Source: a virus
Lineage: Duplodnaviria > Heunggongvirae > Uroviricota > Caudoviricetes
Virus record (IMG/VR): IMGVR_UViG_2925939204_000002
Direction: 5' to 3' (one strand)
Length of the DNA: 31,902 nt
Shown: piece by piece, positions 1 through 31,902 of the stretch
How positions within the stretch are numbered: the first letter of the stretch is position 1
Layout of the letters: the number at the start of each line of letters is the position of its first letter
Program-made: the position numbers and the translations under genes
The notes under the pieces: model-generated
What the model was told of the DNA's origin: nothing
Seen by the model: only the letters and a program-made list of their open reading frames with translations
Databases searched by the model: none

Positions 1-903
1 TTATGAAAGCATAGACCGTTTACCCTCCCTGGGTACGACGGAACAGGGGTCCTGATGGATAATTACATCCGATCCCGGAAAACGCCGTAAAATAGCCTGC
101 TCTACCTGATCCGCCACCATATGTGCCTGAACCAAAGGCAGAGAGTCTTCCATTTCCAAATGAATCTGAATAAAGCGGGTCGGCCCTGACTGCCGCGTGC
201 GAAGATCGTGAGCGCCGCTAACACCCGGCCAGGAAGTCACGATATCAATAATTTCTTGCCGTTCCTCATCAGGCAATGCGCGATCCAGTAATGACTGTAC
301 CGCCTCATATCCCATGCGTAACGCGCTATATAAAATATAGATGCCGATTCCCAATGCAAACAGAGCATCGGCGCGATGCCAGCCGTACCAGGACAACCCC
401 AGCGCCAGCAGAATTGCGCCGTTCATCATAACATCAGACTGGTAATGTAGCATATCAGCCCGCACCGCCTGGCTTTGCGTCCGGCGCACCACCCAACGCT
501 GAAACGAGACAAGGATAATCGTACAAATTAGCGCCACAATTGTCACGATAACCCCGACGCCTGGATCTGTCATCGGTGTTGGAGATATCAGATGTTGAAT
601 ACCCGTCAAAAACAGGAATAGTGCCGAACCGGAGATAAACATACTTTGCGCCAGCGCCGCGAGGGACTCTGCTTTACCGTGACCAAACGAGTGATTATCG
701 TCGGCAGGTTGCAGGGAATATCGCACCACCAGTAAATTCGTCAACGACGCGCCGATATCCACCAGCGAATCCACCAGCGCGGCGAGAATACTCACCGACC
801 CGGTATACCACCATGCAAAAATTTTAATCAGCAATAGCAACGAAGCCATCGCCGTCGCAGCAATCGCCGCCCGACTGACCAGCCGTCCATAAGATTGATT
901 CAT
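1..903 (-). CDS. fieF: Cation diffusion facilitator ferrous-iron/zinc efflux transporter FieF (YiiP); chromosomal flank
   Basis: ORF 1..921 translation from [17 protein letters not shown]... matches enterobacterial FieF as I recall it; multiple TM helices and the [14 protein letters not shown] motif; ATG at 903-901 gives about 300 aa. Confidence 0.9.
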
Positions 904-984
904 AAATACTCCCGCTATCAACTGACGCTAGTATAACGGAAGCAAATCATCTGCAATGCATTAAGCAGCAGGCAAATTGAGGAT

Positions 985-1011
985 AAAAAAAACCCCCACA
1001 TCATGTGGGGG
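985..1011 (-). terminator. Rho-independent terminator read on minus strand
   Basis: Perfect 8-bp stem cccccaca/tgtggggg (993-1000 and 1004-1011) with 3-nt loop, followed on the minus strand by a run of 8 U (plus-strand A-run 985-992). Confidence 0.6.
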
Positions 1012-1104
1012 AAGACAGGGATGGTGAAGAAATCCAGGCAGTAACACAATGGAATAAAAGGATTTATTCTAATCTTCGTCTACATTTTGACTACACTTCG
1101 ACAG

Positions 1105-1128
1105 AAAAAAGCCGGGCTTCTGCCCGGT
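1105..1128 (-). terminator. Rho-independent terminator downstream of the lipoprotein gene
   Basis: Stem gccgggc/gcccgg with loop ttct at 1111-1127, followed on the minus strand by 6 U; about 20 nt after the lipoprotein stop. Confidence 0.55.
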
Positions 1129-1156
1129 CTCTTCAAACATTTGCCTAAAACTTAAC

Positions 1157-1540
1157 CTATTGATCAGGGCCGCACTTCTTCGTATATTCGGCCATGTTTA
1201 CCTGTCCTGGGTCTGAATACAGTTGCTTGTTAAATACAGAGTAAGTTACCCCTTTTGAGAAGAACCCCTTCGACTTCATCGACAATTCCATTTCAAAAGG
1301 TGCAAAACCAGCATACGCACCAAACGCATTTTTGGCGTTTACCTGCCCGCAGACGTAACCGACAACAGCACCATCAGCAGCTTCGTCTTTCTGAACAAAA
1401 CGTACATACCTGAATTTCGCGCTATCAGGATCGCGCATACTTGAAGCAACTTCTTTCTGCCCCAACTCAACCGCTTTATCAGCACCGGGCTTACATCCAA
1501 CAAGGCTAAACAGCGCAAGTACCATGATTAACTTTTTCAT
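1157..1540 (-). CDS. Putative lipoprotein of unknown function, 127 aa (possible prophage moron)
   Basis: Internal ATG at 1540-1538 of ORF 1157..1783 gives MKKLIMVLALFSLVGC: signal peptide plus lipobox LVGC; purine-rich tract upstream; codon usage more AT-rich than neighbouring phage genes. The longer 208-aa form overlaps ogr and is rejected. Confidence 0.6.
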   Translation of the reverse strand: MKKLIMVLALFSLVGCKPGADKAVELGQKEVASSMRDPDSAKFRYVRFVQKDEAADGAVVGYVCGQVNAKNAFGAYAGFAPFEMELSMKSKGFFSKGVTYSVFNKQLYSDPGQVNMAEYTKKCGPDQ

Positions 1541-1603
1541 ATCCCTACCTTTTAAGCACCACTGTGAAAGTTGAAAAATAATATCAGGGGTAACAGGTAT
1601 AAG

Positions 1604-1632
1604 AAACCCGCCATGTAGGCGGGTTATTTTTA
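1604..1632. terminator. Hairpin terminator at the 3' end of ogr, possibly bidirectional
   Basis: aacccgcc-atgtag-ggcgggtt stem-loop (1604-1625) followed by atttttac on plus strand and by a weaker U tract on minus strand; overlaps the ogr stop codon. Confidence 0.45.
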
Positions 1633-1872
1633 CAGTGCCAGCGATAGCTGATCTTCGCCGTGGTGACTTCGTGGAAAAGCTTCTTGTGGCACCATCGCGC
1701 CGGGCGCTGGCTGGGTCTGGTTTAATGAACCGTCTATTTCCGTCATGCTGGTGAAACAGTACCCGCATAACATGTTTTGACACTGGTGATAGCTGCGCCG
1801 TACAAGCAAACTCAGCTCAACGCTGGTTCTGGTTTTTGCTATAGCACGGCAGCGAGGACAGCGCATTGCCAT
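1630..1872 (-). CDS. ogr: Ogr/Delta-family zinc-finger late transcription activator
   Basis: 80-aa product with CPRC ... HQCQNMLC Cys4 arrangement as in P2 Ogr; strong RBS aaggagg 6 nt upstream of ATG at 1872; sits downstream of D as in P2. Confidence 0.8.
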   Translation of the reverse strand: MAMRCPRCRAIAKTRTSVELSLLVRRSYHQCQNMLCGYCFTSMTEIDGSLNQTQPAPGAMVPQEAFPRSHHGEDQLSLAL

Positions 1873-1920
1873 ACGCGGGCCTCCTTTCAGGACTGGTTAA
1901 TATCAACGCAAGTATAACGC

Positions 1921-3039
1921 TTAAGACGTTGAATCGTCACTCTCCGCTGTCCAGTCGTCGATTTTTACTTCCAGTTCCAGCGACGTGGTAAACCCTCCCC
2001 CGCCAACATCGTGAACGCACCGTGTTATCGTCCAGCTTCCACTGTCGATCGTGGACTTAAACCCATAAACACTGGCTGGCTGTTCCGGGTACAAATCCGC
2101 GCGCCCACGCGCCAGGGTGATGCTGAACGTAGCCGCCCCGCGCTGCAACTCCCGCCACTTAGCCGCTGCGGCACGCTTTGCCGCCTTTTCCGTCTTGAAG
2201 GTTTTACGGATAACAAAAACGTTGCCTTCGGCCCCGGCCAGATAATCCCCTTCTTTTTTGCTTGATGCGGGTTCTTTCTTTTTGGCCTGGCTGGTTCGTC
2301 GCCTGCGGGTGGTTTTCTTCACGGTAGTGGATGGTTTCTTGCCAAAGTTGAGATCAAGCCAGTATGCAGTTACGCCCGTGTACGCGTCGCGGTCAGCTAC
2401 GTTAAACCGATGTTTATCACCGCTTGACCGGACTATCTCGATCACCGGCAGCGGCTTGCCGCTCTGCGTTACTCCCTTGCCCGGCGTGATAAACAGAAGC
2501 ATACCGTTTTTAATGGTTGCCACCGCGCCCAGCATTTCGGCCATGCGCGTTAAGAAGCTGATATCTGATTCACTCGTCTGATCGGCGTGATCTATCTCAA
2601 TCTTCGCCAGTTCTTCGCTGACGCCCGCACGCAGATCGTAACGGCTGGCAATGCTGGCAACCACATCCCCCACGGTAATATCGTGCCAGCTATATTCCCT
2701 CTTCACGTTAAAGGTATCGCGGAAATCTGCGCTTCTGGCACTGATCGTTAGCTGGTCAGGCGGGCCAGAGTGTCCGATCTCGTCAACCGTATACACGCCC
2801 TTAAAAACCAATGGATCATTATCCCAGCCCAGCGCCACCGATATCTTTGCGCCGCGTGATGGTAAGGCTACCTGCCCGTCTGCATCATCCAGAGTCAGAT
2901 CCAGCGTGTCCGCTTCAAAGCCCCGGTTATCTGTCAGGGAAAGGGAGATCAGCCGGTTATCCAGCGCCGTAAGCTGCTTACCTTCAATCTCAATACTGAA
3001 CGCCGGGCGCGGCGAATATCGGTTTTCTGTCGTGTCCAT
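1921..3039 (-). CDS. Phage late control / tail protein D (P2 gpD family)
   Basis: 372-aa product, N-terminus MDTTENRYSPRPAFSIEIEGKQLTALDNRL typical of gpD; position next to ogr. Confidence 0.85.
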   Translation of the reverse strand: MDTTENRYSPRPAFSIEIEGKQLTALDNRLISLSLTDNRGFEADTLDLTLDDADGQVALPSRGAKISVALGWDNDPLVFKGVYTVDEIGHSGPPDQLTISARSADFRDTFNVKREYSWHDITVGDVVASIASRYDLRAGVSEELAKIEIDHADQTSESDISFLTRMAEMLGAVATIKNGMLLFITPGKGVTQSGKPLPVIEIVRSSGDKHRFNVADRDAYTGVTAYWLDLNFGKKPSTTVKKTTRRRRTSQAKKKEPASSKKEGDYLAGAEGNVFVIRKTFKTEKAAKRAAAAKWRELQRGAATFSITLARGRADLYPEQPASVYGFKSTIDSGSWTITRCVHDVGGGGFTTSLELEVKIDDWTAESDDSTS

Positions 3040-3106
3040 ATCAACCCCTTCATCATGATGGGGTACATCGTCGCCACGCGCGCGCGCATGAACAACGCCC
3101 CGTCAT

Positions 3107-3124
3107 TGTTGCAGGTTGCTGACA
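3107..3124. promoter_or_regulatory. Candidate Ogr-binding dyad (TGT-N12-ACA) of a late promoter between D and FI
   Basis: tgt tgcaggttgctg aca is an exact TGT-N12-ACA; centre about 3115, roughly 55 bp from the expected FI start site and symmetrically placed relative to D. Confidence 0.45.
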
Positions 3125-3196
3125 ACCCTTATCCATCGCATCGGCCCGCCATTGCCGCAATGATATTCGCAGTCATTAAACTGGCGAGGCAAATAC

Positions 3197-4390
3197 ATGG
3201 CCACTAACTACCATCACGGTGTAACCGTCACGGAAACCACCGACCTTAGCACGATGATCACCGACATTGATTCGGCGGTGATCGGCGTTGTCTGCACCGC
3301 TGATGATGCGGACGAAACAGCGTTCCCGCTGGATACCCCTGTACTGATTACCCGCGTGGCTAACATGCTGGGCAAGGCAGGTAAAACCGGCACCCTGTTT
3401 ACCACCCTGAAAGCGATTTCAGACCAGACCAGCCCGCAAACCATTGTGATCCGCGTTGCTGATGCTGCAAATATCGAACCGCCAGAAGGCGGCACCGCAC
3501 AGACCCAGGATCAACTGGTTATTGGCGGCACCGATGCAAACGGGCGCTTTACCGGCATGTACGCGCTGCTGTCTGCCGAAATGCGCGTAGGTGTGCGCCC
3601 GCGTGTACTGGCTGTTCCAGGGCTTGATACGGAAGCGGTAGCCGCACAACTCGGCGTCATTGCCGAAAAGCTGCGCGCGTTTGCTTACGTGGCAGCGAAC
3701 GGTTGCAACACAATCGCCGAAGTGAAGGAATACCGCGAGCAATTCTCCCAGCGTGAAATGATGGTTATCTGGCCTAATTTCATCTGCTACGACACCAACG
3801 CCGGGGCTAATGCCACCGTGCCCGTGGGTGCCCATGCTGTTGGGATGCGAGCCAAAATCGACGCAACGCAGGGCTGGCATAAAACCATTTCCAACGTGCC
3901 CGTTAATAACGTGCTGGGGATGGATCGGGATATCTATTTCACGTTGCAGGGCACCGATACCGACGCCGACGAACTGAACGCAGCAGGCGTTACCACGCTG
4001 ATCAAGCAGGACGGCTACCGCATCTGGGGATCGCGTACCTGCGACGCGGAAACGTATATCTTCGAAAGCTATACCCGAACCGCGCAGATAGTTGCGGATA
4101 CCGTCGCCGAAGCCCATTTCGCCTATGTTGATAAACCGCTTACCCCGTCGCTGGTAAAGGACATTGTGGACGGCATCAATAAGAAGCTGACCTCATACGT
4201 GACGGCTGGCAAGCTGCTGGGCGCCCGCTGCTGGTATGACCCGGAACCGAATACCTCGGAAACCCTGCGCAATGGTCAACTGACCATTAAGTACAACTAC
4301 ACCCCTGTTCCACCGCTGGAAAATCTCAGCCTGGTACAGGAGTTCACCGACGAATATTTCGCTACGTTTTCCAGCGCAGTGAATAACTAA
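3197..4390 (+). CDS. Contractile tail sheath protein (P2 gpFI family)
   Basis: 397-aa product, size and N-terminus MATNYHHGVTVTETTDLS consistent with gpFI; followed by tube gene. Confidence 0.9.
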   Translation: MATNYHHGVTVTETTDLSTMITDIDSAVIGVVCTADDADETAFPLDTPVLITRVANMLGKAGKTGTLFTTLKAISDQTSPQTIVIRVADAANIEPPEGGTAQTQDQLVIGGTDANGRFTGMYALLSAEMRVGVRPRVLAVPGLDTEAVAAQLGVIAEKLRAFAYVAANGCNTIAEVKEYREQFSQREMMVIWPNFICYDTNAGANATVPVGAHAVGMRAKIDATQGWHKTISNVPVNNVLGMDRDIYFTLQGTDTDADELNAAGVTTLIKQDGYRIWGSRTCDAETYIFESYTRTAQIVADTVAEAHFAYVDKPLTPSLVKDIVDGINKKLTSYVTAGKLLGARCWYDPEPNTSETLRNGQLTIKYNYTPVPPLENLSLVQEFTDEYFATFSSAVNN

Positions 4391-4402
4391 CCGGGGGCGC
4401 TT

Positions 4403-4918
4403 ATGGCACTGCCTAAGAAACTCAAATATTTCAATATGTTCTTTGACGGGGATAACTACTTCGGCATGGTGCCGGAAATCACCCCCGCCAAACTCACCAA
4501 AAAAACCGAAGACTACCAGGCGGGTGGTATGCCAGGTTCGGTTGCGGTGGATCTTGGCTTCGACGCTGGCGCCCTGGATATGGATATCACGCTTGGCGGT
4601 CTGGATGCCGGATTGCTGAAAAAATGGGGCGTTACCACTGCGGACGGGATGCAAACACGTTTTGCTGGCTCCTATCAGGACGACGCAACCGGCGACGCTG
4701 TACCGTGCGAAATCCAGACGCGTGGCCGCTTCACTGAACTGGATCCCGGTTCGGCAAAAGTCGGGGATGACACTTCGCATAAGTACACCCTGAAAAACAC
4801 CTATTACAAGCTGACCATCAACGGCGAAGAGATTATCGAAGTTGATGTGCTCAACATGATCTACAAAGTTGCCGGTGTGGATGTGCTGGAAAAACACCGC
4901 GCTAACATCGGCCTATAA
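4403..4918 (+). CDS. Tail tube protein (P2 gpFII family)
   Basis: 171-aa product MALPKKLKYFNMFFDGDNYFG, size and position match gpFII. Confidence 0.9.
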   Translation: MALPKKLKYFNMFFDGDNYFGMVPEITPAKLTKKTEDYQAGGMPGSVAVDLGFDAGALDMDITLGGLDAGLLKKWGVTTADGMQTRFAGSYQDDATGDAVPCEIQTRGRFTELDPGSAKVGDDTSHKYTLKNTYYKLTINGEEIIEVDVLNMIYKVAGVDVLEKHRANIGL

Positions 4919-4932
4919 GGAAACCCGGCACC

Positions 4933-5268
4933 ATGAGCAAAACCAAAGAAAACACCGTTATTCTTACCGCCCCTATTACGCGCGGTAAGACCAAAATCAC
5001 CGAAGTGGCGATCACTTCCATGCTTAAACAGGCTGGATCACTGCGCGGCTTAAAAGCCTATGACGTGCTGACTTCCAACTATGACGCGCTGGTTATTCTG
5101 CTGCCCCGCGTTACCGCTCCGGCACTAACCGCCGATGAGATTGCCCGTATGGATACCTGGGATTTTTGCCAGCTAGCCAACGCGGTGGTTGATTTTTTGC
5201 AACCCTCTTCGGATCTGACCGCGACGGATACGGGCAACGAATCATCCGATGCCCCTGCGAACGCATAG
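4933..5268 (+). CDS. Tail assembly chaperone gpE (in-frame product)
   Basis: 111-aa ORF directly upstream of the tape measure gene; contains a slippery heptamer. Confidence 0.75.
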   Translation: MSKTKENTVILTAPITRGKTKITEVAITSMLKQAGSLRGLKAYDVLTSNYDALVILLPRVTAPALTADEIARMDTWDFCQLANAVVDFLQPSSDLTATDTGNESSDAPANA

Positions 5269-5393
5269 AAGACCTGATGGCAGATATCGCCGTCATATTC
5301 CACTGGCGGCCGGTAGAGATGGACGCCATGACGGTACAGGAAATACTGTTATGGCGTGATCAGGCGGCTGCGCGCAGTGGTGGAGATCACTAA
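4933..5393 (+). CDS. Tail assembly chaperone gpE+E' made by programmed -1 frameshift
   Basis: The -1 frame after the slippery site stays open to TAA at 5391-5393, immediately before the T start; expected from the conserved E/E' (lambda G/GT-like) arrangement. Confidence 0.6.
5193..5199 (+). promoter_or_regulatory. Slippery heptamer TTTTTTG for the gpE/E' -1 ribosomal frameshift
   Basis: T TTT TTG in the E reading frame at 5193-5199; the -1 frame is open from here to 5393. Confidence 0.55.
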
Positions 5394-8321
5394 ATGGCAG
5401 ACCGCAATTTAAATATCAGGGTGGCATTCAGCGCCCTGAATAATATGTCCCGCCCTGTCAACGCGGCGCGCCAGAGTGCCGCCGCGTTGGCGTCTCAAAT
5501 CAACCAGACTAAAACCAGCATTAAAGGGCTTGAGCGTCAGGCAACCAGCTTTGACCGCCTCACCGCAGCCAATAAAAAAACCACCGAACAACTGGCCCAG
5601 GCGAAAGAACAGGCCCGGCAAATGGCGGCGGCTTATGGCCCGTTACGCCAGCGCAGCGCCGAACAAGTTGCCGCCCTCAATCAGCAACGTGCAGCCATTC
5701 GCCAGTTAACCCAGCAGCAGAAAGGCGAGCAGACGCAGCTTAACCAGTTGCGGGCCAGCTTCTACAGCGAAGGCATTGCGATCAGCAGCGCCAGCCGGGC
5801 GACGGAACAGATCAACCAGCGCACCGCGCAATACAACCGCCAGCTTGCTGAACAGCAACGACGGCTTGACGCTGTTAACCAGGCGCAGGCCCGTTACAGC
5901 CGCGCCAAAGAAACCGGCGAAAAGATGATGAGCGGGGGAATGAAAACCGCCGCAGTAGGGGCGGCAACACTCGTACCTGTCGCCGCTGCGGTGAAATCCT
6001 ACAGCAGCCTCGAAGACGCGATGAAGGGCGTAGCCAAACAGGTAAATGGCTTACGTGACGACAGCGGCAACCGCACCCCGCAGTATGAAGAAATGCAGCG
6101 GGCGATCATGGATGCCAGCGAAAAGCTGCCAATGGCTAACGGTGCTGTTGACTATGCCGCCCTGGTCGAAGGCGGCGCGCGTATGGGCGTCGCAAACAGC
6201 GATGATCCCTGGCAAAAGCAAAAAGCCGATCTGCTGTCTTTTGCCAGCATGGCGGCAAAAGCTTCGGTAGCCTTTGAACTGCCCGCCGATCAGCTTTCTG
6301 AAAGCCTGGGGAAAATTGCCGGGCTGTATAAAATCCCCACCCAGAATATTGAACAGTTAGGCGACGCCATAAACTACCTGGACGATAACGCGAAGTCGAA
6401 AGGCTCCGATATTATCGACGTACTCCAGCGCGTTGGTGGGCTTGCCAGCCAACTGGATTACAAGCAAGCCGCCGCGCTAGGTTCCACCTTTCTGACGCTC
6501 GGCACCCCTGCCGAAGTTGCCGCCAGCGCCACCAATGCAATGGTGCGCGAACTCTCAATCGCTACGGTTCAGGGCAAAAACTTTATGCAGGGTCTGGACG
6601 CCCTCGGCCTCAGCGCCGAAAAAGTTCAGAAGAGCATGTCAGTGGACGCGATGGGCACAATCATTTCAGTGCTGGAAGCGTCCAAAAAACTGGCCCCGGA
6701 TCAGCAGGTAGCCAACCTTACCCAGATTTTTGGCAAAGAGTTCGGCGATGATGCGCAGAAACTTGCCAACAACCTGCCCGAACTACGCCGCCAGATAGAA
6801 CTGACGCAGGGCGCAGCCGCTAAAGGTTCCATGAATAGGGAGTCTGATATCAATAAAGCTTCCCTTTCTGCTCAATGGCAACTGACAAAAACCGGCGCGG
6901 TTAACGCATTCAGTTCAGCAGGTGAAACCCTTCGCGATCCGCTGATGGATATCATGCTTACCGTCAGTAAGGTGGTTGGCAGCGTCCGCCGCTGGGTGGA
7001 GGCAAACCCAGCGCTGGTTGGTTCAATCATGAAAGTCACCGCAGCCATAGGCGCTTTGCTGGTTGTCATGGGTGGCCTGATGCTGTCCATCGGCGCAGTA
7101 CTTGGCCCAATGGCACTTGTTCGCCTCAGCTTCACCTCGCTGGCCGGGGAAGGAGGAATAGCGCGTCTGACTGGCGGAGTAATGCGCCTGGGTGGTGCGT
7201 TCCAGTGGCTTGCTGGCTCGCCTATGCAGGCATTGTTAAGCGCCGGTCGCATGGTATTCGGCCCGCTTATCACGCTACTGGCTGGCATTTCTGCGCCCGT
7301 CTGGGGGCTGATTGCTCTCTTTGCTGCGGTAGCAGTGGCCGTAATTAAATTCTGGCAACCGATTAAGGCATTTTTCAGCGGCTTCTTTACCGGTCTGATG
7401 GCTGGCCTTCAACCAATAACGCAGTCGTTTAACGCCGTATTCGCACCACTGGCCCCGATTTTTAACAGTATCGGCAACGCGATCAGCGGCGTCTGGGAAT
7501 GGTTTACCAAACTACTGGAGCCGATCCAGTTTTCCAGTGAAGCGCTGGCATCCTGCACCAGTGCAGGGGAAACCTTCGGTAAGGTGGTTGGGGCCACAAT
7601 CAGCGCGCTGACGCTTCCCATTCAGGCCGTAGCCAAAGGGCTGGGCTGGATTCTGGAAAAGCTGGGCGCCATTCCCGACGCAGCGAAAGCAGCGCAGCAG
7701 GTTGCGCAGCAAATGACGCCGGAAGCGGTAAACAATCTGGCAGACCGGGTTAACGCCTTTTCCGGTGACGTGCAGGCAGTCGCGAAGGAAAGCAAAAAAG
7801 CCGAAGAGAAAAAGAAAACCGATGAGCAGAAGAAACAGGACAACCTGATTAACTCGCTCAAAGGCCCGGCCAACATCGTGCCGAAGATGAGCAACAGCCT
7901 GGACAAGATCGCCACCAATACCACGGAGAAGAAAGACGGCCCCGGCGAAATTGTCTTCAAGAATAAGCAGCCCTATATCCCGATCCGTGGCGGATATTCG
8001 GAACCGCTTAAGCAGGCGCAGCGCCAGCTACCATCCCTTACCGATTGGGTGACGCAGCAGGCCGGATCGCTGATCGCTTCCGTTACGCCTTGGCAGGTTG
8101 AGAAGCCCGCCGCACGGATGCCTGTTTCGGCGTCTCCGTCTGCGGCTTCCGTCGCTGCGCTGATGCCTGCTCCGGGTGGCGATGTATATAACCTTAACTT
8201 CGACTTTAGCGGCCAGAAACTGGATGAAGAAACCATTATCAGGCGCGTGCGCGAAGAACTTGCGTTAGCGAAGCAACAGGCCGACCGGCGCAAGCGCTCC
8301 CAACTGACCGATCACGTCTAA
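5394..8321 (+). CDS. Tail tape measure protein (P2 gpT family)
   Basis: 975-aa product with coiled-coil N-terminal third, hydrophobic Gly/Ala-rich central segments and charged C-terminus; follows E/E'. Confidence 0.9.
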   Translation: MADRNLNIRVAFSALNNMSRPVNAARQSAAALASQINQTKTSIKGLERQATSFDRLTAANKKTTEQLAQAKEQARQMAAAYGPLRQRSAEQVAALNQQRAAIRQLTQQQKGEQTQLNQLRASFYSEGIAISSASRATEQINQRTAQYNRQLAEQQRRLDAVNQAQARYSRAKETGEKMMSGGMKTAAVGAATLVPVAAAVKSYSSLEDAMKGVAKQVNGLRDDSGNRTPQYEEMQRAIMDASEKLPMANGAVDYAALVEGGARMGVANSDDPWQKQKADLLSFASMAAKASVAFELPADQLSESLGKIAGLYKIPTQNIEQLGDAINYLDDNAKSKGSDIIDVLQRVGGLASQLDYKQAAALGSTFLTLGTPAEVAASATNAMVRELSIATVQGKNFMQGLDALGLSAEKVQKSMSVDAMGTIISVLEASKKLAPDQQVANLTQIFGKEFGDDAQKLANNLPELRRQIELTQGAAAKGSMNRESDINKASLSAQWQLTKTGAVNAFSSAGETLRDPLMDIMLTVSKVVGSVRRWVEANPALVGSIMKVTAAIGALLVVMGGLMLSIGAVLGPMALVRLSFTSLAGEGGIARLTGGVMRLGGAFQWLAGSPMQALLSAGRMVFGPLITLLAGISAPVWGLIALFAAVAVAVIKFWQPIKAFFSGFFTGLMAGLQPITQSFNAVFAPLAPIFNSIGNAISGVWEWFTKLLEPIQFSSEALASCTSAGETFGKVVGATISALTLPIQAVAKGLGWILEKLGAIPDAAKAAQQVAQQMTPEAVNNLADRVNAFSGDVQAVAKESKKAEEKKKTDEQKKQDNLINSLKGPANIVPKMSNSLDKIATNTTEKKDGPGEIVFKNKQPYIPIRGGYSEPLKQAQRQLPSLTDWVTQQAGSLIASVTPWQVEKPAARMPVSASPSAASVAALMPAPGGDVYNLNFDFSGQKLDEETIIRRVREELALAKQQADRRKRSQLTDHV

Positions 8322-8330
8322 GGCAATATC

Positions 8331-8780
8331 ATGATGATGATTCTGGGGATGTTCCCCTTTTCACTGCAAACCACACCTTACCAGAGTGCGAATAAAACCA
8401 ACTCCTGGCGGCACGTCAAAAACGATCGCGTGGGGAAATCCCCGCGCTATCAGTTCATCGGCGCAGATGAAGAACCGTTCGTACTCAGCGGCACGCTGTA
8501 CCCCGAAATAAGCGGCGGTGATGTGTCGCTTGTCATGCTGGAAACTATGGCTTTTTCCGGGCGCCCGTGGCCCCTGATAGAAGGCACGGGCAGGATCTAC
8601 GGCATGTATGTAATTGAGCAGATCACGCAAAACCGGACGGAGTTTTTTAAGGACGGGAAGGCAAAGAAAATTGATTTCACGCTCAACCTGAAACGGGTAA
8701 GCGAGGACATACGGGAAAAGCTGGCTGAAACCACTACCGACGATCTCTTCTCTCTGGTGAAAACCAACCTTTCGATATAA
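8331..8780 (+). CDS. Tail protein U (P2 gpU family)
   Basis: 149-aa product immediately after T; N-terminus MMMILGMFPF. Confidence 0.8.
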   Translation: MMMILGMFPFSLQTTPYQSANKTNSWRHVKNDRVGKSPRYQFIGADEEPFVLSGTLYPEISGGDVSLVMLETMAFSGRPWPLIEGTGRIYGMYVIEQITQNRTEFFKDGKAKKIDFTLNLKRVSEDIREKLAETTTDDLFSLVKTNLSI

Positions 8781-8784
8781 GAAA

Positions 8785-8811
8785 AGCGGGCCATTGCCCG
8801 CTTCGTCTTCC
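8785..8811 (+). terminator. Candidate terminator of the tail operon
   Basis: agcgggc-catt-gcccgct hairpin starting 5 nt after the U stop, followed by a U/C-rich tract. Confidence 0.45.
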
Positions 8812-8832
8812 GTAATACACAACCATAACTGA

Positions 8833-8889
8833 CCGTGCTACAGCACCGTTAAAAGTGACCGTACTCGATACACACGGCCAGCACGGTTA
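8833..8889. repeat. Copy A of a ~57-bp structured intergenic repeat
   Basis: 42 of 48 core positions identical to 15461-15508, plus cgtgct upstream; contains 12-bp palindrome gtgct-ac-agcac and conserved tcgatacacacggccagcacggtta; abuts the invertase stop. Confidence 0.5.
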
Positions 8890-9468
8890 TAACCGGCCAT
8901 GCGTGCCGGAATTCTTATCTCTGGTCGCTGGGAATTTTTTGTAAAGCGTAGATATCCCAACATCATAAATTATGGCAACCCTCCGGCGCGATTCCCCTGC
9001 CGCTATTAACCTACCCGCCTGCGCCCATTGTTCTGGTGTTAGTTTTGGACGTCTACCGCCGATCCTTCCCTGCGCGCGAGCGGCCACCAGTCCTGCACGC
9101 GTACGCTCGACAATCAATTCTCTCTCCATCTCTGCCAGTGCTCCCATAACATGAAAAAAGAAACGCCCCATTGGTGTTGAGGTATCAATACTGTCCGTCA
9201 GGCTGCGGAAGTTCACGGAACGTTGCTTTAGTTCCTCCACCAGAATGACCAAGTTCCGCATACTCCGCCCAAGACGATCCAGCTTCCAGACAACAAGCGT
9301 ATCTTCTGGAGAAAGGCGCTTTAGTAATTTTTTAAGCCCTGGCCTTTCCGCTGTTCTCCCGCTCATTTTATCTTCAAAAATTAGCTCACATCCTGACCGC
9401 TCAAGCGCATCACGTTGCAAAGCCGTGTTCTGGTCATTTGTTGATACGCGCACATATCCAATAAGCAT
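8887..9468 (-). CDS. Site-specific DNA invertase, Hin/Gin/Pin/Cin-family serine recombinase
   Basis: 193-aa product MLIGYVRVSTNDQNT...VVWKLDRLGRSMRNL...SPMGRFFFHVMGALAEMERELI, near-identical in motif content to Gin/Pin; catalytic Ser in the YVRVST context; C-terminal HTH. Confidence 0.9.
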   Translation of the reverse strand: MLIGYVRVSTNDQNTALQRDALERSGCELIFEDKMSGRTAERPGLKKLLKRLSPEDTLVVWKLDRLGRSMRNLVILVEELKQRSVNFRSLTDSIDTSTPMGRFFFHVMGALAEMERELIVERTRAGLVAARAQGRIGGRRPKLTPEQWAQAGRLIAAGESRRRVAIIYDVGISTLYKKFPATRDKNSGTHGRL

Positions 9469-9522
9469 GGTTTTTCATTCCTTTAAAACGATAAATCATG
9501 CCATTCGGCTAATAATTATGCA

Positions 9523-9548
9523 TTTTCAAAAACGTTCGTTTCGAACTG
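9523..9548. promoter_or_regulatory. Candidate invertase crossover site (hix/gix-like) immediately upstream of the invertase gene
   Basis: ttttcaaaaacg tt cgtttcgaactg: A-rich half-sites aaacg/cgttt around a 2-bp centre, resembling the GAAAACC-NN-GGTTTT core of hix/gix; positioned as gixR/hixR are relative to their recombinase genes. Confidence 0.3.
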
Positions 9549-9641
9549 GGGGGGGAGTGACGGGCTGTGAAGGGCGATGTTGCTCTGATGGAAAATTCCG
9601 GGTCTTGCTGATGCGTGTCGATACAGCAAAACCCGTATGGC

Positions 9642-9875
9642 TTACTCCTCTGGATAATGAGTAGGCGCATTATACTGACTGACGTACTCGTTAAGCTCCG
9701 GCGGGTATGTCACTTTTGCTGTATCTCGCTCTACGTTGAATGTATCCGCTCCCCAGATAACACACTCCCTCAAAAATGCCTCCACCTCTGGCGAGACTTC
9801 AACCGCATCATCAGGTCGCTCTTGTTCAGAAACATAAAAACCAACGGTCGTTGGGCTGAAATAGATATTCTCCAT
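9642..9875 (-). CDS. Tail fibre assembly (Tfa) chaperone-like protein, short form, probably truncated
   Basis: 77-aa product MENIYFSPTTVGFYVSEQERPDDAVEVSPEVEAFL resembles the conserved N-terminal domain of Tfa proteins, but the usual C-terminal domain is absent; lies between tail fibre H and the invertase. Confidence 0.5.
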   Translation of the reverse strand: MENIYFSPTTVGFYVSEQERPDDAVEVSPEVEAFLRECVIWGADTFNVERDTAKVTYPPELNEYVSQYNAPTHYPEE

Positions 9876-9877
9876 AT

Positions 9878-11134
9878 TTAGTATCCTATTGCTTCAAAAT
9901 GCAGTGTCGGTGTTTCGCCGAGATTGGGTGTCGTATACGCCACAGTGAATCGCGTTCTTGATACGTCAGTGCCAGAATCAGTATCGCGATGCGTTGCCAG
10001 TGATTTTCCGGCCATTGTTGCCTGGGTCGAATAGCTGTAACTCGCTAGTGTTGCCAGCGTTGCTATTTGTGCATTTGGGAATTGTCTGGGGAAATTAACC
10101 CTGTAGTAATGGGTGTAGTACGTCACCCCACCGAGCACCTGCGCGCTGAAGTTACCAACTGGTGTCAGTGTCACAGTGCCAGCCTGTCGAATCATACCAT
10201 TTGGGAGAATATCCCAGGCAGTTTGTCCGTTTCGCGACATACCAAATGCGGACATGTCCGGGAGTTGATTATTACCGGTTCCCACGTCCCTTTTTGCCGC
10301 TTCTCCCAATTGAAGGTTTTGTAGAAAAACAGAAACGTTTTCTATGTCTGAACCATTTGCCGATTTATCCATCTTTCCAGCGAGTGAATTTGTTACGGTG
10401 GTAGCAAAGTTAGGATCATTACCCAAAGCCGCAGCAAGTTCATTCAGCGTATCCAGCGCTTCAGGCGAAGAGCCAACCAAAGCAGCAATAGCAGCCTGAA
10501 CGAAAGCTGTATTTGCAATTTGAGTAGAACTATCTTTGCCTTCCGCCGTTGGCGCAGTCGGCCTGCCAGTAAGAGCGGGACTTTCTTTTGGTGCGTATTG
10601 TTTATGCGGATCAGCCGCAGCTACATGCGCTGCCATTTTCTGATCAACATAGCTTTTCACCTGGATGATCTGATCATCAACATACTGTCGGGTTGCCAGA
10701 ACTACCGAAGGGTCAATTTTCAGCGTTACGGCAGCGGTGCTGCTGACAATCAGGATCATGCGTACAACCTGTACGCGCCCGCTTCCCTCCTGTAACTGCG
10801 GCTTATACGTTTCCGCACAGTTGGCTACGGCAATCATATCGCCGTCTTTATCGAATAAACCGATTTCACGGATCCACCACCCGCCCTCGTCTTCAGGTAT
10901 CACCTGCTCGGCAATAATCTGGTTGGCGTTATTCGGGTCAATGCTCAGACTATTAAGCGGCTTGCGGCGCAGCTCATGAACCAGCGCCGTTTGTGCCGGG
11001 TTCGGCGTCGGCAACACGCCGTTACCATCGCCTACAGCCATCTGGGTGATTTCAACCTGCGCACCCAATGCCGTGGCATTTGCCAGTTTCGCCGCGCCCA
11101 CATTGGTTAGCACGGCATAATATTTAGTCGCCAC
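9878..11134 (-). CDS. Tail fibre protein (P2 gpH family), about 418 aa from GTG start
   Basis: N-terminal region ATKYYAVLTNVGAAKLANATALGAQVEITQMAVGDGNG...SGRVQVVRMILIVSS matches the conserved gpH N-terminal domain; GTG at 11134-11132 overlaps the gpI stop. Confidence 0.85.
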   Translation of the reverse strand: MATKYYAVLTNVGAAKLANATALGAQVEITQMAVGDGNGVLPTPNPAQTALVHELRRKPLNSLSIDPNNANQIIAEQVIPEDEGGWWIREIGLFDKDGDMIAVANCAETYKPQLQEGSGRVQVVRMILIVSSTAAVTLKIDPSVVLATRQYVDDQIIQVKSYVDQKMAAHVAAADPHKQYAPKESPALTGRPTAPTAEGKDSSTQIANTAFVQAAIAALVGSSPEALDTLNELAAALGNDPNFATTVTNSLAGKMDKSANGSDIENVSVFLQNLQLGEAAKRDVGTGNNQLPDMSAFGMSRNGQTAWDILPNGMIRQAGTVTLTPVGNFSAQVLGGVTYYTHYYRVNFPRQFPNAQIATLATLASYSYSTQATMAGKSLATHRDTDSGTDVSRTRFTVAYTTPNLGETPTLHFEAIGY

Positions 11135-11738
11135 TTGCGATCTCCACGGTGTCAATTAAATGGATTGCCGCCCCGGTGTAATCATCACCGCCCACGGCTA
11201 TGGTTTCAGGAAAATACGGGTACACGGTTAGCGTATCGCCGGAATAACTGCCCGCGCCGATATACAGATCGCCGGTTGTTTGCAGGTGAAGAGACATTCC
11301 CAGCATATGACGGCTGCACGGCTTCACATCGGCGATCAGGCGTTCAAGTTCCTGATAGGTTTCTTCACTAATGCCCTGGTCTTCCACGCCAATATCCAGC
11401 GTGAAGGTGCCCGGTGCGGTGTCGATGTTCCACCACTCGTTAACCCGGATGAAGAAGCCGAACGGCTCCACAACCCGGCGCATGGCGCCCGTTGTACCCT
11501 TGTACTTATGCAGGTAAAACGCATCGGCCACTGCCTTTCGTTTTGTGTTTATCGGCCAGGCCTCATCCCAGCGATCAACGGAGAAGGCCCACGCCAGATA
11601 GGGCAACAGATCAGCCCGACACGTCCACGGGTTCCACAACTGGCGCAGCGGCACGGGCACTTCACCCAACGACGCACAGACGCGCGCGGCGACGCGCTCC
11701 ATTCGGCTGGCGCTGGGTGGTAACAGGTCATTACTCAT
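11124..11738 (-). CDS. Baseplate/tail protein I (P2 gpI family)
   Basis: MSNDLLPPSASRMERVAARV N-terminus; ATG at 11738 overlaps the J stop (ATGAGTAA arrangement). Confidence 0.85.
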   Translation of the reverse strand: MSNDLLPPSASRMERVAARVCASLGEVPVPLRQLWNPWTCRADLLPYLAWAFSVDRWDEAWPINTKRKAVADAFYLHKYKGTTGAMRRVVEPFGFFIRVNEWWNIDTAPGTFTLDIGVEDQGISEETYQELERLIADVKPCSRHMLGMSLHLQTTGDLYIGAGSYSGDTLTVYPYFPETIAVGGDDYTGAAIHLIDTVEIASGD

Positions 11739-12642
11739 CGTAACCACCCACCGTTATGGTGTATTCGGTGCAGTGCGATGCCTGGTAGTCACTCAGCACA
11801 ATATCCGCAACAGGCCGCGCCAGTTCCACGCGCTGGACGCCTTCGACGTGCAGGGCGGCGTAGATAGCTGAAAGACGGATATCGCGCCCTAAGCGATTCT
11901 GCGCGGCAATATACGCCTGTAACTGCTGTTCCGATGCCTGCCGGACGGGTTCAGCTTCCGGCCCCGGATAGATGTAAAGCGTTGCATCAATCTGATACGG
12001 CACGATCTCCGCAGACTGCACCGTTACCCTGTCGGCCACCGGGCGCACTTCTTCATCGTTCAGGGCAGCAGCGACCACGGAAAGCAGATCATCGCTGGCC
12101 GTTCCGTCACCTTCGCGCGACAGCACCGAAATGGTGACGCAGGCAGGCGTAGGACTCACCGCCGAAATATCAGCTACGCGCCCGTCTGCTGAACGCCCCC
12201 AAAATTCATACGCCGCAGTTGGCCCGGCCACGCTCAGACCTTCAAAAGCCTGCTGGGTACGCGTGCGTAAATCTGGGTCTGACTCCATCACGGCTTCAAT
12301 TGGCGGTGTAACGCTGTCGTCTTCTTCCTGAATGGTCAGACGTTCAACGTTGAAATTGACCGCCAGATTATCCAGATCGCTATCCGTGGAATAAGCCAGC
12401 ATCACCGCGCGGGCTGCTTCATTCACCCGCTGGCGCAACAGCAATTCGCGATAGCAATTCTCTTCCAGCAGCATGGTGATCGGCTCCGATTCAAGCTCAA
12501 GCGTGCGGGCGATCTCTTCCTGCTCGTCTTCCGGGTACATCGCAATAAATGCCGCCTTGCGCTGCGCGAAAAGCGTTTCGAAGTCCAGCGGTTCAACCAC
12601 CACGGGCGGCGGTAGCTGCGATAAATCGATCGTGCCGCTCAT
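11731..12642 (-). CDS. Baseplate assembly protein J (P2 gpJ family)
   Basis: 303-aa product, size and position between W and I. Confidence 0.9.
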   Translation of the reverse strand: MSGTIDLSQLPPPVVVEPLDFETLFAQRKAAFIAMYPEDEQEEIARTLELESEPITMLLEENCYRELLLRQRVNEAARAVMLAYSTDSDLDNLAVNFNVERLTIQEEDDSVTPPIEAVMESDPDLRTRTQQAFEGLSVAGPTAAYEFWGRSADGRVADISAVSPTPACVTISVLSREGDGTASDDLLSVVAAALNDEEVRPVADRVTVQSAEIVPYQIDATLYIYPGPEAEPVRQASEQQLQAYIAAQNRLGRDIRLSAIYAALHVEGVQRVELARPVADIVLSDYQASHCTEYTITVGGYDE

Positions 12643-13001
12643 GCCTGGCCCCTCAATGTAATATCAGCGTTAAATGGCGTCTGATTGTCGGTGCGATTGG
12701 CCTGGATAGTGGCAACCAGCCGACCGGCACCCGGCGCGCTCAGGGTGATACTGGTCAGAGAGATCCGCGGTTCCCATAAATACAGGGCGCTGTAGATGGC
12801 AGACATAACGCGCAGCTTCGTTATGGCGTTATCGACCGGCTGATCTATCAGGTTGAAAAGCTGCGAACCGTAAGCGCGGCGCATTACACGGGAACCGATC
12901 GGCGTTAACAGAATATCGCCGATAGACTGCGCTATATGCTCGTTGTCGGTGATGGCATGGCCTGAACTGGCATTCATGCCGCTGTAACGGACTGTACTCA
13001 T
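12639..13001 (-). CDS. Baseplate protein W (gp25-like)
   Basis: 120-aa product between V and J, translationally coupled. Confidence 0.85.
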   Translation of the reverse strand: MSTVRYSGMNASSGHAITDNEHIAQSIGDILLTPIGSRVMRRAYGSQLFNLIDQPVDNAITKLRVMSAIYSALYLWEPRISLTSITLSAPGAGRLVATIQANRTDNQTPFNADITLRGQA

Positions 13002-13627
13002 ACCGGGCCACCTGTATTACTACCACCGGACTGGACGCCGCTATGTTTGTGAGAATGGACAACGACACCATTAGACGAAAGCGATCCGCCTGAATGGGTA
13101 ATATTGCCCTTCATTTCCCCGCCCTTTTGCACTTCCAGCGTGGCGGTGATCAGCTTGTTGGTGCAGACCACTTCCGGCGTGTCCAGGGTAACGCGCGTAT
13201 CTGCCTTGACCGTTACCACCGGCACGGTGGCGGTAATGGATTCCGACGCGGTGACGCTTGCCGTTTTTACCCCGCTGACAACCAGCGCGCTGGCCTCCGG
13301 GTCATATGAAATACGGGCGCCATCCGGGTGCAGGATCACGCAGGTGGTAGCGCCAGCATCTGGCGGCGGTGCGTCTTTGCTGTAAAGGCTTCCGGCAATG
13401 AATGCCGTCTCCAGCTCACCGCAGGGGCACAAAATATAAACCTGTTCGCCCACTGTCGGCGCCCACCACGTCACGGCTTCACCGGCGCGCGGCACTGCCC
13501 AGCGGATCCAGTCGGTTTTGTTCTCGCCGGTTTCGACGCGTGCAAGATACTTTTCCGTATCCACTTCCAGCACGGTGCCAATGCGGGCGAGATTGCAGAT
13601 AAGGCGATAGAGTTCGTTTAAATTCAT
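12998..13627 (-). CDS. Baseplate spike/assembly protein V (P2 gpV family)
   Basis: 209-aa product MNLNELYRLICNLARIGTV; first gene after the S-V intergenic region. Confidence 0.85.
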   Translation of the reverse strand: MNLNELYRLICNLARIGTVLEVDTEKYLARVETGENKTDWIRWAVPRAGEAVTWWAPTVGEQVYILCPCGELETAFIAGSLYSKDAPPPDAGATTCVILHPDGARISYDPEASALVVSGVKTASVTASESITATVPVVTVKADTRVTLDTPEVVCTNKLITATLEVQKGGEMKGNITHSGGSLSSNGVVVHSHKHSGVQSGGSNTGGPV

Positions 13628-13765
13628 AGTGCTGACTGTTTCCCGTGGTGCCGGTTACGCTGTCCGGCGTCGTTTCCACCCGGTAGCAGGCTTTACGACC
13701 GTTTCGGCTTTTGGGTTATGCAGTCAGTATCAGGAGTCGCGCGCGCGCAAACAACGCGGCGCCCT

Positions 13766-13783
13766 TGTGGCGGGTTGGTGACA
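13766..13783. promoter_or_regulatory. Candidate Ogr-binding dyad of the V-operon late promoter
   Basis: tgt ggcgggttggtg aca is an exact TGT-N12-ACA located between the S stop (13785) and the V start (13627). Confidence 0.45.
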
Positions 13784-13784
13784 A

Positions 13785-14429
13785 TCAAATCTCTTGCATG
13801 AAGGCGACAACAGTATCGACCAGCCAGTCTAAATCCCCCTCGGTCATGCCCAGGAGTTCACGCACCGGGTAGCGTGCACGGGCACCCGGCACCACGTTAT
13901 CGACTTCACCGTACTGGTGAACGCTGGCAATTTCGGCGGTATGCCCCTGAAAGCCAACCACTGCCATGCCGCCCGTACCGTAAGCCTTAAGAAAGCGTGC
14001 GGTGCGCAGCTTGCGGAACATCGGATCCTTTCTGGTGCGGTTTTGCTTTGACTGGTTGAGATTGATTTCAATATAGCGCTGGATATCGCGCTTATAGAAC
14101 GTGCGCAGGGCACCGCGATCAACGTCATAGCCGGTGATTGCGCGGTGCTCACCCCTGCCCGTGGTTCGCCAGTTGCGTAACTCCCTGGCCTCATCATTCC
14201 ATACGAATTTTATCCCGCCCTGGGTGCGCAGAATTTTGCGGCGGCGGGCCTGATAGCTTTCACCGCTGGGGTTCTTCTGGCTGGCGATACGCTTTTGCTG
14301 GCGCTTACGCAGCCCGATCGCAACGTCGCGCGTCAGCTTGCGACGGTGTCCGGGCGAAAGCTGCGCGGCAACGCTGGCTAACCAGTCGTCTAACTGCTGG
14401 AAGAGGGGATCGGTTTGTTGTCCTGCCAT
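13785..14429 (-). CDS. Virion morphogenesis / tail completion protein (gpS-like)
   Basis: 214-aa basic product between R and V, overlapping R by 40 nt; position equivalent to P2 gpS. Confidence 0.7.
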   Translation of the reverse strand: MAGQQTDPLFQQLDDWLASVAAQLSPGHRRKLTRDVAIGLRKRQQKRIASQKNPSGESYQARRRKILRTQGGIKFVWNDEARELRNWRTTGRGEHRAITGYDVDRGALRTFYKRDIQRYIEINLNQSKQNRTRKDPMFRKLRTARFLKAYGTGGMAVVGFQGHTAEIASVHQYGEVDNVVPGARARYPVRELLGMTEGDLDWLVDTVVAFMQEI

Positions 14430-14884
14430 GTTTCGCCGCTGACCTCATCAACAAATACCAGTGACCACGCGCCAATTTCCGGCCCCGGTGCAGGGTCAGC
14501 ACGGTGACGGGTGACGATCTCGCCATCTTCACGGGTGACGATCACCGCTTCATCAGCCTGAATCTGGATCAGTACGTCCATCGTGCTGTTACTCAGAATA
14601 TCGGCTTCGAATGTTATGCCGTTCTGCTGCCTGTCCGGGTTAAACAACAGATCAGGCTGATATAAGCGCGCCCATGCCAGCACCGGCACGCTGATAGTAT
14701 CCAGAGATTCAGGGTAATCCATCACCAGCACTTCCAGCGTATAGCGATACTCAAACGCAGCAGCACGCTGGCCGGTGCTGACCATACGACCTTTTCGCAG
14801 ATAAACCGCCAGATTATCGGGATTTTCGCGCAGCCAGGGCACATGCTGGCTTATCATCTGGCGCAGTAAATCGGGTTTAAGCAT
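14390..14884 (-). CDS. Tail completion protein R (P2 gpR family)
   Basis: MLKPDLLRQMISQHVPWLRENPDNLAVYL ... VPVLAWARLYQPDL resembles P2 gpR; TAATG coupling to the upstream spanin gene. Confidence 0.8.
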   Translation of the reverse strand: MLKPDLLRQMISQHVPWLRENPDNLAVYLRKGRMVSTGQRAAAFEYRYTLEVLVMDYPESLDTISVPVLAWARLYQPDLLFNPDRQQNGITFEADILSNSTMDVLIQIQADEAVIVTREDGEIVTRHRADPAPGPEIGAWSLVFVDEVSGETWQDNKPIPSSSS

Positions 14885-15414
14885 TACTTATTCCCCCCGG
14901 ACTTAACCGCATCATATGCAGCCTCACAGGCTAATCCTCTGGCTCTTGCTTCATCAGCTTCTCTTGCCAGTTCCCCCGCTCGCTCGTCAGCCCGCTTAAA
15001 CAGGTCGGCAAGCAATGCGGCACCGCTGGCTTTTGCCTCGCTTCTGCCGGGAGTTCCGGCACCGCAGGCACGTTCACGGTCTGCCAGTCTTCTGGCGAGT
15101 TCGTCGGCTTTGGCGTGCAGCCCACGAGAAACAGCACTGGCACGATCGGCAGCAGCCTGCACGCCAGCAAGCTGCTGACTGGTTTGTTTTCTGATCGCAT
15201 CAATTTCACCTTGTCGGCGTTGTTCTTCTGTCCTGGCCTCAGCCTGCCTTTGCGCCAGCGCGGTGGCGTCGCGTGCATCACGTTGCGCCCACTTTTCACG
15301 CCAGTGCTGATCTGCATCACCGTAACCGGCGCTGTAACGCCAGTGGCTAAAACCCCATACAGCAGCAGCGGCCAGCACAAGACAAACGATCACTTTCCAG
15401 CGTGACAACCCCAT
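14884..15414 (-). CDS. Rz-like inner-membrane spanin (LysB-like)
   Basis: 176-aa product with N-terminal TM segment (WKVIVCLVLAAAAVWGF) followed by Ala/Arg/Glu-rich coiled coil; contains an embedded lipoprotein ORF in another frame. Confidence 0.75.
   Translation of the reverse strand: MGLSRWKVIVCLVLAAAAVWGFSHWRYSAGYGDADQHWREKWAQRDARDATALAQRQAEARTEEQRRQGEIDAIRKQTSQQLAGVQAAADRASAVSRGLHAKADELARRLADRERACGAGTPGRSEAKASGAALLADLFKRADERAGELAREADEARARGLACEAAYDAVKSGGNK
14931..15200 (-). CDS. Rz1-like outer-membrane lipoprotein spanin (LysC-like), embedded in the Rz-like gene
   Basis: Internal ATG at 15200 gives MRSENKPVSSLLACRLLPIVPVLFLVGC... with lipobox LVGC and Pro-rich mature region; fully nested in the +1 frame of the i-spanin gene. 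Confidence 0.6.
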   Translation of the reverse strand: MRSENKPVSSLLACRLLPIVPVLFLVGCTPKPTNSPEDWQTVNVPAVPELPAEARQKPAVPHCLPTCLSGLTSERGNWQEKLMKQEPED

Positions 15415-15451
15415 ATCTAAACCTCTCGCCAGCTCGCACTGTCATTACCGT

Positions 15452-15509
15452 ACGTGCTGGAGCACTGTCAAAAATGACCGCGCTCGATACGCACGGCCAG
15501 CACGGTTAG
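15452..15509. repeat. Copy B of the ~57-bp structured intergenic repeat
   Basis: Matches 8833-8889 at about 85 percent; contains palindrome gtgct-gg-agcac; lies between the endolysin stop and the spanin start. Confidence 0.5.
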
Positions 15510-15515
15510 ACATGA

Positions 15516-15995
15516 TCACGACTCAGAAACGGAGCGCGTACCGGATAGCTGCGGCAATGGTTGAACATCGACAGGAATATCTTTCGGCCAGCGATATCCA
15601 GATACCCGCGATGTAGAAAACGCACGGATATTCACCGCATCACTCTGATTTCCACCCAGTACCATCAAATCGCCATTTGCCTGCTGACCAACAACAAAGC
15701 CAACATGACCGCCGCCGTCACGGCTGAATACCACCACACAACCATATGCAGGTTTATCCAGCTTCACCCCCCAATTAAGATAAGATGCGGCTGATTCAAA
15801 GCGGCTTGATGTGATACCTGAACGTTCCAGCACTCCCCCAACGTAAGCCGCACACCACGGCGTTTCGTCGTCCTTAATACCGCCTCGTTTTATATCCTTC
15901 CAGAACTGTAAAATTAGCGGGTTATGCTCTGGCCCTTTAATTTCCTTTTCACCAATATATTTACGACCTTCAACAATCCATGATGGTTCTTTCAT
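15516..15995 (-). CDS. Putative endolysin, Cys-His peptidase-like (CHAP / NlpC-P60-like), not the P2 gpK lysozyme type
   Basis: 159-aa product with WCAAYV and GGHVGFVV motifs suggesting a Cys/His catalytic pair; located between holin and spanins. Confidence 0.6.
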   Translation of the reverse strand: MKEPSWIVEGRKYIGEKEIKGPEHNPLILQFWKDIKRGGIKDDETPWCAAYVGGVLERSGITSSRFESAASYLNWGVKLDKPAYGCVVVFSRDGGGHVGFVVGQQANGDLMVLGGNQSDAVNIRAFSTSRVSGYRWPKDIPVDVQPLPQLSGTRSVSES

Positions 15996-16059
15996 GGCTG
16001 CATTCCTCTTTGACAGTGAATAAAACCGCCAACCAGCAAATCATTTCAGGTGATGGGAT

Positions 16060-16389
16060 TTATTCCCCGCCCTTCATTCCGCCGATACGGTTTTCGATAA
16101 ACCCAGTAACTTTGTTGCGGACTTTATCCGCTCCCATAAATCCGATTGAGGCGCCCACGAACGTTACTGCGTTGGACGGAAGCCCCAGATATTCCAGCGA
16201 ACCGGCCACAGCAAGCGTGACAATCCCACATACCAGCGATCCGGTGGCGGTTTTAAGCAAAGACTGCCCATCGTAAAGGCTCATTAGCGCCGAAATACTC
16301 AGCGCCGCACCAGCCGCAAACAGTGTCGGCAGATAAGTAGCGATCCATTTCATTGTTTGTTCGAGTAATCCCGGTGGTGTGTCGTGCAT
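16060..16389 (-). CDS. Class I holin, lambda S-like
   Basis: Internal ATG at 16389 with GGAGG RBS gives 109 aa starting MHDTPPGLLEQTMKW (possible dual start); hydrophobic segments and charged C-terminus; C-terminal half resembles lambda S. Confidence 0.7.
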   Translation of the reverse strand: MHDTPPGLLEQTMKWIATYLPTLFAAGAALSISALMSLYDGQSLLKTATGSLVCGIVTLAVAGSLEYLGLPSNAVTFVGASIGFMGADKVRNKVTGFIENRIGGMKGGE

Positions 16390-16399
16390 ACCCTCCCCC

Positions 16400-16600
16400 T
16401 TAATCCCATAGCTGCACGGTTTCCCGCTGGGCTGGCGGCTGGATCTCTGGCAGGTAGACAATCTGCCCGGCCTGCAACTCAGTGGCGGCGGAAATGCCCT
16501 TATTGGCATCGATCACCGCCTCGGTAACGCCTGCTGTTCTGCCGTAATAGCGCCAGCAAAGCAGGTCGATCGTGTCGTTTTGCTGCGCCTGAACGTTCAT
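16400..16600 (-). CDS. Tail protein X (P2 gpX family)
   Basis: 66-aa product with DTIDLLCWRYYGRTAGVTEAV resembling P2 gpX. Confidence 0.8.
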   Translation of the reverse strand: MNVQAQQNDTIDLLCWRYYGRTAGVTEAVIDANKGISAATELQAGQIVYLPEIQPPAQRETVQLWD

Positions 16601-17088
16601 TACACCAACTCCGCCAGGCCCCGGCTTTCGTCCTGGATATCACGGATTGACCAGCGCACATCCCGCCACAGCGTATCGATCTGCGTGCTCAATGCCGCCG
16701 CGTGGTCTTCGCCTTTACTGGTGGTGTCAATATCGCGGTAGCCTTCAATCAACAGCGCCTTAGTGAGTGAATACACGGCGTTTTTATAGCGCCATACCTT
16801 CACGGAAGTGCCATTCACCGGACTGGCCGGAATTTCTGCCAATGACTCATAGCCCGCATCAATCTGCACCTGGCGCCACAGGAAAAGCTGATCATTAACA
16901 TGGGCCACCGCTTCCACCGTTCGCGACATCAGGCGATCGGTTGTCACCTGCCCATCAAGACGCATCGCGCGGCGTAGTTCAGCCAGCGAAATGACCGGCC
17001 AGAATGGCAGGCTTTCAACCTTCGCGCCGCCATCATCAGGCACTGGATCGGATGGTGGCCGTACTGGCTCAGTGGCTACCAGACTCAT
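16600..17088 (-). CDS. Head completion/stabilisation protein L (P2 gpL family)
   Basis: ATG at 17088 with GGAG RBS gives about 162 aa; position between M and X. Confidence 0.8.
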   Translation of the reverse strand: MSLVATEPVRPPSDPVPDDGGAKVESLPFWPVISLAELRRAMRLDGQVTTDRLMSRTVEAVAHVNDQLFLWRQVQIDAGYESLAEIPASPVNGTSVKVWRYKNAVYSLTKALLIEGYRDIDTTSKGEDHAAALSTQIDTLWRDVRWSIRDIQDESRGLAELV

Positions 17089-17190
17089 GATCTCTACTCC
17101 GTATAAGTCAGGCGGTGGACGGCAGGACGAAGACGCGGCGTTGCCTGTTTTCGCCTGCCGTGCCGCCTGGGTGCGCGGGGGCACGTTCGG

Positions 17191-18039
17191 TTATGACGCC
17201 GCCTTCTGGCGGGCTGTCGTGGTTCTTTTCTTCGCTGCCGGCTTGCTTTTAGCGGCGGGCTTTTTGGTTTCCCGCTTCGCTTTTGGCTGGGCTGGCGGCG
17301 TTGCCGTCTGGGTTTCGGTGTTGTTTGCTTCTGGCTTGCCGTCTGCGCCCTCACCGTCAGCAGGTTGCCCGGACTTCTTAAGCGCACGTTGCAGAAGCTC
17401 AATATCACGGGTTACGCCTGCTTTTTTCGGGTTCAACACTGCCGCCTGGCGCAGGTATTCAACCGCAGCGGTAAGCGATTCAACGTTGTCAGTCAGGCGC
17501 AGCGTATACCCCAGCGCCTTAAGCAGCTTTGAGCGCACCTCATCCGGCATATCTTCGTTCAGGGTTAAGCCCCGTAACGCTTCCAGCAGGTCAGCGGCGA
17601 CCGGCGCAACAGCCGGGTTAGCTTTGAATGCAGCCAGGACGGGATCGCAAATTTCTTCCACCAGTACGGTGGCAGTGGTGCGGCGATACTGATCCGGCAT
17701 CGGCAACTTATGGCGCAAGACATACTGACCAATGCGCAGGGCTTCAGCGATATTTCCGCAGTCACAGCACCAGATCATGACGGTGGTTAACACGTCGTCA
17801 GACTGGCCGGAATCTGCCGTAAGTACGCCTTCGATCCACGGCTGGTAGTCCGGCAGCAGTTCGCGTTTTAAATCCGCTTTAGCCTTCTGGGACTGGACAC
17901 GGCTTAAACGGGCTTTATCCAGTCGCAGGCGGTGAAGCATGGTTTCGTAGGCCGTCATTTCAAGCTGCGACGGCTCACGGCTGGCGTGGCGGCGTTCAGC
18001 CATCACGCGGTTAAAATGTTGTTGAGCAGGTGTCAACAT
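17191..18039 (-). CDS. Terminase small (endonuclease) subunit M (P2 gpM family) with basic low-complexity C-terminal tail
   Basis: 282-aa product between N and L; C-terminus rich in K/P/A/T. Confidence 0.85.
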   Translation of the reverse strand: MLTPAQQHFNRVMAERRHASREPSQLEMTAYETMLHRLRLDKARLSRVQSQKAKADLKRELLPDYQPWIEGVLTADSGQSDDVLTTVMIWCCDCGNIAEALRIGQYVLRHKLPMPDQYRRTTATVLVEEICDPVLAAFKANPAVAPVAADLLEALRGLTLNEDMPDEVRSKLLKALGYTLRLTDNVESLTAAVEYLRQAAVLNPKKAGVTRDIELLQRALKKSGQPADGEGADGKPEANNTETQTATPPAQPKAKRETKKPAAKSKPAAKKRTTTARQKAAS

Positions 18040-18081
18040 GATGCCCCCAAAGCGGCCAGCAGTTAGCTGGCCTGCGCTGAT

Positions 18082-19128
18082 TTATGGTGCCGGTGCTGGT
18101 TCGGCGGCGGTAATGCCTTCGATCAGACAGCCGAAGCCGTAATCTTCAACAACATAGGCATCATTTGACGAACTGTAAGTAGAGACGCGGTTATATTCCG
18201 GCTCTTCCACAATGCGGCGACGGTGCGCACCTTCCTGCCAGTAAATCGACAGGTTTTCCCACGAAGTGATAAACATGCTGCCATCAGGGAAGAAAGGCGC
18301 GATGAACGAAGGCAGGTTGCCGATCGTCTTACGCGATGCGATCAACTGACCGGCCAGCGCTTCGGAGTTCGGGTTATTGGTGCTGACAGCGTTGATGATC
18401 GGGAACGAACGGCTAACCGTCAGGTTACGACCGGTGATCACCACCAGATTGGGCGAATCTTTGTACCACTCGTCCATCAGTGAGTTAACCGCGTCATAAA
18501 CCAGCGAGTCGTAGTTACCGTAATCACCTTTAGCGATCACCTGGTTGGAATCGTCGCGGCTGGTCACGGTGATATCTTTCATTACACGTTGCGGCGCGTT
18601 TGCGCGGTACTGTTGCAGCCAGCCGATGCCACAATCCTGCAAAAGCGGGTTGGCGTTGCGGTCTGACTTATCCGCGTAGCTGGTTCCGTTAAAGCCGATC
18701 ATGATGCGATCAAGCGCGATACGCTGGATGATCTGATTGCTCAGACGCTGCTGGAAATCGGGGAATTTAGCCCAGGCATCAAGCTGCGCATAAGAGGCGA
18801 AAGTATCCGCGTTCACCTTATTACAGGTGTACTTGTTTGAATCCAGCGCCGTGACGGAAACAGGCTGGCGGCGATCGGTGGTGGAATTGTTGGTGCTGGA
18901 GATCGGGCCGCTCACACCCAGACCGATTTTTTCACCGGACTGATCGTTAACGCCGTAGATATTAATCTTCTTCAACATTTCGGAAGACTGCTGCACCTTG
19001 TCTTCAAGCGTCTGCTCAACGCTCGGATCAATGCTGAACGCCTTTGTTACGTGGGACTTATTGATGTGATTCAGTTCAGCTTGTCGCTCAAGATACGCAT
19101 CAAACAATTCACGGGTAGAATTACGCAT
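18082..19128 (-). CDS. Major capsid protein N (P2 gpN family)
   Basis: 348-aa product, size and position between O and M. Confidence 0.9.
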   Translation of the reverse strand: MRNSTRELFDAYLERQAELNHINKSHVTKAFSIDPSVEQTLEDKVQQSSEMLKKINIYGVNDQSGEKIGLGVSGPISSTNNSTTDRRQPVSVTALDSNKYTCNKVNADTFASYAQLDAWAKFPDFQQRLSNQIIQRIALDRIMIGFNGTSYADKSDRNANPLLQDCGIGWLQQYRANAPQRVMKDITVTSRDDSNQVIAKGDYGNYDSLVYDAVNSLMDEWYKDSPNLVVITGRNLTVSRSFPIINAVSTNNPNSEALAGQLIASRKTIGNLPSFIAPFFPDGSMFITSWENLSIYWQEGAHRRRIVEEPEYNRVSTYSSSNDAYVVEDYGFGCLIEGITAAEPAPAP

Positions 19129-19168
19129 AGTTATATTTCCTGTACTGTTCCTTCGTTACTGGCGGCGA

Positions 19169-20014
19169 TCAGCAGTCAGCAAGCTGGGCGTTAGATTTTT
19201 CAGTTGCGCCGGTCGCTTCCGGGCGGCGGTATTTACTGGCGTCCTGGGTAGAAAGCTGCGCTTTCATCTCGTCGAACTCAGAGCGCAACTTATCCACCGC
19301 TTCGGCGGTCTGCTTGTTCTTAAGCTGCCCTGCGCTCAGTTTTTCCATCTTGTCCAGCAATTCACCCTGACTTTCCGCTACCAGTTCAACCGCCTGGCGG
19401 ATATCGCCATTTTCACGATCGAAGTGCTGGCGGGTTCCGGTCAGCATTTCCTTGATACGGGAAAAGAAATTCTTCCCGGTGTCGGACGCTGGCGGCTCTT
19501 CCTGCGCAAATTCGAGGGATGATTCCAGGGTTTCAGTGAAGAAGCATTCAGGTGCGTAGTGACGCGCAGCCAGTGGGTTGGCGCTGGCGTTCTGGGTGCA
19601 AAACTTCATCATTTCGGTGCCCAGGCTCGCCGGGTTATCGGTACAGGCCAGCCCCATAAGGTAGGCTTTTCCGGTGTCGGCAAAGGACGGATGCACCTCA
19701 ATGCTATGGTAGATTTTCTGGCGTTTGCCTTTCAGTTCTACCAGTTCGTCCGTGGCGTCCACCTTCACCAGAAGCGCCAGTTTGCCCTTTAGCGGGCCCT
19801 CGGCAATCTCTTCTGCTTTGGCTTCAACCACGTCACCATACGCGCGGAAATCGCTTGTCGGCGACCAGCCTAAAATGTGCTCCAGATTGACGCGGGCGCC
19901 ATATACCTGGGGATCGTACTGTTCGGCCATTTCGGTGATGTGCTGACGTTCCAGTACTCGACCGTCACAGGTTGCGCCCTCTACTGCGGCGCGGAAAAAA
20001 TTTGTCATTGGCAT
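19169..20014 (-). CDS. Capsid scaffolding protein O (P2 gpO family)
   Basis: Internal ATG at 20014 gives MPMTNFFRAAVEGATCDGRVLERQHITEMAEQYDPQVYGARVNLEH, matching the gpO N-terminus; the longer 440-aa ORF runs into the divergent P gene and is rejected. Confidence 0.85.
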   Translation of the reverse strand: MPMTNFFRAAVEGATCDGRVLERQHITEMAEQYDPQVYGARVNLEHILGWSPTSDFRAYGDVVEAKAEEIAEGPLKGKLALLVKVDATDELVELKGKRQKIYHSIEVHPSFADTGKAYLMGLACTDNPASLGTEMMKFCTQNASANPLAARHYAPECFFTETLESSLEFAQEEPPASDTGKNFFSRIKEMLTGTRQHFDRENGDIRQAVELVAESQGELLDKMEKLSAGQLKNKQTAEAVDKLRSEFDEMKAQLSTQDASKYRRPEATGATEKSNAQLADC

Positions 20015-20103
20015 GGTGACAAAGCTCCGGGTTGGTAAGCGATTGATATTAACCAGTGCCCCAATCATTCCCTTTGCGGCCGGAAGGCGCAAAGCCTTCA
20101 CTT

Positions 20104-20121
20104 TGTCGGACTCAGGCGACA
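20104..20121. promoter_or_regulatory. Candidate Ogr-binding dyad in the divergent O/P late promoter region
   Basis: tgt cggactcaggcg aca is an exact TGT-N12-ACA; spacing fits the O promoter; the P promoter site was not identified. Confidence 0.4.
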
Positions 20122-20167
20122 ACCAGCGGCGATATTGTTGCGCGCGCGAGCGCGATAGCCTGTTGCC

Positions 20168-21880
20168 ATGAATACAGCCGAAGACCTCAGCACAAAAGCC
20201 AAAAGCCTCTACTGGCAGGCGTTTAGCATCACTCAGATTTCTAAGGAAATCGGGGTGAGCATTAACACGATCTACAGTTGGCGCCGCCGCTATGAATGGG
20301 ATAAAGCTACCCCCATGCAGCGGGTGCAGGATCGCACGCACGTTCGTTACCTGCGCCTGGTGGAAAAGGACGACAAAACCCCGAAGGACTTTAAAGAAAT
20401 TGACCTGCTGGCGCGCCAGCTTGACCGCTTTGAACGGCATGAGCGACGCGACCAGGAGAAAGAGAAGAAGGCGAAGACCCCGAAAAACCATTTCACCGAA
20501 GAACAGATAACTCAGCTTCGCGCCCTGATCTTTGATTCGCTATACGAGCATCAAAAACGCTGGTTCAAACAGTGGAACCGGCGTAACCGCTTTATCCTCA
20601 AATCGCGCCAGATTGGTGCCACCTGGTACTTTGCCCGCGAAGCGCTGTTGCGTGCGCTGGAAACCGGAAATAATCAGATATTCCTGTCAGCCAGCCGCGC
20701 CCAGGCGTTCCAGTTCAAGCGGTTCATTCAGAAGCTGGCAAGGGAAATAGGAGTAGAACTTAAGGGCGGTGATGCCATTGAGTTAAGCAACGGTGCGATC
20801 CTGTATTTTCTCGGCACCTCCGCCGCGACGGCCCAGAGCTACACCGGCGATCTGTACCTTGATGAAGCCTTCTGGATCAGTAATTTCATCAAACTGCGCT
20901 CGGTGGCCGCAGGCATGGCGACACAAAAAGGACTGCGCCGCACCTACTTTTCGACGCCTTCCAGTGAAGAACATGAAGCCTATCCCTTCTGGACTGGCGA
21001 TCAGTTCAATGAAAGCCGCCGCCGATCCGATCGGGTGGATATCGACACCAGTTATAAGGCACTGAAAAACGGCAAGCTATGCGGGGATAACATCTGGCGC
21101 CAGATAGTCACGCTGGAAGACGCCATGAAGCTCGGTTTCGATCTGGTTGATATTGATGAAATCCGTAGCGAAAACTCCCTTGACGAATACGCCAACCTGT
21201 ACGGATGTACCTTCGTTAAAGCAGGGGAACGCGCCTTCGACTACAACACAATTTTGGGCTGCGGCGTTGATGGCTACATGCCGGACGCGTGGCCGGACTG
21301 GAACCCGTTTGCACCTCGCCCGCTGGGTAATCGCCCTGTCTGGGTTAGCTATGACCCCAACGGCAGCAGCGGCAAAGGCGACAGCGCCGGGCTGGTTGTG
21401 CTGGCCCCGCCAGCCGTGCCGGGTGGCAAGTTCCGCGCGGTAGAACGCCACCAGTTACGCGGCATGGAGTACGAAGAGCAGGCCAAATTTATTAAAGAGA
21501 TCACCACCCGCTACAACGTGCAGCACATTGCTATCGACGGCACAGGGATCGGCGATGCGGTTTATCAACTGGTGATCAAGTTCTTCCCGCAGGCGGTTAA
21601 ATACAACTATTCACCGGTTCTTAAGCGGTCGATGGTGCTCAAAATGTTGATGGTCATTCGTGCCGGGCGCTTTGAGTTCGACGCCGGAATGATGGATCTC
21701 GCACAGTCGTTTATGACCGTGCGTAAAGTCACCGCAGGCGGCGTTATTACCTACCAGTCCGATCGGGCCCGTGGCAGCAATCACGGCGATCTGGCATGGG
21801 CAACTATGCAGGGCATTTACAACGAACCGATCGGCGCGGAAGTGACCGGCGATAACGGCAGTTTTGTGGAGGAGTTTTAA
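20168..21880 (+). CDS. Terminase large (ATPase) subunit P (P2 gpP family)
   Basis: 570-aa product with N-terminal HTH-like region; divergent from O as in P2. Confidence 0.9.
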   Translation: MNTAEDLSTKAKSLYWQAFSITQISKEIGVSINTIYSWRRRYEWDKATPMQRVQDRTHVRYLRLVEKDDKTPKDFKEIDLLARQLDRFERHERRDQEKEKKAKTPKNHFTEEQITQLRALIFDSLYEHQKRWFKQWNRRNRFILKSRQIGATWYFAREALLRALETGNNQIFLSASRAQAFQFKRFIQKLAREIGVELKGGDAIELSNGAILYFLGTSAATAQSYTGDLYLDEAFWISNFIKLRSVAAGMATQKGLRRTYFSTPSSEEHEAYPFWTGDQFNESRRRSDRVDIDTSYKALKNGKLCGDNIWRQIVTLEDAMKLGFDLVDIDEIRSENSLDEYANLYGCTFVKAGERAFDYNTILGCGVDGYMPDAWPDWNPFAPRPLGNRPVWVSYDPNGSSGKGDSAGLVVLAPPAVPGGKFRAVERHQLRGMEYEEQAKFIKEITTRYNVQHIAIDGTGIGDAVYQLVIKFFPQAVKYNYSPVLKRSMVLKMLMVIRAGRFEFDAGMMDLAQSFMTVRKVTAGGVITYQSDRARGSNHGDLAWATMQGIYNEPIGAEVTGDNGSFVEEF

Positions 21881-22930
21881 TTGAGCGGCAAAAAAAAATT
21901 CAGGGCGCCAACTGCTGCGCCAGCCAGCACGGCCAGCAACGCAGCCACCCCGCTGGAAAGCGTGGAATCTTTCAGCTTTGGCGACCCGATCGCAGTCAAC
22001 GATCGCGCGTCTCTTATGGAGTGCCTCGAATGCCATAACAATGGCCGCTGGTATGAACCACCGATCAGCCCCTACGGGCTGGCGCGCATGTTCGACGTTG
22101 CCGCCTATCACCAGTCACCGCTGATATTTAAACGCAATGTTATCGCCAGTTGCTACATACCGCACCCGCTGTTGACCCGGCAGGAGTTCACCGCCTGGGT
22201 GCAGGATTATTTAATTTTCGGTAACTGTTACATGGAATGCCGCCGCAACCGACTCGGCCAGCCGATCGAGCTGCGGCACAGCCAGGCAAAATATACGCGG
22301 CGCGGCATAGACCCGGCGCAATTCTGGTTTGTTCCGCGCTACGTTGACGATCACGCGTTCGAACCGGGCAGCGTCTGCCAGATCAAGAACCCCAGCCCGC
22401 ACCAGGAGATCTACGGTGCGCCGGAATATCTGGCCGCGCTACAAAGCGCCATGCTGAACGGTGAAGCAACGGTGTTCCGCCGCAACTACTACATTAACGG
22501 CAGTCATGCGGGTGTGATCGTCTACCTCACTGACCCGGTGGCGAATAATAACGATGTGGAAAAGCTTAAGAAGTCGCTGAAAGATGCACGCGGCAACGGT
22601 GCTTTTAAAAACCTGTTTGTCTACGCGGCGGGCGGGAAAAAAGACGGCCTGCAAATTATGCCGTTCAGCCAGGTGGCGGCGAAGGATGAGTTTACCGGCA
22701 TCAAAGACGCCACCCGCGACGACCTGTTAGCCGCGCACCGCGTGCCGCCCGTTCTGATGGGGGTAATGCCGAATAACTCCGGTGGCTTCGGCGACGTAGA
22801 GAAAGCGGCGAAGGTGTTTTCCATCAACGAACTGGCCCCGATACAAGAAAGCCTGAAAGAGTTAAACGACTGGCTGGGGATCGACGTGGTGCGCTTCAAC
22901 CCTTACGCACTGTTGCAGGCAGCAATCTGA
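21881..22930 (+). CDS. Portal protein Q (P2 gpQ family)
   Basis: 349-aa ORF beginning at TTG directly after the P stop; last gene before cos; exact start codon uncertain. Confidence 0.85.
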   Translation: MSGKKKFRAPTAAPASTASNAATPLESVESFSFGDPIAVNDRASLMECLECHNNGRWYEPPISPYGLARMFDVAAYHQSPLIFKRNVIASCYIPHPLLTRQEFTAWVQDYLIFGNCYMECRRNRLGQPIELRHSQAKYTRRGIDPAQFWFVPRYVDDHAFEPGSVCQIKNPSPHQEIYGAPEYLAALQSAMLNGEATVFRRNYYINGSHAGVIVYLTDPVANNNDVEKLKKSLKDARGNGAFKNLFVYAAGGKKDGLQIMPFSQVAAKDEFTGIKDATRDDLLAAHRVPPVLMGVMPNNSGGFGDVEKAAKVFSINELAPIQESLKELNDWLGIDVVRFNPYALLQAAI

Positions 22931-23000
22931 CGCCAGCCCGGACACACCCACCACCACCGCGCAAAGGCCTACACGGCCATAACTGACCACACCGCACGTA

Positions 23001-23038
23001 AGCCCCTCAGCAGCCTGCTGGCAGGGGCTTTTCTTTTT
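23001..23038 (+). terminator. Rho-independent terminator after Q
   Basis: agcccct ... aggggct stem followed by ttttctttttcc. Confidence 0.55.
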
Positions 23039-23140
23039 CCTCAACCCACCACGGCGAACCGAAAACGACGCAGCAGCGAGGCGCAGCGGCGCGAAAATCG
23101 GCGCAGATAATACCGACCCTATCCCACCCCTCAGCGCGCG

Positions 23141-23159
23141 CTCATTCCCCCGCCTCGCC
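23141..23159. other. Candidate cos site (cohesive-end sequence)
   Basis: ctcattcccccgcctcgcc is the reverse complement of GGCGAGGCGGGGGAATGAG, closely resembling the P2 cohesive end as I recall it (GGCGAGGCGGGGAAAGCAC); located just beyond Q as in P2. Confidence 0.5.
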
Positions 23160-23413
23160 CGCACGCAGAAACCCCGCTTTTTTGTGCAAATGTGCAGACC
23201 ACCGGAAGGCCCACCCCGCCTGGTCTGCCCTGAGAAAATCACCATCATAAAATTTGTGCAATTTTGCTCCAATTTGTGCGTTGAATTCTGAACGTCTAAA
23301 GCTCATTTTTTTCTAAGCAAAATGGACGAAAATAAGCCAATCATGTATAGATAACGCCATGAACCGTAATAGTATTTATTGCAACTAACTATGACAATTT
23401 AGAAGGAACCGTT

Positions 23414-24526
23414 ATGGACGTTTATGTTTATGCTGATGAATCTGGACATTCAGGTCGCAATATTTTTGACGAGAGATCACCGACATACTTTCAGGGGGCG
23501 ATAATCTCTCATGGTGACGTTGATCCTATCATTAACGAAGTTGTCCAGCGGCACTGCAAGGCTTTAGGCGTTCCGCGTCTTCACTCAAATGAACACCAAG
23601 AGCATGTTGTTTCAGTAATTTGCTCAGATCTTCTTGATGCACTTGAAAATACCTCTTGGGAATTTTCACTCTGCGTTATTCACAAACCTTATCTCGCACC
23701 AACCAAGTTTGTTGATCTGTTTTTTGATAGTGCTGATAATCCTGGCGTCCCGGTCTTGTGGTACAACACCGAATTATTTAGACATGCTATGTGCTTAGGT
23801 ATGGCAGATATCTTGTCCGATGAAGATAACAAGGCTTTTTGGGATGGTTTCCTGAGCGACGACATGCCAAAAATGCTTCAAGTTGCGGAAATTGCACTTT
23901 CAAGAATTGACCGCATACTAGATCCGCGAATGAAAGAAGTTATGACTGATGGTTTAACTTACGCGATCAGCCACCCTGACGAATTCACCTTAATTTGTAC
24001 CCATGGGAAAAGCGCCTACAAAGGCCAAACGCCTAATATGGTTGCTTTTTCTAGTCTGATGGGGGCTACACATTCTTTCTGTAAAAAGCATTCCTCTTCC
24101 GTAAAAGAATTGATCCATGACAGAAGCGACGAGTTTCGCGGGACGATGAGAGAATATCACCGCATTTTTCATAAAATCGATCATGTAGAGGACGATTTGG
24201 GGGGCCCAATTCTTTTTGAGGAGGCTCAATTCGATTTAGGTAAATTCGATCTTCGAAGTTCAGAAAGTCATCCAGCGCTGCAAGCTGTAGATGTTTTTTT
24301 GTGGATGCTGCAAAGAGACTTGATTACTGATGAAGGAAAAAAAGCTCTAGAACGACTAAAAAAACATCTCAATGATTTCGTGATATCTCCTTCCATGTCT
24401 CAGTTGATTGTAAGGGCACGTACATATCAACTTAACAGTAAACCTCTTTCATCTGAACAGTTCAAAGCGGGAAGAAAATTTTCTGCTCAGTTAGAAGCTA
24501 AACGACAGAAGCGTTTGAGAAGATAA
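23414..24526 (+). CDS. Hypothetical protein, 370 aa, AT-rich moron in the cos-proximal hotspot (P2 old/tin position); candidate defence gene
   Basis: ATG at 23414 with gaagga RBS; AT-rich codon usage; N-terminal YVYADESGHSG motif (reminiscent of DUF3800-type proteins, unverified); no P-loop seen; flanked by terminators. Confidence 0.7.
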   Translation: MDVYVYADESGHSGRNIFDERSPTYFQGAIISHGDVDPIINEVVQRHCKALGVPRLHSNEHQEHVVSVICSDLLDALENTSWEFSLCVIHKPYLAPTKFVDLFFDSADNPGVPVLWYNTELFRHAMCLGMADILSDEDNKAFWDGFLSDDMPKMLQVAEIALSRIDRILDPRMKEVMTDGLTYAISHPDEFTLICTHGKSAYKGQTPNMVAFSSLMGATHSFCKKHSSSVKELIHDRSDEFRGTMREYHRIFHKIDHVEDDLGGPILFEEAQFDLGKFDLRSSESHPALQAVDVFLWMLQRDLITDEGKKALERLKKHLNDFVISPSMSQLIVRARTYQLNSKPLSSEQFKAGRKFSAQLEAKRQKRLRR

Positions 24527-24542
24527 TTAAAACATACCCATA

Positions 24543-24570
24543 AATGGCGCCTCATGGCGCCATTGCTTTT
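24543..24570. terminator. Bidirectional hairpin terminator between the convergent 370-aa gene and gene A
   Basis: aatggcgcc-tcat-ggcgccatt perfect 9-bp stem followed by gctttt. Confidence 0.5.
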
Positions 24571-24576
24571 GGCTAA

Positions 24577-26946
24577 TTATATCTCATTTAATAAATGGCC
24601 CTTAAACGCTGCCTTCATCCTGTTCACAAGGTCGCTTGTCTTTTTCTTCGCTGCCATCACCTGTGACGGCAGCTTATCCAGCCCGGATGCGGCGCGGTTG
24701 CGCGATACCAACCGCCCGTCCTGCACGGTCATAACAAGATCACCGCACGCCACTGACGCACCGGCCATCATCGATCTGACCATTCCGGCGCTTGCATCAA
24801 TCCCACGTAGCGCCAGCAGTTCACTGATCTGCTGCTCTTTGACTGATAGCCCTGCTTCCTCTTCCCATTCCGGTGGCCGCGTTTTCCGCTTGGCGCGTAC
24901 ATCGTCACTTAATCGCTGCGCCAGTTCCCGCTTTTCTTGCCGTGAAAGAGCATCAAAATTCACCGTCTCGCCCACTTCGTGATCGGCATGTTCAAGACCG
25001 TCAGCACCTGTTGCGGGATCCCGCGTACAGTTATTGACAGAACTCCGAGGGGCGGCGCTGCCGCCTGAAAAACCAACGTCAACGGCCACACCGTCAGCGC
25101 TCTGGCGCTTCGGCACGATTTTGTATTTAGTGGTGCGGGTGAAGATCAAAGAGTCATTGCCCGTAATCGGGCAATAGATACCGGTGATTCGCTGGACGTT
25201 ATCGCCGTAGGCGTTGCCGTTTTCAGTGGTTTCATAATTCAGACGGATGCGCAGCTTATCGCGCTCAACCAACGGGCCACCCTGGGCTAATACGTAGTTA
25301 TCCCATTCGCCACCGTTAGCGGCCTGCCGGGCGGTTTCCAGTTCAGGGTGTAACACCAGTTCGCGATCGCCCAGGCGGCGAAGTTCGCGATATACCGTGA
25401 CCGGTGCACCGCCGATCTGCTGAAACTGACGAATAGCCCAGCGCGATGCCCACGCGCTAACGCGGAGTGACATTTCTTTCAGGTCTTCCCCGGTTTCGTC
25501 GTCCTTCTCACCATCCAGCGCGAAGCCGTCGATATTCTTCGAAATGTATTTCGCTATGTAGCCGGTTGCGCTGCCGTGGGCATCATCGATCGGCACAACC
25601 TGAAAGCGGTTTTCCTGCGCTCCCGGTTCGTTGCCGTCTTCTTTCAGGGCATATTTACGGAAGATTTCGCGCGCCTGCTCGACGCATTCCGGGCGCATAA
25701 AAAGAAGTAAATGCCAGTGTGGCGTTGCATCGTGGTGCGGTTCGACCACGCGAAAACCAAAGACGCGGATCCCTTTTCTCTTCCACGCTGCGCGGGTTCT
25801 CGCCCAGACTTTGCAAAGATATTGCTGCGTCTCGCGCGGCGATGCGCCACAGTATTTATTATTGCGGCGCCCGTTATGCTGCATGGAGTGGTAACGGGAA
25901 GGTGCTGTCAGCGTGTAGAAGTCACCGGCCAGCCCTTCCAGCTTCGCCAGATCTTCAAATCCGCGCATTCTCGTCATGAGTTCGCGGCGACGGTTGGCCG
26001 GATTGGCAACACTACCGGCGACTTTATCGATCAGTGAAATGCGTTCGCCCGTGTCCTGGTCTTCCAGTTCCATAGCCTTAAGGTATTCACGGTTAGCCTT
26101 TTTTTGGGCCAACCATTCCGTAAGGCACGGGGCGCTACTGTATGGGAAAGATTTTTTCTGGACGTATCCCGCAGCGATCATCAAATGCTCACGCCACCGG
26201 GCATGGATACGGCGCAGGCGGTTTAACCACCACTGCGGTGACTCAAGGCGAAGAACCGCGCGTAACGCGTCCTCCGCTTCCAGTTCTTCATTGCAATACG
26301 CCGTCCAGCCGGGGATCGGAGTTTTCAGATGCACCGCCAGCGACGCAATACGGCCATAGCCAGAAAGCGCCGCGAACTCAGGATCTCCGGTGCGTGCCAA
26401 TTGGTGATCGGACTCGCGTATAAACTCGCTCGTAAAGATATCGGCAAGCGTATAAGCCAGTCTTTTTAACTCTTTCTTCCCTGCCCAGAGCATACGGAAC
26501 AGCTGATCGCGGATTGGCAGCAGAATGCCGGGCATCACAGTGTCAGGCTGGTAAACACTGTTCACACTATCAATTCGCGTTAATACGTGGCGCTCAAAGG
26601 TATTAACCAGCCAGTGATCTGCCGCTTTGCGGTCTTTCGCGTCCAGTGCATCCAGCTTCGCGGCAAAGTGGCGGCGGATATACTGCGGAAGTGAAGCCAG
26701 ACGGCGACGCAGCAGCTTGCTGCGCTCCGGCTTTTCGTCTTCCGCTACCAGTTCACTGAACGCAATATGCTTACGCGTGCCGTCCGGCGTGAGATAGTCG
26801 AAACCATCCAGCCCCGGCGCTACATCAACGCCAATAGGCTGGTATGGTTTGTTTCCCCCATAAGCGTAAGGGATAGCATTGTCAGTGCTACCCGGATACG
26901 GTGGAGGTGGAGAAGGGGCGCGACGGCCACGGGTTTCCGTGGTCAT
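24577..26946 (-). CDS. Rolling-circle replication initiator A (P2 gpA family, HUH endonuclease)
   Basis: 789-aa product with PHWHLLLF (HUH motif) and TGYIAKYISK (catalytic Tyr region). Confidence 0.9.
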   Translation of the reverse strand: MTTETRGRRAPSPPPPYPGSTDNAIPYAYGGNKPYQPIGVDVAPGLDGFDYLTPDGTRKHIAFSELVAEDEKPERSKLLRRRLASLPQYIRRHFAAKLDALDAKDRKAADHWLVNTFERHVLTRIDSVNSVYQPDTVMPGILLPIRDQLFRMLWAGKKELKRLAYTLADIFTSEFIRESDHQLARTGDPEFAALSGYGRIASLAVHLKTPIPGWTAYCNEELEAEDALRAVLRLESPQWWLNRLRRIHARWREHLMIAAGYVQKKSFPYSSAPCLTEWLAQKKANREYLKAMELEDQDTGERISLIDKVAGSVANPANRRRELMTRMRGFEDLAKLEGLAGDFYTLTAPSRYHSMQHNGRRNNKYCGASPRETQQYLCKVWARTRAAWKRKGIRVFGFRVVEPHHDATPHWHLLLFMRPECVEQAREIFRKYALKEDGNEPGAQENRFQVVPIDDAHGSATGYIAKYISKNIDGFALDGEKDDETGEDLKEMSLRVSAWASRWAIRQFQQIGGAPVTVYRELRRLGDRELVLHPELETARQAANGGEWDNYVLAQGGPLVERDKLRIRLNYETTENGNAYGDNVQRITGIYCPITGNDSLIFTRTTKYKIVPKRQSADGVAVDVGFSGGSAAPRSSVNNCTRDPATGADGLEHADHEVGETVNFDALSRQEKRELAQRLSDDVRAKRKTRPPEWEEEAGLSVKEQQISELLALRGIDASAGMVRSMMAGASVACGDLVMTVQDGRLVSRNRAASGLDKLPSQVMAAKKKTSDLVNRMKAAFKGHLLNEI

Positions 26947-27122
26947 ATTTGAACTACATCCCCTACTTTAACGGCTTTGGCTTCCTCTTCTGATTTCTTC
27001 AGAATTGTGGTTATTGACTCCCTTCCATAAGCTGTTACTTTCGCCTCAACCAACCAATACGGCACAATCTCGCCGCAACTCACGCTTATGATTTCAACGA
27101 TCCAGGCGTCTATAAGATTCAT
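26943..27122 (-). CDS. Small hypothetical protein (59 aa) translationally coupled between dam and A
   Basis: Hand translation MNLIDAWIVEIISVSCGEIVPYWLVEAKVTAYGRESITTILKKSEEEAKAVKVGDVVQI; its ATG overlaps the dam stop and its TGA overlaps the A start codon (ATGA). Below the ORF-track size cut-off. Confidence 0.35.
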   Translation of the reverse strand: MNLIDAWIVEIISVSCGEIVPYWLVEAKVTAYGRESITTILKKSEEEAKAVKVGDVVQI

Positions 27123-28093
27123 TAAAAAGCCTCCTGATCGTCAAACTCGCCCGCCGCAACCATCGCGTTGTAAGTCGCATCACCCATCACGGCGCCACAA
27201 TCAGGGCAACCGCCGCCATAACGCCCGCAGCAGTCGCAGACAGGCAGCACGCCGATCACTTCTTTGGCCTTCTGCCGGTTGTCTTTGTTGGTGCTGACGG
27301 AACGTTGCACGCTGATTTCGTGCATCTTGAAGGGCTGATAAATCGCGCGGGTGGCTTCGGTGTCGCTGTTGGAAATGACGACCTTCACGCCATGCTTACG
27401 GTTAACTTCCAGCAGTGCCTGGACTAACTGGCGGTGGTTGTCTTCCGTGAATGGTTCGGTGTGGTATTGGGTAAAATCGGCTGTTTTGCTTTCAGGCAGG
27501 TAAGGCGGATCGCAGTAAACGAGAACATCGCCACCCGTGACGACCTGTAGAGAACGCTGGAACGGCGCGCAAAGAAATATTGCCTTTGTATCGTTGGCCT
27601 TTTCGGCAAACAGGCATATTTCATTTTCAGGAAAGTAGACGCTCTTATACTTGCCAAACGGCACGTTAAAGCCGGTCTTCCGGCTGTATCGGCATAAGCC
27701 GTTATAGCCGTGGCGATTCAGATACAGGAATTGAGCAGCGCGCATAATGCACGCCATTTCAGCGACATAACGCAACCCACCGCTTTTTACCGTACCCACC
27801 TGCTTATTGAACGCGGCGCGGACTTCGTTGTATCCCTGCGGGCTGTTCTTACTGTTGAACAGTTCGCGGGCCGCATCGATCACTAAGTCCGGGTAACGAG
27901 TGACTTCCCGATACAGGTTAATAAGGTCCGGGTTGATATCAGCCAGCACATAGCGGCGGTATTCAGTCGCCAGAAATACCGATGCTCCGCCTACGAACGG
28001 TTCGATCAGGCAGTCGGCTTTAGGAAGATGCGGCAGCAGGTCAGGGAGGACACGGGTTTTACCCCCTGCCCATTTGATGAACGGGCGGATCAT
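27122..28093 (-). CDS. DNA adenine (N6) methyltransferase, Dam family, with Cys-rich C-terminal extension
   Basis: 323-aa product; FVGGASVF AdoMet-binding region and DPPY catalytic motif; C-terminal CDCCGRYGGGCPDCG cluster. Confidence 0.85.
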   Translation of the reverse strand: MIRPFIKWAGGKTRVLPDLLPHLPKADCLIEPFVGGASVFLATEYRRYVLADINPDLINLYREVTRYPDLVIDAARELFNSKNSPQGYNEVRAAFNKQVGTVKSGGLRYVAEMACIMRAAQFLYLNRHGYNGLCRYSRKTGFNVPFGKYKSVYFPENEICLFAEKANDTKAIFLCAPFQRSLQVVTGGDVLVYCDPPYLPESKTADFTQYHTEPFTEDNHRQLVQALLEVNRKHGVKVVISNSDTEATRAIYQPFKMHEISVQRSVSTNKDNRQKAKEVIGVLPVCDCCGRYGGGCPDCGAVMGDATYNAMVAAGEFDDQEAF

Positions 28094-28094
28094 T

Positions 28095-28307
28095 TTACAG
28101 GACTCCGTAAGGGGAAGATGGAACAGCCGGACGCAGCAACGCCGTGGTAAGGCGCTGGCGCATGTCGTCGATAAAGCAGGAAACAGAGGGATCGTCAGAA
28201 GAAAGGGTTAACTCACCATCGCGGCGGGTTTTAATCGTCAGCCCTTCACGCTCAACAGCAGGTAAGAGAACGTGCAGGATGAAGTTATATTGATCGCGTT
28301 TAGTCAT
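28095..28307 (-). CDS. Hypothetical early protein (70 aa)
   Basis: ORF coupled to the dam start codon; no recognisable motif. Confidence 0.4.
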   Translation of the reverse strand: MTKRDQYNFILHVLLPAVEREGLTIKTRRDGELTLSSDDPSVSCFIDDMRQRLTTALLRPAVPSSPYGVL

Positions 28308-28349
28308 GATTCGAAGCCTCAGAAATTGCCGGGTTTCCCCGGTAATCTG

Positions 28350-28532
28350 TTACTGGTGATCCGCTGATTGGTTAGCTGACTTGATGGCAGGCCAGACAAG
28401 GAGAAGAAGAGCGCCAACGAAGAAGGCGTCGCCAATCACCGAAAGCAGGTAGCTGGTGAAATCCACTGCTACGACCATGAAGGCCAACAGCAGGGCCAGC
28501 GCCGGACGTAGTGAATCCAGCACGTGCAGCAT
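28350..28532 (-). CDS. Small hydrophobic protein (60 aa), predicted two transmembrane segments
   Basis: ALALLLAFMVVAVDF and FFVGALLLLVWPAI hydrophobic stretches; ATG overlaps the stop of the upstream TerB-like gene. Confidence 0.4.
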   Translation of the reverse strand: MLHVLDSLRPALALLLAFMVVAVDFTSYLLSVIGDAFFVGALLLLVWPAIKSANQSADHQ

Positions 28533-28966
28533 CAGAGATAATCCTCAACACGCAGCCCCAGACGGCGCCCGACCTCTTCCAGCACCTTCTGTTCTTCTGG
28601 TTCGATCTGGCCGTCCGCTTCGGCGATAGTCAGCATGTTGACGAAGACTTCTTCGGCTTCTTTCGGATCGTTTTTGATGTCGTCGATTTCGCGCAAAATG
28701 TTCATGCGGCCAACGCGGAAGCCAGCTTCAAGCTGTTCCGTATAGCGGTTGATGGTGGATGTGATCTCATTGCCGAAATGCGCAAGGCGCGGGTTAGAGC
28801 GGATAAGCTGATCCAGCTTGCTGGTTTCTTCTTTTTCGATCTCGCCATCGGCGGCAGATACCAAAAGGCAACCGCCGACAATAGCTTCCATCAGATCGCG
28901 ATTTTCTACTTTCTTAAGTTCAACTTTTGCCGCTGCTACTTTTTTTCCAAACAGTTTATTAAACAT
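28532..28966 (-). CDS. TerB-like domain protein (about 144 aa)
   Basis: Internal ATG at 28966 with AAGGA RBS; duplicated A(A/E)ADG(E/Q)IE(K/P)EE motifs typical of TerB-fold proteins; AT-rich codon usage. Confidence 0.55.
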   Translation of the reverse strand: MFNKLFGKKVAAAKVELKKVENRDLMEAIVGGCLLVSAADGEIEKEETSKLDQLIRSNPRLAHFGNEITSTINRYTEQLEAGFRVGRMNILREIDDIKNDPKEAEEVFVNMLTIAEADGQIEPEEQKVLEEVGRRLGLRVEDYL

Positions 28967-29059
28967 GCTATTTATCCTTTTTAGGATGAGTGAAAGCGCC
29001 ATCACTTAATTAAGTGACGACAGTGAAGACTGTTTTTAATTACTATTTAACTGGCGTTG

Positions 29060-29290
29060 TTAGCCGATTAAATTTCTCAAAGAATTAACAAAGTTAAAAA
29101 GTAATCCTTTGTTTATCTTCTTCATATAAACAAAGGGCTTACTCATTCCCTTAATAAATTGAACCTTGCCAGGCTCAGGTTTAAAGAATTTCCCGTCTGG
29201 TGTTTCCAGCCAGCCGCGTGAGTTTTTGAAGTGTGTAACCTGGCACCCGTGCTTAAGCAGGCTTGCCAGTGATGGGCCTTCATCGTGCAT
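29060..29290 (-). CDS. Hypothetical protein (about 76 aa), AT-rich
   Basis: Start MHDEGPSLASLLKHGCQVTHFKN at ATG 29290, overlapping the stop of the upstream ORF; no recognisable motif. Confidence 0.4.
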   Translation of the reverse strand: MHDEGPSLASLLKHGCQVTHFKNSRGWLETPDGKFFKPEPGKVQFIKGMSKPFVYMKKINKGLLFNFVNSLRNLIG

Positions 29291-29531
29291 TACTGCCCCC
29301 TTGCTTATACATCTGATCAACCGTGCGCATGGCTTCCGCTAAAGCAAAGTCACGCCCGTAATAATCGCCATTACTGGAAATACGATAAGAGTGCTTAAAC
29401 GTAAATGGATTACGCGGGCACTTTTGAATCGTGAAGCCACGATATAAATATGAGTGACGACTTAACTGTATTAATTGCACAGCCACAAAAGCCCCCTCAC
29501 ATTCCCAATTTAAGCAATTCACCATCAACAT
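29280..29531 (-). CDS. Hypothetical protein (83 aa)
   Basis: ORF in operon context, overlapping neighbours at both ends; no recognisable motif. Confidence 0.35.
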   Translation of the reverse strand: MLMVNCLNWECEGAFVAVQLIQLSRHSYLYRGFTIQKCPRNPFTFKHSYRISSNGDYYGRDFALAEAMRTVDQMYKQGGSNAR

Positions 29532-29700
29532 GGCGCGCCACGTCTTTGGTTATTTTCTTAATCAGCTTTTTATCCCTGATAATAAACTCGCCGCTATTGG
29601 TGCGAATCATGAATCCCGTTTGCATATTTTTTAAATGGGTGTCCAGAATATTGTTACATTCACGCACCCGGTTTTCGTGGTTGGCTGTTTTCTGGCTCAT
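29497..29700 (-). CDS. Hypothetical protein (67 aa) directly downstream of cox
   Basis: ATG at 29700 with GAGGT RBS 7 nt upstream; sequence MSQKTANHENRVRECNNILDTHLKN; occupies the P2 orf78 position. Confidence 0.4.
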   Translation of the reverse strand: MSQKTANHENRVRECNNILDTHLKNMQTGFMIRTNSGEFIIRDKKLIKKITKDVARHVDGELLKLGM

Positions 29701-29710
29701 CGCGATAACC

Positions 29711-29992
29711 TCAAAGACCGATCCACAACAACCACGCGTCGCGCTGTTCTCTCGGACGGTTGTAATAGGCGTCACGCATTGCGCGGTTGAACTCAGGAAT
29801 ATAGATCCAGTTCTCAGCGCGGGCGCCCAGGCTTTCCGGGTTCTTCCACGGGATGATCGGCAACTTACCGTCTTCAATCATGCTCTTAACCGTGGCGGGC
29901 TTCTTACCGATCAATTCGGCAAATTTTGGGTATGGAACCGCGTCAACAGCGTGACGCACTTCAATGAACCCCTCTAACTCTTTGTCTGTCAT
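29711..29992 (-). CDS. cox: Cox-like early regulator / excision directionality factor
   Basis: 93-aa product; IPYPKFAELIGKKPATVKSMIEDGKLPII ... WIYIPEFN ... RDAWLLWIGL aligns with P2 Cox; divergent from C. Confidence 0.8.
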   Translation of the reverse strand: MTDKELEGFIEVRHAVDAVPYPKFAELIGKKPATVKSMIEDGKLPIIPWKNPESLGARAENWIYIPEFNRAMRDAYYNRPREQRDAWLLWIGL

Positions 29993-30082
29993 AGAATTAC
30001 CTCTAATTGATTGTTGCCGGGATTTTTTCTCACGCCCCGGCGCGTGTTACCCTTGTAGCTCTCACACTAATAGGGCAAAAAA

Positions 30083-30322
30083 ATGGACGAATTTAAGGGC
30101 GTTTTTCCTCTACCGATTACTGACCTTAAAGGTCTTAAATTCGACGCCAAGACAGGCGAATTACAACTCGATGTAGTGCTTCCGCACCCTGCTGGTGATA
30201 TTCCTCTGCGATTGCAGTTTTCAGCAGGGGTAACACAATCACTTGCATTGAACTTAGCGAGGACACACAAATTTCTGGACGAGCAACTCGAAGGAACACC
30301 AGTGACAAACGTTCTGCAATAA
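30083..30322 (+). CDS. Hypothetical 79-aa ORF inside the cox-C switch region
   Basis: ORF MDEFKGVFPLPITDLKGLKFDAKTGELQLDVVLPHPAGDIPLRLQF; no family recognised; RBS weak, so coding status uncertain. Confidence 0.35.
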   Translation: MDEFKGVFPLPITDLKGLKFDAKTGELQLDVVLPHPAGDIPLRLQFSAGVTQSLALNLARTHKFLDEQLEGTPVTNVLQ

Positions 30323-30552
30323 CCCGCAGAAAGCCACGTTTTTGACTCCCCTTAATCTGGCGGAATCTCATATGTAAGGCTCCGCCCGATTCTTTCTCTC
30401 CCTCATGTTTCATAACCATTTGTGCTAATCTCCGCATTGGCGCTAGGCGCTTATTTCGGCTTATAACTGCCTAAATTGGCGGTTATGAGTCTGGTTCAAT
30501 TGGTTCCGAGTTATGAACCAGTTGAGTGAATGCTAGATCACAAGTCGGAACC

Positions 30553-30852
30553 ATGTCAATGATCGTATCTGAAAAAATAAAGGCGATTCGAACGGCTGAA
30601 GGACTCAGCCAGAATCAATTTTGCAAAATCATGGAGATACCAATTAGCACCTTGAAAAAATTAGAGGGGGGATATAACGAACCTGGCTGGACAACACTGA
30701 TGAAACTCACCCAGCACCCACTATTTGAAAAGTACACGCTTTGGCTAATGACTGATAAGACCGCTCCGCAAGCTGGTCAAATCGCACCGGCTCTCGCACA
30801 CATTGGGCCAGAATCAACGGAATCAGACCTCTCCGAGAAACAAACTGGTTAA
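30553..30852 (+). CDS. Immunity repressor C (P2 C family)
   Basis: 99 aa from ATG 30553: MSMIVSEKIKAIRTAEGLSQNQ ... KYTLWLMTDKTAPQAGQIAPALAHIGP aligns along its length with P2 C; upstream int, divergent from cox. Confidence 0.8.
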   Translation: MSMIVSEKIKAIRTAEGLSQNQFCKIMEIPISTLKKLEGGYNEPGWTTLMKLTQHPLFEKYTLWLMTDKTAPQAGQIAPALAHIGPESTESDLSEKQTG

Positions 30853-30921
30853 CTATCTATAAACACTACATTTTCACCATCTGCTACCAAGATGGAGAAA
30901 TAAACGCCGGAGGGCTTTCTT

Positions 30922-31902
30922 ATGTCGATTAAGAAGCTCGAAGGTGGTCAATATGAAGTGGACGTATGGCCGCGCGGACGTAACGGAAAACGTATCCGCA
31001 GGCGATTTGAGAAGAAACAAGAGGCAGTTCTTTTTGAGCGTTATGTATTAGCCAACGCCGACAAAAAAGAATGGCTGGGCGCGAGCGTTGACCGCCGCAC
31101 CTTAAGCGAGTTGTTAAATACTTGGTGGCTGCTATATGGACAGACTCAGGAAAATGGCGAGATTGAAAAGCGGCATCTGAATAAAACAATCAGGGCGCTT
31201 GGTGATCCAGCCGTTAACCGACTGAACAAGCGAATGATTGCACAGCACCGTAGCCAACGGCTGGAAGACGGTATCAGCGCAGCAACGATCAACCGGGATA
31301 TTTACCGCTTGTCCGGGATGTTCAGCACGTTGATAAAGCTGGAAGAGTTCAGGAAGGAAAACCCCTGTAAGGGTCTGGAACCACTGAAAGAAGCACCGCC
31401 AGCTATGACCTACCTCGCCAAATCAGAGATCAGCAAATTGCTGGATACTCTGACCGGCGACGATCGACGCGTAGCACTGTTATGCCTAAGCACCGGCGCA
31501 CGCTGGGGCGAAGGTAGCACGCTGCGAGGCGAGCAGGTAAATCACGGGCGCGTGACGTTTCTTAAGACCAAAAACGGGAAAAAGCGCACGGTTCCGATAT
31601 CGGAAGAACTGGAGAAAGAGATCAAGACCAGCGACACTGGGCCACTGTTCAAAGTTGACTATGAAAACTTCTGCGAACGGCTCAGACAGGTTAAGCCCGA
31701 TTTACCACGCGGGCAGGCCACGCATGTGCTTCGGCATACATTTGCAAGCTGGTTCATGATGAACGGGGGGAACATTATTGCGTTACAGCAAATTCTGGGG
31801 CACGCCAGCATACAACAGACGATGGTTTATGCTCACCTTGCACCTGATTACCTGCAACACGCAGTAACGTTAAACCCTCTCGGCGGCGGGCTGGCGGTGT
31901 GA
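30922..31902 (+). CDS. int: Tyrosine site-specific integrase (P2 Int family)
   Basis: 326-aa product with catalytic region HVLRHTFASWFMMNGGNIIALQQILGHASIQQTMVYAHL (conserved His/Arg and Tyr); GGAGGG RBS; stop codon is the last triplet of the window. Confidence 0.9.
   Translation: MSIKKLEGGQYEVDVWPRGRNGKRIRRRFEKKQEAVLFERYVLANADKKEWLGASVDRRTLSELLNTWWLLYGQTQENGEIEKRHLNKTIRALGDPAVNRLNKRMIAQHRSQRLEDGISAATINRDIYRLSGMFSTLIKLEEFRKENPCKGLEPLKEAPPAMTYLAKSEISKLLDTLTGDDRRVALLCLSTGARWGEGSTLRGEQVNHGRVTFLKTKNGKKRTVPISEELEKEIKTSDTGPLFKVDYENFCERLRQVKPDLPRGQATHVLRHTFASWFMMNGGNIIALQQILGHASIQQTMVYAHLAPDYLQHAVTLNPLGGGLAV

Follow-up and report, generated by a model that had tools for sequence, protein, structure and literature searches.

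The locus described here raises the question of how a block of phage tail genes that belongs to a single operon in P2 came to lie opposite to the last gene of that operon, and how this separated gene is expressed. The window, that is, the whole stretch of 31,902 nucleotides that was analysed (IMG/VR virus record IMGVR_UViG_2925939204_000002), is a P2-like prophage of E. coli. Genes were called from the layout of open reading frames, PHROG matches, and the annotation that PGAP gives for the E. coli chromosome AR_0119, which is 100% identical; all three agree. The minus strand carries ogr at 1630–1872 (PHROG 603, transcriptional regulator; PGAP “ogr/Delta-like zinc finger family protein”), a zinc-finger late activator, and the tail gene D at 1921–3039 (PHROG 52 tail protein, E = 6e-157; “phage late control D family protein”). 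On the plus strand follow the tail sheath gene FI at 3197–4390 (PHROG 23, E = 2e-123), the tail tube gene FII at 4403–4918 (PHROG 55; “phage major tail tube protein”), the tail assembly chaperone gene E at 4933–5268 (PHROG 103; “phage tail protein”) with its frameshift extension E' at about 5319–5393 (“GpE family phage tail protein”; E and E' together, 4933–5393), the tape measure gene T at 5394–8321 (PHROG 28, E = 8e-154), and the tail protein gene U at 8331–8780 (PHROG 76, E = 2e-64), which closes the block. The minus strand is resumed by a serine DNA invertase gene at 8887–9468 (PHROG 125 DNA invertase, E = 1e-91; Pfam Resolvase and HTH_7) and by the tail fibre gene H at 9878–11155, past which lie I, J, W, V, S, R, the lysis genes and the head genes, while P and Q are on the plus strand.

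The contractile tail set of P2-like phages (Peduoviridae) is thus complete, with homologues of FI, FII, E/E', T, U and D identified by PHROG, PGAP and tblastn to P2, Fels-2 and others. The gene set, the internal order from FI to U and the position of ogr right after D are those of the P2 F operon. However, the canonical operon structure is absent. In the P2 RefSeq record, FI to D are co-directional and form a single operon, with D directly after U, and ogr follows. Since D is opposite to FI–U in the window, the block from the promoter PF to U is inverted relative to P2. The preliminary description had reported this arrangement, with D, ogr and the baseplate, tail-fibre, head and lysis genes all on the minus strand and D cut off from its operon and divergent from FI, and the open reading frames, PHROG, PGAP and the P2 record bear it out. 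The missing co-direction of D with FI–U is a difference in layout and does not affect membership in the family.

The same layout is found in many relatives. The closest known phages are Salmonella SEN4 and SEN5 (NC_028701 and NC_029015), which are plaque-forming and were seen to be myoviruses by electron microscopy (PMC5261728). They are colinear with positions 1500–12000 of the window on a single strand, with 94.2% identity over 84% of this tail region, to which the value applies; a formal genus assignment would take whole-genome identity. They share with the window the order and orientation of ogr and D, FI–U and the tail fibre genes, and the identity at the D|FI junction, including its Ogr-type dyad, reaches 96.4%. 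Unlike the window, they have a different tail-fibre, macro-domain and assembly module, and only about 95 nt of the 3' end of the invertase gene are left in place of an intact one. The divergent D|FI junction likewise occurs in phiT5282H, Chuche and KSP20, whereas P2, Fels-2, RE2010 and phiCTX have the canonical orientation. When the 80 genome loci most similar in D were mapped by tblastn, 55 of them (L007–L061, from about 28 Enterobacterales genera) displayed the arrangement of the window, namely J, I, H and, in some, the invertase, then U, T, E, FII and FI in the opposite direction, then D and ogr; L062–L086 are canonical. All 32 related E. coli records, one copy of which is a 32.3-kb circular episome, are colinear with the window, about half with the invertase and half without it, and the opposite orientation of FI–U was found in none of them, nor in SEN4/5, L007 or L008. 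The window is a member of a large Peduoviridae clade, together with Senquatrovirus SEN4/5, Novemvirus phiT5282H, Chuche, KSP20 and many prophages of Enterobacterales.

The invertase gene next to U makes it natural to ask whether FI–U was inverted recently, or can still invert, through recombination at its junctions. Such flipping is very improbable. In its favour, the gene adjoins the U end of the block, and a weak gix-like core with one mismatch, AAACCAACCTTT, lies within the U end at 8761–8772. Nevertheless, weak cores of this kind occur at chance level (8 seen versus 4.8 expected), and this one has no partner in 3040–3196. Neither inverted repeats, nor a gix/hix-like core, nor the crossover site of the phage itself could be detected in 3040–3196 or 8781–8886. 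The enzyme is missing from SEN4/5, from L007 and L008 and from about half of the related E. coli prophages, yet all of these share the orientation, and no variant in the opposite orientation exists among the 32 E. coli records. Moreover, canonical Fels-2 has its invertase at the same position near the tail fibre genes. The gene occurs in some loci of both architectures and is missing from most of the inverted ones. FI–U was also considered as an invertible segment of the Gin/Cin/Hin/Pin type and rejected: there is no flanking pair of inverted sites of about 26 bp, no second orientation among the related genomes compared, and no correlation between the presence of the invertase and the layout.

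The actual crossover site lies beyond the invertase gene, away from the block. This invertase-proximal site, TTCGAAACGAACGTTTTTGAAAA, at 9523–9545 on the minus strand, is unique in the window. Its counterparts by alignment in Fels-2 and in loci L064, L033 and L085 each lie upstream of an invertase gene. In the relative L089, an identical invertase protein (WP_021567694.1) adjoins a complete invertible tail-fibre segment, and homology between L089 and the window stops at 9541/9542, the exact centre of the site. A degenerate second site, CCCAATTGAAGGTTTT, lies within H at 10304–10320 and corresponds to TCCCAAACCAAGGTTTT at 26885–26901 of L089. The enzyme is of the same serine invertase family as those of Fels-2 (79% identity by tblastn to the Fels-2 gene region), Mu Gin and P1 Cin, and it shares with these systems the location at the tail-fibre end and the crossover site upstream of the start codon. 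The segment in the window differs from them in having been remodelled, with one good site (9523–9545) and a degenerate one in H. The invertase is the usual recombinase of a tail-fibre host-range switch and did not produce the inversion of FI–U. The junctions of the block had been proposed as the place to look for recombination scars, but the sole scar of the invertase type is on the tail-fibre side of the invertase gene; the D|FI junction proved instead to be compact and conserved and to carry features of divergent promoters.

This junction, a 157-bp spacer at 3040–3196, can be read as a predicted bidirectional late-promoter region. Fifty distinct sequences from the inverted clade keep its length (about 145–180 bp) and layout. 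It contains a single dyad of the Ogr type, TGTTGCAGGTTGCTGACA (TGT-N12-ACA), at 3107–3124, an exact match, of which the intergenic DNA of the whole window has only three; the phage encodes an activator of the Ogr family. The centre of the dyad is 82.5 nt from the ATG of FI and 75.5 nt from that of D. An equivalent dyad is found in 43 of the 50 spacers, 79.5–92.5 nt (mostly 82–85) from the ATG of FI and mostly 66–81 nt from that of D; in the remaining 7, no dyad within one mismatch is present at the expected place. The distance to FI matches that of canonical loci and of P2, where the activator site of PF is about 83 nt from the ATG of FI. At 34 nt from the dyad edge, the FI side has the predicted −10-like hexamer of PF, AATGAT (3159–3164, plus strand; predicted start near 3171), and an nAnnnT hexamer occurs at this spacing in 49 of the 50 sequences. 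The D side has the putative hexamer of a promoter P_D, GACGAT (3067–3072, minus strand; predicted start near 3060), also 34 nt from the dyad edge. As a −10 element it is weak, yet an nAnnnT hexamer at exactly this spacing occurs on the D side in 44 of the 50 spacers, and at any other spacing in at most 7. Between the dyad and this hexamer lies an alternating block, GCGCGCGCGC (3078–3087, minus strand), which related spacers have on the D side in 40 cases out of 50 and on the FI side in 12.

The D side resembles other late promoters of the same phage. Like PV and PP, it consists of a dyad, about 18 nt, and GCGCGCGCG; at PV (dyad at 13766–13783, minus strand) the arrangement is dyad-N17-GCGCGCGCGCG-N6-GATACT. 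The composite dyad-N14-24-GCGCGCG occurs in the window only at PP, PV and D|FI, and three occurrences were seen in none of 300 random sequences. There is also a known precedent for one dyad between divergent late units. The P2 record annotates a single activator site that pO and pP have in common, with starts ±55.5 nt from the dyad centre, and an nAnnnT hexamer lies 34 nt from each dyad edge, as at D|FI. The spacer between O and P in the window shares this design: its single dyad (20104–20121) is followed on the P side by a GC block and, at N34, by TAGCCT, and on the O side by AATGAT, likewise at N34. P2 differs in that its promoters are without the one-sided GCGCGCGCG block and in that it has no pairing of D with FI, a pair that is here predicted from sequence.

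The most likely source of D transcription is thus a late promoter of its own, the predicted P_D; from the conserved geometry we infer its activity, its dependence on Ogr and the positions of the transcription starts. It is unlikely, though less so than flipping by the invertase, that D relies on an ordinary sigma-70 promoter, or on another signal within the spacer, rather than an Ogr-dependent promoter on the PF dyad. The weakness of the P_D hexamer would fit such a promoter, and the minus strand contains a sigma-70-like match, TCGCCA-16-TATCAT, at 3187–3160, but the number of such matches does not exceed that in shuffled sequence (6 versus 6.3 expected). The fixed spacing of the hexamer and the GC block in common with PV and PP point to a late-promoter design, which also suits the role of D as a structural tail protein that is required late in infection.

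At the other end of the block, a GC-rich hairpin terminator lies between the convergent F and V operons at 8783–8804. It was detected by a terminator scan and RNA folds, its minus strand offers a good U-run, and it is also kept in SEN4/5, L007 and L008. Next to it, between U and the invertase gene, is a conserved non-coding element of about 72 nt (8822–8895, minus strand), whose minus-strand RNA folds with −58 kcal/mol and z = −7.2. The preliminary description had correctly placed both the invertase gene and a structured repeat at the U end, and this element is that repeat, in a conserved form. It is not an invertase site, however, and it occurs both in phages that have the invertase and in phages, such as SEN4/5, that lack it. 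Among phages with only about 50–54% identity in their U proteins, it is still 86–93% identical, and it was found in 53 stretches of viral contigs in two contexts only. The window has a second copy at 15447–15510 on the minus strand, 40 nt upstream of a spanin-like gene. The element, which lies where the two operons converge and again among the lysis genes, could be an undescribed cis-acting signal that is specific to the clade.

The age of the inversion can be judged from gene trees. Neighbour-joining trees without bootstrap, drawn from the 80 loci with the most similar D, so that rare reversions or independent inversions outside this sample are possible, cleanly split 62 inverted from 28 canonical loci for each of D, FI, FII and U, with the window on the inverted side. 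The simplest reading is a single ancient inversion, deep in the ancestry of the clade. Repeated independent origins, or frequent reversion, would agree with the mosaicism of P2-like phages and with the tree of the baseplate gene J, which does not separate the two layouts cleanly. The clean splits of the other four trees argue against this, as do two further points: the whole inverted clade builds its junctions alike, with one dyad, the same spacings, a GC block and the terminator, and the 72-nt element was found only in inverted-type genomes, though in only some of them. Such a history is thus quite improbable. An assembly artefact of one genome has a negligible chance of being the explanation and was rejected; no point in its support was found, and the same arrangement is present in many independent complete genomes, in separately sequenced phage isolates and in IMG/VR contigs.

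The inverted FI–U block is therefore best regarded, with a probability of roughly 0.85, as a fixed and inherited layout of the clade that goes back to one ancestral inversion and is neither phase-variable nor made by the invertase, with D probably transcribed from its own P_D on the shared dyad. Directly observed are the order of the genes and its spread among relatives, the agreement of this order with the gene trees, the lack of flanking recombination sites and the retained promoter-like geometry. Both possibilities raised in the preliminary description have a share in this outcome. The lineage-specific architecture is confirmed by SEN4/5, by the 55 loci and by the 32 E. coli records. The 5.7-kb inversion did happen, but once and deep in the clade, and the suggested part of the invertase falls away, as no sites flank FI–U. 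The description had also allowed that the orientation might be an ordinary trait, with functional relatives sharing it, conserved junctions and no involvement of the invertase, and this is what was found. The orientation is ordinary, since a large branch of functional P2-like phages has inherited it as a fixed layout and no recent flip lies behind it.

On this reading, the block PF-FI-FII-E-E'-T-U was flipped a single time, before the clade diversified, and has been stably inherited since. PF was carried along, so that its Ogr-binding dyad came to lie in the middle of the 157-bp spacer, back to back with the stranded D, and the F operon and the V/tail-fibre operon now converge on the hairpin terminator at 8783–8804. 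A further step is favoured with less confidence than the inherited layout itself. One site would since have driven both PF and a new P_D (dyad-GCGCGCGCG-hexamer), in the way that a single activator site serves the divergent P and O promoters of P2, and D, together with ogr by read-through, would be transcribed via the other side of the PF dyad. Separately, the 72-nt element may act in cis.

The initial lead is thus mostly closed: the prophage has not been caught in the middle of a rearrangement, and its invertase belongs to a tail-fibre switch of the ordinary kind. The 72-nt non-coding element, which is highly conserved, has been newly noticed. P2 can no longer serve as a universal template for the annotation of P2-like prophages, given a large clade of many genera in which D diverges from FI. 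The analysis also yields a precise and testable prediction, namely a bidirectional late promoter with a shared dyad for D and FI. If this is true, it would be a natural case of promoter capture by inversion beside a symmetric activator site.

The prophage in the window belongs, as an E. coli representative, to the SEN4/5-like branch of the P2-like phages, and an inverted FI-U block (genes FI, FII, E, E', T and U) is the normal layout of this branch, already visible in deposited and annotated genomes. No published comment on this layout was found in the papers on SEN4/5, Serratia PP4/KSP20 and the Xenorhabdus prophage or in general literature searches. The window holds a complete P2-like prophage that is 100% identical to the one in the chromosomes of E. 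coli AR_0119 and AR_0118, where it is integrated beside fieF-pfkA. Its gene map was drawn from an ORF map, PHROG matches and the PGAP annotation of the identical sequence. FI (3197-4390), FII (4403-4918), E and E' (4933-5393), T (5394-8321) and U (8331-8780) lie on the plus strand. The minus strand carries ogr (1630-1872) and D (1921-3039) to the left of the block, and the serine invertase gene (8887-9468), the tail fibre gene H (9878-11155) and, beyond H, genes I, J, W, V, S and R, the lysis genes and the head genes to its right. In the RefSeq record of P2, FI, FII, E, E', T, U and D are instead co-directional and form a single annotated operon from pF, followed by ogr. The preliminary description was therefore right that FI-U is flipped relative to P2 and that D diverges from FI; the spacer between D and FI measures 157 bp. 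Where P2 has old/tin, between the Q/cos end and replication gene A, there is a cargo gene for a DUF3800 protein with a low GC content of about 0.42 (23414-24526, plus strand), together with 24554-24982 (plus strand). The cargo genes matched no defence system in PADLOC.

Two explanations had been offered for the flipped block, namely a lineage-specific architecture and a 5.7-kb inversion that might involve the adjoining invertase gene. The distribution of the layout bears out the former. Salmonella phages SEN4 and SEN5 (Senquatrovirus), which were isolated as phages that form plaques and have the morphology of myoviruses (PMC5261728), align with window 1500-12000 at 94% identity on a single strand and with equal gene orientations, and an invertase gene is missing between their U and tail-fibre genes. 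A junction-spanning query found the divergent D/FI junction also in Enterobacter phage phiT5282H (Novemvirus), Escherichia phage Chuche and the Serratia phage KSP20 fragment. A survey was then made of 80 genomic loci with D relatives, with one genome per species, onto which eleven window proteins were mapped by tblastn. The 55 loci closest in D (59-99% identity) have J, I, H and, where present, the invertase gene on one strand and U, T, E, FII and FI on the other, followed by D and ogr, as in the window. They span approximately 28 genera, including Salmonella, Citrobacter, Hafnia, Enterobacter, Pectobacterium, Photorhabdus, Xenorhabdus, Yersinia, Providencia, Morganella, Serratia, Erwinia, Pantoea and Edwardsiella. 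The other 25 loci, with a D identity of 54-58%, have the P2 layout. Within E. coli, 32 records among 5,426 complete genomes carry this prophage type, and all 32 are colinear with the window; the seeming exception, AR_0128, is a prophage split by the start of the circular record. The window layout is also found, at 96.4% identity, in a 32,330-bp circle from E. coli 2020N21-246-1 (L089; NZ_JBQJRQ010000002.1), which is annotated as “plasmid unnamed3” and is evidently an excised phage genome. The same strain has the phage in its chromosome as well, and this double occurrence points to spontaneous excision or replication.

Neighbour-joining trees of D, FI, FII and U, built from a limited sample and without bootstrap support, each part 62 inverted from 28 canonical loci cleanly. 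The canonical layout is found in P2, Fels-2, RE2010 and Pseudomonas phage phiCTX. Given this occurrence and the clean split of the trees, the canonical order is probably ancestral and was changed by one inversion event. From these sequence comparisons, a single origin of the inverted layout is likely, though short of proven. An inversion that is recent or linked to the invertase is unsupported, since closely related functional phages share the orientation, with conserved junctions and no part for the invertase, which the preliminary description itself had regarded as telling against such an event.

The behaviour of the invertase gene can be followed in the same material. Among the surveyed loci, it is sporadic in both architectures and always lies at the tail-fibre end; about half of the 32 E. 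coli prophages have it and the other half do not. In the canonical Fels-2, it occupies an equal position relative to the tail-fibre genes, and FI follows. SEN5 keeps approximately 95 nt of the 3' end of the gene (about 10390-10480, aligned to window 8887-8980), which shows that its ancestor had the invertase and lost it with the inverted layout in place. The junctions of the block had been named as the place to look for recombination scars. A search of window 1500-12000 for inverted repeats marking recombination sites at the two junctions returned only chance-level matches. When gix/hix cores (AAACCNNGGTTT, AAACSNNSGTTT) and the phage's own crossover site were sought with mismatches allowed, nothing real was found at the FI-U ends, and the single real site was the invertase-proximal one at 9523-9545. 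A gix/hix-like match inside the end of U was within chance expectation and was rejected. The circular L089 genome encodes an identical invertase protein next to a tail-fibre segment that is complete and invertible, with AAAACGTTGGTTTGGGA and TCCCAAACCAAGGTTTT as its boundaries and sites at 25042-25058 and 26885-26901. Homology between the window and L089 breaks exactly at the centre of the window's crossover site (9541/9542) and resumes at 10245; the second crossover site, inside H (10304-10320), is degenerate. An invertase-type scar thus exists, but it is located on the tail-fibre side and not at either end of FI-U. The tail-fibre switch of this prophage looks remodelled or frozen. The C-terminus of H and a 77-aa ORF (9642-9875) resemble E. 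coli phages phi456/phi458 rather than L089.

A second candidate for the flipping of the block was the non-coding element of about 72 nt between U and the invertase gene, which had been noticed as a structured repeat. As minus-strand RNA, 8822-8895 gives a strong fold (-58 kcal/mol, z = -7.2), and a second copy is located at 15447-15510, so that there are two direct copies per genome. Recombination between them as the cause of the inversion was rejected, because the copies (at approximately 8.85 and 15.5 kb) are direct repeats and none lies at the D/FI junction. The element is not tied to the invertase either, as it is present in SEN5 and in the inverted loci L007 and L008, all of which are without an invertase gene. 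Its carriers are the window, SEN5 (L001), the sequences L004, L007, L008, L047-L055 and L091-L143, and the L089 circle, and it was found only in P2-like genomes of the inverted architecture. A pattern scan of viral contigs gave 53 stretches, which fall into just two contexts: the element either stands between the convergent U gene and the tail-fibre module or lies 40 nt upstream of a spanin-like gene. Its orientation is that of the late transcripts in both. Its DNA is 86-93% identical in phiT5282H and in prophages of Mixta, Erwinia, Kosakonia, Enterobacter and Izhakiella, even though their U proteins share only about 50-54% identity with the U protein of the window; across carriers, the neighbouring proteins are only about 50-60% identical. 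The conserved core includes two direct TTTTTAAC-GTGCTG motifs and an invariant TATCGAG. Rfam had no match for the U-proximal element at either threshold. RNAalifold, applied to 16 and then 46 sequences, gave weak consensus structures without compensatory support, which leaves the strong fold of the single sequence unsupported as a conserved structure.

The inverted layout raises the matter of how D is expressed. A hairpin terminator at 8783-8804, whose U-run is good on the minus strand, stops transcripts of the tail-fibre operon from reading through, and D therefore needs its own promoter. The D/FI spacer contains one exact dyad of the Ogr activator type, TGT-N12-ACA (3107-3124); the remaining exact intergenic dyads in the window are only upstream of V and between O and P. 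Across 50 distinct spacers of the inverted clade, the length is always short (about 145-180 bp), and 43 have a single central dyad, with ACA or AGA as its second half; the other seven have no dyad within one mismatch at the expected place. Where it is present, the dyad centre lies 79.5-92.5 nt from the FI ATG (mostly 82-85) and mostly 66-81 nt from the D ATG. The distance to FI is 83 nt in P2 and 79-86 nt in canonical loci, and this equality indicates that PF, the late promoter of FI, travelled with the block. On the FI side, 49 of the 50 spacers have an nAnnnT hexamer at a distance of exactly 34 nt from the edge of the dyad, and on the D side 44 do; other spacings reach at most 9/50. The geometry is that of pO and pP in the P2 record, where a single activator binding site serves both promoters, starts are annotated 55.5 nt either side of its centre, and GAAACT and TAGCCT are the hexamers, each 34 nt from its edge of the dyad and 7 nt before the annotated start.

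Three late promoters of the window, the proposed one of D and those of V and P, share a further feature, an alternating GCGCGCGCGC / GCGCGCGCG block 17-19 nt downstream of the dyad, about 19 nt on the D side (3078-3087, 13739-13748 and 20140-20147); a fourth block (23134-23141) has no dyad. None of 300 random sequences reached three copies of the composite dyad and GC-block motif, the number in the window. On the D side, 40 of the 50 spacers have the block; PF, PO and the P2 promoters lack it. Where it is degenerate in relatives, an alternation of pyrimidine and purine is often retained. From this arrangement of motifs, a bidirectional late-promoter region is proposed in which a single Ogr site would serve both P_D, the promoter of D, and PF; their starts are predicted near 3060 (minus strand) and 3171 (plus strand), respectively. 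At PP, within the spacer stretch 20104-20167, a mere 6 nt separate the predicted -10-like hexamer TAGCCT (20156-20161) from the ATG annotated for terminase gene P (20168). Unless a later codon serves as the start of P, its mRNA is nearly leaderless. The interest that remains in the inverted layout is modest and lies in a testable shared-dyad promoter for D and FI and in the conserved 72-nt element.

Follow-up and report, generated by a model that had tools for sequence, protein, structure and literature searches.

The window, by which we mean the whole stretch of DNA analysed here (31,902 nucleotides, IMG/VR record IMGVR_UViG_2925939204_000002), is a P2-like prophage. Positions 1600 to 4500 are 95% identical to the Salmonella phages SEN4 and SEN5 (Peduoviridae, Senquatrovirus), and a Salmonella enterica chromosome (CP191473.1) shows 99-100% protein identity to the window across D, FI and ogr. 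The names D, FI and P given in the first-pass annotation hold, with matches to Phage_GPD, to the tail sheath and, by domain search, to the terminase large subunit, respectively. The O, S and V gene calls were based on the SEN5 annotation and on tblastn. The resulting gene map is as follows.

1-921, minus strand: host cation-efflux gene
1630-1872, minus strand: ogr, the late activator gene (Pfam Ogr_Delta, E = 1.5e-13)
1921-3039, minus strand: gene D, tail/baseplate hub protein (Pfam Phage_GPD, E = 5e-19; 99% identical to SEN5 gp28)
3197-4390, plus strand: gene FI, tail sheath, the first gene of the FI-FII-E-T-U operon (Pfam Phage_sheath_1 and Phage_sheath_1C)
3197-8780, plus strand: FI-FII-E-T-U block
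8887-9468, minus strand: DNA invertase
ending at 13627, minus strand: tail fibre to V
13785 to about 20014, minus strand: S back to O
20168-22930, plus strand: P and Q
between Q and int: replication and immunity genes
30922-31902, plus strand: int

A comparison of this gene order with that of the P2 record showed that the FI-U block is inverted relative to P2, with D facing away from FI. The invertase encoded between U and the tail-fibre genes is of the Hin/Gin type, an arrangement like that of P88-like phages. In this region (8887-9468 and 9245-9881) a tail-fibre assembly gene is present only as a 77-aa remnant, a single weak pair of inverted repeats (9191-9206 and 10491-10506) was found around the invertase gene, and the invertible host-range segment may be degenerate. 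At the other end of the map, the minus strand carries an ORF at 1157-1783, past the ogr terminator, whose match to PHROG 2320 (unknown function) begins at residue 82. This small cargo gene adjoins the host cation-efflux gene at the end of the prophage, and its long 5' extension, which overlaps ogr, is probably not translated.

The interval between D and FI is 157 bp long and contains, at one mismatch or fewer, a single site of the Ogr type. It is centred at 3115.5, at distances of 76.5 bp from the first base of the D start codon (A at 3039, minus strand) and 81.5 bp from that of the FI start codon (A at 3197), which agrees with the near-equidistance of about 76 and about 82 bp noted earlier. 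Exact matches to TGT-N12-ACA had also been reported at 3107-3124, 13766-13783 and 20104-20121, and our re-scan recovered all three. The dyads, and the predicted promoter elements discussed below, are listed here.

3106-3125: Ogr-type inverted repeat TTGT-N12-ACAA (TTGTTGCAGGTTGCTGACAA), putative activator site common to PF and PD
3106-3164, plus strand: PF composite motif, hexamer AATGAT
3159-3164, plus strand: predicted PF -10 hexamer AATGAT, 33 nt from the dyad end
3125-3067, minus strand: PD composite motif, hexamer GACGAT
3067-3072, minus strand: predicted PD -10 hexamer GACGAT, 33 nt from the other dyad end
3077-3087: PD spacer tract of alternating (CG)n, lying at about -29 to -19
3090-3095, minus strand: weak -35-like TTGTTC (3/6 matches), 17 bp upstream of the PD -10 hexamer
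13765-13784: second dyad (TTGTGGCGGGTTGGTGACAA), predicted to belong to PV
13784-13726, minus strand: PV composite motif, with -10 hexamer GATACT at 13731-13726
20103-20122: third dyad (TTGTCGGACTCAGGCGACAA), predicted to be common to the divergent PO and PP
20122-20064, minus strand: PO composite motif, hexamer AATGAT
20064-20069, minus strand: predicted PO -10 hexamer AATGAT, start at about 20057
20103-20161, plus strand: PP composite motif, hexamer TAGCCT
20156-20161, plus strand: predicted PP -10 hexamer TAGCCT, identical to the P2 pP hexamer

The possibility that the dyad between D and FI is a chance match without a regulatory role was weighed against motif counts over the window. Bare TGT-N12-ACA is not enriched, with 7 exact matches against 5.6 expected, and with one mismatch allowed the count stays at chance level (116 matches against 121 expected). 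Four of the seven exact matches (13044, 14632, 23814 and 27844) fall within coding sequence. These counts would be compatible with chance, but all three intergenic dyads are in fact the longer palindrome TTGT-N12-ACAA, of which the window holds 4 matches against 0.53 expected, a number reached in 0 of 100 shuffles. The composite motif TTGT-N12-ACAA-N33-nAnnnT is found 5 times against 0.06 expected, always at late-operon boundaries, and the five matches are exactly the predicted PD, PF, PV, PO and PP. Since these extended and composite motifs are far above chance, and since the position of the D/FI dyad is kept over more than 25 genera (see below), a chance origin is effectively refuted. Three dyads thus appear to serve five predicted late promoters. 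The fourth TTGT-N12-ACAA match, at 23813-23832, was rejected as a candidate: this perfect copy is located in a low-GC region, within a DUF3800 cargo gene, neither of its sides has at N33 a hexamer with A in second and T in sixth place (A2/T6), and it is probably a chance occurrence.

Predicted transcription starts were placed at the 7th nucleotide after the hexamer, a rule that reproduces the annotated pP, pO and pF starts of P2. For PF this gives a start at about 3171 and a 26-nt FI leader with a Shine-Dalgarno sequence, GAGG, at 3186-3189; for PD, a start at about 3060/3059 and a D leader of about 20 nt with GAAGGGG at 3051-3045. By this P2-calibrated rule the two predicted starts are about 111 bp apart, and the dyad centre would lie at about -55.5 for both. 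Both predicted promoters have a sigma-70 -10 hexamer with a poor -35, the PF sequence at the latter position being TCGCAT (2/6 matches), and as stand-alone promoters neither PF nor PD passes a full sigma-70 consensus scan. The GTTGTT element of PD is also present in PV and PP of the window. As for structured RNA, Rfam gave no family anywhere in the window, and the RNA fold of 3040-3196 was no better than that of shuffled sequences (z = -0.67). The prophage itself encodes a cognate activator; the ogr product carries the zinc finger C5-X2-C8-X22-C31-X4-C36 (CX2CX22CX4C).

Ogr sites are described in PMC3152322 as inverted repeats whose centre lies near -55 and which work through RNA polymerase alpha, and the authors of the Smp131 study assign one dyad to both PP' and PO' (PMC3931495). 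The P2 GenBank record, which together with secondary citations is our source for the P2 precedent, has one feature for both promoters, 'activator binding site; pO, pP promoters' (3057-3087), and gives the starts of the P operon as 3016 (minus strand) and of the O operon as 3127 (plus strand), 111 bp apart. The 20-bp P2 dyad occupies 3062-3081, and TAGCCT (pP) and GAAACT (pO) each lie exactly 33 nt from its ends; P2 pF has the same layout but with N34. The predicted PF/PD pair is like P2 pP/pO in having one dyad, perfect or imperfect, between divergent late operons and hexamers at N33 on both sides; its predicted centre near -55 and predicted spacing of starts, 111 bp, also agree with P2. The O/P interval of the window itself has the P2 layout. 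The window differs from P2 in having the shared-site layout at a second locus, D/FI, whereas P2 keeps D at the end of its F operon and without a separate promoter, so that five predicted late promoters on three sites stand against four on three sites in P2. P2 pF and pV and the late promoters of 186 and of P4 (Psid and PLL) share with those predicted in the window a repeat near -55 (in the window a predicted position), a weak -35, a sigma-70 -10 and an encoded Ogr_Delta zinc-finger activator, but their sites work in one direction only. The SEN4-type palindromes are also cleaner, being TTGT-N12-ACAA in all three cases, whereas P2 has CCA for ACA at pF and pO/pP, and its pV dyad has an 11-nt spacer. 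An Ogr site shared by two promoters and used in both directions is thus already established. The D/FI pair would be a second instance of it in the phage and not a new mechanism, because P2 pP/pO already uses one shared site.

In bacteria generally, Class I activation of the CRP type can serve divergent promoters from one site: a dimeric, symmetric site lies ahead of the core promoter, contact is made with the alpha C-terminal domain, and polymerases on either side can be served. Ogr belongs to a different protein family and recognizes a different site, and the comparison is an analogy only.

Conservation of the arrangement was determined with a D-protein profile scan, using one genome per species, which yielded 80 D-gene loci from Enterobacterales. 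FI is divergent from D in 56 of them (D identity about 59% or more), and the P2 gene order, U then D, is found in the other 24 (D identity about 59% or less). The divergent loci come from Salmonella, Citrobacter, Hafnia, Enterobacter, Pectobacterium, Photorhabdus, Xenorhabdus, Yersinia and others, including Providencia, Morganella, Serratia, Klebsiella, Kosakonia, Erwinia, Pantoea and Edwardsiella, and the divergent D/FI arrangement is also present in phages P88, 3LV2017, phiT5282H, ST16-OXA48phi5.4, KSP20 and Shae_phiSM. Every one of the 56 divergent loci, which represent 54 unique intergenic regions, carries one dyad at the D/FI position, and over more than 25 genera this position is kept while the flanks diverge. 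Over the unique regions the half-sites are exact TGT-N12-ACA in 32, TGT-N12-AGA in 18 and altered by two changes in 4; the dyad centre lies mostly 80-85 bp from the FI start codon and about 64-99 bp from that of D. No exact dyad was found in the U-D junction, upstream of D, at any of the 24 loci with P2 order.

The right half-site thus reads AGA instead of ACA in about a third of relatives, which indicates that symmetric use of the site is not obligatory. Two Providencia D/FI loci have TCT-N12-AGA, in which both half-sites are changed symmetrically, and this fits a symmetric protein site. Ogr of Providencia reads AVTYTKTS where most others have AVAKTRTS, and the two changes may represent a co-variation of site and protein that points to the DNA-reading residues.

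Thirty representatives of less than 80% identity were then anchored on the dyad and scanned for the A2/T6 hexamer at offsets 24 to 45. On the FI side the hexamer is at N33 in 30/30 representatives, with other offsets reaching at most 17%; on the D side it is at N33 in 26/30, with other offsets at most 20%, and the remaining 4 lack it at that position. PD hexamers have a mean of 3.0 matches to TATAAT, against 3.6 for PF hexamers, and in the same scan a GTT at N10-12 on the D side was kept among the relatives. The D leader varies in length and the N33 spacing is fixed, which is what dependence on the position of an activator predicts, with the qualification that related sequences share ancestry and part of the conserved spacing may be inherited rather than selected.

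This spacing bears on a second explanation, in which the dyad serves PF only and D (and ogr) is transcribed from an Ogr-independent sigma-70 promoter in the D/FI interval. A consensus scan does find a candidate on the D strand, TCGCCA-16-TATCAT at 3187-3160 (minus strand), with 9/12 matches; alternatively, TTGTTC-17-GACGAT could be constitutive at a low level, as PD has a partial -35 (TTG). Few copies of D are needed, and a weak constitutive promoter could suffice. However, the 3187-3160 site is present only in the two SEN4-like members of the 30 representatives, and no other sigma-70-like site is conserved on the D strand. The strict N33 spacing on the D side, next to a variable leader, is a prediction of activator dependence, and P2 has the same geometry with two Ogr-dependent promoters. 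We therefore consider an Ogr-independent origin of D transcription unlikely.

A further element of PD is its alternating (CG)n tract. In the window GCGCGCGCG is found only in the spacers of PD (3077-3087), PV (13738-13748) and PP (20140-20148). Among relatives the tract was counted when C and G alternate for 6 nt or more from a point 17-25 nt past the dyad. By this measure 24/30 regions have it on the D side and 3/30 on the FI side, and at the O/P interval 15/23 have it on the P side and 3/23 on the O side. By these counts the tract marks the predicted promoter of low-copy products (D; terminase and portal) and is absent from that of the bulk structural proteins. We found no description of this element.

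The tract also bears on a third explanation, in which the interval holds no promoter for D, and D is expressed by read-through or antisense transcription that starts further right on the minus strand, perhaps on the invertase or tail-fibre side, and crosses FI-U. Nothing specific speaks for it. Such transcription would have to run for about 5.7 kb antisense to the most heavily transcribed late operon, and it would leave the conserved D-side hexamer, the GTT element and the (CG)n tract unexplained. We regard this origin of D transcription as very improbable.

The reading that we prefer is the one proposed in the first-pass annotation, namely that a single symmetric dyad could activate both D and FI. 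Given the geometry, the clade-wide conservation and the direct precedent of P2 pP/pO, we think it likely that the region between D and FI is a bidirectional late promoter pair built around one symmetric Ogr site. The 157-bp interval would then hold two back-to-back activator-dependent sigma-70 late promoters, PF directed rightward and PD leftward. Ogr would bind the TGT-N12-ACA repeat at 3106-3125 and, by contact with the alpha C-terminal domain, which is established for P2, bring in RNA polymerase on either face; PF would drive FI-FII-E-T-U, and PD would drive D and probably continue into ogr. Binding of Ogr, the start sites and the dependence of PD on Ogr we infer from what was observed directly, that is, from the motif, its fixed geometry, its conservation and the match to the P2 pP/pO layout.

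At the O/P interval, where the dyad centre is 55.5 bp from the P start codon, the earlier observation of a single site, with none separate for P, is borne out. The site was also judged too close to the P start codon to serve P with a normal leader; a single site is no anomaly, as P2 itself shares one between pO and pP, and it is the norm among relatives. In 22 of the 23 representative O/P intergenic regions taken from viral contigs, one dyad is flanked on either side by hexamers at N32-35. In the window TAGCCT is followed by six bases and then by the ATG of P at 20168, so that the 7th nucleotide after the hexamer is the A of the start codon. There is an in-frame TAG at 20156-20158, and no Shine-Dalgarno sequence was found upstream of P. 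Because the predicted start coincides with the A of the P start codon, the P (terminase) mRNA is predicted to be leaderless. Diverged relatives, with no more than 49-64% identity in their P proteins, repeat this order of hexamer, 6-7 nt and ATG, and most relatives have a predicted P leader of 16-20 nt with a strong Shine-Dalgarno sequence. The P2 record places the start of the V operon (10308) on the A of the V ATG, i.e. the P2 V mRNA is annotated as leaderless, and a leaderless late mRNA consequently has a precedent in the family.

The S/V intergenic region (13628-13784 in the window) and PV exist in SEN4-like phages. PV and PD of the window agree at 17/20 dyad positions, and adjacent GTTGTT and (CG)n elements are present in both. 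In P88, 3LV2017, phiT5282H and ST16-OXA48phi5.4, V abuts or overlaps S, and these phages therefore seem to have PD without PV.

The distribution of the (CG)n tract admits a tentative further reading, which we offer as a possibility only: in this clade each shared Ogr site could drive an asymmetric pair, in which PF and PO are the high-output members and PD and PP the low-output ones, with the conserved (CG)n tract as a dedicated element setting the ratio or the timing, and with a PP transcript that in the SEN4 subclade would be leaderless setting the dosage of terminase through leaderless translation. The tract could in that case act as a Z-DNA-prone or supercoil-responsive spacer, or as the site of a second factor.

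Expression of the activator gene itself was also considered. ogr lies 48 bp past D and is followed by a hairpin. A candidate Ogr-independent sigma-70 promoter for ogr, GTGACG-18-TATACT (1940-1911, minus strand), is located at the D/ogr junction, mirroring the -35 and -10 signals annotated between D and ogr of P2. No terminator was predicted between D and ogr, and for this reason PD transcripts would probably continue into ogr. By analogy, this read-through would provide the late positive feedback that P2 obtains through read-through of its F operon.

Three features of the SEN5 record (NC_028701.2) are likely to need correction. The first is the scaffold gene O (3092-3991), whose annotated start is likely misplaced upstream by 54 nt and falls within the predicted PO -10 hexamer. 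In window coordinates we place the O ATG at 20014, against 20068 in the SEN5 record, and the alignment with P2 gpO begins at residue 3 of the 20014 start. The second is the 50-aa 'hypothetical protein' SEN5_27 (20707-20859), which spans the whole D/FI promoter region and is likely a misannotation; we did not take it for a gene, and among relatives the interval varies in length and sequence except for the promoter elements. The third is the 'ogr' feature (22160-22279), annotated as a 39-aa ORF on what is likely the wrong strand; an 80-aa Ogr_Delta protein is encoded on the plus strand, at 22042-22281. Promoters, ogr and the inversion are mentioned neither in the SEN4/5 paper (PMC5261728) nor in the P88 paper (PMC5285337).

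A likely history of the locus is that the FI-U block was inverted and PF, together with its palindromic site, thereby came to lie beside D, after which only a -10 hexamer on the other flank would have been needed to create PD. The understanding of Ogr-type activation is unchanged by this, because P2 pP/pO already works in the same way; what is new is the predicted fifth late promoter, PD, which would have arisen through reuse of a palindromic site after an inversion. The composite motif TTGT-N12-ACAA-N33-nAnnnT provides a simple and testable rule for annotating late promoters in such prophages. The proposed pair would explain how late control of D was kept after the FI-U inversion across a P2-like clade that comprises SEN4/5, P88, 3LV2017, phiT5282H, KSP20 and prophages in more than 25 enterobacterial genera, the palindromic site being reused in the other direction, and it would be an example of the birth of a promoter by rearrangement beside a symmetric site.

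What the first reader, a model, noticed from the sequence alone, without database searches (positions are those of the whole stretch)
5193..5393. Programmed -1 frameshift site for the E/E' tail chaperone
A TTTTTTG heptamer in the E frame with an open -1 frame extending exactly to the T start codon is the conserved arrangement for tail assembly chaperones. It is noted because the in-frame E product here (111 aa) is longer than I recall for P2.
Basis: partly seen in the sequence, partly recalled or inferred. Interest (0 to 1): 0.25.

Follow-up and report, generated by a model that had tools for sequence, protein, structure and literature searches.

The report
P2-type tail chaperone frameshift site
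This is the ordinary, well-known ribosome "slip" site that lets P2-like phages make two versions of a tail-assembly helper protein from one gene. It sits in an E. coli prophage whose public records have not annotated the slip.

Summary
T_TTT_TTG (5193-5199) lies in phase in the gpE-like ORF (4933-5268, 111 aa), between the tail tube gene and the tape measure gene T. The -1 frame is open from 5193 to TAA 5391-5393, and the T ATG follows at 5394. The -1 segment carries the Pfam Phage_P2_GpE domain (E 4.8e-16). The 153-aa conceptual fusion aligns end to end with P2 E+E' (40% identity, E 3e-36) straight through the slip site.

In 88 related loci the heptamer is invariant, and the preceding codon always ends in T although it encodes six different amino acids. 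Coding constraint switches from the 0 frame to the -1 frame at this site. The internal ATG that public records use as an E' start is not conserved.

No downstream RNA structure is predicted or conserved. The 111-aa E is within the family range of 91-124 aa, because the 0-frame tail after the slip site varies in length.

Verdict: an orthologue of the experimentally proven P2 E/E+E' programmed -1 frameshift. It is already known and of low interest. The only added value is an annotation correction for Senquatrovirus-type phages and prophages.

The parts
4403..4918 (+). Tail tube gene (gpFII homologue). It lies immediately upstream of E and is given as context for the tube, chaperone, tape measure gene order.
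   Evidence: PF04985 Phage_tube, E 3.4e-61. ORF.
4933..5268 (+). E: the 0-frame tail assembly chaperone product, 111 aa, stop TAG 5266-5268. The AAGGA Shine-Dalgarno lies about 10 nt upstream of ATG 4933.
   Evidence: ORF and translation. phrog_103 'tail protein' E 2.8e-34. PF10109 Phage_TAC_7 23.5 bits, just under the 25-bit cutoff. Annotated with the same coordinates in SEN5 and in E. coli AR_0118.
5193..5199 (+). Slippery heptamer T_TTT_TTG. Phe codon TTT (5194-5196) occupies the P site and Leu codon TTG (5197-5199) the A site. After a -1 slip the tRNAs re-pair on TTT TTT (5193-5198), and decoding resumes at GCA 5199-5201.
   Evidence: Sequence. The same heptamer carries the annotated P2 frameshift site. 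It is invariant as TTTTTT[G/A] (TTTTTTT in the Vibrio phage) in 88 relatives, while neighbouring synonymous sites vary.
5199..5393 (+). E' segment in the -1 frame: 64 codons plus TAA 5391-5393. The linker is 5199-5276 and the GpE' domain is 5277-5390.
   Evidence: Translation. PF06528 Phage_P2_GpE, E 4.8e-16, on fusion residues 116-150. phrog_1756 covers fusion residues 95-151, including part of the linker. pN/pS in the -1 frame is 0.26 for the domain and 0.47 for the linker.
4933..5393 (+). Predicted E+E' fusion, 153 aa, join(4933..5199, 5199..5393): MSKTKENTVILTAPITRGKTKITEVAITSMLKQAGSLRGLKAYDVLTSNYDALVILLPRVTAPALTADEIARMDTWDFCQLANAVVDFL|ATLFGSDRDGYGQRIIRCPCERIEDLMADIAVIFHWRPVEMDAMTVQEILLWRDQAAARSGGDH
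   Evidence: BLASTP against P2 E+E' (142 aa) gives 40% identity and E 3e-36, aligning residues 4-153 with 2-141 continuously across the junction. tblastn finds the same two-frame arrangement in 384 of 413 matching phage records.
5277..5279 (+). Internal ATG in the -1 frame, used as the start of a 38-aa 'hypothetical protein' in the SEN5 GenBank record. It is probably not a real start.
   Evidence: SEN5 annotation. The equivalent codon is ATC in 15 related loci and GTG in 2. In distant Peduoviridae it encodes Ala, Ile or Tyr. No GGAG/AGGA/GAGG motif lies in the 15 nt upstream.
5319..5321 (+). Second internal ATG in the -1 frame, used by RefSeq/PGAP as the start of a 24-aa 'GpE family phage tail protein'.
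   Evidence: E. coli AR_0118 annotation, locus 6420-6494, which equals window 5319-5393.
5382..5385 (+). GGAG Shine-Dalgarno for T, inside the end of E', 8 nt before ATG 5394. The E' stop and the T start abut (TAAATG).
   Evidence: Sequence. A tight E'-stop/T-start junction is seen in all relatives.
5394..8321 (+). T: tape measure protein, 975 aa, the presumed client of the E and E+E' chaperones.
   Evidence: PF10145 PhageMin_Tail, E 4.5e-22. ORF.

Best explanation
This is the orthologue of the bacteriophage P2 E/E+E' programmed -1 ribosomal frameshift, carried by a Senquatrovirus-type (SEN4/SEN5-like) P2-family prophage of E. coli.

Most ribosomes translate E (4933-5268) in frame and release a 111-aa tail assembly chaperone. 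A minority slip back one base when tRNA-Phe (P site, UUU 5194-5196) and tRNA-Leu (A site, UUG 5197-5199) re-pair on UUU UUU (5193-5198). These ribosomes then read GCA at 5199 onward in the -1 frame and terminate at TAA 5391-5393, directly in front of the T start. The product is a 153-aa E+E' fusion that shares the first 89 residues of E and carries the conserved GpE' domain at its C terminus.

By analogy with lambda gpG/gpGT, the shared E part would bind the tape measure protein T. The E' part would recruit the tube protein, and the slip frequency would fix the E:E+E' ratio needed for tail assembly.

Shown here: the anatomy, the homology of both frames, nucleotide-level conservation of the heptamer, and the switch of coding constraint at the site. 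Inferred: that the fusion is actually made, its frequency, and the binding partners.
For: - Phase and geometry are as described.
- Gene order is sheath, tube, E, T, U, each with a Pfam hit.
- The -1 segment matches PF06528 Phage_P2_GpE at E 4.8e-16, 58 bits against a 23-bit cutoff. phrog_103, phrog_1756 and phrog_6416 also match.
- The fusion aligns with P2 E+E' along its full length at 40% identity and E 3e-36, with VVDFL|ATLFG opposite VVGFL|VAELG.
- The P2 RefSeq record annotates a joined E+E' CDS and a 'site of -1 translational frameshift' inside the same TTTTTTG.
- Published statements agree. P2 makes the 91-aa E and 142-aa E+E' by a -1 shift at TTTTTTG (PMC3091744). P2 E' lacks a ribosome binding site (PMC3931495).
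- All 85 loci chosen by tube-protein similarity, independently of E, have an in-phase TTTTTT[G/A] at the homologous place, with the -1 frame open to the T start. The same holds in 10 phages of other Peduoviridae genera. Seven of these use TTTTTTG; the others use TTTTTTT, GGGAAAG or AAATTTT.
- In 88/88 loci the codon before the run ends in T, although it is GAT, ACT, GGT, TCT, AGT, AAT or GCT (six different amino acids). Phe is always TTT and Leu always TTG or TTA, while flanking third positions vary freely.
- pN/pS across 44 unique sequences:
  - upstream of the site: 0.18 in frame 0 and 2.39 in frame -1;
  - GpE' domain: 0.26 in frame -1 and 1.70 in frame 0;
  - linker between the heptamer and the first ATG: 0.47 in frame -1 and 0.75 in frame 0.
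- The -1 frame is open from the heptamer to the domain in every lineage examined.
- The candidate internal start ATG 5277 is not conserved.
Against: - There is no direct evidence for the fusion protein from this element or from SEN4/SEN5. The SEN4/5 paper does not mention frameshifting.
- No downstream stimulatory structure is predicted or conserved, and there is no Rfam match.
- In a systematic E. coli reporter study, ZZN codons of mixed purine/pyrimidine type such as UUG were poorer shifters than homogeneous ones. Heptamers without stimulators gave only 2-10 times a roughly 0.05% background (PMC4066793). What sets the efficiency here is therefore unexplained.
- The E part scores just below Pfam's Phage_TAC_7 cutoff (23.5 against 25 bits), and NCBIfam gives no hit.
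- The tube-selected loci are close relatives (73-100% tube identity), so part of the conservation reflects shared ancestry.
Confidence: 0.93

Rival explanations
1. E' is a separate small gene translated by independent initiation at ATG 5277 (38 aa) or ATG 5319 (24 aa), as public records annotate it. Under this reading the heptamer is incidental.
For: SEN5 GenBank and RefSeq annotate a 38-aa ORF, and PGAP annotates a 24-aa 'GpE family phage tail protein' in E. coli. ATG is present at the 5277-equivalent position in 68 of 85 loci. The Pfam GpE model begins exactly at that Met.
Against: - The two annotations disagree on the start codon.
- No Shine-Dalgarno motif precedes either ATG.
- The 5277-equivalent codon is ATC (Ile) in 15 loci and GTG in 2. 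In distant relatives it encodes Ala, Ile or Tyr.
- The -1 frame stays open, and under constraint (pN/pS 0.47), for the 26 codons between the heptamer and that ATG.
- phrog_1756 homology extends upstream of the Met, to fusion residue 95.
- The heptamer is conserved at synonymous sites.
- P2 E' is reported to lack a ribosome binding site and to be made as an extension of E (PMC3931495; PMC3091744).
Confidence: 0.04
2. The frame change happens at the RNA level. RNA polymerase slips on the T6 run and inserts one extra U in a fraction of transcripts, which are then translated conventionally into E+E'.
For: A homopolymeric T6 run is present, lengthening to T7 in the Vibrio phage and in Smp131-like phages (PMC3931495). 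The protein product would be almost identical, so sequence analysis cannot separate the two routes. The frameshifting literature notes that candidate sites need a demonstration of 'frameshifting (or transcriptional slippage)' (PMC4066793).
Against: - From general knowledge, not tested here: efficient transcriptional slippage in E. coli needs runs of about 8-9 or more A/T.
- Relatives use G_GGA_AAG (Mannheimia) or A_AAT_TTT (Escherichia phage 503458) at the same position. These are tandem-slippage heptamers but not long homopolymers.
- The strict requirement for T at the third position of the preceding codon, in the exact X_XXY_YYZ phase, is what ribosomal tandem slippage predicts. A polymerase does not sense reading frame.
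Confidence: 0.02
3. Chance coincidence: an accidental TTTTTTG and an accidentally open -1 frame with no biological role.
For: TTTTTTG is not over-represented in the window: 13 copies against 8.4 expected, and 7 of 100 shuffles reach 13. About 23% of all XXXYYYZ sites in the window have at least 64 open codons in the -1 frame.
Against: The -1 frame encodes a curated Pfam domain at E 4.8e-16 and is under purifying selection. The site is conserved in all 95 related loci checked, which span ten Peduoviridae genera plus one Vibrio phage with no assigned family.
Confidence: 0.01

Closest known systems
Bacteriophage P2 genes E and E+E' (programmed -1 frameshift in the FETUD tail operon; Christie et al. 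2002, J Bacteriol 184:6522, cited through PMC3091744 and PMC3931495)
   Same: - Same position, between tube gene FII and tape measure gene T.
- Same heptamer T_TTT_TTG in the same phase.
- Same direction of shift (-1).
- Homologous E and E' parts: 40% identity over the whole fusion, E 3e-36.
- The E' end abuts or overlaps the T start.
- No downstream hairpin.
   Different: - E is 111 aa rather than 91 aa, and E+E' is 153 aa rather than 142 aa.
- The 0-frame tail after the slip is 22 aa rather than 6 aa.
- The linker carries a 9-residue insertion that includes a CPC motif.
- E' stops one base before the T ATG (TAAATG), whereas in P2 it overlaps T by 8 nt.
- The whole FI-FII-E-T-U block is divergent from D/ogr rather than co-linear with it.
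Salmonella phage SEN4/SEN5 (Senquatrovirus, Peduoviridae) genes SEN5_24 and SEN5_23
   Same: 97.6% nucleotide identity over 4400-5500, with identical geometry and an identical heptamer.
   Different: The public records annotate two separate CDSs ('tail protein' and a 38-aa 'hypothetical protein') and no frameshift. The describing paper does not mention frameshifting.
Phage lambda gpG/gpGT tail assembly chaperones (Levin et al. 1993; Xu, Hendrix and Duda 2004, 2013, 2014; summarised in PMC5009743)
   Same: The logic is the same. Two products share an N terminus and are made from a gene just upstream of the tape measure gene. A low-frequency -1 slip on a heptamer sets their ratio. Neither product is found in the virion.
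   Different: There is no sequence similarity, as stated for P2 against lambda in PMC3931495. Lambda uses G_GGA_AAG, and it builds a siphovirus tail rather than a contractile one. Within Peduoviridae, a Mannheimia phage uses the lambda-type heptamer at this position.

Membership tests
P2-type E/E+E' tail assembly chaperone with programmed -1 frameshift | The gene lies between the tail tube gene and the tape measure gene | tested here: met
   Tube 4403-4918 (PF04985, 3.4e-61), E 4933-5268, T 5394-8321 (PF10145, 4.5e-22).
P2-type E/E+E' tail assembly chaperone with programmed -1 frameshift | A second ORF in the -1 frame overlaps the 3' end of E and reaches the T start | tested here: met
   The -1 frame is open 5193-5390, with stop at 5391-5393 and the T ATG at 5394.
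P2-type E/E+E' tail assembly chaperone with programmed -1 frameshift | An in-phase slippery heptamer X_XXY_YYZ (T_TTT_TTG in P2) within the overlap | tested here: met
   GA[T TTT TTG] at 5193-5199 is the only in-phase XXXYYYZ in the overlap. P2's annotated site lies in the same heptamer.
P2-type E/E+E' tail assembly chaperone with programmed -1 frameshift | The upstream part is homologous to gpE | tested here: met
   BLASTP of the fusion against P2 E+E' gives E 3e-36 and covers the E part. phrog_103 scores 2.8e-34. Pfam PF10109 is sub-threshold at 23.5 against 25 bits.
P2-type E/E+E' tail assembly chaperone with programmed -1 frameshift | The -1 part is homologous to the GpE' domain (Pfam PF06528) | tested here: met
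   PF06528, E 4.8e-16, 58.4 bits against a 23-bit cutoff.
P2-type E/E+E' tail assembly chaperone with programmed -1 frameshift | E' has no translation start of its own | tested here: inconclusive
   The window has in-frame ATGs at 5277 and 5319, neither with a Shine-Dalgarno motif. The 5277-equivalent codon is a non-start codon (ATC) in 15 relatives and differs again in distant phages. Sequence alone cannot exclude some independent initiation in this phage.
P2-type E/E+E' tail assembly chaperone with programmed -1 frameshift | The heptamer is conserved beyond what the protein sequence requires | tested here: met
   In 88/88 loci the preceding codon is NNT across six amino acids, Phe is always TTT, and Leu is always TTG or TTA. 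Flanking wobble positions vary (pS about 0.49).
P2-type E/E+E' tail assembly chaperone with programmed -1 frameshift | The fusion protein is produced at a set fraction of E, and both products are needed for tail assembly | not testable with these tools
   This needs protein analysis or genetics. It is known only for P2 (Christie 2002, cited via PMC3091744).
Frameshift sites with a 3' stimulatory RNA structure (IS3/IS911, dnaX type) | A stable, conserved hairpin or pseudoknot 5-9 nt downstream of the heptamer | tested here: not met
   MFE z-scores are -1.0 (108 nt), -0.44 (61 nt) and +0.99 (41 nt). The RNAalifold consensus is -1.5 kcal/mol with 0 compensatory pairs. There is no Rfam hit. P2 also lacks such a structure (PMC3091744).

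The most novel reading that the evidence does not exclude
The most novel reading not excluded concerns efficiency. This family may reach a substantial frameshift level on a heptamer that is intrinsically weak in E. coli reporters (U_UUU_UUG), without any 3' RNA structure, by means of an unrecognised stimulator. Candidates are the nascent E peptide (the conserved ...W/P-D-F/L-x-x-L-x-x-x-V-x-x-F-L motif just before the slip), the conserved flanking nucleotides, or the G-rich GGTGG element 3-8 nt upstream. A related possibility is that the variable 0-frame tail of E (22 aa here) is functional rather than drift.
Probability: 0.1. Interest if true: 0.4.

Novelty: already known. Interest (0 to 1): 0.1.

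Why it matters
Its main value is annotation hygiene. SEN4/SEN5 records and about 30 complete E. coli genomes carrying this prophage list E' as a free-standing 24- or 38-aa ORF. It should instead be a joined E+E' CDS with ribosomal slippage: join(4933..5199, 5199..5393) in window coordinates, 153 aa.

It adds no new biology. It is one more instance of the frameshift conserved across P2-like phages, and it shows that the length of the in-frame E product is a labile character (91-124 aa) with no evident significance.

Tried and rejected
- **Downstream stimulatory structure.** I folded 41-, 61- and 108-nt stretches after the heptamer, and the homologous stretches of P2, SEN8 and two other clades. 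I also ran RNAalifold on 10 representatives. Nothing was significant or covarying. One clade (L071) gave z = -2.2, but that fold is not shared by the others.
- **Rfam scan of 5050-5500 at E <= 1.** No match.
- **Upstream Shine-Dalgarno-like stimulator.** GGTGG(T) at 5185-5190 resembles an SD. It ends only 2 nt before the heptamer, whereas the systematic search in PMC4066793 looked 6-17 nt upstream. It coincides with conserved Val-Val codons and is absent in phiE12-2, the Vibrio phage and the Shewanella phage. I rejected it as a demonstrated stimulator and kept it only as a remote possibility.
- **NCBIfam.** No hit for E or for the fusion.
- **The primary P2 paper.** PMC135442 is not held in the library. 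Facts about P2 are cited through PMC3091744 and PMC3931495, and the roughly 10% efficiency I recall from its abstract is not used as evidence.
- **Geometry-only statistics.** Six of 286 XXXYYYZ sites in the window pass a crude 'long ORF plus long -1 extension' filter. Most of the others appear to be spurious 0-frame ORFs lying over a real gene in another frame, although I checked this only against the ORF list. Geometry alone is therefore weak evidence, and I relied on homology and conservation instead.
- **Invertase region.** A search for an invertible segment around the neighbouring invertase found no flanking inverted repeats of 18 nt or more.
- **Searches not run.** I did not run the large protein-database searches or a structure prediction, because the answer did not depend on them.

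Full report
**Observation**

The window region reads ...GCG GTG GTT GAT TTT TTG CAA CCC... in the frame of an ORF that starts at ATG 4933 and stops at TAG 5266-5268, giving 111 aa. TTTTTTG occupies 5193-5199. Position 5193 is the third base of GAT, so the heptamer is in the canonical X_XXY_YYZ phase (T_TTT_TTG).

The -1 frame has a TGA at 5190-5192. It is then open for 66 codons from 5193 and ends with TAA at 5391-5393. The next base, 5394, starts the ATG of a 975-aa ORF.

**Context**

The surrounding genes are as follows:

| Gene | Coordinates | Strand |
|---|---|---|
| ogr | 1630-1872 | - |
| gpD homologue | 1921-3039 | - |
| tail sheath | 3197-4390 | + |
| tail tube | 4403-4918 | + |
| tape measure (T) | 5394-8321 | + |
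| gpU homologue | 8331-8780 | + |
| replication gene A | 24577-26946 | - |
| integrase | 30922-31902 | + |

The window is thus a complete P2-family prophage. Region 4400-5500 is 100% identical to E. coli AR_0118 and AR_0128, where the prophage lies next to fieF. It is 97.6% identical to Salmonella phages SEN4/SEN5 of the genus Senquatrovirus, family Peduoviridae.

**What the two frames encode**

- The 0-frame product matches phrog_103 'tail protein' (2.8e-34). It matches Pfam Phage_TAC_7 only weakly, at 23.5 bits against a 25-bit cutoff.
- I built the conceptual -1 fusion from 89 residues of E followed by 64 residues read from GCA 5199, 153 aa in all. It additionally matches Pfam PF06528 Phage_P2_GpE at E 4.8e-16.
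- It also matches phrog_1756 over residues 95-151, which is upstream of the first Met of the -1 frame.
- The fusion aligns with P2 E+E' (142 aa) from residue 4 to 153. Identity is 40% and E is 3e-36, and the alignment runs straight across the junction (VVDFL|ATLFG against VVGFL|VAELG).
- The P2 RefSeq record annotates a joined E+E' CDS with a 'site of -1 translational frameshift' inside the same TTTTTTG.
- The literature held in the library agrees. P2 makes the 91-aa E and 142-aa E+E' by a -1 shift at TTTTTTG (PMC3091744). P2 E' lacks a ribosome binding site (PMC3931495).

**Comparative test**

To avoid selecting on the site itself, I fetched 80 viral contigs by similarity to the tube protein (73-100% identity) and added five annotated phage loci (L001-L005).

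- All 85 have an in-phase heptamer at the homologous codons. It is TTTTTTG or TTTTTTA in every locus except Escherichia phage 503458, which has AAATTTT. In all of them the -1 frame is open from there to the T start.
- Ten phages of other Peduoviridae genera show the same architecture: P2, SEN8, Ralstonia RSY1, Burkholderia phiE12-2, Acidovorax, Shewanella, Yersinia, Vibrio, Mannheimia and Escherichia phage 503458. Seven of them use T_TTT_TTG. The Vibrio phage has T_TTT_TTT, the Mannheimia phage G_GGA_AAG, and phage 503458 A_AAT_TTT.
- A tblastn search with the fusion finds the two-frame arrangement in 384 of 413 matching phage records.
- At nucleotide level, the codon before the run ends in T in 88/88 loci. 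Yet that codon is GAT, ACT, GGT, TCT, AGT, AAT or GCT, which encode six different amino acids. Phe is always TTT and Leu always TTG or TTA, while flanking wobble positions vary freely. This is selection on the slippery sequence itself.

**Coding constraint**

pN/pS was computed over 44 unique sequences:

| Segment | Frame 0 | Frame -1 |
|---|---|---|
| Upstream of the site | 0.18 | 2.39 |
| Linker (heptamer to first ATG) | 0.75 | 0.47 |
| GpE' domain | 1.70 | 0.26 |

The reading frame under selection switches at the heptamer. The -1 frame is constrained even upstream of any possible internal start.

**Rival: independent initiation**

Public records annotate E' as a free ORF but disagree on its start. 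SEN5 uses ATG 5277, giving 38 aa. PGAP uses ATG 5319, giving 24 aa. Neither ATG has a Shine-Dalgarno motif.

The 5277-equivalent codon is ATC in 15 loci and GTG in 2. In distant relatives it encodes Ala, Ile or Tyr. Independent initiation cannot be the conserved route, although a minor contribution in this particular phage cannot be excluded from sequence.

**Stimulatory elements**

No significant or conserved RNA structure follows the heptamer:

- MFE z-scores are -1.0, -0.44 and +0.99 for the 108-, 61- and 41-nt stretches.
- The RNAalifold consensus is -1.5 kcal/mol with no compensatory pair.
- There is no Rfam match.

This matches P2 and the P2-like Burkholderia phages (PMC3091744).

A systematic E. 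coli study found that heptamers without stimulators are weak, and that mixed purine/pyrimidine A-site codons such as UUG are poorer shifters (PMC4066793). What sets the efficiency in this family remains unexplained. That is the only mildly open question here.

**The 'long E' remark**

P2 E is 91 aa and this E is 111 aa. The slip-site Leu is residue 85 in P2 and residue 89 here. The 0-frame tail after the slip is 6 aa in P2 and 22 aa here (QPSSDLTATDTGNESSDAPANA).

Across the family the tail is 6, 12, 14, 16, 22 or 24 aa, and annotated E lengths run from 91 to 124 aa. The tail is compositionally simple and weakly constrained: the 0-frame pN/pS over the linker region, most of which encodes this tail, is 0.75. 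The length difference is drift in where the 0-frame stop happens to fall within sequence that is selected for its -1 reading. It is not an anomaly.

**Mechanism**

The steps below are inferred from the homology and from established knowledge of P2 E/E+E' and lambda G/GT.

1. tRNA-Phe and tRNA-Leu slip in tandem from UUU UUG to UUU UUU.
2. Decoding continues in the -1 frame to TAA 5391-5393.
3. T is translated from the abutting ATG 5394, which has its own GGAG at 5382-5385.
4. E and E+E' act as tail assembly chaperones on the tape measure and tube proteins at a ratio fixed by the slip frequency.

**Verdict**

This is an orthologue of a textbook recoding site, so it is already known and of low interest. 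The practical output is a corrected annotation: join(4933..5199, 5199..5393), 153 aa.

Noticed in passing
window 1630-8780 (ogr 1630-1872 -, D 1921-3039 -, FI-FII-E-T-U 3197-8780 +): The gpD and ogr homologues are on the opposite strand from, and divergent to, the sheath-tube-E-T-U block. In P2 the order FI FII E T U D is co-linear on one strand. SEN5 has the same layout, so this is a lineage trait of Senquatrovirus rather than a rearrangement specific to this prophage.
   Followed up: partly
window 8887-9468 (-), with neighbours 9642-9875 (-) and 9878-11155 (-): A serine recombinase/DNA invertase (Resolvase + HTH_7, E 7e-50) sits between gpU and a 425-aa tail fibre gene. SEN5 has the tail-fibre assembly gene G at that place and no invertase. 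Region 9593-10317 is 92.5% identical to Escherichia phage phi456. No inverted repeats of 18 nt or more delimit an invertible segment, so the invertase may be an orphan or may use short crossover sites.
   Followed up: partly
window 5277-5393 and 5319-5393: Public annotation of E' is inconsistent. SEN5 GenBank and RefSeq give a 38-aa ORF, while PGAP gives a 24-aa 'GpE family phage tail protein' in E. coli genomes (the one record opened, AR_0118; product names in the other hits agree). Ralstonia phage RSY1 has the whole -1 frame annotated as one 156-aa CDS. None of these records annotates ribosomal slippage.
   Followed up: yes
L089 682-688 (Mannheimia phage 587AP1); L090 619-625 (Vibrio phage PE003); L004 943-949 (Escherichia phage 503458): At the position homologous to the P2 heptamer, other Peduoviridae carry different slippery heptamers: the lambda-type G_GGA_AAG, T_TTT_TTT and A_AAT_TTT. 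The site has been re-invented or swapped while the two-frame architecture was kept.
   Followed up: partly
window 1-921 (-) and about 1000-31902: The window starts inside the host gene fieF (CDF cation-efflux transporter, next to pfkA in E. coli AR_0118). The rest is the complete prophage, ending with the integrase gene at 30922-31902, so the attachment site lies just downstream of fieF.
   Followed up: no
window 5232-5256 (fusion residues about 101-109): Relative to P2, the E' linker carries a 9-residue insertion containing Cys-Pro-Cys (IIRCPCERIE). The first Cys and the Pro are kept in related clades (IHCPFNCVE, ISCPFDQVE), but the motif is absent from P2, SEN8 and the L071 clade. Its significance is unknown.
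   Followed up: no

Follow-up and report, generated by a model that had tools for sequence, protein, structure and literature searches.

Invertible tail-fibre segments are a textbook form of programmed host-range variation. The Mu G, P1 C and e14 P segments each carry two alternative fibre C-termini in opposite orientation, every one with its own assembly gene: the e14 P segment of E. coli K-12, part of a lambdoid remnant and served by the invertase Pin, has the sets stfP/tfaP and tfaE/stfE, and the ~3 kb G segment of phage Mu, served by Gin and the sis enhancer and with a GA/TC core, has Sv-U and S'v-U'. The ~1 kb H segment of Salmonella, which underlies flagellar phase variation, contains hin itself together with the promoter that Hin flips, and its inversion turns one gene ON or OFF instead of choosing between two coding ends.

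We analysed a stretch of 31,902 nucleotides (the window) holding a P2-like prophage of E. coli AR_0128 and AR_0118. The prophage appears complete, and a PADLOC scan of its unannotated cargo ORFs gave zero matches. Its invertase locus shares with e14 an enzyme 85% identical to PinE, a pixR-like proximal site (siteR) at the same distance from the invertase ATG, and an AA/TT core; the e14-like phage phi458 carries the same Gp53-like fibre cassette. In contrast to e14, the locus sits in a P2-like myovirus and has one fibre-tip set plus a 25-codon relic. As in Mu, the site, the promoter and the 5' coding region are colinear with gixR-gin and a crossover site lies in the fibre gene at the constant/variable boundary, but the core is not that of Mu and the segment is 776 bp with a single set. 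Enzyme family and segment size resemble those of Salmonella Hin, where hixR also has one very poor half-site, and the outcome would again be ON/OFF for one gene; what would flip here, however, is a structural gene's 3' end, with the invertase outside the segment. Also among the closest known systems are the sibling prophages 0H23, 0H26 and 730V1, which have identical invertase protein, constant fibre part (Hc) and outer half-sites but keep a second variable fibre part (Hv) and a full tail fibre assembly (Tfa) gene in opposite orientation, an alternative that the window lacks. On balance, we think it probable that the locus is a Din-family inversion module with one cassette in a complete P2-like prophage, still able to flip and so to turn the fibre ON and OFF.

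An invertase gene and its proximal crossover site

The invertase gene lies at 8887..9468 on the minus strand and encodes a 193-aa serine DNA invertase of the Din family. In Pfam the protein has a Resolvase domain (PF00239, E 7e-50) and an HTH_7 domain (PF02796, E 4e-13), the architecture of the small serine recombinases of this family (~190 aa, N-terminal catalytic domain with the nucleophilic Ser plus C-terminal HTH). It matches phrog_125 'DNA invertase' at E 1e-91 and is 74% identical to Mu Gin, whose structures are solved (3UJ3, 4M6F); its catalytic Ser9, in an RVSTNDQ motif, aligns with Gin S9. The initial annotation had called a Gin/Hin/Pin-type invertase here, and the domains, the phrog match and the identity to PinE and Gin bear this out. 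Exactly this protein, WP_021567694.1, is found in 730V1, 0H23 and 0H26.

In Din systems the Fis-bound recombinational enhancer is normally found within the 5' region of the invertase gene. A Fis motif scan gave one Fis-like match, at +78, conserved in 4/4 invertases; it found no pair of Fis sites at 48-bp spacing, and since the same held for Mu gin, its resolution is too coarse for this question. Indirectly, an enhancer is favoured by the DNA of the gene, which is 99.7% identical to that of a segment that has inverted. The alignment of the invertase also shows a Q..RL motif and the basic residues of helix B, which according to PMC3798978 make the contacts to Fis and enhancer.

Upstream of the gene lies siteR (9523..9548), a 26-bp sequence that reads TTTTCAAAAACG TT CGTTTCGAACTG on the plus strand. 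Its outer, invertase-facing half is good, and its inner half is degenerate and lacks the outer TTC. Taken alone, siteR would not be remarkable: its half-site matrix score is 12.3, against shuffle maxima that average 10.7 and reach 13.4, and the window holds no second copy at up to 3 mismatches. Comparison validates it, because its alignment with Mu gixR is colinear when the invertase ATG is the reference point, because it lies 55-80 bp upstream of the invertase start, the same distance as pixR in K-12, and because homology breaks at the core dinucleotide (SZQ1 stops at 9537; 730V1 at 9541). The outer half, CGTTTTTGAAAA, matches pixR, CGTTTATGAAAA, at 11/12 positions. The 26-bp sequence had earlier been noticed for its gixR/hixR-like place, and these comparisons indicate that it is indeed the invertase-proximal crossover site.

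A candidate sigma-70-like invertase promoter (TCGAAA, 18-nt spacer, CATAAT; 9515..9544, minus strand) overlaps siteR. It has 9/12 consensus matches, and one such match is the chance level for the region. The gin and pin promoters overlap their proximal crossover site, and the putative promoter is placed like them relative to siteR.

We also looked for a second target of the enzyme in the FI-U block, on which the initial annotation had suggested that the invertase might have acted. Neither 3040-3196 nor 8781-8886 has a Din-like site that scores above background, inverted repeats between the block borders do not exceed those of shuffles, and the FI-U layout is also found in a 71-77%-identical prophage. 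The suggestion is abandoned: the borders have neither sites nor repeats, and diverged relatives share the layout.

A partner site and a single cassette in the tail fibre gene

The tail fibre gene H (9878-11134, minus strand) is full length in the window and encodes 418 aa. Its constant N-terminal part, Hc (10313..11134, minus strand; 274 aa), begins with a GTG at 11134, in agreement with the RefSeq annotation, and contains PF12571 Phage_tail_fib on H residues 1-150. Its variable C-terminal part, Hv (9878..10312, minus strand; 145 aa), carries a Gp53-like_C tip (PF21882, H residues 310-418) and has copies 88-96% identical in phi458, L010, L011, L255 and L256.

At the junction of the two parts is a second 26-bp site, siteL (10301..10326), which reads TTCTCCCAATTG AA GGTTTTGTAGAA on the plus strand and encodes ...LQNLQLGE.... 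It is inverted relative to siteR, and the cores match (AA versus TT on the plus strand). siteL has the top score in a scan of the window with a matrix that itself includes the siteL outer half. Its position and outer half are those of the site used in the inversion that separates 0H23 from 0H26; SZQ1 loses homology at 10313, and phi458 gains it at 10317. It matches pixL at 20/26 positions, and both sites fit the published table of Din sites, with pixL and pixR the closest entries. As in characterised Din systems, the segment lies between two inverted 26-bp sites, built of 12-bp imperfect inverted half-sites around a 2-bp core, with identical cores and each with one degenerate half, the proximal one upstream of the invertase and the distal one at the fibre constant/variable junction. 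The initial annotation had allowed for a locked segment and for the absence of any partner site; an inverted partner with a matching core exists, and the cassette is known in both orientations.

Both inner half-sites are degenerate, with 6/12 and 5/12 matches to a hix-type half-site. A poor half-site is tolerated elsewhere, because hixR has an equally poor one in the published table. The siteL inner half, CAATTGGGAGAA, occurs in two-cassette segments, invertase-adjacent in L255 and L256 and Hc-adjacent in phi458, so it is native. The exact 21-mer of the siteR inner half has no match in the genome or viral contig collections; its 15-mer has at least 120 matches in each of two collections, almost all random, and only L158 among these is related.

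The cassette between the cores is 776 bp long (9537-10312) and consists of the siteL inner half, Hv, a 77-aa gene (orf77), a relic-bearing spacer and the siteR inner half. Among the ORFs of the window there is no opposite-orientation fibre tip and no full second Tfa gene between H and the invertase, as had been noted before, though a remnant of such a gene can be recognised. This relic (9587..9664, plus strand) comprises the last 25 codons and the stop of an inverted second Tfa gene and reads DGKFRVLLMRVDTAKPVWLTPLDNE before the stop; in L255 and phi458 the Tfa protein is intact, with 136 aa, and ends SEWKKYRVLLMRVDTAKPVWPVNPQDI. The relic sequence DGKFRVLLMRVDTAKPVW... corresponds to ...EWKKYRVLLMRVDTAKPVW... 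at the C-terminus of the Tfa found with the same cassette in two-cassette segments, and DNA homology to phi458 extends to 9592.

The 93-bp spacer (9549..9641) contains most of the relic, ~40 bp of obscure origin and a G8 run that spans 9548-9555. It is kept with the cassette in L010, L011, L257 and L260-L264, and L158 has a 74%-identical copy after a different Tfa. Directly past the orf77 stop, a hairpin (9600..9634, minus strand) has an 11-bp stem followed by UUUU, with an RNA fold of -25.1 kcal/mol (z = -2.6). Its stem is kept in L158, where one pair is altered on both sides; the hairpin is a possible terminator of the H-orf77 transcript.

Inversion in sibling prophages and the state of the window

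Between the sibling prophages 0H23 and 0H26, the two-cassette segment is precisely inverted: the flanks are 100% identical, and the inner halves are swapped at the core. Positions 2481-4337 of L012 are positions 7837-5981 of L013, inverted. The Hc DNA of the window is identical to that of 0H23 and 0H26 at 822/822 nt, and the stretch that starts at the siteR core and takes in the entire invertase gene is identical at 754/756 positions (99.7%). Since the window matches the inverting siblings at 99.7-100% of positions outside the cassette, the enzyme and the outer half-sites are very probably active. And since the invertase, its promoter, any intragenic enhancer and the outer half-sites are as in those siblings, we infer that the segment in the window can still flip.

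The window has the cassette in the ON orientation, which gives the full-length H. Because one cassette is flanked instead of two, flipping would turn the fibre off: it would yield a 281-aa truncated H (ending ...FLQNLRFELGGE and a stop) and an unexpressed tip, an ON/OFF toggle rather than an A/B host-range switch. The predicted OFF junctions are GTTTTTCTACAAAACCTTCGTTTCGAACTGG and CTCCCAATTGAACGTTTTTGAAAATGC, which read 5'-3' as GTTTTTCTACAAAACCTTCGTTTCGAACTGGGG on the Hc side and CTTCTCCCAATTGAACGTTTTTGAAAATGC on the invertase side. In prophage L011 the cassette is inverted, with the junctions Hc-TTCTCGAAAACC TT CGTTTCGAACTG and TTCTCTTAATCG TT CAATTGGGAGGA, and H is truncated at ...ENLRFELEGE followed by a stop.

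A megablast search of 5426 complete E. coli genomes with the in-silico inverted locus found the OFF state at the present locus in none of them (0/5426); only two, AR_0118 and AR_0128, carry the combination, and both are ON. The same search revealed two-cassette contexts of the cassette. A protein search with the predicted OFF C-terminus of H returned only short Hc fragments, none ending RFELGGE, and is uninformative.

These data bear on a different reading, in which the cassette is fixed ON because its degenerate inner half-sites fail in synapsis or cleavage; host range would then be fixed, as the initial annotation proposed, and the invertase would be a leftover that may still work in trans, on invertible segments of prophages elsewhere in the same cell. 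The low matches of the inner half-sites and a full-site score for siteR within the shuffle range are in keeping with this, as is the fact that all four invertase-linked single-cassette loci seen (AR_0118, AR_0128, L264 and L266) are ON. The same cassette also sits stably in the invertase-less P2-like phages L257, L258, L260, L261 and L265, and the OFF state, which would cost the phage, has no evident benefit to it. Against this, the cores match and the good outer halves are identical to those of a switching sibling, hixR functions with a half-site just as poor, the cassette with the same inner halves is oppositely oriented in L011 and has entered many backbones by recombination at precisely the cores, and the invertase ORF is undamaged and does not differ from that of an active enzyme. 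We therefore regard a locked cassette as possible but doubtful, and prefer a module that can still flip.

The cassette is shared among phage backbones as a unit

Seven phage backbones share the unit formed by Hv, orf77, the relic and the inner half-sites at 93-99% identity. At the two ends, identity in the 60 bp inside the cores is 93% and 99%, and outside them 43% and 37%. In CP144928, a canonical-order P2-like prophage, and in a P1-like plasmid, the Hv and orf77 cassette is one of two alternatives.

The initial annotation had described the segment as collapsed by deletion between sites. The 25-codon inverted Tfa relic supports descent from a two-set segment, but the deletion did not take place at the present locus: one and the same deletion junction is common to at least seven other backbones, so the deletion is older than this locus. 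We propose that an ancestral deletion removed the partner cassette and that the single cassette then moved as one piece through P2-like and other phages, recombining at the two cores. The collapsed cassette here was most likely imported, replacing a two-cassette segment like that of the sibling prophages.

Such movement raises the question of whether the main role of the Din sites is to dock receptor-binding cassettes that phages sharing a cell exchange horizontally, rather than in-place inversion. Whole cassettes could be swapped by the invertase, acting in cis or trans, or else by recombination through short homology where the conserved site encodes NL(G/Q)LGE. The steep fall in identity at the cores in seven backbones, including phages without an invertase, is consistent with this idea, and all differences between the window and 0H23 or 730V1 fall between the cores. 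L263 and L011 are one prophage, with flanks 99.96% identical, and in L263 the cassette is ON; the two oppositely oriented cassettes differ at 30/787 nt (96% identical). Because the cassettes differ between near-identical flanks, L011 and L263 are related by exchange at the sites and not by a simple in-place flip. Fis-dependent invertases, however, are topologically restricted to intramolecular inverted sites, and RecA or a phage recombinase acting through the conserved site sequence fits equally well, so the data do not distinguish between the mechanisms. Exchange as the main role of the sites seems to us unlikely, and it would add to the one-cassette inversion module that we favour rather than exclude it.

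orf77 encodes a complete protein in the gene-G position

Directly downstream of H, in the gene-G position, orf77 (9642..9875, minus strand) encodes a 77-aa protein. The initial annotation quoted its motifs IYFSPTTVGFY and DAVEVSPEVEAFL, both of which are present, and read it as a truncated Tfa gene. Like lambda Tfa, Mu U/TfaMu and P2 G, orf77 directly follows the fibre gene, and it has the short N-terminal motif of some Tfa proteins; it is 77 aa long versus ~135-200 aa, however, and lacks the C-terminal helical region. Residues 1-31 alone match phrog_188 Tfa (E 8e-5), and a BFVD fold search gave a weak N-terminal match of 31 columns to LIMEzero Tfa. The protein has no match in Pfam and nothing significant among solved PDB structures in Foldseek. 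The conserved C-terminal helix region of Tfa (...W..YR..L.RVD...P..WP), described in PMC9608196, is missing.

In contrast to what truncation would predict, the 34 homologues that we found, from several genera and down to 57-58% identity, are mostly 77-80 aa long. The protein is conserved over its whole length with a dN/dS of 0.10 (dS is saturated), and AlphaFold models it with confidence (pLDDT 92) as a compact fold. Canonical P2-like phages without an invertase have orf77 as the sole gene between H and FI, and 145 blocks of the collection list exactly this protein. A Gp53-like_C tip always precedes orf77, in invertible and non-invertible contexts alike.

It is thus very improbable that orf77 is a Tfa truncated by a local deletion, leaving a fibre without a proper chaperone in a decaying module: the ~30-residue N-terminal motif is all that it has in common with Tfa families, and the missing helix region and Pfam match would fit, but the constant family length, the low dN/dS, the modelled fold, the gene-G slot without an invertase, the abundance of the exact protein and a deletion junction common to many backbones all stand against it. 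orf77 is a complete, conserved protein. The annotation had itself allowed that the 77-aa protein might prove to be a complete chaperone of conserved length, and our results come close to this: completeness and length conservation are found, and we infer the chaperone function. Judged by its place downstream of a specific fibre tip and its co-inheritance with it, as for Tfa genes, orf77 is a probable dedicated assembly factor for the Gp53-like tip, although by its profile match and its C-terminus it does not appear to belong to the Tfa family.

Discussion

Because its sites flank one tip cassette instead of two, the locus is a reduced form of the well-known host-range switch, and the known mechanism is unchanged. 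It shows the outcome of losing one alternative: because the recombination enzyme and its two sites are still there, the prophage may alternate between an infective state and one without fibres. Tentatively, we would go further and suggest that the one-cassette segment is a working fibre phase switch, one that would yield particles lacking fibres, or else a shortened H serving another role, and that Din sites also serve as portable junctions at which a self-contained set of tip, mini-chaperone and terminator relic is swapped between unrelated phages, even into those without an invertase.

The 77-aa gene that travels with the tip is now annotated 'hypothetical' and is easily mistaken for a truncated Tfa. 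The cassette as a whole provides a base-pair-resolved case of a receptor-binding module moving between phage backbones exactly at 2-bp cores, and this movement bears on how host specificity is traded among P2-like, P1-like and lambdoid phages.

A P2-like prophage with a single tail-fibre cassette

The window holds an apparently complete P2-like prophage; Pfam matches include capsid, scaffold, terminase, portal, gpA, Dam methylase and integrase, together with R, S, V, W, J, I, H, sheath, tube, tape measure, U and D, and E. coli AR_0128 and AR_0118 carry the 2.6 kb around the locus in their chromosomes at 100% identity. The minus-strand order is V-W-J-I-H-orf77-invertase, where orf77 is a 77-aa ORF (9642-9875), and the plus-strand FI-FII-E-T-U block converges on the invertase. 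The invertase (8887-9468, minus strand; 193 aa; Resolvase and HTH_7 domains) shares 85% identity with e14 PinE and 74% with Mu Gin, and keeps the catalytic Ser9. This enzyme, the 77-aa ORF with the motifs attributed to it, and a 26-bp sequence at 9523-9548 are all present, as the initial annotation reported. At the cargo positions of P2 lie three ORFs without annotation, 23414-24526 (plus; a 370-aa DUF3800 protein), 24554-24982 (plus; 142 aa) and 1157-1783 (minus; 208 aa, adjoining host fieF); a PADLOC defence-system search of the three gave no match.

Inverted crossover sites bound the cassette

The 26-bp sequence near the invertase (siteR, TTTTCAAAAACG TT CGTTTCGAACTG) is not statistically striking alone, scoring 12.3 against shuffle maxima with a mean of 10.7 and a top value of 13.4. 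When the invertase starts are lined up it is colinear with Mu gixR, its distance to the ATG is that of pixR in K-12, and its invertase-side half matches pixR, as listed in the published table of Din-family (Hin/Gin/Cin/Pin-type) sites (PMC3241671), at 11 of 12 positions. A G8 homopolymer (9548-9555) lies just inside siteR, where other cassette copies have GGAGGGGG; in the predicted flipped (OFF) orientation it would fall in the H reading frame, four codons ahead of the stop.

No partner site had been recognized earlier, but we found one inside the tail fibre gene H at 10301-10326 (siteL; plus strand, TTCTCCCAATTG AA GGTTTTGTAGAA). On the gene strand it reads TTCTACAAAACC TT CAATTGGGAGAA and encodes ...LQNLQLGE.... 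Because its core is AA where that of siteR is TT, the two lie in inverted orientation, which is what inversion requires. Two E. coli strains, 0H23 and 0H26, carry sibling copies of the window's prophage with a two-cassette segment and differ from each other by a precise inversion; their flanks are 100% identical and their inner (cassette-side) half-sites are swapped at the core. Their invertase protein has the same accession as the window's, the constant N-terminal part of H (Hc) is identical to the window's at 822/822 nt, and over the 756 nt that run from the siteR core to the far end of the invertase gene there are 2 differences. E. coli SZQ1 is homologous to the window as far as the two cores, with breaks at 10313 and 9537. 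These sequence comparisons are direct evidence that siteL and siteR are real crossover points.

The SZQ1 locus (NZ_CP173996, 1667-4187) is a second, independent one-cassette form of this prophage, in which H has 483 aa and Tfa 138 aa; the Tfa stop codon touches the siteR core, and both inner half-sites are very degenerate.

A relic of a second Tfa, and a collapse in a cassette ancestor

Between the cores lie the variable C-terminal tip of H (Hv, Gp53-like_C), orf77, and a spacer; the orf77 stop is 93 bp from siteR. The plus strand at 9587-9664 encodes DGKFRVLLMRVDTAKPVWLTPLDNE followed by a stop. Three two-cassette segments, in the e14-like phage phi458, in a P2-like prophage of SCPM-O-B-12142 (canonical order) and in a P1-like plasmid, have the Hv-orf77 cassette as one alternative; there it lies tail to tail with a Tfa of 136 aa whose C-terminus reads ...SEWKKYRVLLMRVDTAKPVWPVNPQDI. 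The translation of 9587-9664 resembles this intact end, so what remains in the window is the 25-codon 3' end of another Tfa gene, in inverted orientation. On the minus strand, a hairpin at 9600-9634 (an 11-bp stem, then UUUU) directly follows the orf77 stop and is built from this relic coding DNA; it is kept at another locus (L158) with one pair changed on both sides. It may now act as a terminator, which would explain the relic's retention.

At least seven other backbones, some with an invertase and some without, share this deletion junction together with the relic and the siteR inner half (CAGTTCGAAACG AA). Mean cassette identity in 60-bp windows is 93% on the inner side of one core and 99% on that of the other, and drops to 43% and 37% on their outer sides. 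The shared junction and the sharp limits of identity argue for a single deletion in a cassette ancestor, after which the collapsed cassette spread as a unit. The collapse proposed earlier thus holds as to the loss of a second Tfa, but not as a deletion at the present locus. Beyond the cores the window hardly differs from its two-cassette siblings, and the history that these alignments most simply suggest is that an imported single cassette replaced a two-cassette segment.

The same single cassette also stands beside two other, different Din-family invertases (L264/L266, 3001-3997; L262, 3001-4568), one 66% identical to the window's and the other 186 aa long with an unrelated 140-aa ORF between it and the cassette; the single cassette-invertase pairing is therefore recurrent. 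In a non-P2 phage of Enterobacter kobei (CP043511, 4246-7592), the cassette appears as a 250-aa and 77-aa gene pair on one strand, with a second pair (251 aa and 77 aa) on the other strand downstream of a 469-aa gene. Din-like sites mark the cassette borders, and the region may be one in which several cassettes invert.

orf77 encodes a short, conserved partner protein

Although orf77 had been taken for a truncated tail-fibre-assembly gene, it is not one. A protein search returned 34 homologues, mostly 77-80 aa and down to 57-58% identity, from Escherichia, Citrobacter, Enterobacter and Phytobacter; the family is conserved over its entire length, and dN/dS is 0.10 against a 75%-identical homologue, with dS saturated. 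In canonical P2-like phages without an invertase, orf77 stands alone between H (with a Gp53-like_C tip) and the sheath gene, the gene-G position. AlphaFold models it as a compact alpha/beta domain (mean pLDDT 92); there was no Pfam match and no significant Foldseek match in the PDB. All that connects it with Tfa is an N-terminal motif some 30 residues long, and it lacks the conserved C-terminal region common to Tfa proteins (PMC9608196). We take orf77 to be a short, separate protein that partners the Gp53-like fibre tip, and infer a putative chaperone activity from its position and co-inheritance. One 78-aa homologue (P0028) ends ...YPDEPDIDWPEKPTK, like the PDI.WP..P motif at the very C-terminus of canonical Tfa, a resemblance which hints that orf77 may be an ancient Tfa with an internal deletion.

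Can the segment still flip?

The case for flipping at the window locus is about evenly balanced. The window has an intact invertase, outer (flank-side) half-sites that do not differ from working ones, and matching cores about 780 bp apart. As for siteL, its inner half, CAATTGGGAGAA, is native to the Hv-orf77 cassette in two-cassette segments, whether beside the invertase or beside Hc. A 96%-identical cassette allele lies in the opposite orientation at L011, with junctions as predicted for exchange at the cores and H shortened to 210 aa (ending ...ENLRFELEGE), while L263, the same prophage, has the cassette ON (the orientation that gives full-length H). Since the derived deletion junction is found in both orientations, at least one recombination took place at these sites after the collapse. 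However, these two cassettes differ at 30/787 positions between flanks that are 99.96% identical, so the pair documents exchange and not a plain flip. In addition, both inner half-sites are weak (5-6/12), an enhancer was not confirmed by motif, the four single-cassette loci seen with a linked invertase are all ON, and there is no OFF copy of the window's prophage among complete E. coli genomes, only two of which carry it. A flip would turn H into a 281-aa protein ending FLQNLRFELGGE, with the tip unexpressed and no alternative product.

At L011 (4440-4575) and L263 (3340-3420) the invertase is gone but for about 10 C-terminal codons, joined to the site half TTCTCTTAATCG; that the cassette occurs there in both orientations suggests exchange of cassettes or the action of an invertase in trans.

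The FI-U block (3197-8780, plus) is inverted relative to P2 order, with D (1921-3039) and V through H (9878-13627) on the minus strand; canonical order is seen in L255, L257 and L005. We found no evidence that the invertase caused this inversion, as had been suggested: the block's borders carry neither a Din-like site nor an inverted repeat, and close relatives and even the L011/L263 prophage, only 71-77% identical, share the layout.

Relation to known systems

By enzyme, sites and layout this system belongs to the Din family, with Pin/e14 its closest known relative. Tail-fibre inversions beside 'phage tail protein I' and Tfa genes are well documented (PMC9881135). Unlike host-range switches, which are defined by two alternative tips, the window's system has just one, and its outcome would be like the ON/OFF logic of Hin. 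It is a reduced form of a known kind, of modest interest; what is worth keeping is the partner site missed earlier, the reclassification of orf77, and a mobile cassette with sharp bounds.

What the first reader, a model, noticed from the sequence alone, without database searches (positions are those of the whole stretch)
8833..15509. About 57-bp structured repeat occurring directly after the invertase gene and directly after the endolysin gene
Two intergenic copies (8833-8889 and 15452-15509) are about 85 percent identical (42 of 48 core positions plus flanking cgtgct). Each has a perfect 12-bp palindrome gtgct-NN-agcac with a different central dinucleotide, then aaaa(g/a)tgaccg..ctcgatac.cacggccagcacggtta, with outer inverted arms ccgtgct / agcacgg. 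Both copies start right at the stop codon of a gene that is non-canonical for P2 (the invertase, and a Cys-His type endolysin replacing the gpK lysozyme). That fits a linker or junction sequence used in module exchange, a cis-acting RNA element at the 3' end of these transcripts, or a protein-binding or recombination site. A weaker partial match (acacggccataactgacc at 22971-22988) combines two pieces of copy A in permuted order but is within chance expectation.
Basis: seen in the sequence. Interest (0 to 1): 0.55.

Follow-up and report, generated by a model that had tools for sequence, protein, structure and literature searches.

The report
Conserved hairpin repeat between phage genes
A roughly 90-base hairpin-forming sequence occurs twice in this P2-like prophage and at the same gene junctions in related phages; it most likely shapes the ends or the stability of phage messenger RNAs, and it is a real, undescribed but modest feature.

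Summary
The repeat is real. It is the longest repeat in the window (66 nt, 82% identical). A covariance model finds exactly two copies, at 8805-8896 and 15424-15515, both on the minus strand, the sense of the flanking genes.

It belongs to a family confined to one lineage of P2-like (Peduoviridae) phages of Enterobacterales. In E. coli it occurs in 34 of 5426 genomes, at a median of two places. It has no Rfam family, no annotation and no literature hit.

The family occupies three fixed junctions:
- after the tail-fibre-assembly or invertase gene;
- between the endolysin and the DUF2514 spanin;
- upstream of a DNA methyltransferase.

Each element has a head (GTGCTGGCC..ATCGAG) and two or three quasi-palindromic units of about 25 nt (AGCACnGTCAyTTTTAACnGTGCT). 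It diverges about four times less than the adjacent spacer. It folds much better in mRNA sense, where 95% of structure cells pair against 77% on the other strand. In copy B it forms a perfect 9-bp hairpin followed by U5.

Best reading (about 45%): a cis-acting RNA stem-loop module that acts as a partial terminator, a 3'-end stabiliser or a cistron insulator. Its position at swapped endolysin cassettes follows from its location; it is not shown to be its function. There is no link to the invertase. Interest is moderate to low.

The parts
8805..8896 (-). Copy A of the element: full covariance-model match. It lies in the 3' UTR of the V-W-J-I-H-invertase late operon.
   Evidence: cmsearch gives 99.9 bits, E = 2.5e-24. 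Direct-repeat family D1. MFE -36.2 kcal/mol, z = -4.9 on the minus strand, against -18.4 kcal/mol, z = -1.6 on the plus strand.
15424..15515 (-). Copy B of the element. It is intercistronic, between the CHAP endolysin (15516-15995) and the DUF2514 spanin (14884-15414), inside the P_O late operon.
   Evidence: cmsearch gives 93.5 bits, E = 1.1e-22. MFE -37 kcal/mol, z = -3.0 on the minus strand, against -26.5 kcal/mol, z = -1.3 on the plus strand. Gene identities come from Pfam and RefSeq annotation.
15475..15499 (-). Copy B head hairpin UGGCCGUGC-GUAUCGA-GCGCGGUCA, followed by UUUUUGAC (15467-15474); it looks like an intrinsic terminator.
   Evidence: The terminator scan flags it: 9 pairs, 6 of them G-C, loop of 7. 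The 9-bp stem is perfect in all 14 unique type-B sequences, at -10 to -15.3 kcal/mol.
8864..8884 (-). Copy A head GTGCTGGCC-GTGTG-TATCGAG, homologous to the copy B hairpin. The stem contains G-U pairs and only 4 U follow it.
   Evidence: The pattern matches with 0 mismatches. It is not flagged as a terminator. Across type A the hairpin is degenerate, mean -4.7 kcal/mol.
8842..8864 (-). Copy A unit 1, GTACGGTCACTTTTAACGGTGCT: a quasi-palindromic unit with a U-rich centre.
   Evidence: The unit pattern matches with 1 mismatch, against 0 hits expected in shuffles.
15461..15483 (-). Copy B unit 1, GCGCGGTCATTTTTGACAGTGCT.
   Evidence: The unit pattern matches with 2 mismatches.
8816..8840 (-). Copy A unit 2 (UAGCACGGUCAGUUAUGGUUGUGUA in RNA sense), a tandem copy of unit 1 with a 26-nt period. 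It forms hairpin H3.
   Evidence: Read from the sequence and alignment A2. H3 is paired in 91.6% of cells.
15435..15459 (-). Copy B unit 2 (CAGCACGUACGGUAAUGACAGUGCG in RNA sense).
   Evidence: Read from the sequence and alignment A2.
8836..8847 (.). The 12-bp palindrome GTGCT-AC-AGCAC, which is the junction of units 1 and 2 in copy A.
   Evidence: Read from the sequence.
15455..15466 (.). The 12-bp palindrome GTGCT-GG-AGCAC, which is the junction of units 1 and 2 in copy B.
   Evidence: Read from the sequence. This palindrome is lost in type C copies, which carry a 4-nt deletion.
8783..8804 (.). Bidirectional intrinsic terminator between gene U and copy A. It ends the plus-strand tail operon and the minus-strand tail-fibre operon.
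   Evidence: The terminator scan flags it on the minus strand. On the plus strand an A-run precedes the hairpin and TTC follows it.
8893..8909 (.). Conserved flank hairpin CCGGCCATGCGTGCCGG next to copy A. It is also present in relatives where it is non-coding; here it lies inside the last 12 codons of the invertase ORF.
   Evidence: Divergence is 0.057. The Pfam HTH_7 domain of the invertase ends at residue 181 of 193.
15412..15427 (-). Shine-Dalgarno sequence GAGAGG (15422-15427) and ATG (15412-15414) of DUF2514, directly 3' of copy B. The homologous stretch of type C copies supplies GAGGG for the methyltransferase gene.

Best explanation
The two copies belong to a phage-lineage-specific family of composite intergenic repeats. 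Each has a head (GTGCTGGCC-N6-ATCGAG) and two or three quasi-palindromic units of about 25 nt (AGCACnG-UCAyUUUUAAC-nGUGCU).

The element is transcribed as part of polycistronic phage mRNAs, in the sense of the gene that ends just upstream. I propose that it acts as RNA, folding into stable stem-loops that punctuate the transcript.

Copy B: a 9-bp G+C-rich hairpin followed by U5 would act as a partial intrinsic terminator or attenuator, or as a barrier to 3' exonucleases. This would set endolysin expression apart from the downstream spanin and tail-completion genes. The 3' end of the element carries the ribosome-binding site of the next cistron.

Copy A: the same module sits in the 3' UTR of the tail-fibre operon, just before a strong terminator, where the terminator-like hairpin is redundant and has decayed.

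Shown: the repeat, its family, its contexts, purifying selection, and the strand-specific folding potential. Inferred: that the RNA is the active form, and what it does.
For: 1. Family and contexts. There are 65 IMG/VR stretches (two of them chance matches), plus Salmonella, Citrobacter, Kosakonia, Mixta, Erwinia, Izhakiella, Enterobacter and Klebsiella prophages. All copies sit at three junctions.

2. Orientation. At the two junctions inside operons (B and C) the element is in the sense of the flanking genes. Between the convergent U and tfa genes it is in tfa sense in type A and in U sense in the A' lineage, directly after the U stop.

3. Strand asymmetry. With the structure 'S1 + H3', 95.0% of cells pair, 0 of 500 shuffles reach this, and slid controls give 17-53%. 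The same pairs on the opposite strand give 76.7%. MFE is lower in mRNA sense in 49 of 50 sequences, mean -28.0 against -20.6 kcal/mol. z-scores are -4.9 and -3.0 in mRNA sense, against -1.6 and -1.3.

4. Type B hairpin. It is perfect in 14 of 14 unique sequences. Its three variable positions change G-C to G-U or U-G to U-A. The terminator scan flags it.

5. The A' lineage. In L185 the 116-nt gap between convergent U and tfa holds only the element array and no canonical terminator. It folds to -51 kcal/mol, z = -6.4.

6. Purifying selection. Divergence of the element is 0.069 against 0.319 for the adjacent spacer (type A), and 0.048 against 0.087 for third codon positions of DUF2514 (type B).

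7. No promoter. The TGT-N12-ACA Ogr sites lie only at the three expected late promoters, and no sigma-70-like site is found.

8. Precedent. The P2 record annotates a putative transcription attenuator in the lysis part of the O operon.
Against: - No transcript data exist.
- The consensus RNAalifold energy across all three types is weak (-7.8 kcal/mol). Only one pair shows a true double change (C-G to U-A), probably from a single event, and it is broken in type C.
- The head hairpin is degenerate in types A and C (means -4.7 and -5.3 kcal/mol), yet their sequences stay conserved. Primary sequence therefore matters too.
- Each type prefers a different extended fold, as expected for nested palindromes.
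- G+U-rich strands fold better in general.
- Natural deletion variants (L104, L119, L046) show that the element or parts of it can be lost.
- Phages with more distant DUF2514 proteins do without it.
Confidence: 0.45

Rival explanations
1. It is a DNA-level site. The alternating half-sites ACnGTGCT / AGCACnGT (five per element, at spacings of 26 and 38 bp) would bind a phage or host protein, or would act as a preferred recombination 'linker' that promotes exchange of neighbouring cassettes (endolysin, tail-fibre assembly or invertase genes, cargo next to the methyltransferase).
For: - The 12-bp palindromes are perfect, and the array of inverted half-sites is regular.
- Primary sequence is conserved even where the RNA hairpin is degenerate.
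- Variable genes abut the same end of the element in type B, and homology resumes at its edge in every pairwise comparison.
- Deletions have occurred between its internal direct repeats.
- The element has flipped orientation between the A and A' lineages.
Against: - About 20% of the structure cells are G-U pairs, which become A-C mismatches in a DNA cruciform or on the other strand.
- The 12-bp palindrome is lost in type C.
- Orientation relative to transcription is the same in both operon-internal contexts (B and C).
- The breakpoint at the element's edge is trivially where the variable gene ends.
- The left breakpoint, at the end of the holin gene, carries no copy.
- No candidate binding protein co-varies with the element, and the invertase is absent from most loci.
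Confidence: 0.2
2. It is a selfish or neutral REP/MITE-like repeat. A palindromic unit duplicated and spread to a few intergenic sites by illegitimate or homologous recombination, and it persists without any function for the phage.
For: - The tandem and inverted reiteration of quasi-palindromic units resembles REP clusters (BIMEs).
- It is dispensable in natural deletion variants and absent from P2 and from more distant relatives.
- It sits in intergenic spots where insertions are tolerated.
Against: - There are at most two copies per phage genome and none elsewhere in host chromosomes (34 of 5426 E. coli genomes, median 2 places). Species-representative genomes show 1-2 copies each in a few Enterobacterales.
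- The same three orthologous positions are kept across genera.
- It diverges 4-5 times less than the adjacent spacer and less than synonymous-like sites.
- No terminal inverted repeats or target-site duplications were seen.
Confidence: 0.15
3. It is a micro-ORF on the plus strand, antisense to the flanking genes. ATG ACC GCG CTC GAT ACG CAC GGC CAG CAC GGT TAG (15474-15509) would encode MTALDTHGQHG. The copy A version starts with GTG at 8855 and, because its stop is mutated to TAT, runs on to 8944.
For: - The common polymorphisms fall on third codon positions: Thr ACN shows three alleles twice, and His CAY shows only transitions.
- The diverged L028 copy keeps MTVLDAYGQHCQK.
- The Klebsiella copy carries an in-frame 9-nt insertion.
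Against: - In samples collected through flanking proteins, so not biased by my search pattern, distinct alleles are about 8 synonymous against 12 non-synonymous, close to neutral.
- The start codon is ACG in several copies and ATT in one.
- There is no Shine-Dalgarno sequence and no promoter-like site on that strand.
- The frame is broken by a 1-nt indel in the A' lineage, although the nucleotides stay conserved.
- The stop is lost in the window's own copy A.
Confidence: 0.07
4. It is a chance similarity, or a recent local duplication private to this prophage.
For: None beyond the fact that there are only two copies in the window.
Against: - The unit pattern gave 0 hits in 100 shuffles.
- Covariance-model E-values are 1e-22 to 1e-24.
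- Both copies are present at the same two sites in SEN4/SEN5 and in dozens of other phage contigs, and each copy is closer to its orthologues than to its paralogue.
Confidence: 0.01

Closest known systems
REP / BIME elements of enterobacterial chromosomes
   Same: Both are imperfect palindromic units of about 25-35 nt that occur singly or in tandem and inverted clusters. Both sit in transcribed intergenic and 3'-UTR positions of operons, sometimes within a few nt of a stop codon. REPs are known (from general knowledge) to stabilise upstream mRNA and modulate expression.
   Different: This element is unrelated in sequence, has no conserved GTAG head, and has no associated RAYT transposase. There are one or two copies per phage and none elsewhere in the host chromosome. 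It has an asymmetric 'head' and a U-rich loop of fixed polarity.
Intrinsic (Rho-independent) terminators and operon-internal attenuators, such as the putative attenuator annotated in the P2 O operon (NC_001895, 8399-8417)
   Same: Copy B has a 9-bp G+C-rich stem and a 7-nt loop followed by U5. Like the P2 attenuator, it lies in the lysis part of the O operon. Other copies sit at operon ends.
   Different: It has no sequence similarity to P2: the covariance model finds nothing there. The U-tract is short. About 50 further conserved nt (units 1 and 2) follow the hairpin. In types A and C the hairpin is weak.
RNase III processing sites of phage T7 early mRNA (R1-R5), and lambda sib
   Same: Both are mutually homologous, structured intercistronic or 3'-terminal elements of about 50-90 nt in phage polycistronic mRNA. 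The extended fold of type B gives about 25 stacked base pairs with small internal loops.
   Different: The extended helix is not kept in register between types A, B and C (74.5% paired). Cleavage cannot be tested here.
'Boundary' or linker sequences at module junctions of mosaic lambdoid phages
   Same: This is a conserved non-coding stretch at the edge of swapped cassettes. Three unrelated endolysin families precede it, and homology resumes at its edge.
   Different: The same sequence is paralogously present at three unrelated junctions. It is internally structured and under purifying selection, which a mere homology arm does not need.
Integron attC sites
   Same: Both are imperfect palindromes of about 60-90 nt placed right after the stop codon of a variable gene in a fixed orientation. 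The element's start, TTTTAAC or TCTAAC, resembles the inverse core site RYYYAAC.
   Different: The 3' core site GTTRRRY is not conserved (GTTATGG in A, GGTAATG in B). There are no cassette arrays. The element goes with the conserved downstream backbone, not with the variable gene.

Membership tests
REP / BIME | High copy number dispersed in intergenic regions of the host chromosome | tested here: not met
   It occurs in 34 of 5426 complete E. coli genomes, at a median of 2 places and at most 4 per genome. The species-representative scan gives 1-2 copies each in a few Enterobacterales.
REP / BIME | Conserved GTAG tetranucleotide 5' of the palindrome (the RAYT recognition site) | tested here: not met
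   GTAG is present in copy A (GCTGTAGCAC), but copy B has CCAG and many type A copies have GCAG.
REP / BIME | An associated RAYT (tnpA_REP) gene | not tested
   The part of the prophage annotated in RefSeq lists no transposase. No dedicated search was run.
Intrinsic terminator | A G+C-rich stem-loop immediately followed by a U-tract (at least 5 U in 8 nt) | tested here: met
   Copy B meets it: 9 pairs, 6 of them G-C, loop of 7, then UUUUUGAC. This holds in all 14 unique type B sequences. Copy A does not meet it: only 4 U follow, the stem contains G-U pairs, and it is not flagged.
Intrinsic terminator | Transcripts actually end there | not testable with these tools
   This needs Term-seq or 3' RACE on an induced lysogen.
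Ogr/Delta-dependent P2 late promoter | A TGT-N12-ACA dyad about 55 bp upstream of the transcription start | tested here: not met
   The window has 7 such sites. The three at expected late promoters are 3107-3124, 13766-13783 and 20104-20121; none lies in or next to the element.
Any Rfam family | A match to a curated covariance model at or above its gathering score | tested here: not met
   There are 0 matches at gathering threshold in the window. In E-value mode the best hits are E = 0.7-10 and far below gathering score.
Integron attC | Inverse core RYYYAAC and core GTTRRRY at the two ends, with the cassette linked to the site | tested here: not met
   The 5' end (TTTTAAC or TCTAAC) only partly fits, and the 3' end is not conserved. 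The element stays with the downstream backbone while the upstream gene varies.
Hin/Gin/Cin invertase crossover site | A 26-bp site with inverted 12-bp half-sites, present as an inverted pair flanking an invertible segment next to the invertase | tested here: not met
   The two copies are direct repeats 6.6 kb apart. Only 10 of about 85 copies have an invertase upstream. I recalled the hix and gix consensus sequences from memory and saw no resemblance.
RNase III site (T7 type) | About 20 bp or more of coaxial double-stranded RNA, conserved in register | tested here: inconclusive
   Types A and B each fold into a long irregular hairpin. The long helix is only 74.5% paired across the family, and the two types use different registers. 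Cleavage is not testable here.

The most novel reading that the evidence does not exclude
The element could be a portable cis-regulatory RNA module whose invariant single-stranded motifs (loop GUAUCGA and UCAUUUUUAAC) are read by a dedicated phage or host factor. That factor would time lysis and tail-gene expression, for example through factor-dependent attenuation between endolysin and spanin. Alternatively, the plus-strand 11-codon ORF could be a real microprotein. Either way, an undescribed regulator would be shared by three operons of a whole phage lineage.
Probability: 0.1. Interest if true: 0.6.

Novelty: new variant of a known kind. Interest (0 to 1): 0.35.

Why it matters
P2-like prophages are among the commonest in Enterobacterales, and their late operons are textbook examples of simple activator-driven transcription. 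A conserved, structured intergenic module shared by the lysis, tail-fibre and early operons would add a post-transcriptional layer to that picture: partial termination, processing or mRNA stabilisation.

It would also explain how unrelated endolysins can be swapped in without disturbing the downstream genes, because the element uncouples the cistrons and brings its own ribosome-binding site.

In practice it is an unannotated feature that gene callers run ORFs into. Here it supplies the last 12 codons and the stop codon of the invertase. The covariance model built here could be used to annotate it.

If it is only a decaying terminator plus palindromic filler, the finding is ordinary.

Tried and rejected
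- **Late promoter.** I looked for an Ogr-type dyad and for sigma-70 hexamers. The Ogr sites lie only at the three expected promoters, and no sigma-70-like site is found. Rejected.
- **Long 20-bp hairpin P1 of copy A as the conserved structure.** It is broken in many type A sequences and uses a different register in type B; only 74.5% of cells pair. Rejected as a family feature.
- **Hairpins H2 + H3 alone.** 90.6% of cells pair, but this does not exceed the shuffles (499 of 500 reach it).
- **Micro-ORF.** It looked attractive at first, but much of the signal came from my own search pattern, which forced invariance at the other positions. Unbiased samples and a frame-breaking indel weaken it.
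- **Host REP, ERIC or other chromosomal repeat.** Rejected on copy number.
- **Known RNA families.** None matched.
- **P2 itself.** No homologue was found.
- **Invertase recombination site, attC, IHF, CRP, LexA, NtrC, sigma-54, boxA, CRISPR-repeat mimic, tRNA-loop mimic.** I compared the element by eye with consensus sequences recalled from memory. None fitted, and none was formally tested.
- **Literature.** Searches for the sequence itself and for a P2 attenuator paper found nothing.
- **Other attempts.** BLAST of the more distant loci L206 and L185 against annotated phages gave no useful annotation. No repeat copy lies at the left breakpoint of the endolysin swap.

Full report
**Observation**

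They align without gaps over 66 nt at 82% identity (8824-8889 against 15443-15508). This is by far the longest repeat in the 31.9-kb window; the other families are at most 34 nt at about 70-77% identity. The 12-bp palindromes GTGCT-NN-AGCAC, the AAAA(G/A)TGACCG block and the CTCGATAC.CACGGCCAGCACGGTTA block are all present.

A unit pattern allowing three mismatches hits only these two places, against none in 100 shuffles. A covariance model built later from 50 homologues scores 99.9 and 93.5 bits at 8805-8896 and 15424-15515, both on the minus strand. The next hit scores 14 bits.

**Genomic setting**

The window is a P2-like prophage integrated next to fieF in E. coli. It is 100% identical to strains AR_0118 and AR_0128 over the 75-nt copy A query, and the window is about 95% identical over 82% of its first 25 kb to Salmonella phages SEN4/SEN5, genus Senquatrovirus. 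All genes flanking the repeat lie on the minus strand.

- Copy A lies between the stop codon of a serine invertase (8887-9468; Resolvase + HTH_7) and the bidirectional terminator (8783-8804) that follows tail gene U (8331-8780, plus strand). It is therefore in the 3' UTR of the V-W-J-I-H-invertase operon.
- Copy B lies between a CHAP-domain endolysin (15516-15995) and the DUF2514 spanin gene (14884-15414).
- Ogr-type activator sites (TGT-N12-ACA) occur at the three places expected for late promoters: 3107-3124, 13766-13783 and 20104-20121. None lies near the repeat, so copy B is internal to the P_O operon.

**Distribution**

BLAST finds both copies at the same two junctions in SEN4/SEN5. It finds one copy in Enterobacter phage phiT5282H, a degenerate one in a Klebsiella prophage, and one in Salmonella phages SI7/SW3/SW5 at a third junction.

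A pattern scan of IMG/VR returned 65 stretches, two of them chance matches. They are mostly 30-33-kb P2-like contigs, often with two copies 6-8 kb apart.

A scan of one genome per species returned true copies only in Salmonella, Citrobacter, Kosakonia, Mixta, Erwinia and Izhakiella, with one or two copies each. The remaining hits are chance matches in G+C-rich genomes.

In E. coli, 34 of 5426 complete genomes carry it, at a median of two places. It is therefore not a chromosomal repeat family such as REP or ERIC. It is a feature of one lineage of Peduoviridae. No record annotates it, no Rfam model matches it, P2 itself lacks it, and no paper in the library holds its sequence.

**Contexts**

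ORF calling around 85 copies and clustering of the neighbouring proteins gave three contexts.

- Type A follows a tail-fibre-assembly gene (35 copies) or an invertase (10 copies) and precedes the U terminator.
- Type B follows an endolysin and precedes DUF2514. The endolysin is a phage lysozyme in 13 copies, a peptidase M15 in 10 and a CHAP protein in 4.
- Type C follows a 68-aa ORF or other cargo and precedes a D12-class DNA methyltransferase.

The association with 'non-canonical' genes seen in this window does not generalise. The invertase is a minority neighbour.

I also sampled loci through the flanking proteins, so independently of the element's sequence.

- *Via DUF2514.* The element is present upstream of DUF2514 only where that protein is at least 84% identical to the window's. 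In more distant relatives the endolysin and DUF2514 genes abut or overlap and there is no element.
- *Natural deletions.* Deletion variants exist. Each arose between internal direct repeats of the element (L104, L119, L046).
- *Via U: the A' lineage.* In a sister lineage with U about 78-80% identical, the element lies directly after the U stop, in U sense. That is inverted relative to the window, with no canonical terminator present.
- *L185 in detail.* The 116-nt gap between convergent U and the tail-fibre-assembly gene holds only the element array and nothing that scans as a terminator. It folds into a long hairpin of -51 kcal/mol, z = -6.4.
- *More distant phages.* Where U is 60-71% identical, a single unit-like palindrome (ACACAG-N10-CTGTACT) still follows the U stop, before a terminator.

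**Anatomy**

An alignment of 50 unique copies (A2) shows these parts, read in mRNA sense:

- a half unit (UCAyUUUUAAC.GUGCU);
- a head (GGCC-N6-AUCGAG);
- unit 1 (AG.AC.GUCAyUUUUrAC.GUGCU);
- a 2-nt junction that creates the 12-bp palindrome;
- unit 2 (AGCAC.GUCAGUUAUGGC.GUGy);
- in types B and C, the Shine-Dalgarno sequence of the next gene.

Units 1 and 2 are tandem copies with a 26-nt period, and each is itself quasi-palindromic. Many alternative pairings are therefore possible, and type C has lost the 12-bp palindrome through a 4-nt deletion.

**Selection**

Among type A loci collected through U, the element diverges by 0.069 per site. The spacer between the terminator and the element diverges by 0.319, and third codon positions of U by 0.083. 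Among type B loci the element diverges by 0.048, against 0.087 for third positions and 0.044 for first and second positions of DUF2514. The element is under constraint.

**RNA or DNA?**

Several observations favour RNA in mRNA sense.

- Copy A folds to -36.2 kcal/mol (z = -4.9) on the minus strand against -18.4 (z = -1.6) on the plus strand. Copy B folds to -37.0 (z = -3.0) against -26.5 (z = -1.3).
- Across the family, MFE is lower in mRNA sense in 49 of 50 sequences.
- The RNAalifold structure is a three-part hairpin closed by ACCGU/ACGGU, with loop GUAUCGA. Together with the unit 2 hairpin it is paired in 95.0% of cells. No shuffle of 500 reaches this, and slid controls give 17-53%. The same pairs on the opposite strand give 76.7%, because about a fifth of the cells are G-U.
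- In type B the head forms a perfect 9-bp hairpin in all 14 unique sequences (-10 to -15 kcal/mol), followed by UUUUUGAC. Its three variable positions change only between G-C and G-U or between U-G and U-A.

Other observations count against a simple RNA model.

- The family-wide consensus energy is weak (-7.8 kcal/mol).
- The only double covariation (C-G to U-A) is probably one event, and it fails in type C.
- The head hairpin is degenerate in types A and C although the sequence is conserved.
- The long 20-bp helix of copy A is not kept in register in other types.
- The structure was derived on this strand, which biases the strand comparison.

**Mechanism proposed**

The best-supported reading is a cis-acting RNA punctuation module. 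It provides a stable stem-loop, or a set of them, at the 3' end of a cistron.

- In type B it looks like a partial intrinsic terminator or attenuator, or a barrier to 3' exonucleases, placed between the endolysin and the spanin, R and S genes.
- At operon ends (types A, A' and C) it would help form or protect the 3' end. In type A the strong terminator right behind it would make the head hairpin redundant, which fits its decay there.
- Its 3' end carries the ribosome-binding site of the next gene. The module thus uncouples neighbouring cistrons that overlap in phages lacking it.

P2 has an annotated putative attenuator in the lysis part of the same operon. That is a positional precedent without sequence similarity. 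I give this reading about 45%. None of the RNA-level steps is shown experimentally.

**Rivals**

It is supported by the regular array of inverted half-sites and by the conservation of primary sequence. Homology between phages with different endolysins always resumes at the element's 5' edge, while the left breakpoint lies at the end of the holin gene. That edge, however, is simply where the variable gene stops. No copy sits at the left breakpoint, and the G-U dependence and fixed polarity argue against a pure DNA role.
- *A selfish or neutral REP/MITE-like repeat, about 15%.* This fits the modular palindromic build and the element's dispensability. It does not fit the low copy number, the orthologous positions or the purifying selection.
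- *A plus-strand micro-ORF, MT(V/A)LDTHGQH(G/S), about 7%.* It initially looked good because the common polymorphisms fall on third codon positions. Part of that was ascertainment by my own search pattern. Unbiased samples give about 8 synonymous against 12 non-synonymous alleles. Start codons are sometimes ACG. The frame is broken by a 1-nt indel in the A' lineage while the nucleotides persist.
- *Chance or a private duplication.* This is excluded.

**Comparison with known systems and verdict**

The element works most like REP/BIME elements, operon-internal attenuators, or T7-type processing sites. It is not a member of REP (copy number and GTAG both tested, not met). It is not an Ogr-dependent promoter, an attC site, an invertase site or any Rfam family. 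It resembles the 'boundary sequences' of mosaic lambdoid phages in position only.

It is an undescribed, lineage-specific variant of a familiar kind of feature. Interest is moderate to low (0.35). It would rise if a dedicated factor, a regulated attenuation step or a translated micro-ORF were demonstrated.

Noticed in passing
window 15474-15509 (+) and 8855-8944 (+): A plus-strand micro-ORF lies inside the element: ATG..TAG encoding MTALDTHGQHG in copy B. In copy A it starts with GTG, the stop is mutated to TAT, and the frame runs on for 30 codons, stop included, antisense to the invertase. Third-codon-position polymorphism looked suggestive but did not hold up in unbiased samples.
   Followed up: partly
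window 1921-8780: Relative to the P2 gene order (G, FI, FII, E, T, U, D, ogr), the FI-FII-E-T-U block (3197-8780, +) is inverted here. D (1921-3039, -) and ogr (1630-1872, -) stay in the other orientation. Copy A sits at the U-side junction. The FI/D side (3040-3196) holds a single palindromic Ogr site, 3107-3124, that could serve both directions.
   Followed up: partly
window 8887-9468 (-) and 9509-9875: The invertase ORF carries about 12 extra C-terminal codons and takes its stop codon from the flank hairpin and the first UAA of the element; the Pfam HTH_7 domain ends at residue 181 of 193. Upstream lies only a 77-aa ORF (9642-9875) where relatives have a 205-aa tail-fibre-assembly gene. I looked for no crossover sites or invertible segment.
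   Followed up: no
window 22971-22993 (+): TACACGGCCATAACTGACCACAC matches unit 2 at 18 of 23 positions. It lies in the 3' UTR of the portal gene, just before a terminator (about 23001-23036), so in an analogous position. The covariance model does not support it (6.7 bits, E = 3.4). It may be a decayed remnant or chance.
   Followed up: partly
loci L178-L201 (about 1650-1770) and L204-L234 (just after the U stop): In sister lineages the element follows gene U in U sense, preceded by an inverted partner (L184: GGCCAACACT / AGTGTTGGCC, a perfect 10-bp inverted repeat). In much more distant P2-like phages a single unit-like palindrome, ACACAG-N10-CTGTACT(CGAT or GCAG), still follows the U stop before a terminator. 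The unit may be far older than the composite element.
   Followed up: partly
loci L104, L119 (type B) and L046 (type A): Natural deletion variants have lost either the head plus unit 1, or unit 2. Each deletion lies exactly between internal direct repeats (TCATTTTT..., GACAGTGC..., TGACnGTGCT...). This shows slippage or recombination within the element, and that parts of it are dispensable.
   Followed up: partly
window 23141-23159: ctcattcccccgcctcgcc is the reverse complement of GGCGAGGCGGGGGAATGAG. It closely resembles the P2 cohesive-end sequence as I recall it, and is probably the cos site. It lies between the portal gene and the cargo ORFs.
   Followed up: no
window 23414-24982 (+): Two plus-strand ORFs (370 aa and 142 aa) lie between cos and the replication gene A (24577-26946, -). 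This is the position of the P2 tin/old cargo hotspot. They might be a defence or other accessory module; I did not examine them.
   Followed up: no
window 904-1026: This stretch, next to fieF, is 100% identical to the end of an 'Escherichia phage P2' prophage record (KC618326, 31078-31200). It probably holds the att junction shared with P2-type integration at this site.
   Followed up: no
L238 (phage P2) 2400-2418: The putative attenuator annotated in the P2 O operon (GCTGGCAC-GCT-GTGCCAGC, followed by CAGGTAAAAATGATTAAACACTGTCAGG) shares short words with the element (AAAAATGA, CACTGTCA) in a different order. This is probably coincidence inside coding sequence.
   Followed up: no

Follow-up and report, generated by a model that had tools for sequence, protein, structure and literature searches.

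A lone DUF3800 gene in the portal/gpA hotspot of a P2-like prophage: a candidate RNase H2-like defence nuclease

Between cos and portal gene Q on one side and replication gene A (gpA) on the other, the P2-like E. coli prophage analysed here carries a single gene, and the question raised by this locus is whether that gene is a defence system complete in one protein. We addressed it with the whole available stretch of DNA, hereafter the window (31,902 nucleotides; IMG/VR record IMGVR_UViG_2925939204_000002). An earlier note, made from the letters of the DNA, had likened the position to that of the exchangeable genes old and tin of P2. The locus is indeed the published portal/gpA hotspot of P2, which holds defence systems (PMC9519451; PMC9122126; 10.64898/2026.02.27.708500), and comparison across related P2-like prophages showed its content to be variable, not invariant: the cargo differed even among prophages with the identical portal protein WP_000014576.1, and three sibling prophages with the same or a near-identical portal carried other cargo at the locus. 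By its position between Q/cos and gpA and by this variable content, the gene is cargo of the portal/gpA hotspot. The suggestion that it represents an undescribed system held insofar as no modelled system matched it, but Rousset et al. 2022 had already listed the exact protein, WP_045355548, by itself and as 'hypothetical' (Table S5A), and it was not among the systems that they tested.

Borders and composition of the cassette

Alignment with related prophages placed the left junction of the cassette where near-perfect backbone homology, which extends to ~23230, is lost by ~23290, and the right junction at the gpA stop, where homology returns (24577-24595). Within 23160-24576, only the first 108-120 nt matched other E. 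coli prophages, and the gene was present in one copy per genome. The cos core was found where the earlier note had placed it, conserved in three related prophages (Table 1); its reverse complement starts with GGCGAGGCGGGG, in agreement with the initial 12 nt of cos in P2. The terminator noticed after Q was located as a stem followed by a T-run; it is shared by three related prophages and shields the cassette from transcription of the late genes. The hairpin described downstream of the gene was also confirmed, with a perfect 9-bp stem and 4-nt loop at 24543-24564 followed by GCTTTTGG, and its predicted RNA fold (−19.2 kcal/mol, z = −4.1) was equalled by none of 200 shuffles. As this second terminator was absent from the aligned related prophages, it is to be counted with the cassette rather than with the backbone; that it acts in both directions, as its earlier label 'bidirectional' implies, is a plausible reading, given that gene A, on the opposite strand, ends at 24577.

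The open reading frame and its ribosome-binding site lie exactly where they had been reported, and the AT-shifted composition was borne out by measurement. The GC content was ~0.41 over 23200-24600 and 0.55-0.60 on both sides, and the GC3 of the DUF3800 gene was 0.364 relative to 0.662 in P, 0.709 in Q, 0.597 in A, and 0.633 in dam. The family gene was likewise AT-rich relative to its own flanks in all six hosts examined. We concluded that the cassette is compositionally foreign and was probably acquired horizontally. The claim that the gene has its own AT-rich promoter region stood only in part: the region is AT-rich, but an autonomous promoter did not emerge, a consensus scan upstream of the gene, with a threshold of 9 matches in 12, having returned nothing on the + strand. 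The best site, which matched at 8 of 12 positions in a permissive scan, is a weak candidate containing the segment TATAGATAAC, which is conserved in the Serratia copy.

Table 1. Coordinates of the cassette, its signals, the coding features of its gene, and the neighbouring backbone elements
Feature	Position in window	Strand	Remarks
Terminator-like hairpin and T-run 3' of portal gene Q	23012..23038	+	Stem 23012-23029, then TTTCTTTTTC; part of the backbone
cos core CTCATTCCCCCGCCTCGCC	23141-23159		P2-like backbone; invariant or nearly so in TOK-001, 730V1, 1332KP
Exchangeable cassette (upstream region, DUF3800 gene, own terminator)	23290..24576	+	~1.29 kb, GC ~0.41
Candidate sigma-70 promoter TAGATA-16-TAGTAT	23348-23375	+	Weak, 8/12 matches, permissive scan; unproven
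Ribosome-binding site AGAAGGAA	23401-23408	+	6 nt 5' of ATG; CAGAAGGAA conserved in Serratia copy
DUF3800 gene	23414..24526	+	370 aa, ATG start; predicted RNase H2-like nuclease
D8-E9-S-G-H-S-G14 codons	23435..23455	+	First putative catalytic motif, end of strand beta-1 (strand 3-10)
Helical insertion, residues 91-226	23684..24091	+	All-helical, between beta-3 and beta-4
H235-D236 codons	24116..24121	+	Putative third catalytic carboxylate, end of beta-4 (strand 230-236)
Q290-A-V-D293 codons	24281..24292	+	QxxD motif, putative fourth catalytic carboxylate, helix 287-300
Intrinsic terminator of the cassette	24543..24574	+	GC-rich 9-bp stem, 4-nt loop, T-rich tail; faces end of gene A

Family membership and predicted fold

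Pfam reported DUF3800 (PF12686) as the only domain of the protein, at 23.4 bits relative to a gathering score of 21 (E = 1.1e-4), with residues 4-301 aligned to profile positions 1-148 of 149. This match confirmed the resemblance to DUF3800 proteins first read from the motif YVYADESGHSG at residues 4-14, and a precomputed PF12686 match was found for most homologues as well. Both the N-terminal DE motif and the C-terminal QxxD motif described for the family (PMC7736814) are present. The 149-position model spans 298 residues of the protein because of the helical insertion, which accounts for 135 residues. At E <= 1e-30, 233 family clusters were retrieved, almost all of them stand-alone proteins of ~375 aa. 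The dN/dS of 0.045 indicates strong purifying selection on the protein across hosts.

Two statements of the earlier note required correction, namely that the gene is an orphan and that DUF3800 proteins are not tied to a defence mechanism. The second no longer holds: type VII retrons are predicted to use DUF3800 as an RNase H2-like effector (Mestre et al. 2020, PMC7736814), and Cas12a2/Cas12a3 and type VI-F loci have it as an accessory (PMC10910872; PMC12669027; 10.64898/2026.01.16.699850). With these retron and CRISPR associations, the family is also less of an orphan than had been supposed. In addition, DUF3800 genes occur in association with 11 unrelated RNA motifs (PMC5737381). In the literature searched, neither this protein nor any other stand-alone DUF3800 protein had been given a phenotype, and no main text contained the accession WP_045355548; in the DefensePredictor supplements DUF3800 occurs as a retron-VII label.

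Searches against models of known systems gave uniformly negative results. With the 5027 models of PADLOC 2.0, which include those for Old, Tin, PD-, Rst-, and PDC- systems, 0 families were found at E <= 1; not even the retron-VII DUF3800 models matched, so that no tie of homology leads from this protein to a validated effector. NCBIfam gave no match either, and on the two null searches we rejected Old, Tin, or any other modelled system, in agreement with the earlier view that the protein is neither Old-like nor Tin-like. A PDB sequence profile search found no match, RNase H included. The profile searches as a whole thus returned a DUF3800 member and no homologue of characterized non-defence function. 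Among viral collections, PHROGs yielded only a weak match, to a family of unknown function; tblastn against 50,697 INPHARED phage records yielded no match, IMG/VR nothing beyond an identical copy and a single distant relative, and BFVD only two distant metagenomic DUF3800 proteins.

The AF2 model (pLDDT 92.2, pTM 0.89) had RNases HII, H2A, and HIII as its nearest folds, and the predicted structure places the protein in the RNase H-like fold. By sequence the protein does not belong to the type 2 RNases H: likeness to RNase HII was undetectable in Pfam and in the PDB profile search, and hhalign against an approximate sequence of E. coli RnhB gave a probability of 0.05. In the model, D8/E9, D236, and D293 occupy the ends of beta-1 and beta-4 and the C-terminal helix, as expected for the DEDD carboxylates of RNase H. 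Among 238 relatives, D8, G11, and G14 were each conserved in 237, E9 in 235, H235 in 230, D236 in 234, Q290 in 229, and D293 in all 238. From this topology and conservation we predict that D8-E9, D236, and D293 are the catalytic carboxylates. Conservation extended into the insertion, where K91, D105, N109, R123, W143, R172, and N208 were near-invariant, and H57, K91, D105, N109, and N208 remained so in relatives down to 20% identity.

Autonomy of the gene and genomic context of its relatives

When six loci were compared by blastn, only the CDS was conserved; DNA conservation between loci started 13 nt 5' of the ATG and ended inside the CDS, and conservation of the flanks was not found beyond the closest relative. 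Over ~90 nt 5' of the ATG, the E. coli and Serratia copies showed partial conservation. No terminal inverted repeats surround the cassette, and as there are neither such repeats nor conserved ends, it does not qualify as a transposase gene or IS, and a transposon or homing element was rejected. Rfam gave no match at the gathering level in the 31.9-kb window, and a permissive search (E <= 10) around the gene gave only chance-level matches at E 4-7; the DUF3800-I to -XI, drum, and skipping-rope RNA motifs were found neither in the window nor at E <= 10 around the gene. On the basis of these null scans, and of conservation confined to the CDS, we rejected a conserved partner RNA beside the gene. 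A partner protein was rejected as well, since the neighbouring genes differed at every locus and downstream ORFs of similar size at the Vibrio and Catenovulum loci were unrelated to each other. We concluded that the gene is autonomous, without a conserved partner gene or RNA.

The relatives occur as single genes, in prophages of P2-like, lambdoid, and Mu-like type, in an ICE, in an island, and in a Vibrio integron cassette. The P2-like contexts comprised the portal/gpA hotspot and two other P2-like slots; the remaining prophage contexts were a lambdoid prophage, an integrase-proximal prophage end, and a Mu-like tail module; and the island was CP4-57-like. The copy in V. maritimus is a one-gene cassette between attC-type repeats of a chromosomal integron, with ~20 nt from attC to the ATG, and in Yersinia the ATG follows ogr by only 30 nt. 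Our neighbourhood survey covered 21 other loci and was an uncontrolled count, not a measure of enrichment; with a defence neighbour defined as one within two genes of the DUF3800 relative, there were six such cases. The ICE copy adjoins AbiEi/AbiEii, another adjoins HEPN_AbiU2, three on bacterial chromosomes lie beside a Type ISP R-M system, PDC-S06/AAA_13 (E = 0), and UzuA of Uzume (2.6e-55), and the sixth lies beside a DUF6602/NucC-like (Damona-like) nuclease, DUF6602 being a domain of the validated defence Damona (10.1101/2024.07.02.601686). A reverse transcriptase adjoined the gene at none of the 21 loci. ParDE and CbtA/CbeA modules occurred near some copies, two copies looked disrupted, and about a third of the surveyed loci had no recognizable mobile-element or defence context.

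Candidate functions and comparison with known systems

The DUF3800 match, the absence of PADLOC matches, the variable hotspot cargo, and the foreign composition all favour the earlier reading of the gene as a defence candidate, and its occurrence as a single gene in many kinds of mobile element, at times beside known defence genes, strengthens that reading further. We consider it probable that the product of the cassette is a nuclease of RNase H2-like type that acts by itself in defence or exclusion. We propose that the cassette is a self-contained 'moron' in the portal/gpA defence hotspot, and that its product is a stand-alone, metal-dependent nuclease with a type-2 RNase H-like core. The lysogen would express the gene from the prophage, and the nuclease, by cleaving nucleic acid, would defend the individual cell or the whole population from other phages, either directly or through abortive infection. 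The helical insertion and the C-terminal helices (residues 301-370) may recognize the substrate or a phage cue, and the same helical parts may hold the nuclease in check while the cell is uninfected. The resemblance to type 2 RNases H, together with the links of the family to retron msDNA and structured RNAs, suggests to us an RNA-containing substrate, perhaps an RNA:DNA hybrid or an R-loop that arises as a phage replicates, perhaps tRNA or some other structured RNA. The protein may be competent alone, although elsewhere in the family such proteins work with a reverse transcriptase and msDNA, with a Cas effector, or with one of the 11 RNA motifs, which counts against this reading.

A bolder form of this proposal, to which we would give only a modest chance, is that a stand-alone DUF3800 protein constitutes a complete one-protein immune system in which the RNase H2-like core cuts an infection-specific, RNA-containing intermediate and the helical insertion is the sensor. 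Candidate intermediates would be phage replication R-loops, RNA-primed or ribonucleotide-bearing DNA, and structured RNA. If true, it would supply the first function for the whole DUF3800 family, and would account for the pairing of its relatives with retron msDNA, with Cas12/Cas13 effectors, and with 11 structured RNAs, the RNA or msDNA then being a ligand or decoy of the one nuclease. The family is widespread and recurs in immunity-related settings, and the 370-aa subfamily is its simplest form. Phage panels and genetics are routine in the E. coli host; a positive plating assay would establish a new single-gene defence whose effector is of the RNase H2 type, a fold class absent from the stand-alone systems in PADLOC 2.0, and would give a handle on the substrate of the family, with bearing on the retron-VII effector and the DUF3800 RNA motifs. 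With its 1.1 kb and its independence of partners, the gene would also be attractive as a tool. A negative assay would imply that hotspot cargo is not always defence.

The nuclease might instead destroy immune nucleic acid of the host (retron msDNA or msrRNA, guide RNA, or a signalling oligonucleotide) and thereby aid the phage. Such counter-defence would suit a gene that is phage-borne at many loci and belongs to a family linked to retron and CRISPR nucleic acids, and an RNase H-type enzyme could conceivably attack the RNA:DNA part of msDNA; we nevertheless regard it as improbable. The slot has been shown to hold defence systems, whereas anti-defence genes were found in only 28 of 1511 P2 elements in a 2026 survey (10.64898/2026.02.27.708500). 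The copies outside phages, in the chromosomal integron, in the ICE by AbiE, and beside Type ISP R-M, Uzume, and PDC-S06, would make little sense, and the cassette's own terminator and its insulation from the late operon fit expression in the lysogen better than early lytic expression.

We see about as little room for a selfish stabilizing or toxic module, conditionally tolerated, that promotes persistence of the cassette or of the element carrying it and does not act on phages. Integrons, ICEs, and prophages carry addiction modules, and the ParDE and CbtA/CbeA modules near some copies, like the two disrupted copies, which would be expected if the gene is costly, lend this idea some support; yet the gene has no conserved adjoining antitoxin-like gene or RNA, and its apparent strong purifying selection across hosts argues against it. 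Its boundary with abortive infection is in any case blurred, because many such toxins are defence effectors.

Similarly slim is the chance of a two-component system of protein and RNA, whose structured or guide RNA would come from the ~120 nt upstream, from within the CDS, or from the host. The absence of any Rfam family from the window, and of any relevant one at E <= 10, speaks against it despite the 11 RNA motifs found with DUF3800 genes (PMC5737381) and the involvement of RNAs in the retron-VII and Cas12 links. The partial conservation upstream of the E. coli and Serratia copies would be in its favour, but the flanks are not conserved beyond the closest relative, and the Yersinia copy and the Vibrio cassette have upstream spaces of only 30 and ~20 nt.

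An enzyme of phage nucleic-acid metabolism, serving the carrier in primer or R-loop removal or ribonucleotide repair, or a spare RNase H, seems very unlikely to us, although the nearest folds are RNases HII, H2A, and HIII and the gene adjoins replication gene A. Its absence from siblings with the same backbone shows that it is dispensable; tail modules, integrase-proximal ends, ICEs, and integrons have no replication logic; and the lack of sequence relation to RNase HII, the 135-residue insertion and the extra invariant residues, unexpected in a housekeeping RNase H, the foreign composition, and the separate terminator all count against it. A gene that moves itself by encoding a DDE-type transposase or homing nuclease would account for the scattered single-gene insertions, but this reading is largely refuted and barely credible, given the lack of terminal inverted repeats, DNA conservation that runs only from 13 nt 5' of the ATG to inside the CDS, a single copy per genome, a Vibrio copy moved by integron attC sites rather than by ends of its own, and best structural matches to RNases H, not transposases.

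The preferred reading, a stand-alone defence nuclease, can be set beside several known systems. Relative to the type 2 RNases H (RNase HII, H2A, and HIII), the DUF3800 protein has a large helical insertion and the extra invariant residues H57, K91, D105, N109, and N208, and its gene is accessory, mobile, and AT-rich, whereas type 2 RNase H is housekeeping. With the old, tin, PD-, and Rst- hotspot systems of P2 (PMC9122126; PMC9519451) it shares the slot and a moron-like layout, and, like them, it is single-gene or very compact, those systems being often nuclease-based; but there is no homology, the DUF3800 protein having no PADLOC match, no ATPase, and no Toprim domain, and its fold class is unlike that of Old, an ABC ATPase plus Toprim. 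Damona-type integron nuclease cassettes (10.1101/2024.07.02.601686) are also compact and one-gene with a nuclease fold, and a link to them exists in that one DUF3800 relative is a Vibrio integron cassette and another adjoins a DUF6602 gene; Damona, however, is of a different protein family, and DUF3800 is not among the cassettes in the text or supplement of that study.

Closer comparisons can be made within the DUF3800 family itself. The TPR-DUF3800 proteins of CRISPR loci share the DUF3800 RNase H-fold nuclease domain and occur in an immune context, whereas the protein described here has no TPR domain and stands alone; with no cas genes in the window or at related loci and no CRISPR array present, it is not one of these CRISPR-associated proteins. 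The gene is not part of a type VII retron either, having no reverse transcriptase or msr/msd RNA nearby and, as its neighbours, portal gene Q and gene A. The full QxxD motif is kept here, whereas retron-VII proteins are without the conserved Q (PMC7736814), and the product of the lone gene here, ~370 aa long, contains a helical insertion of 135 residues as well as C-terminal helices. What the two have in common is membership in PF12686, the same N-terminal DE motif, a predicted RNase H2-like fold, and an association with anti-phage immunity.

The cassette and its place in the prophage

The window represents a P2-like prophage, and the same locus occurs in identical form beside cpxP in E. coli AR_0128, where a full P2-type gene set is annotated. 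The earlier note had described a lone AT-rich gene between cos and replication gene A, preceded by a terminator after portal gene Q and followed by a perfect hairpin, and each of these landmarks was found (Table). The hairpin 3′ of the gene folded at −19.2 kcal/mol (z = −4.1). The cassette has a GC content of ~0.41 relative to 0.55–0.60 in the flanks on both sides, and GC3 of the gene is 0.364 relative to 0.60–0.71 in P, Q, A, and dam, as expected from the AT shift noted earlier. Of the proposal that the gene has its own promoter and ribosome-binding site, the latter stood; an autonomous promoter, for which the best candidate matched only 8 of 12 consensus positions, was the sole sub-claim not confirmed.

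In an alignment of the region to three E. coli prophages with the same backbone (TOK-001, 730V1, and 1332KP), two of which have an identical portal (WP_000014576.1), the right junction coincided with the gpA stop codon and the terminator hairpin 3′ of the gene was cassette-specific. Between the junctions, TOK-001 carries a DNA adenine methylase and a hypothetical gene, 730V1 a pseudogene fragment, and 1332KP a hypothetical gene and an ImmA/IrrE peptidase; thus, the comparison of related P2-like prophages proposed in the earlier note did reveal variable cargo. Only 5 of 5,426 complete E. coli genomes carried the cassette; the other matching genomes (23 in all) had only its first ~75–120 nt, which are backbone, in common with it.

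The reverse complement of the cos core begins GGCGAGGCGGGG, which we take to be the start of the P2 cos site. Two pairs of direct repeats immediately to the right of the core, with copies ~66–72 nt apart, recur in conserved form in related prophages; they probably represent backbone accessory terminase/cos recognition sites. Elsewhere in the window, a 193-aa ORF corresponds to an AR_0128 gene annotated "recombinase family protein" beside tail-fibre genes, and probably encodes a Gin/Cin-type invertase that would switch tail-fibre specificity. An intact 323-aa Dam-like methylase ORF has a Cys-rich C-terminal tail, and its counterpart is a partial pseudogene in the RefSeq annotation of AR_0128 and 1332KP; this discrepancy reflects either conservative RefSeq annotation or an unusual C-terminal fusion.

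Features of the window and of loci carrying relatives of the DUF3800 gene
Sequence	Feature	Position	Strand	Remark
Window	193-aa ORF	8887-9468	−	
Window	Terminase P	20168..21880	+	
Window	Portal Q	21881..22930	+	
Window	Terminator-like hairpin 3′ of Q	23012-23029	+	hairpin scan
Window	cos core	23141-23159		kept in related prophages (alignment)
Window	Direct repeats CCCCGCCTSG...	23148-23171 / 23214-23237		
Window	Direct repeats TTTGTGCAAWTKTGC	23181-23195 / 23253-23267		
Window	Left cassette junction	~23230-23290		alignment to sibling prophages
Window	Best promoter candidate	23348-23375	+	TAGATA-16-TAGTAT
Window	Ribosome-binding site AGAAGGAA	6 nt upstream of the 23414 start		
Window	DUF3800 ORF, 370 aa	23414..24526	+	
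Window	Perfect 9-bp hairpin, T-rich tail	24543-24564		3′ of DUF3800 gene
Window	Replication gene A	end at 24577	opposite to DUF3800 gene	
Window	Dam-like ORF	27122-28093	−	
Serratia ficaria (L002)	P2-type relic	7771-7826		matches window 23092-23147
Vibrio maritimus (L035)	attC-type repeat array	7640-14808		
Vibrio maritimus (L035)	Flanking attC-type repeats	8869-8980 and 10132-10268		
Vibrio maritimus (L035)	DUF3800 homologue	9001-10131		
Rosenbergiella (L026)	Broken homologue	10001-10791		ORFs of 93 and 138 aa
Halomonas (L031)	Broken homologue	10001-11034		ORF of 139 aa

A DUF3800 protein with an RNase H-like fold

Pfam matched the 370-aa protein to DUF3800 with 23.4 bits (gathering score 21), with the 149 positions of the model stretched across residues 4–301. 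PHROGs gave only a weak match to a family of unknown function, and NCBIfam gave no match to the protein. A PADLOC scan with 5,027 defence models produced no match even at E ≤ 1, consistent with the prior view that the protein is neither Old nor Tin. The DUF3800 resemblance suggested earlier was therefore correct; the accompanying remark that no known defence mechanism could be tied to the family no longer holds, because a link between DUF3800 and immunity is already in the literature.

A homologue search returned 122 proteins of ~375 aa that aligned end to end, with identities of 88% in Serratia, 76% in Salmonella, 67% in Yersinia, 63% in Morganella, and 38–49% in Vibrio, Aeromonas, and marine gammaproteobacteria. 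When 1.84 billion cluster representatives were searched exhaustively with a profile, 898 relatives had E ≤ 1e-3 and 233 had E ≤ 1e-30, nearly all of them stand-alone and of the same length.

Both signatures of DUF3800 (Mestre et al., PMC7736814) were present: the DE motif near the N terminus as D8-E9 and the QxxD motif near the C terminus as Q290-x-x-D293. An AlphaFold2 model from a 41-sequence alignment was confident (pLDDT 92.2, pTM 0.89) and had an RNase H-like fold; sequence comparison with the 370-aa protein did not detect the RNase H link. As all four features tested (HMM, both motifs, and fold) were found, the protein is a DUF3800 member. For the RNase HII sequence family, type VII retrons, CRISPR accessory proteins, and Old or Tin, a defining feature of each was also looked for and not found, and these identities were rejected.

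In an alignment of 238 full-length relatives (20% to 98% identity to the query), D293, H57, and K91 were conserved in all 238, D8, G11, G14, and N109 in 237 each, N208 in 236, E9 and D105 in 235, D236 in 234, and H235 in 230. In the model, strand β1 (residues 3–10) ends at D8-E9, strand β4 (230–236) ends at D236, and D293 lies on helix 287–300. The four RNase H carboxylates sit at these fold positions, and in the type-2 arrangement the D and E are adjacent and precede a glycine-rich turn. From the model, then, D8-E9, D236, and D293 would be equivalent to the RNase H catalytic carboxylates. The subfamily differs from short DUF3800 proteins in two parts: a ~135-residue helical insertion (91–226) between β3 and β4, containing several invariant basic and aromatic residues, and ~70 residues of C-terminal helices (301–370).

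Mobility, selection, and neighbors of the gene

Among copies from E. coli, Serratia, Salmonella, Yersinia, Morganella, and a second E. coli lineage, DNA similarity was confined to the coding sequence, beginning 13 nt 5′ of the ATG in the closest pair. Neighboring genes differed in every locus compared, and similar-sized ORFs 3′ of several copies were unrelated to one another. The Serratia copy lies at the edge of a CP4-57-like island, that of Salmonella in an ICE directly after AbiEi/AbiEii, that of Yersinia after ogr in a P2-like prophage, that of Morganella between RusA and the small terminase of a lambdoid prophage, that of Vibrio alginolyticus adjoining a prophage integrase, and that of Aeromonas within a Mu-like tail module. 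The E. coli P0010-lineage copy (L010/L011), a 355-aa relative with 70% identity, is far more frequent in E. coli, where it was read on 24 contigs of 30 indexed blocks. Its slot is a different one, between ogr and gpD of a P2-like prophage inserted by thrS-infC-rpmI-rplT-pheST-ihfA, and it is annotated only as "hypothetical" because precomputed Pfam gives no match.

In Vibrio maritimus, attC-type repeats (a 137-nt family and sub-families) alternate with unidirectional small ORFs in an array adjoining infC-rpmI-rplT and a truncated integrase. The array constitutes a sedentary chromosomal integron with the DUF3800 homologue among its cassettes; occurrence as a one-gene, attC-bounded cassette is the clearest evidence for the gene as a functional unit in its own right. 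The gene is under strong purifying selection, with dN/dS of 0.045 between the E. coli and Serratia copies; in other pairs synonymous sites were saturated (pN 0.17–0.27). It is AT-rich in every host examined (GC 0.36–0.42 relative to 0.47–0.54 in the flanks). A 56-nt, 87.5%-identical relic in Serratia ficaria represents sequence left of cos and ends inside cos, and ~90 nt 5′ of the Serratia island gene are partly conserved with the window; this suggests that the cassette came to the island from a P2-like hotspot. The Rosenbergiella and Halomonas homologues are probably pseudogenes, because they are broken into short ORFs.

In a context survey, as distinct from a controlled enrichment test, 13 of 21 informative loci outside the window's prophage either occupied a mobile-element accessory slot or had a known or candidate defence gene no more than two genes away. 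These defence neighbors were AbiEi/AbiEii and HEPN_AbiU2; on the upstream side, a Type ISP restriction-modification enzyme at 28 bp, PDC-S06/AAA_13 at 52 bp (E = 0), and an immediately adjacent DUF6602/NucC-like nuclease; and on the downstream side, UzuA of Uzume at 115 bp (E = 2.6e-55). The DUF6602 domain is that of Damona, an integron cassette with validated defence activity, and ~18% of tested Vibrio cholerae cassettes of unknown function protected against phages (10.1101/2024.07.02.601686).

Proposed role and relation to known systems

The gene is compact, autonomous, selected, and horizontally mobile, encodes an RNase H-like protein whose acidic tetrad is intact and invariant, and occupies the portal/gpA slot, the main P2 defence hotspot (Rousset et al. 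2022, PMC9122126; a 2026 survey of 1,511 P2 elements, 10.64898/2026.02.27.708500). We are fairly confident in predicting an active nuclease, and somewhat favor the broader reading that it is a stand-alone defence or exclusion nuclease. The lysogen would express the gene and the protein would, as a nuclease, block superinfecting phages; substrate or trigger specificity, and protection from self-damage, might come from the helical insertion and the C-terminal helices. Our leading guess for the substrate would be an RNA-containing species, because the closest folds are type-2 RNases H and because relatives accompany msDNA-producing retrons, crRNA-guided effectors, and eleven structured RNAs (PMC5737381). 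Cleavage of tRNA or mRNA in an abortive mode would fit the known behavior of other hotspot nucleases equally well.

A counter-defence role is unlikely, as copies occur in integrons, an ICE, and chromosomal sites beside restriction-modification genes or Uzume, the slot in the window is one that holds defence genes, and P2 elements rarely carry anti-defence genes (10.64898/2026.02.27.708500). That the gene is a selfish toxin or stabilizer is similarly improbable given that no antitoxin-like partner is conserved, and we give as little weight to a hidden RNA partner: no cis-encoded RNA is conserved and several copies have ≤20–30 nt of upstream sequence, although a partner RNA could instead be host-encoded. 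An RNase H for phage replication or repair is very unlikely, the gene being dispensable among sibling prophages and found in odd positions. A transposase or homing element is largely refuted by similarity confined to the coding sequence, the lack of inverted repeats bracketing the cassette, and movement as a Vibrio integron cassette.

The exact protein (WP_045355548) is listed alone as "hypothetical" among P2-encoded loci in Table S5A of Rousset et al. 2022, in which the term DUF3800 occurs 16 times; another DUF3800 protein, WP_000654460, recurs there in "StbA + DUF3800 + Plasmid_stab_B" loci, so that DUF3800 genes occupy P2 variable loci more than once (PMC9122126). In a search of the whole supplement Table S5 was the only match, and the tested-systems table contained neither WP_045355548 nor DUF3800; our search of literature and supplements found no report testing a stand-alone DUF3800 protein. 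That hotspot cargo should be a candidate for defence would not surprise a specialist; the value is that an inexpensive, decisive experiment in E. coli could give DUF3800 its first function. The hotspot, the compact nuclease cassettes within it, and the immune associations of DUF3800 were known already, and what is new is the stand-alone architecture, which is without prior description.

Follow-up and report, generated by a model that had tools for sequence, protein, structure and literature searches.

TerB domains are parts of the validated defence systems Shango (SngA), Bunzi (BnzA) and Dionysus (DinB and DinC), and in Dionysus the TerB-like protein is paired with a pore-forming membrane protein. 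TerB has been described as membrane-associated or amphitropic, and "membrane surveillance" was proposed for TerB-containing anti-phage systems. The D-G-x5-E acidic motifs of TerB, a point going back to Anantharaman et al. 2012, are said to bind metal. Among phage-borne TerB genes, the tciA-tciB pair has carried its name in P1 for two decades. P1 tciA, tciB and tciC were found to be non-essential by CRISPRi and dispensable for lytic growth and plaque formation (PMC10695390), and tciABC is missing from nearly half of one P1-like phage-plasmid subgroup (PMC9603915). The TerB gene is also retained by virulent phages (PMC8421299; PMC3728262). Here, we analyzed a stretch of viral DNA of 31,902 nucleotides, referred to as the window, for which a preliminary description had pointed out a block of small early genes including a TerB-like one. 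Its remark that the TerB fold is linked to phage resistance agrees with the literature on Shango, Bunzi and Dionysus.

The window was shown to be a P2-like prophage (Peduoviridae, SEN4/phiT5282H-type). The early operon lies on the minus strand and is read in the order cox, orf67, DUF4761 gene, fil, tciA, tciB, orf70, dam and A (Table 1), cox being its first recognized gene. The preliminary description had placed five small ORFs of 67, 83, 76, about 144 and 60 aa between cox and dam, and all five are indeed found there on the minus strand. Profile searches, which it had proposed for each protein, gave a significant Pfam or PHROG match in every case (phrog_29148, DUF4761, Fil, TerB and DUF3927); NCBIfam matches also back the identity of the tciA-tciB pair. 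Since all five ORFs are kept in related phages, they are far beyond chance. A 142-aa ORF on the plus strand (24554-24982) was discarded as spurious, as nearly its whole length is antisense inside gene A and it matched no family, and no RNA family reached the Rfam threshold anywhere in the window.

Table 1. Features of the early region, with positions in the window
Feature	Position	Strand	Evidence or remarks
Promoter-like site TTGACA-18-TAGCAT	30530..30559	-	Consensus scan, 10/12 matches; at C/cox divergence as in P2
cox (93 aa)	29711..29992	-	PF10743 Phage_Cox 2.1e-23; 48% identity with P2 Cox
orf67, small conserved early gene, 67 aa	29497..29700	-	phrog_29148 1.5e-47, full length
DUF4761 gene	29280..29531 (83-aa ORF from ATG 29531)	-	PF15958 1.3e-10; phrog_2492 5.8e-29
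fil, Fil-family protein, 76 aa	29060..29290	-	PF10893 Phage_186_Fil 3.3e-21; phrog_816 "cell division inhibitor"
11-bp hairpin with palindrome TCACTTAATTAAGTGA	28997..29022	-	AT-rich spacer 5' of tciA; RNA fold -15.3 kcal/mol
Variable segment of ~650 bp, tciA-tciB	28334..28982 (boundaries approximate)	-	Three-way DNA alignment; annotated regions
tciA, TerB-family protein, 144 aa	28532..28966	-	PF05099 2.4e-14; phrog_632 5e-62
tciB, DUF3927 small membrane protein, 60 aa	28350..28532	-	PF13064 2.9e-07; phrog_1470 "TciB-like" 2e-19
GC-rich hairpin CCGGGGAAACCCGG then CAAUUUCU	28329..28342	-	Directly 3' of tciB; RNA fold -13.3 kcal/mol, z -2.45
orf70, small conserved early gene	28095..28307	-	phrog_21140 9e-42; SEN5 copy 94% identical
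dam, D12-class N6-adenine DNA methyltransferase	27122..28093	-	PF02086 1.3e-62

Searches with P2 proteins (tblastn) revealed no homologue of B, orf78, orf80-83, orf91, tin or old in the window, and the region 27000-30500 gave no hit below E = 1 for gpB, orf78 or orf80-83. Likewise, the 186 proteins cII, dhr, gp31-34, orf84, tum and orf97 had no tblastn match in the window, where the P2/186 protein set matched at C, cox and A, plus a weak match at fil only. The earlier statement that no obvious homologue of P2 B was seen here was thus confirmed. The view that the operon carries non-replicative accessory genes where P2 has orf78 and B was likewise correct. What did not hold is the idea of the block as one system: it is a mosaic of two different things, three small early genes conserved in the lineage and a separate tciA-tciB cassette. 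Nor is it uncharacterized, as had been suggested, if this is taken to mean unknown, for the pair is named in P1, has PHROG families of its own and is annotated in RefSeq in identical copies.

The genes orf67, the DUF4761 gene and fil are the conserved backbone of this phage lineage. The orf67 product shares 93-94% identity with its counterparts in SEN5 and phiT5282H. The DUF4761 gene was correctly recognized as an ORF, but its length of 83 aa was probably overestimated, and the true start is most likely GTG 29486, giving 68 aa. A GAGGGGG stretch stands 5' of this codon, the RefSeq annotation of an identical prophage starts the gene there (207 nt), and in the 83-aa version the family matches do not start before residue 18-21. 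Fil (75.1 bits against PF10893, cut-off 25) is, judged by this match, homologous to the cell-division inhibitor of phage 186, whose annotation states that overexpression blocks cell division. Its C-terminal third differs from that of SEN5 Fil, which suggests a recombination breakpoint within fil. The AT-richness formerly assigned to 28530-29500 is real for the backbone and the fil-tciA spacer (35.5-43.3% GC: orf67 41.2%, DUF4761 gene 43.3%, fil 41.1%, spacer 35.5%; window 53.3%), but does not extend to tciA (49.9%) or tciB (55.7%). The AT-rich stretch is therefore 28967-29700, i.e. the conserved part, and the variable part is the GC-normal tciA-tciB pair.

TciA matches PF05099 with 54.0 bits (cut-off 24.4), residues 27-143 covering profile positions 2-113 of 118. 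Comparison of the TciA family profile with the PDB returned TerB (2JXU, E 1.2e-12; residues 15-143 against 20-149). TciA consists of a single domain with an all-helical TerB-like fold. The duplicated motifs noticed before are AADGEIEKEE (residues 38-47) and EADGQIEPEE (residues 116-125), and within them D40, G41, E47, D118, G119 and E125 show complete or at least 90% conservation among 20-29 homologues. In a gapless alignment 131 of the 144 residues (91%) are identical to P1 TciA; identity with TerB of the ter-operon type is ~30-35%. Purifying selection on tciA is extreme: its dN/dS is 0.02-0.07 at dS >1, against values of 0.11-0.38 in fil and dam. Recent horizontal transfer was rejected as the source of the high TciA identity among divergent P2-like phages, dS being saturated (1-1.9), like that of the flanking genes. 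A Lys-rich N-terminal segment was considered as a membrane-targeting amphipathic helix and rejected; as its hydrophobic moment is not notable (0.26-0.31), the sequence gives no support for membrane association of TciA on its own. None of the PADLOC-DB v2 defence models matched TciA significantly (best PDC-S48, E 0.003 over 36 residues, and PtuA, E 0.04), and the remaining block proteins matched none.

The 60-aa protein described earlier as having two TM segments is a DUF3927 protein (30.8 bits against PF13064, cut-off 25) with two hydrophobic segments, between which D24, S31 and D35 are invariant. It shares 43% identity with P1 TciB, and the dN/dS of tciB is 0.10-0.25. The start of tciB overlaps the stop of tciA (ATGA), which suggests coupled translation. 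Of 124 loci, 122 have a small hydrophobic ORF beginning near the TciA stop; in 116 of these the two overlap by 1 or 4 nt, and in the others the spacing is -26 to +3 nt. Ninety-four of these partners are of the DUF3927 type, and 25 belong to a different 67-aa Pseudomonas family (phrog_27356) that is unrelated to DUF3927. All of the viral contigs examined (80/80) have TciA followed by TciB. In the reverse direction, for which DUF3927 genes of E. coli lambdoid prophages were sampled in two look-ups, a TerB gene always precedes the DUF3927 gene. A candidate natural TerB-DUF3927 fusion (P0026) turned out to be a frameshifted metagenomic read-through. The TciA-type TerB of the virulent phages PMBT3 and Cygsa01 has no small membrane protein as partner; its neighbours are nucleotide-metabolism or replication genes. 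TerB can consequently act alone, its benefit not necessarily falling to a lysogen.

The cassette is variably present. SEN4/5 and phiT5282H, the closest isolated phages, lack the segment, as does E. coli KMi029; SEN5, phiT5282H and KMi029 otherwise have the same gene order and cpxP integration site. Of 31 complete E. coli genomes with this backbone, 17 carry the cassette and 14 do not; between fil and orf70, relatives without it have just a short hairpin-bearing intergenic region. The TerB and small-protein pair is found in P2-like, P1-like and lambdoid prophages, in the last between Q, tRNAs and terminator on one side and the holin gene on the other. At ~31 prophage loci of Pseudomonas, Halomonas, Oceanisphaera and others, the TerB pair is found 3' of a CI-type repressor gene and in the same orientation, with one to several genes between cI and the pair in Pseudomonas. 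The operon type hosting the pair is early in P2-like, late in lambdoid and cI-proximal in Pseudomonas prophages. Taken together, these data show that tciA-tciB is a variably present two-gene cargo cassette, the same module as P1 tciA-tciB, which is present in thousands of other prophages.

The promoter-like site at the C/cox divergence is a candidate for the early promoter Pe, which would drive the whole operon. Between this site and tciA the consensus scan found no promoter-like site save one within orf67, and no sigma-70-like promoter was found 5' of tciA in the window, in P1 or in an E. coli lambdoid copy, by a crude scan that a weak or non-sigma-70 promoter could escape. As the scans gave no promoter-like site immediately 5' of the pair, it is apparently co-transcribed with the surrounding lytic operon. 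The spacer hairpin 5' of tciA is more stable than expected (z -3.6; none of 200 shuffles as stable). The TCACTTAATTAAGTGA element is conserved 5' of tciA in many P2-like loci and stands 5' of orf70 in SEN5 and phiT5282H. The hairpin was not called a terminator; it is stable but lacks a U-tract. In the Serratia-type tciA upstream region, the stretch tried folds no better than shuffles. The GC-rich hairpin behind tciB is weakly terminator-like, and the consensus terminator scan did not report it.

We consider it on balance probable that this P1-type cargo cassette has a membrane-proximal accessory role (exclusion or membrane surveillance). Transcribed with the lytic operon around it and translated in a coupled manner, the pair would yield a TciA that, like other TerB proteins, probably acts on the cytoplasmic side of the inner membrane. 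The two invariant D-G-x5-E motifs may bind a cation or another ligand, and TciB would probably serve as anchor or effector of TciA. The pair is predicted to alter envelope or ion physiology in a non-essential way, and its benefit would most plausibly be the exclusion of superinfecting phages or resistance to membrane-damaging insults. On this view it would reproduce, on a small scale, the Phi/PacB phenotypes known from ter operons and the TerB-containing defence systems. Several observations do not sit easily with this explanation, among them the missing PADLOC match, the solitary TerB of virulent phages and the unremarkable hydrophobic moment of the TciA N-terminus. The very low dN/dS of tciA is unusual for a sensor in a phage arms race and is more in line with a conserved host component or ion as the ligand; and the pair, for which no promoter of its own was detected, may be silent in lysogens.

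A function in the lytic cycle is a serious alternative, albeit a rather unlikely one. TciA, with TciB, would here take over the host, protecting or reprogramming the infected cell and not the lysogen, for example by keeping the membrane or the proton-motive force stable, adjusting the time of lysis, arresting division together with Fil, or buffering metal or oxidative stress. Such a function would suit the location of the genes, which lie in lytic operons in every context without a promoter-like site directly 5' (early operon after fil, lambdoid Q-holin interval after a strong terminator, replication module of the virulent PMBT3). It would also suit the retention of the TerB gene by virulent phages (PMC8421299; PMC3728262), and the great strength of purifying selection agrees with a conserved host target. 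However, tciA/B/C are not needed for P1 plaques (PMC10695390) and the genes are often lost from phages that are otherwise intact. Moreover, many prophages, of Pseudomonas and others, have the pair a few genes 3' of CI and in the same direction, an arrangement compatible with lysogenic expression.

That the cassette is a genuine tellurite (or colicin) resistance determinant, making the host tellurite-resistant as terB does in ter operons, is improbable. The sources do annotate it with "tellurite resistance", and TciA aligns end to end with canonical Klebsiella TerB. Nevertheless, identity to the ter-operon type is low (see above), none of terZ, terA, terC, terD and terE is nearby, the neighbours being cox, fil, dam and A, and terB alone is insufficient, as the authors of the PMBT3 study argue, citing Taylor 1999 (PMC8421299).

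It is very doubtful that the phage TerB is an anti-defence decoy mimicking or titrating the TerB sensor of Shango, Bunzi or Dionysus. The occurrence of TerB domains in validated defence systems, and of the gene in temperate as well as virulent phages, would allow for it, but the PADLOC models of these systems show no detectable similarity, the occurrence of the gene in Enterobacterales is not known to follow theirs, and a decoy would not account for its being obligately coupled to a small membrane protein in temperate phages.

We give hardly any credence to the earlier suggestion of a replacement replication module, substituting for P2 gpB (helicase loading) and orf78: its one attraction is the position between cox and A, where P2 has orf78-B and the window has no gpB homologue, yet the Fil, DUF4761, TerB and DUF3927 families bear no sequence or fold similarity to gpB, 186, SEN4/5 and phiT5282H also lack gpB, SEN4/5 and phiT5282H lack tciAB as well and are complete phage records, P1 tciABC is non-essential (PMC10695390), and the same pair adjoins lysis genes in lambdoid prophages; tciAB would accordingly not be a replication factor.

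For the window itself, the analysis chiefly clarifies what the block consists of, namely the usual early-region content of a P2-like phage and, added to it, a copy of the cassette that P1 is known to carry; it is neither a novel system nor a replication module. Among the cargo modules that temperate phages of Gammaproteobacteria carry, tciA-tciB ranks with the most widespread and the most strongly constrained. Its near-obligate coupling of TerB and a tiny membrane protein, with a swapped partner in Pseudomonas, makes it a well-defined and cheap target for phenotype screens, as do the dN/dS of tciA and the presence/absence polymorphism at a fixed site. Tentatively, tciA-tciB and the Pseudomonas variant might even constitute a minimal phage-borne TerB system for membrane surveillance or exclusion, in which a highly conserved TerB sensor would be translationally coupled to an interchangeable tiny inner-membrane effector. 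The pair would then be a two-protein counterpart of Dionysus, Bunzi or RexAB, spread over P2-like, P1-like and lambdoid prophages in thousands of genomes and hitherto overlooked as a system. If exclusion or membrane surveillance proved to be its function, this would also throw light on what TerB does in Shango, Bunzi, Dionysus and ter operons.

Compared with known systems, the resemblance of tciA-tciB to lambda rexA-rexB is one of analogy only: both are two-gene prophage cargo encoding a soluble and a membrane protein, but they share no homology, and the pair of the window lies in a repressed early operon, not in the repressor operon. Shango, Bunzi and Dionysus likewise combine a TerB-type protein with membrane-embedded components. 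In contrast to them, tciAB has no PADLOC match, no ATPase/helicase as in Shango and no large pore-forming toxin, and is phage-borne, whereas these systems reside in chromosomal defence islands. The 186 early region (apl-cII-fil-dhr-tR1) also has a Fil homologue after cox/apl and a hairpin in the spacer after fil; the window, however, lacks cII and dhr homologues, and 186 lacks orf67, DUF4761, tciAB, orf70 and dam. TerB of the ter operon (terZABCDE; Klebsiella KP-TerB, PDB 2JXU) shares with TciA PF05099, a near whole-protein alignment, the paired acidic D-G-x5-E motifs and the helical fold. It differs in its neighbours terC, terD, terE and terZ, none of which adjoins tciA, and in that multi-pass TerC stands in ter where TciA-type proteins have a 50-70-aa membrane protein as partner.

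The closest match is the tciA-tciB(-tciC) locus of P1/P7/D6. Here the cassette comes after fil in a P2-like early operon, while in P1 it follows tRNA genes and precedes the ban operon. DNA similarity (78-79%) spans tciA and stops at the tciB start, the upstream region and the rest of tciB being unmatched. The third P1 gene, tciC (35 aa), was not found by tblastn with P1 TciC in any of 36 P2-like contigs, two of which (L055 and L060) match window proteins at 96-100%; in the window, 42 nt separate tciB from the next gene, orf70. The loci agree in several points: TciA has 144 aa in both, TciB belongs to DUF3927/phrog_1470 in both, the tciA stop overlaps the tciB start in both, and in both the pair is non-core, variably present cargo.

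The window is a P2-like prophage with a minus-strand early operon that runs cox, five to six small genes, dam, orf59 and A. The nearest deposited phages are the Salmonella phages SEN4 and SEN5 and the Enterobacter phage phiT5282H, all Peduoviridae, and an identical prophage segment adjoins cpxP in Escherichia coli AR_0128. All five small ORFs that the preliminary description had placed between cox and dam proved to be real genes, each with family matches (see table), and the two acidic motifs ascribed to its TerB-like protein are present and invariant across the family. The probable start of the DUF4761 gene is GTG 29486, for a product of 68 aa: GAGGGGG lies upstream of this codon, the RefSeq gene of the identical prophage is 207 nt long, and no family match begins before residue 18-21 of the longer reading. 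The small proteins might have turned out to be relatives of P2 B and orf80-83, the outcome named in advance as counting against an unusual block. Such homologues were looked for in the window and none was detectable, the absence of a P2 B homologue having been noted correctly from the start; P2 orf78 and 186 cII and dhr were likewise without a detectable homologue there.

Features of the early region and neighbouring genes of the prophage
Feature	Coordinates	Strand	Match or description
DUF3800 protein, 370 aa	23414-24526	+	PF12686, E 1e-4
Replication endonuclease A	24577-26946	-	PF05840, 1.4e-104
Dam methyltransferase	27122-28093	-	
DUF3927 protein (tciB)	28350-28532	-	PF13064; phrog_1470 'TciB-like'
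TerB-family protein (tciA)	28532-28966	-	PF05099, 54 bits vs cut-off 24.4; phrog_632 5e-62, full length
Palindrome ahead of tciA	28997-29022	-	Stable 11-bp hairpin, no U-tract
Fil-family protein	29060-29290	-	PF10893 3.3e-21; phrog_816 'cell division inhibitor'
DUF4761 protein	29280-29531	-	PF15958 1.3e-10; phrog_2492 6e-29
orf67	29497-29700	-	phrog_29148, 1.5e-47
79-aa ORF	30083-30322	+	
Promoter-like site TTGACA-18-TAGCAT	30559-30530	-	Candidate early promoter Pe
C-type repressor	30553-30852	+	45% identity to P2 C
Integrase	30922-31902	+	

The gene order of SEN5 and phiT5282H is cox-orf67-DUF4761-fil-orf70-dam-(orf59)-A, as in the window, and their cox, orf67 and DUF4761 proteins are 93-99% identical to those of the window. 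The TerB and DUF3927 genes are absent from both phages, and in a three-way alignment the extra segment spans ~28334-28982. In E. coli KMi029 the same prophage type occupies the same cpxP site with the pair missing; the backbone was found in 31 of 5,426 complete E. coli genomes and the pair in 17. Differences between the Fil proteins of carriers and non-carriers are concentrated in the last third, and in non-carrier E. coli genomes the match to a fil-containing query ends ~110 nt before the query does. Hence, the exchange looks like replacement of a segment through recombination within fil and near orf70 rather than a clean insertion. The block had been described as accessory and largely AT-rich. 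At 35-43% GC, compared with a window value of 53.3%, orf67, the DUF4761 gene, fil and the spacer are AT-rich, but the TerB gene (49.9%) and the 60-aa gene (55.7%) are not. From gene order, carriers and alignments, the block is therefore a mosaic: the AT-rich genes are what this lineage conserves, and the TerB-DUF3927 pair, of ordinary base composition, is the variable part.

The spacer between C and cox is a second variable slot, since phiT5282H and SEN5 differ from the window there: in phiT5282H the stretch is missing and C lies ~100 nt from cox, and SEN5 has three different small ORFs. In the window, the 530 nt that separate the Pe-like promoter (30530-30559) from cox (29992) hold a 79-aa ORF antisense to the early-transcript leader, which is hypothetical protein WP_000343126 in the AR_0128 prophage and had no match in Pfam, PHROG, NCBIfam or PADLOC. 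Just past gene A, on the opposite strand and in the position of the P2 lysogenic-conversion genes tin and old, lies the DUF3800 gene; no PADLOC model matched its product, which the AR_0128 annotation calls a DUF3800 domain-containing protein. In the Dam methyltransferase, the Pfam domain (8-265) is followed by a C-terminal tail of ~55 aa that contains a Cys cluster (CDCC...GGCPDC). The identical dam copies of AR_0128 and KMi029 are marked 'incomplete; partial' in RefSeq, yet they give an uninterrupted 323-aa translation.

The 144-aa TerB-like protein is 91% identical to TciA of phage P1, ungapped, and P1 TciB shares 43% identity with the 60-aa protein. The third small gene of P1, tciC, had no counterpart among 36 P2-like contigs, including two with 96-100% matches to the window proteins. 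Judged by profile and predicted structure, TciA is a genuine single-domain TerB: the family profile matches the solved Klebsiella TerB (2JXU; residues 15-143, E = 1.2e-12), and the AlphaFold model shows six helices with confident scores (pLDDT 93.3). TciB has a conserved V-D-F-T-S...S...D segment between two hydrophobic stretches, with D24, S31 and D35 invariant in 16 diverse members.

Loci with TciA-type TerB genes were collected from one-genome-per-species contigs (43), viral contigs (80) and a few looked-up contigs. Among the 124 with sufficient downstream sequence, a small hydrophobic ORF begins near the TciA stop codon in 122, the overlap being 1 nt at 85 loci and 4 nt at 31. Of the remaining two loci, one has a borderline hydrophobicity score and the other is a degraded copy. 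The partners belong to two unrelated families. The DUF3927 type (94 loci) occurs in Enterobacterales, Aeromonadaceae, Oceanisphaera, Photobacterium, Desulfovibrionaceae and some Pseudomonas. The Pseudomonas partner (loci L010-L033 and L048-L050), directly after the TerB gene and with the same 4-nt overlap, is a 67-aa type (65-72 aa across these loci) whose single hydrophobic segment is N-terminal and whose tail is conserved (C-x-Y-Y-G-Y-Q-T-D/E-R...V-G-C); its match is phrog_27356, with none in Pfam. In the reverse direction, both of two abundant E. coli DUF3927 proteins, one indexed in >4,500 assembly blocks, are directly preceded by a 143-aa TerB with a 4-nt overlap. Thus, TerB is near-obligately coupled to a small hydrophobic protein in temperate phages, and the partner family is swapped. 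The exceptions are the virulent phages PMBT3 and Cygsa01, whose TciA-type TerB has neither space for nor annotation of a partner. TerB homologues that are more distant (24-44% identical among the matches listed), named 'tellurite/colicin resistance protein', occur in ~800 plasmid records from E. coli and Klebsiella; the size of these plasmids (95-115 kb) and their missing mobility genes (non-mobilizable) suggest a different type of phage-plasmid.

All 36 P2-like viral contigs and five divergent P2-like prophages (int 38-100%, A 29-99% identical) have the pair upstream of dam and A, and in 36 of these 41 loci it comes immediately after fil (exceptions L005-L007, L118, L120). P1-like contigs (44) have tRNA genes, the pair and then the ban operon. 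In E. coli lambdoid prophages (L138-L142, L052), the Q antiterminator, tRNAs and a strong terminator precede the pair, and a holin gene follows; here a 143-aa TerB, 48-49% identical to the TciA of the window, stands next to DUF3927, and the sRNA STnc100 (Rfam RF02076, 148.7 bits) lies just downstream of the pair. The position between Q and the holin gene is where Stx phages carry stx. At ~31 prophage loci in Pseudomonas, Halomonas, Oceanisphaera, Aeromonadaceae and Desulfovibrio, the pair has the same orientation as a CI-type HTH+S24 repressor gene and lies a few genes downstream of it, with replication genes in the opposite direction. In an apparent phage-plasmid with ParM/StbA, an 89.7-kb metagenomic contig (L051), 1.1 kb devoid of genes precedes a TerB-DUF3927 pair, and two Tad2-like (anti-Thoeris family) genes and a 2,295-aa SNF2-type helicase flank it. 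No sigma-70-like promoter was found directly upstream of the pair in three contexts by a crude scan that a weak promoter could escape, and the simplest reading is that Pe drives the window pair together with the rest of the early genes. In the window, tciB is followed by a GC hairpin. The post-fil spacer contains several TCACT repeats around the perfect palindrome TCACTTAATTAAGTGA, an element that recurs in L001 (~4020-4045) and many P2-like loci and is conserved whether tciA or orf70 comes next; a T run follows it by a few bases in SEN5 and phiT5282H, not in the window. This element may regulate the early operon or serve as an attenuator in it.

TciA proteins are 86-95% identical among phages whose A proteins share 29-65%. 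Recent transfer as the cause is ruled out by a dS of 1-1.9 between the window and other P2-like copies, at which tciA dN/dS is only 0.02-0.07; the identity therefore reflects very strong constraint. Values for tciB (0.10-0.25), fil (0.12-0.38) and dam (0.11-0.27) are given for comparison. Because the dS of tciA resembles that of the flanking genes, the sequences suggest that the pair is a long-standing resident of this lineage, and relatives without it may be deletions or replacements.

P1 tciA, tciB and tciC were non-essential in a genome-wide CRISPRi screen (PMC10695390). The tciABC genes form one of eight variable regions in P1-like phage-plasmids, nearly half of one subgroup has lost them, and that survey left a link to phage inhibition open (PMC9603915); our literature search found no paper testing tciAB or DUF3927. 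TerB domains are components of the validated defence systems Shango and Bunzi and of Dionysus, which combines a TerB-like protein with a pore-forming membrane protein; the respective papers describe TerB as membrane-associated or amphitropic and propose 'membrane surveillance'. Beyond the established gene identities, mosaic structure, tciA constraint and dispensability in P1, we propose that TciA and TciB would act jointly at the inner membrane, with the paired acidic motifs of TciA binding an ion or ligand and a non-essential change in envelope physiology as the outcome. The benefit would most likely be exclusion of other phages or protection from membrane-damaging agents. The preliminary observation and its interpretation each hold in part. 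The main rival, favoured by the operon contexts of the pair and by the virulent phages that also carry the gene, is a role of tciAB within the phage's own lytic cycle. Tellurite resistance proper is less likely; for lone terB genes of virulent phages it was deemed unlikely or unassessable (PMC8421299; PMC3728262). We rate a replication role, proposed earlier as a replacement accessory module, as less likely too, and the same applies to an anti-defence decoy. The interest of the window itself is modest, and the tciAB class would lend itself to a simple phenotype screen. In phage P1 and in the window alike, the start codon of the second gene overlaps the stop codon of the first, and the window pair is a P2-like prophage copy of a known phage cargo module, carried alongside ordinary small early genes.
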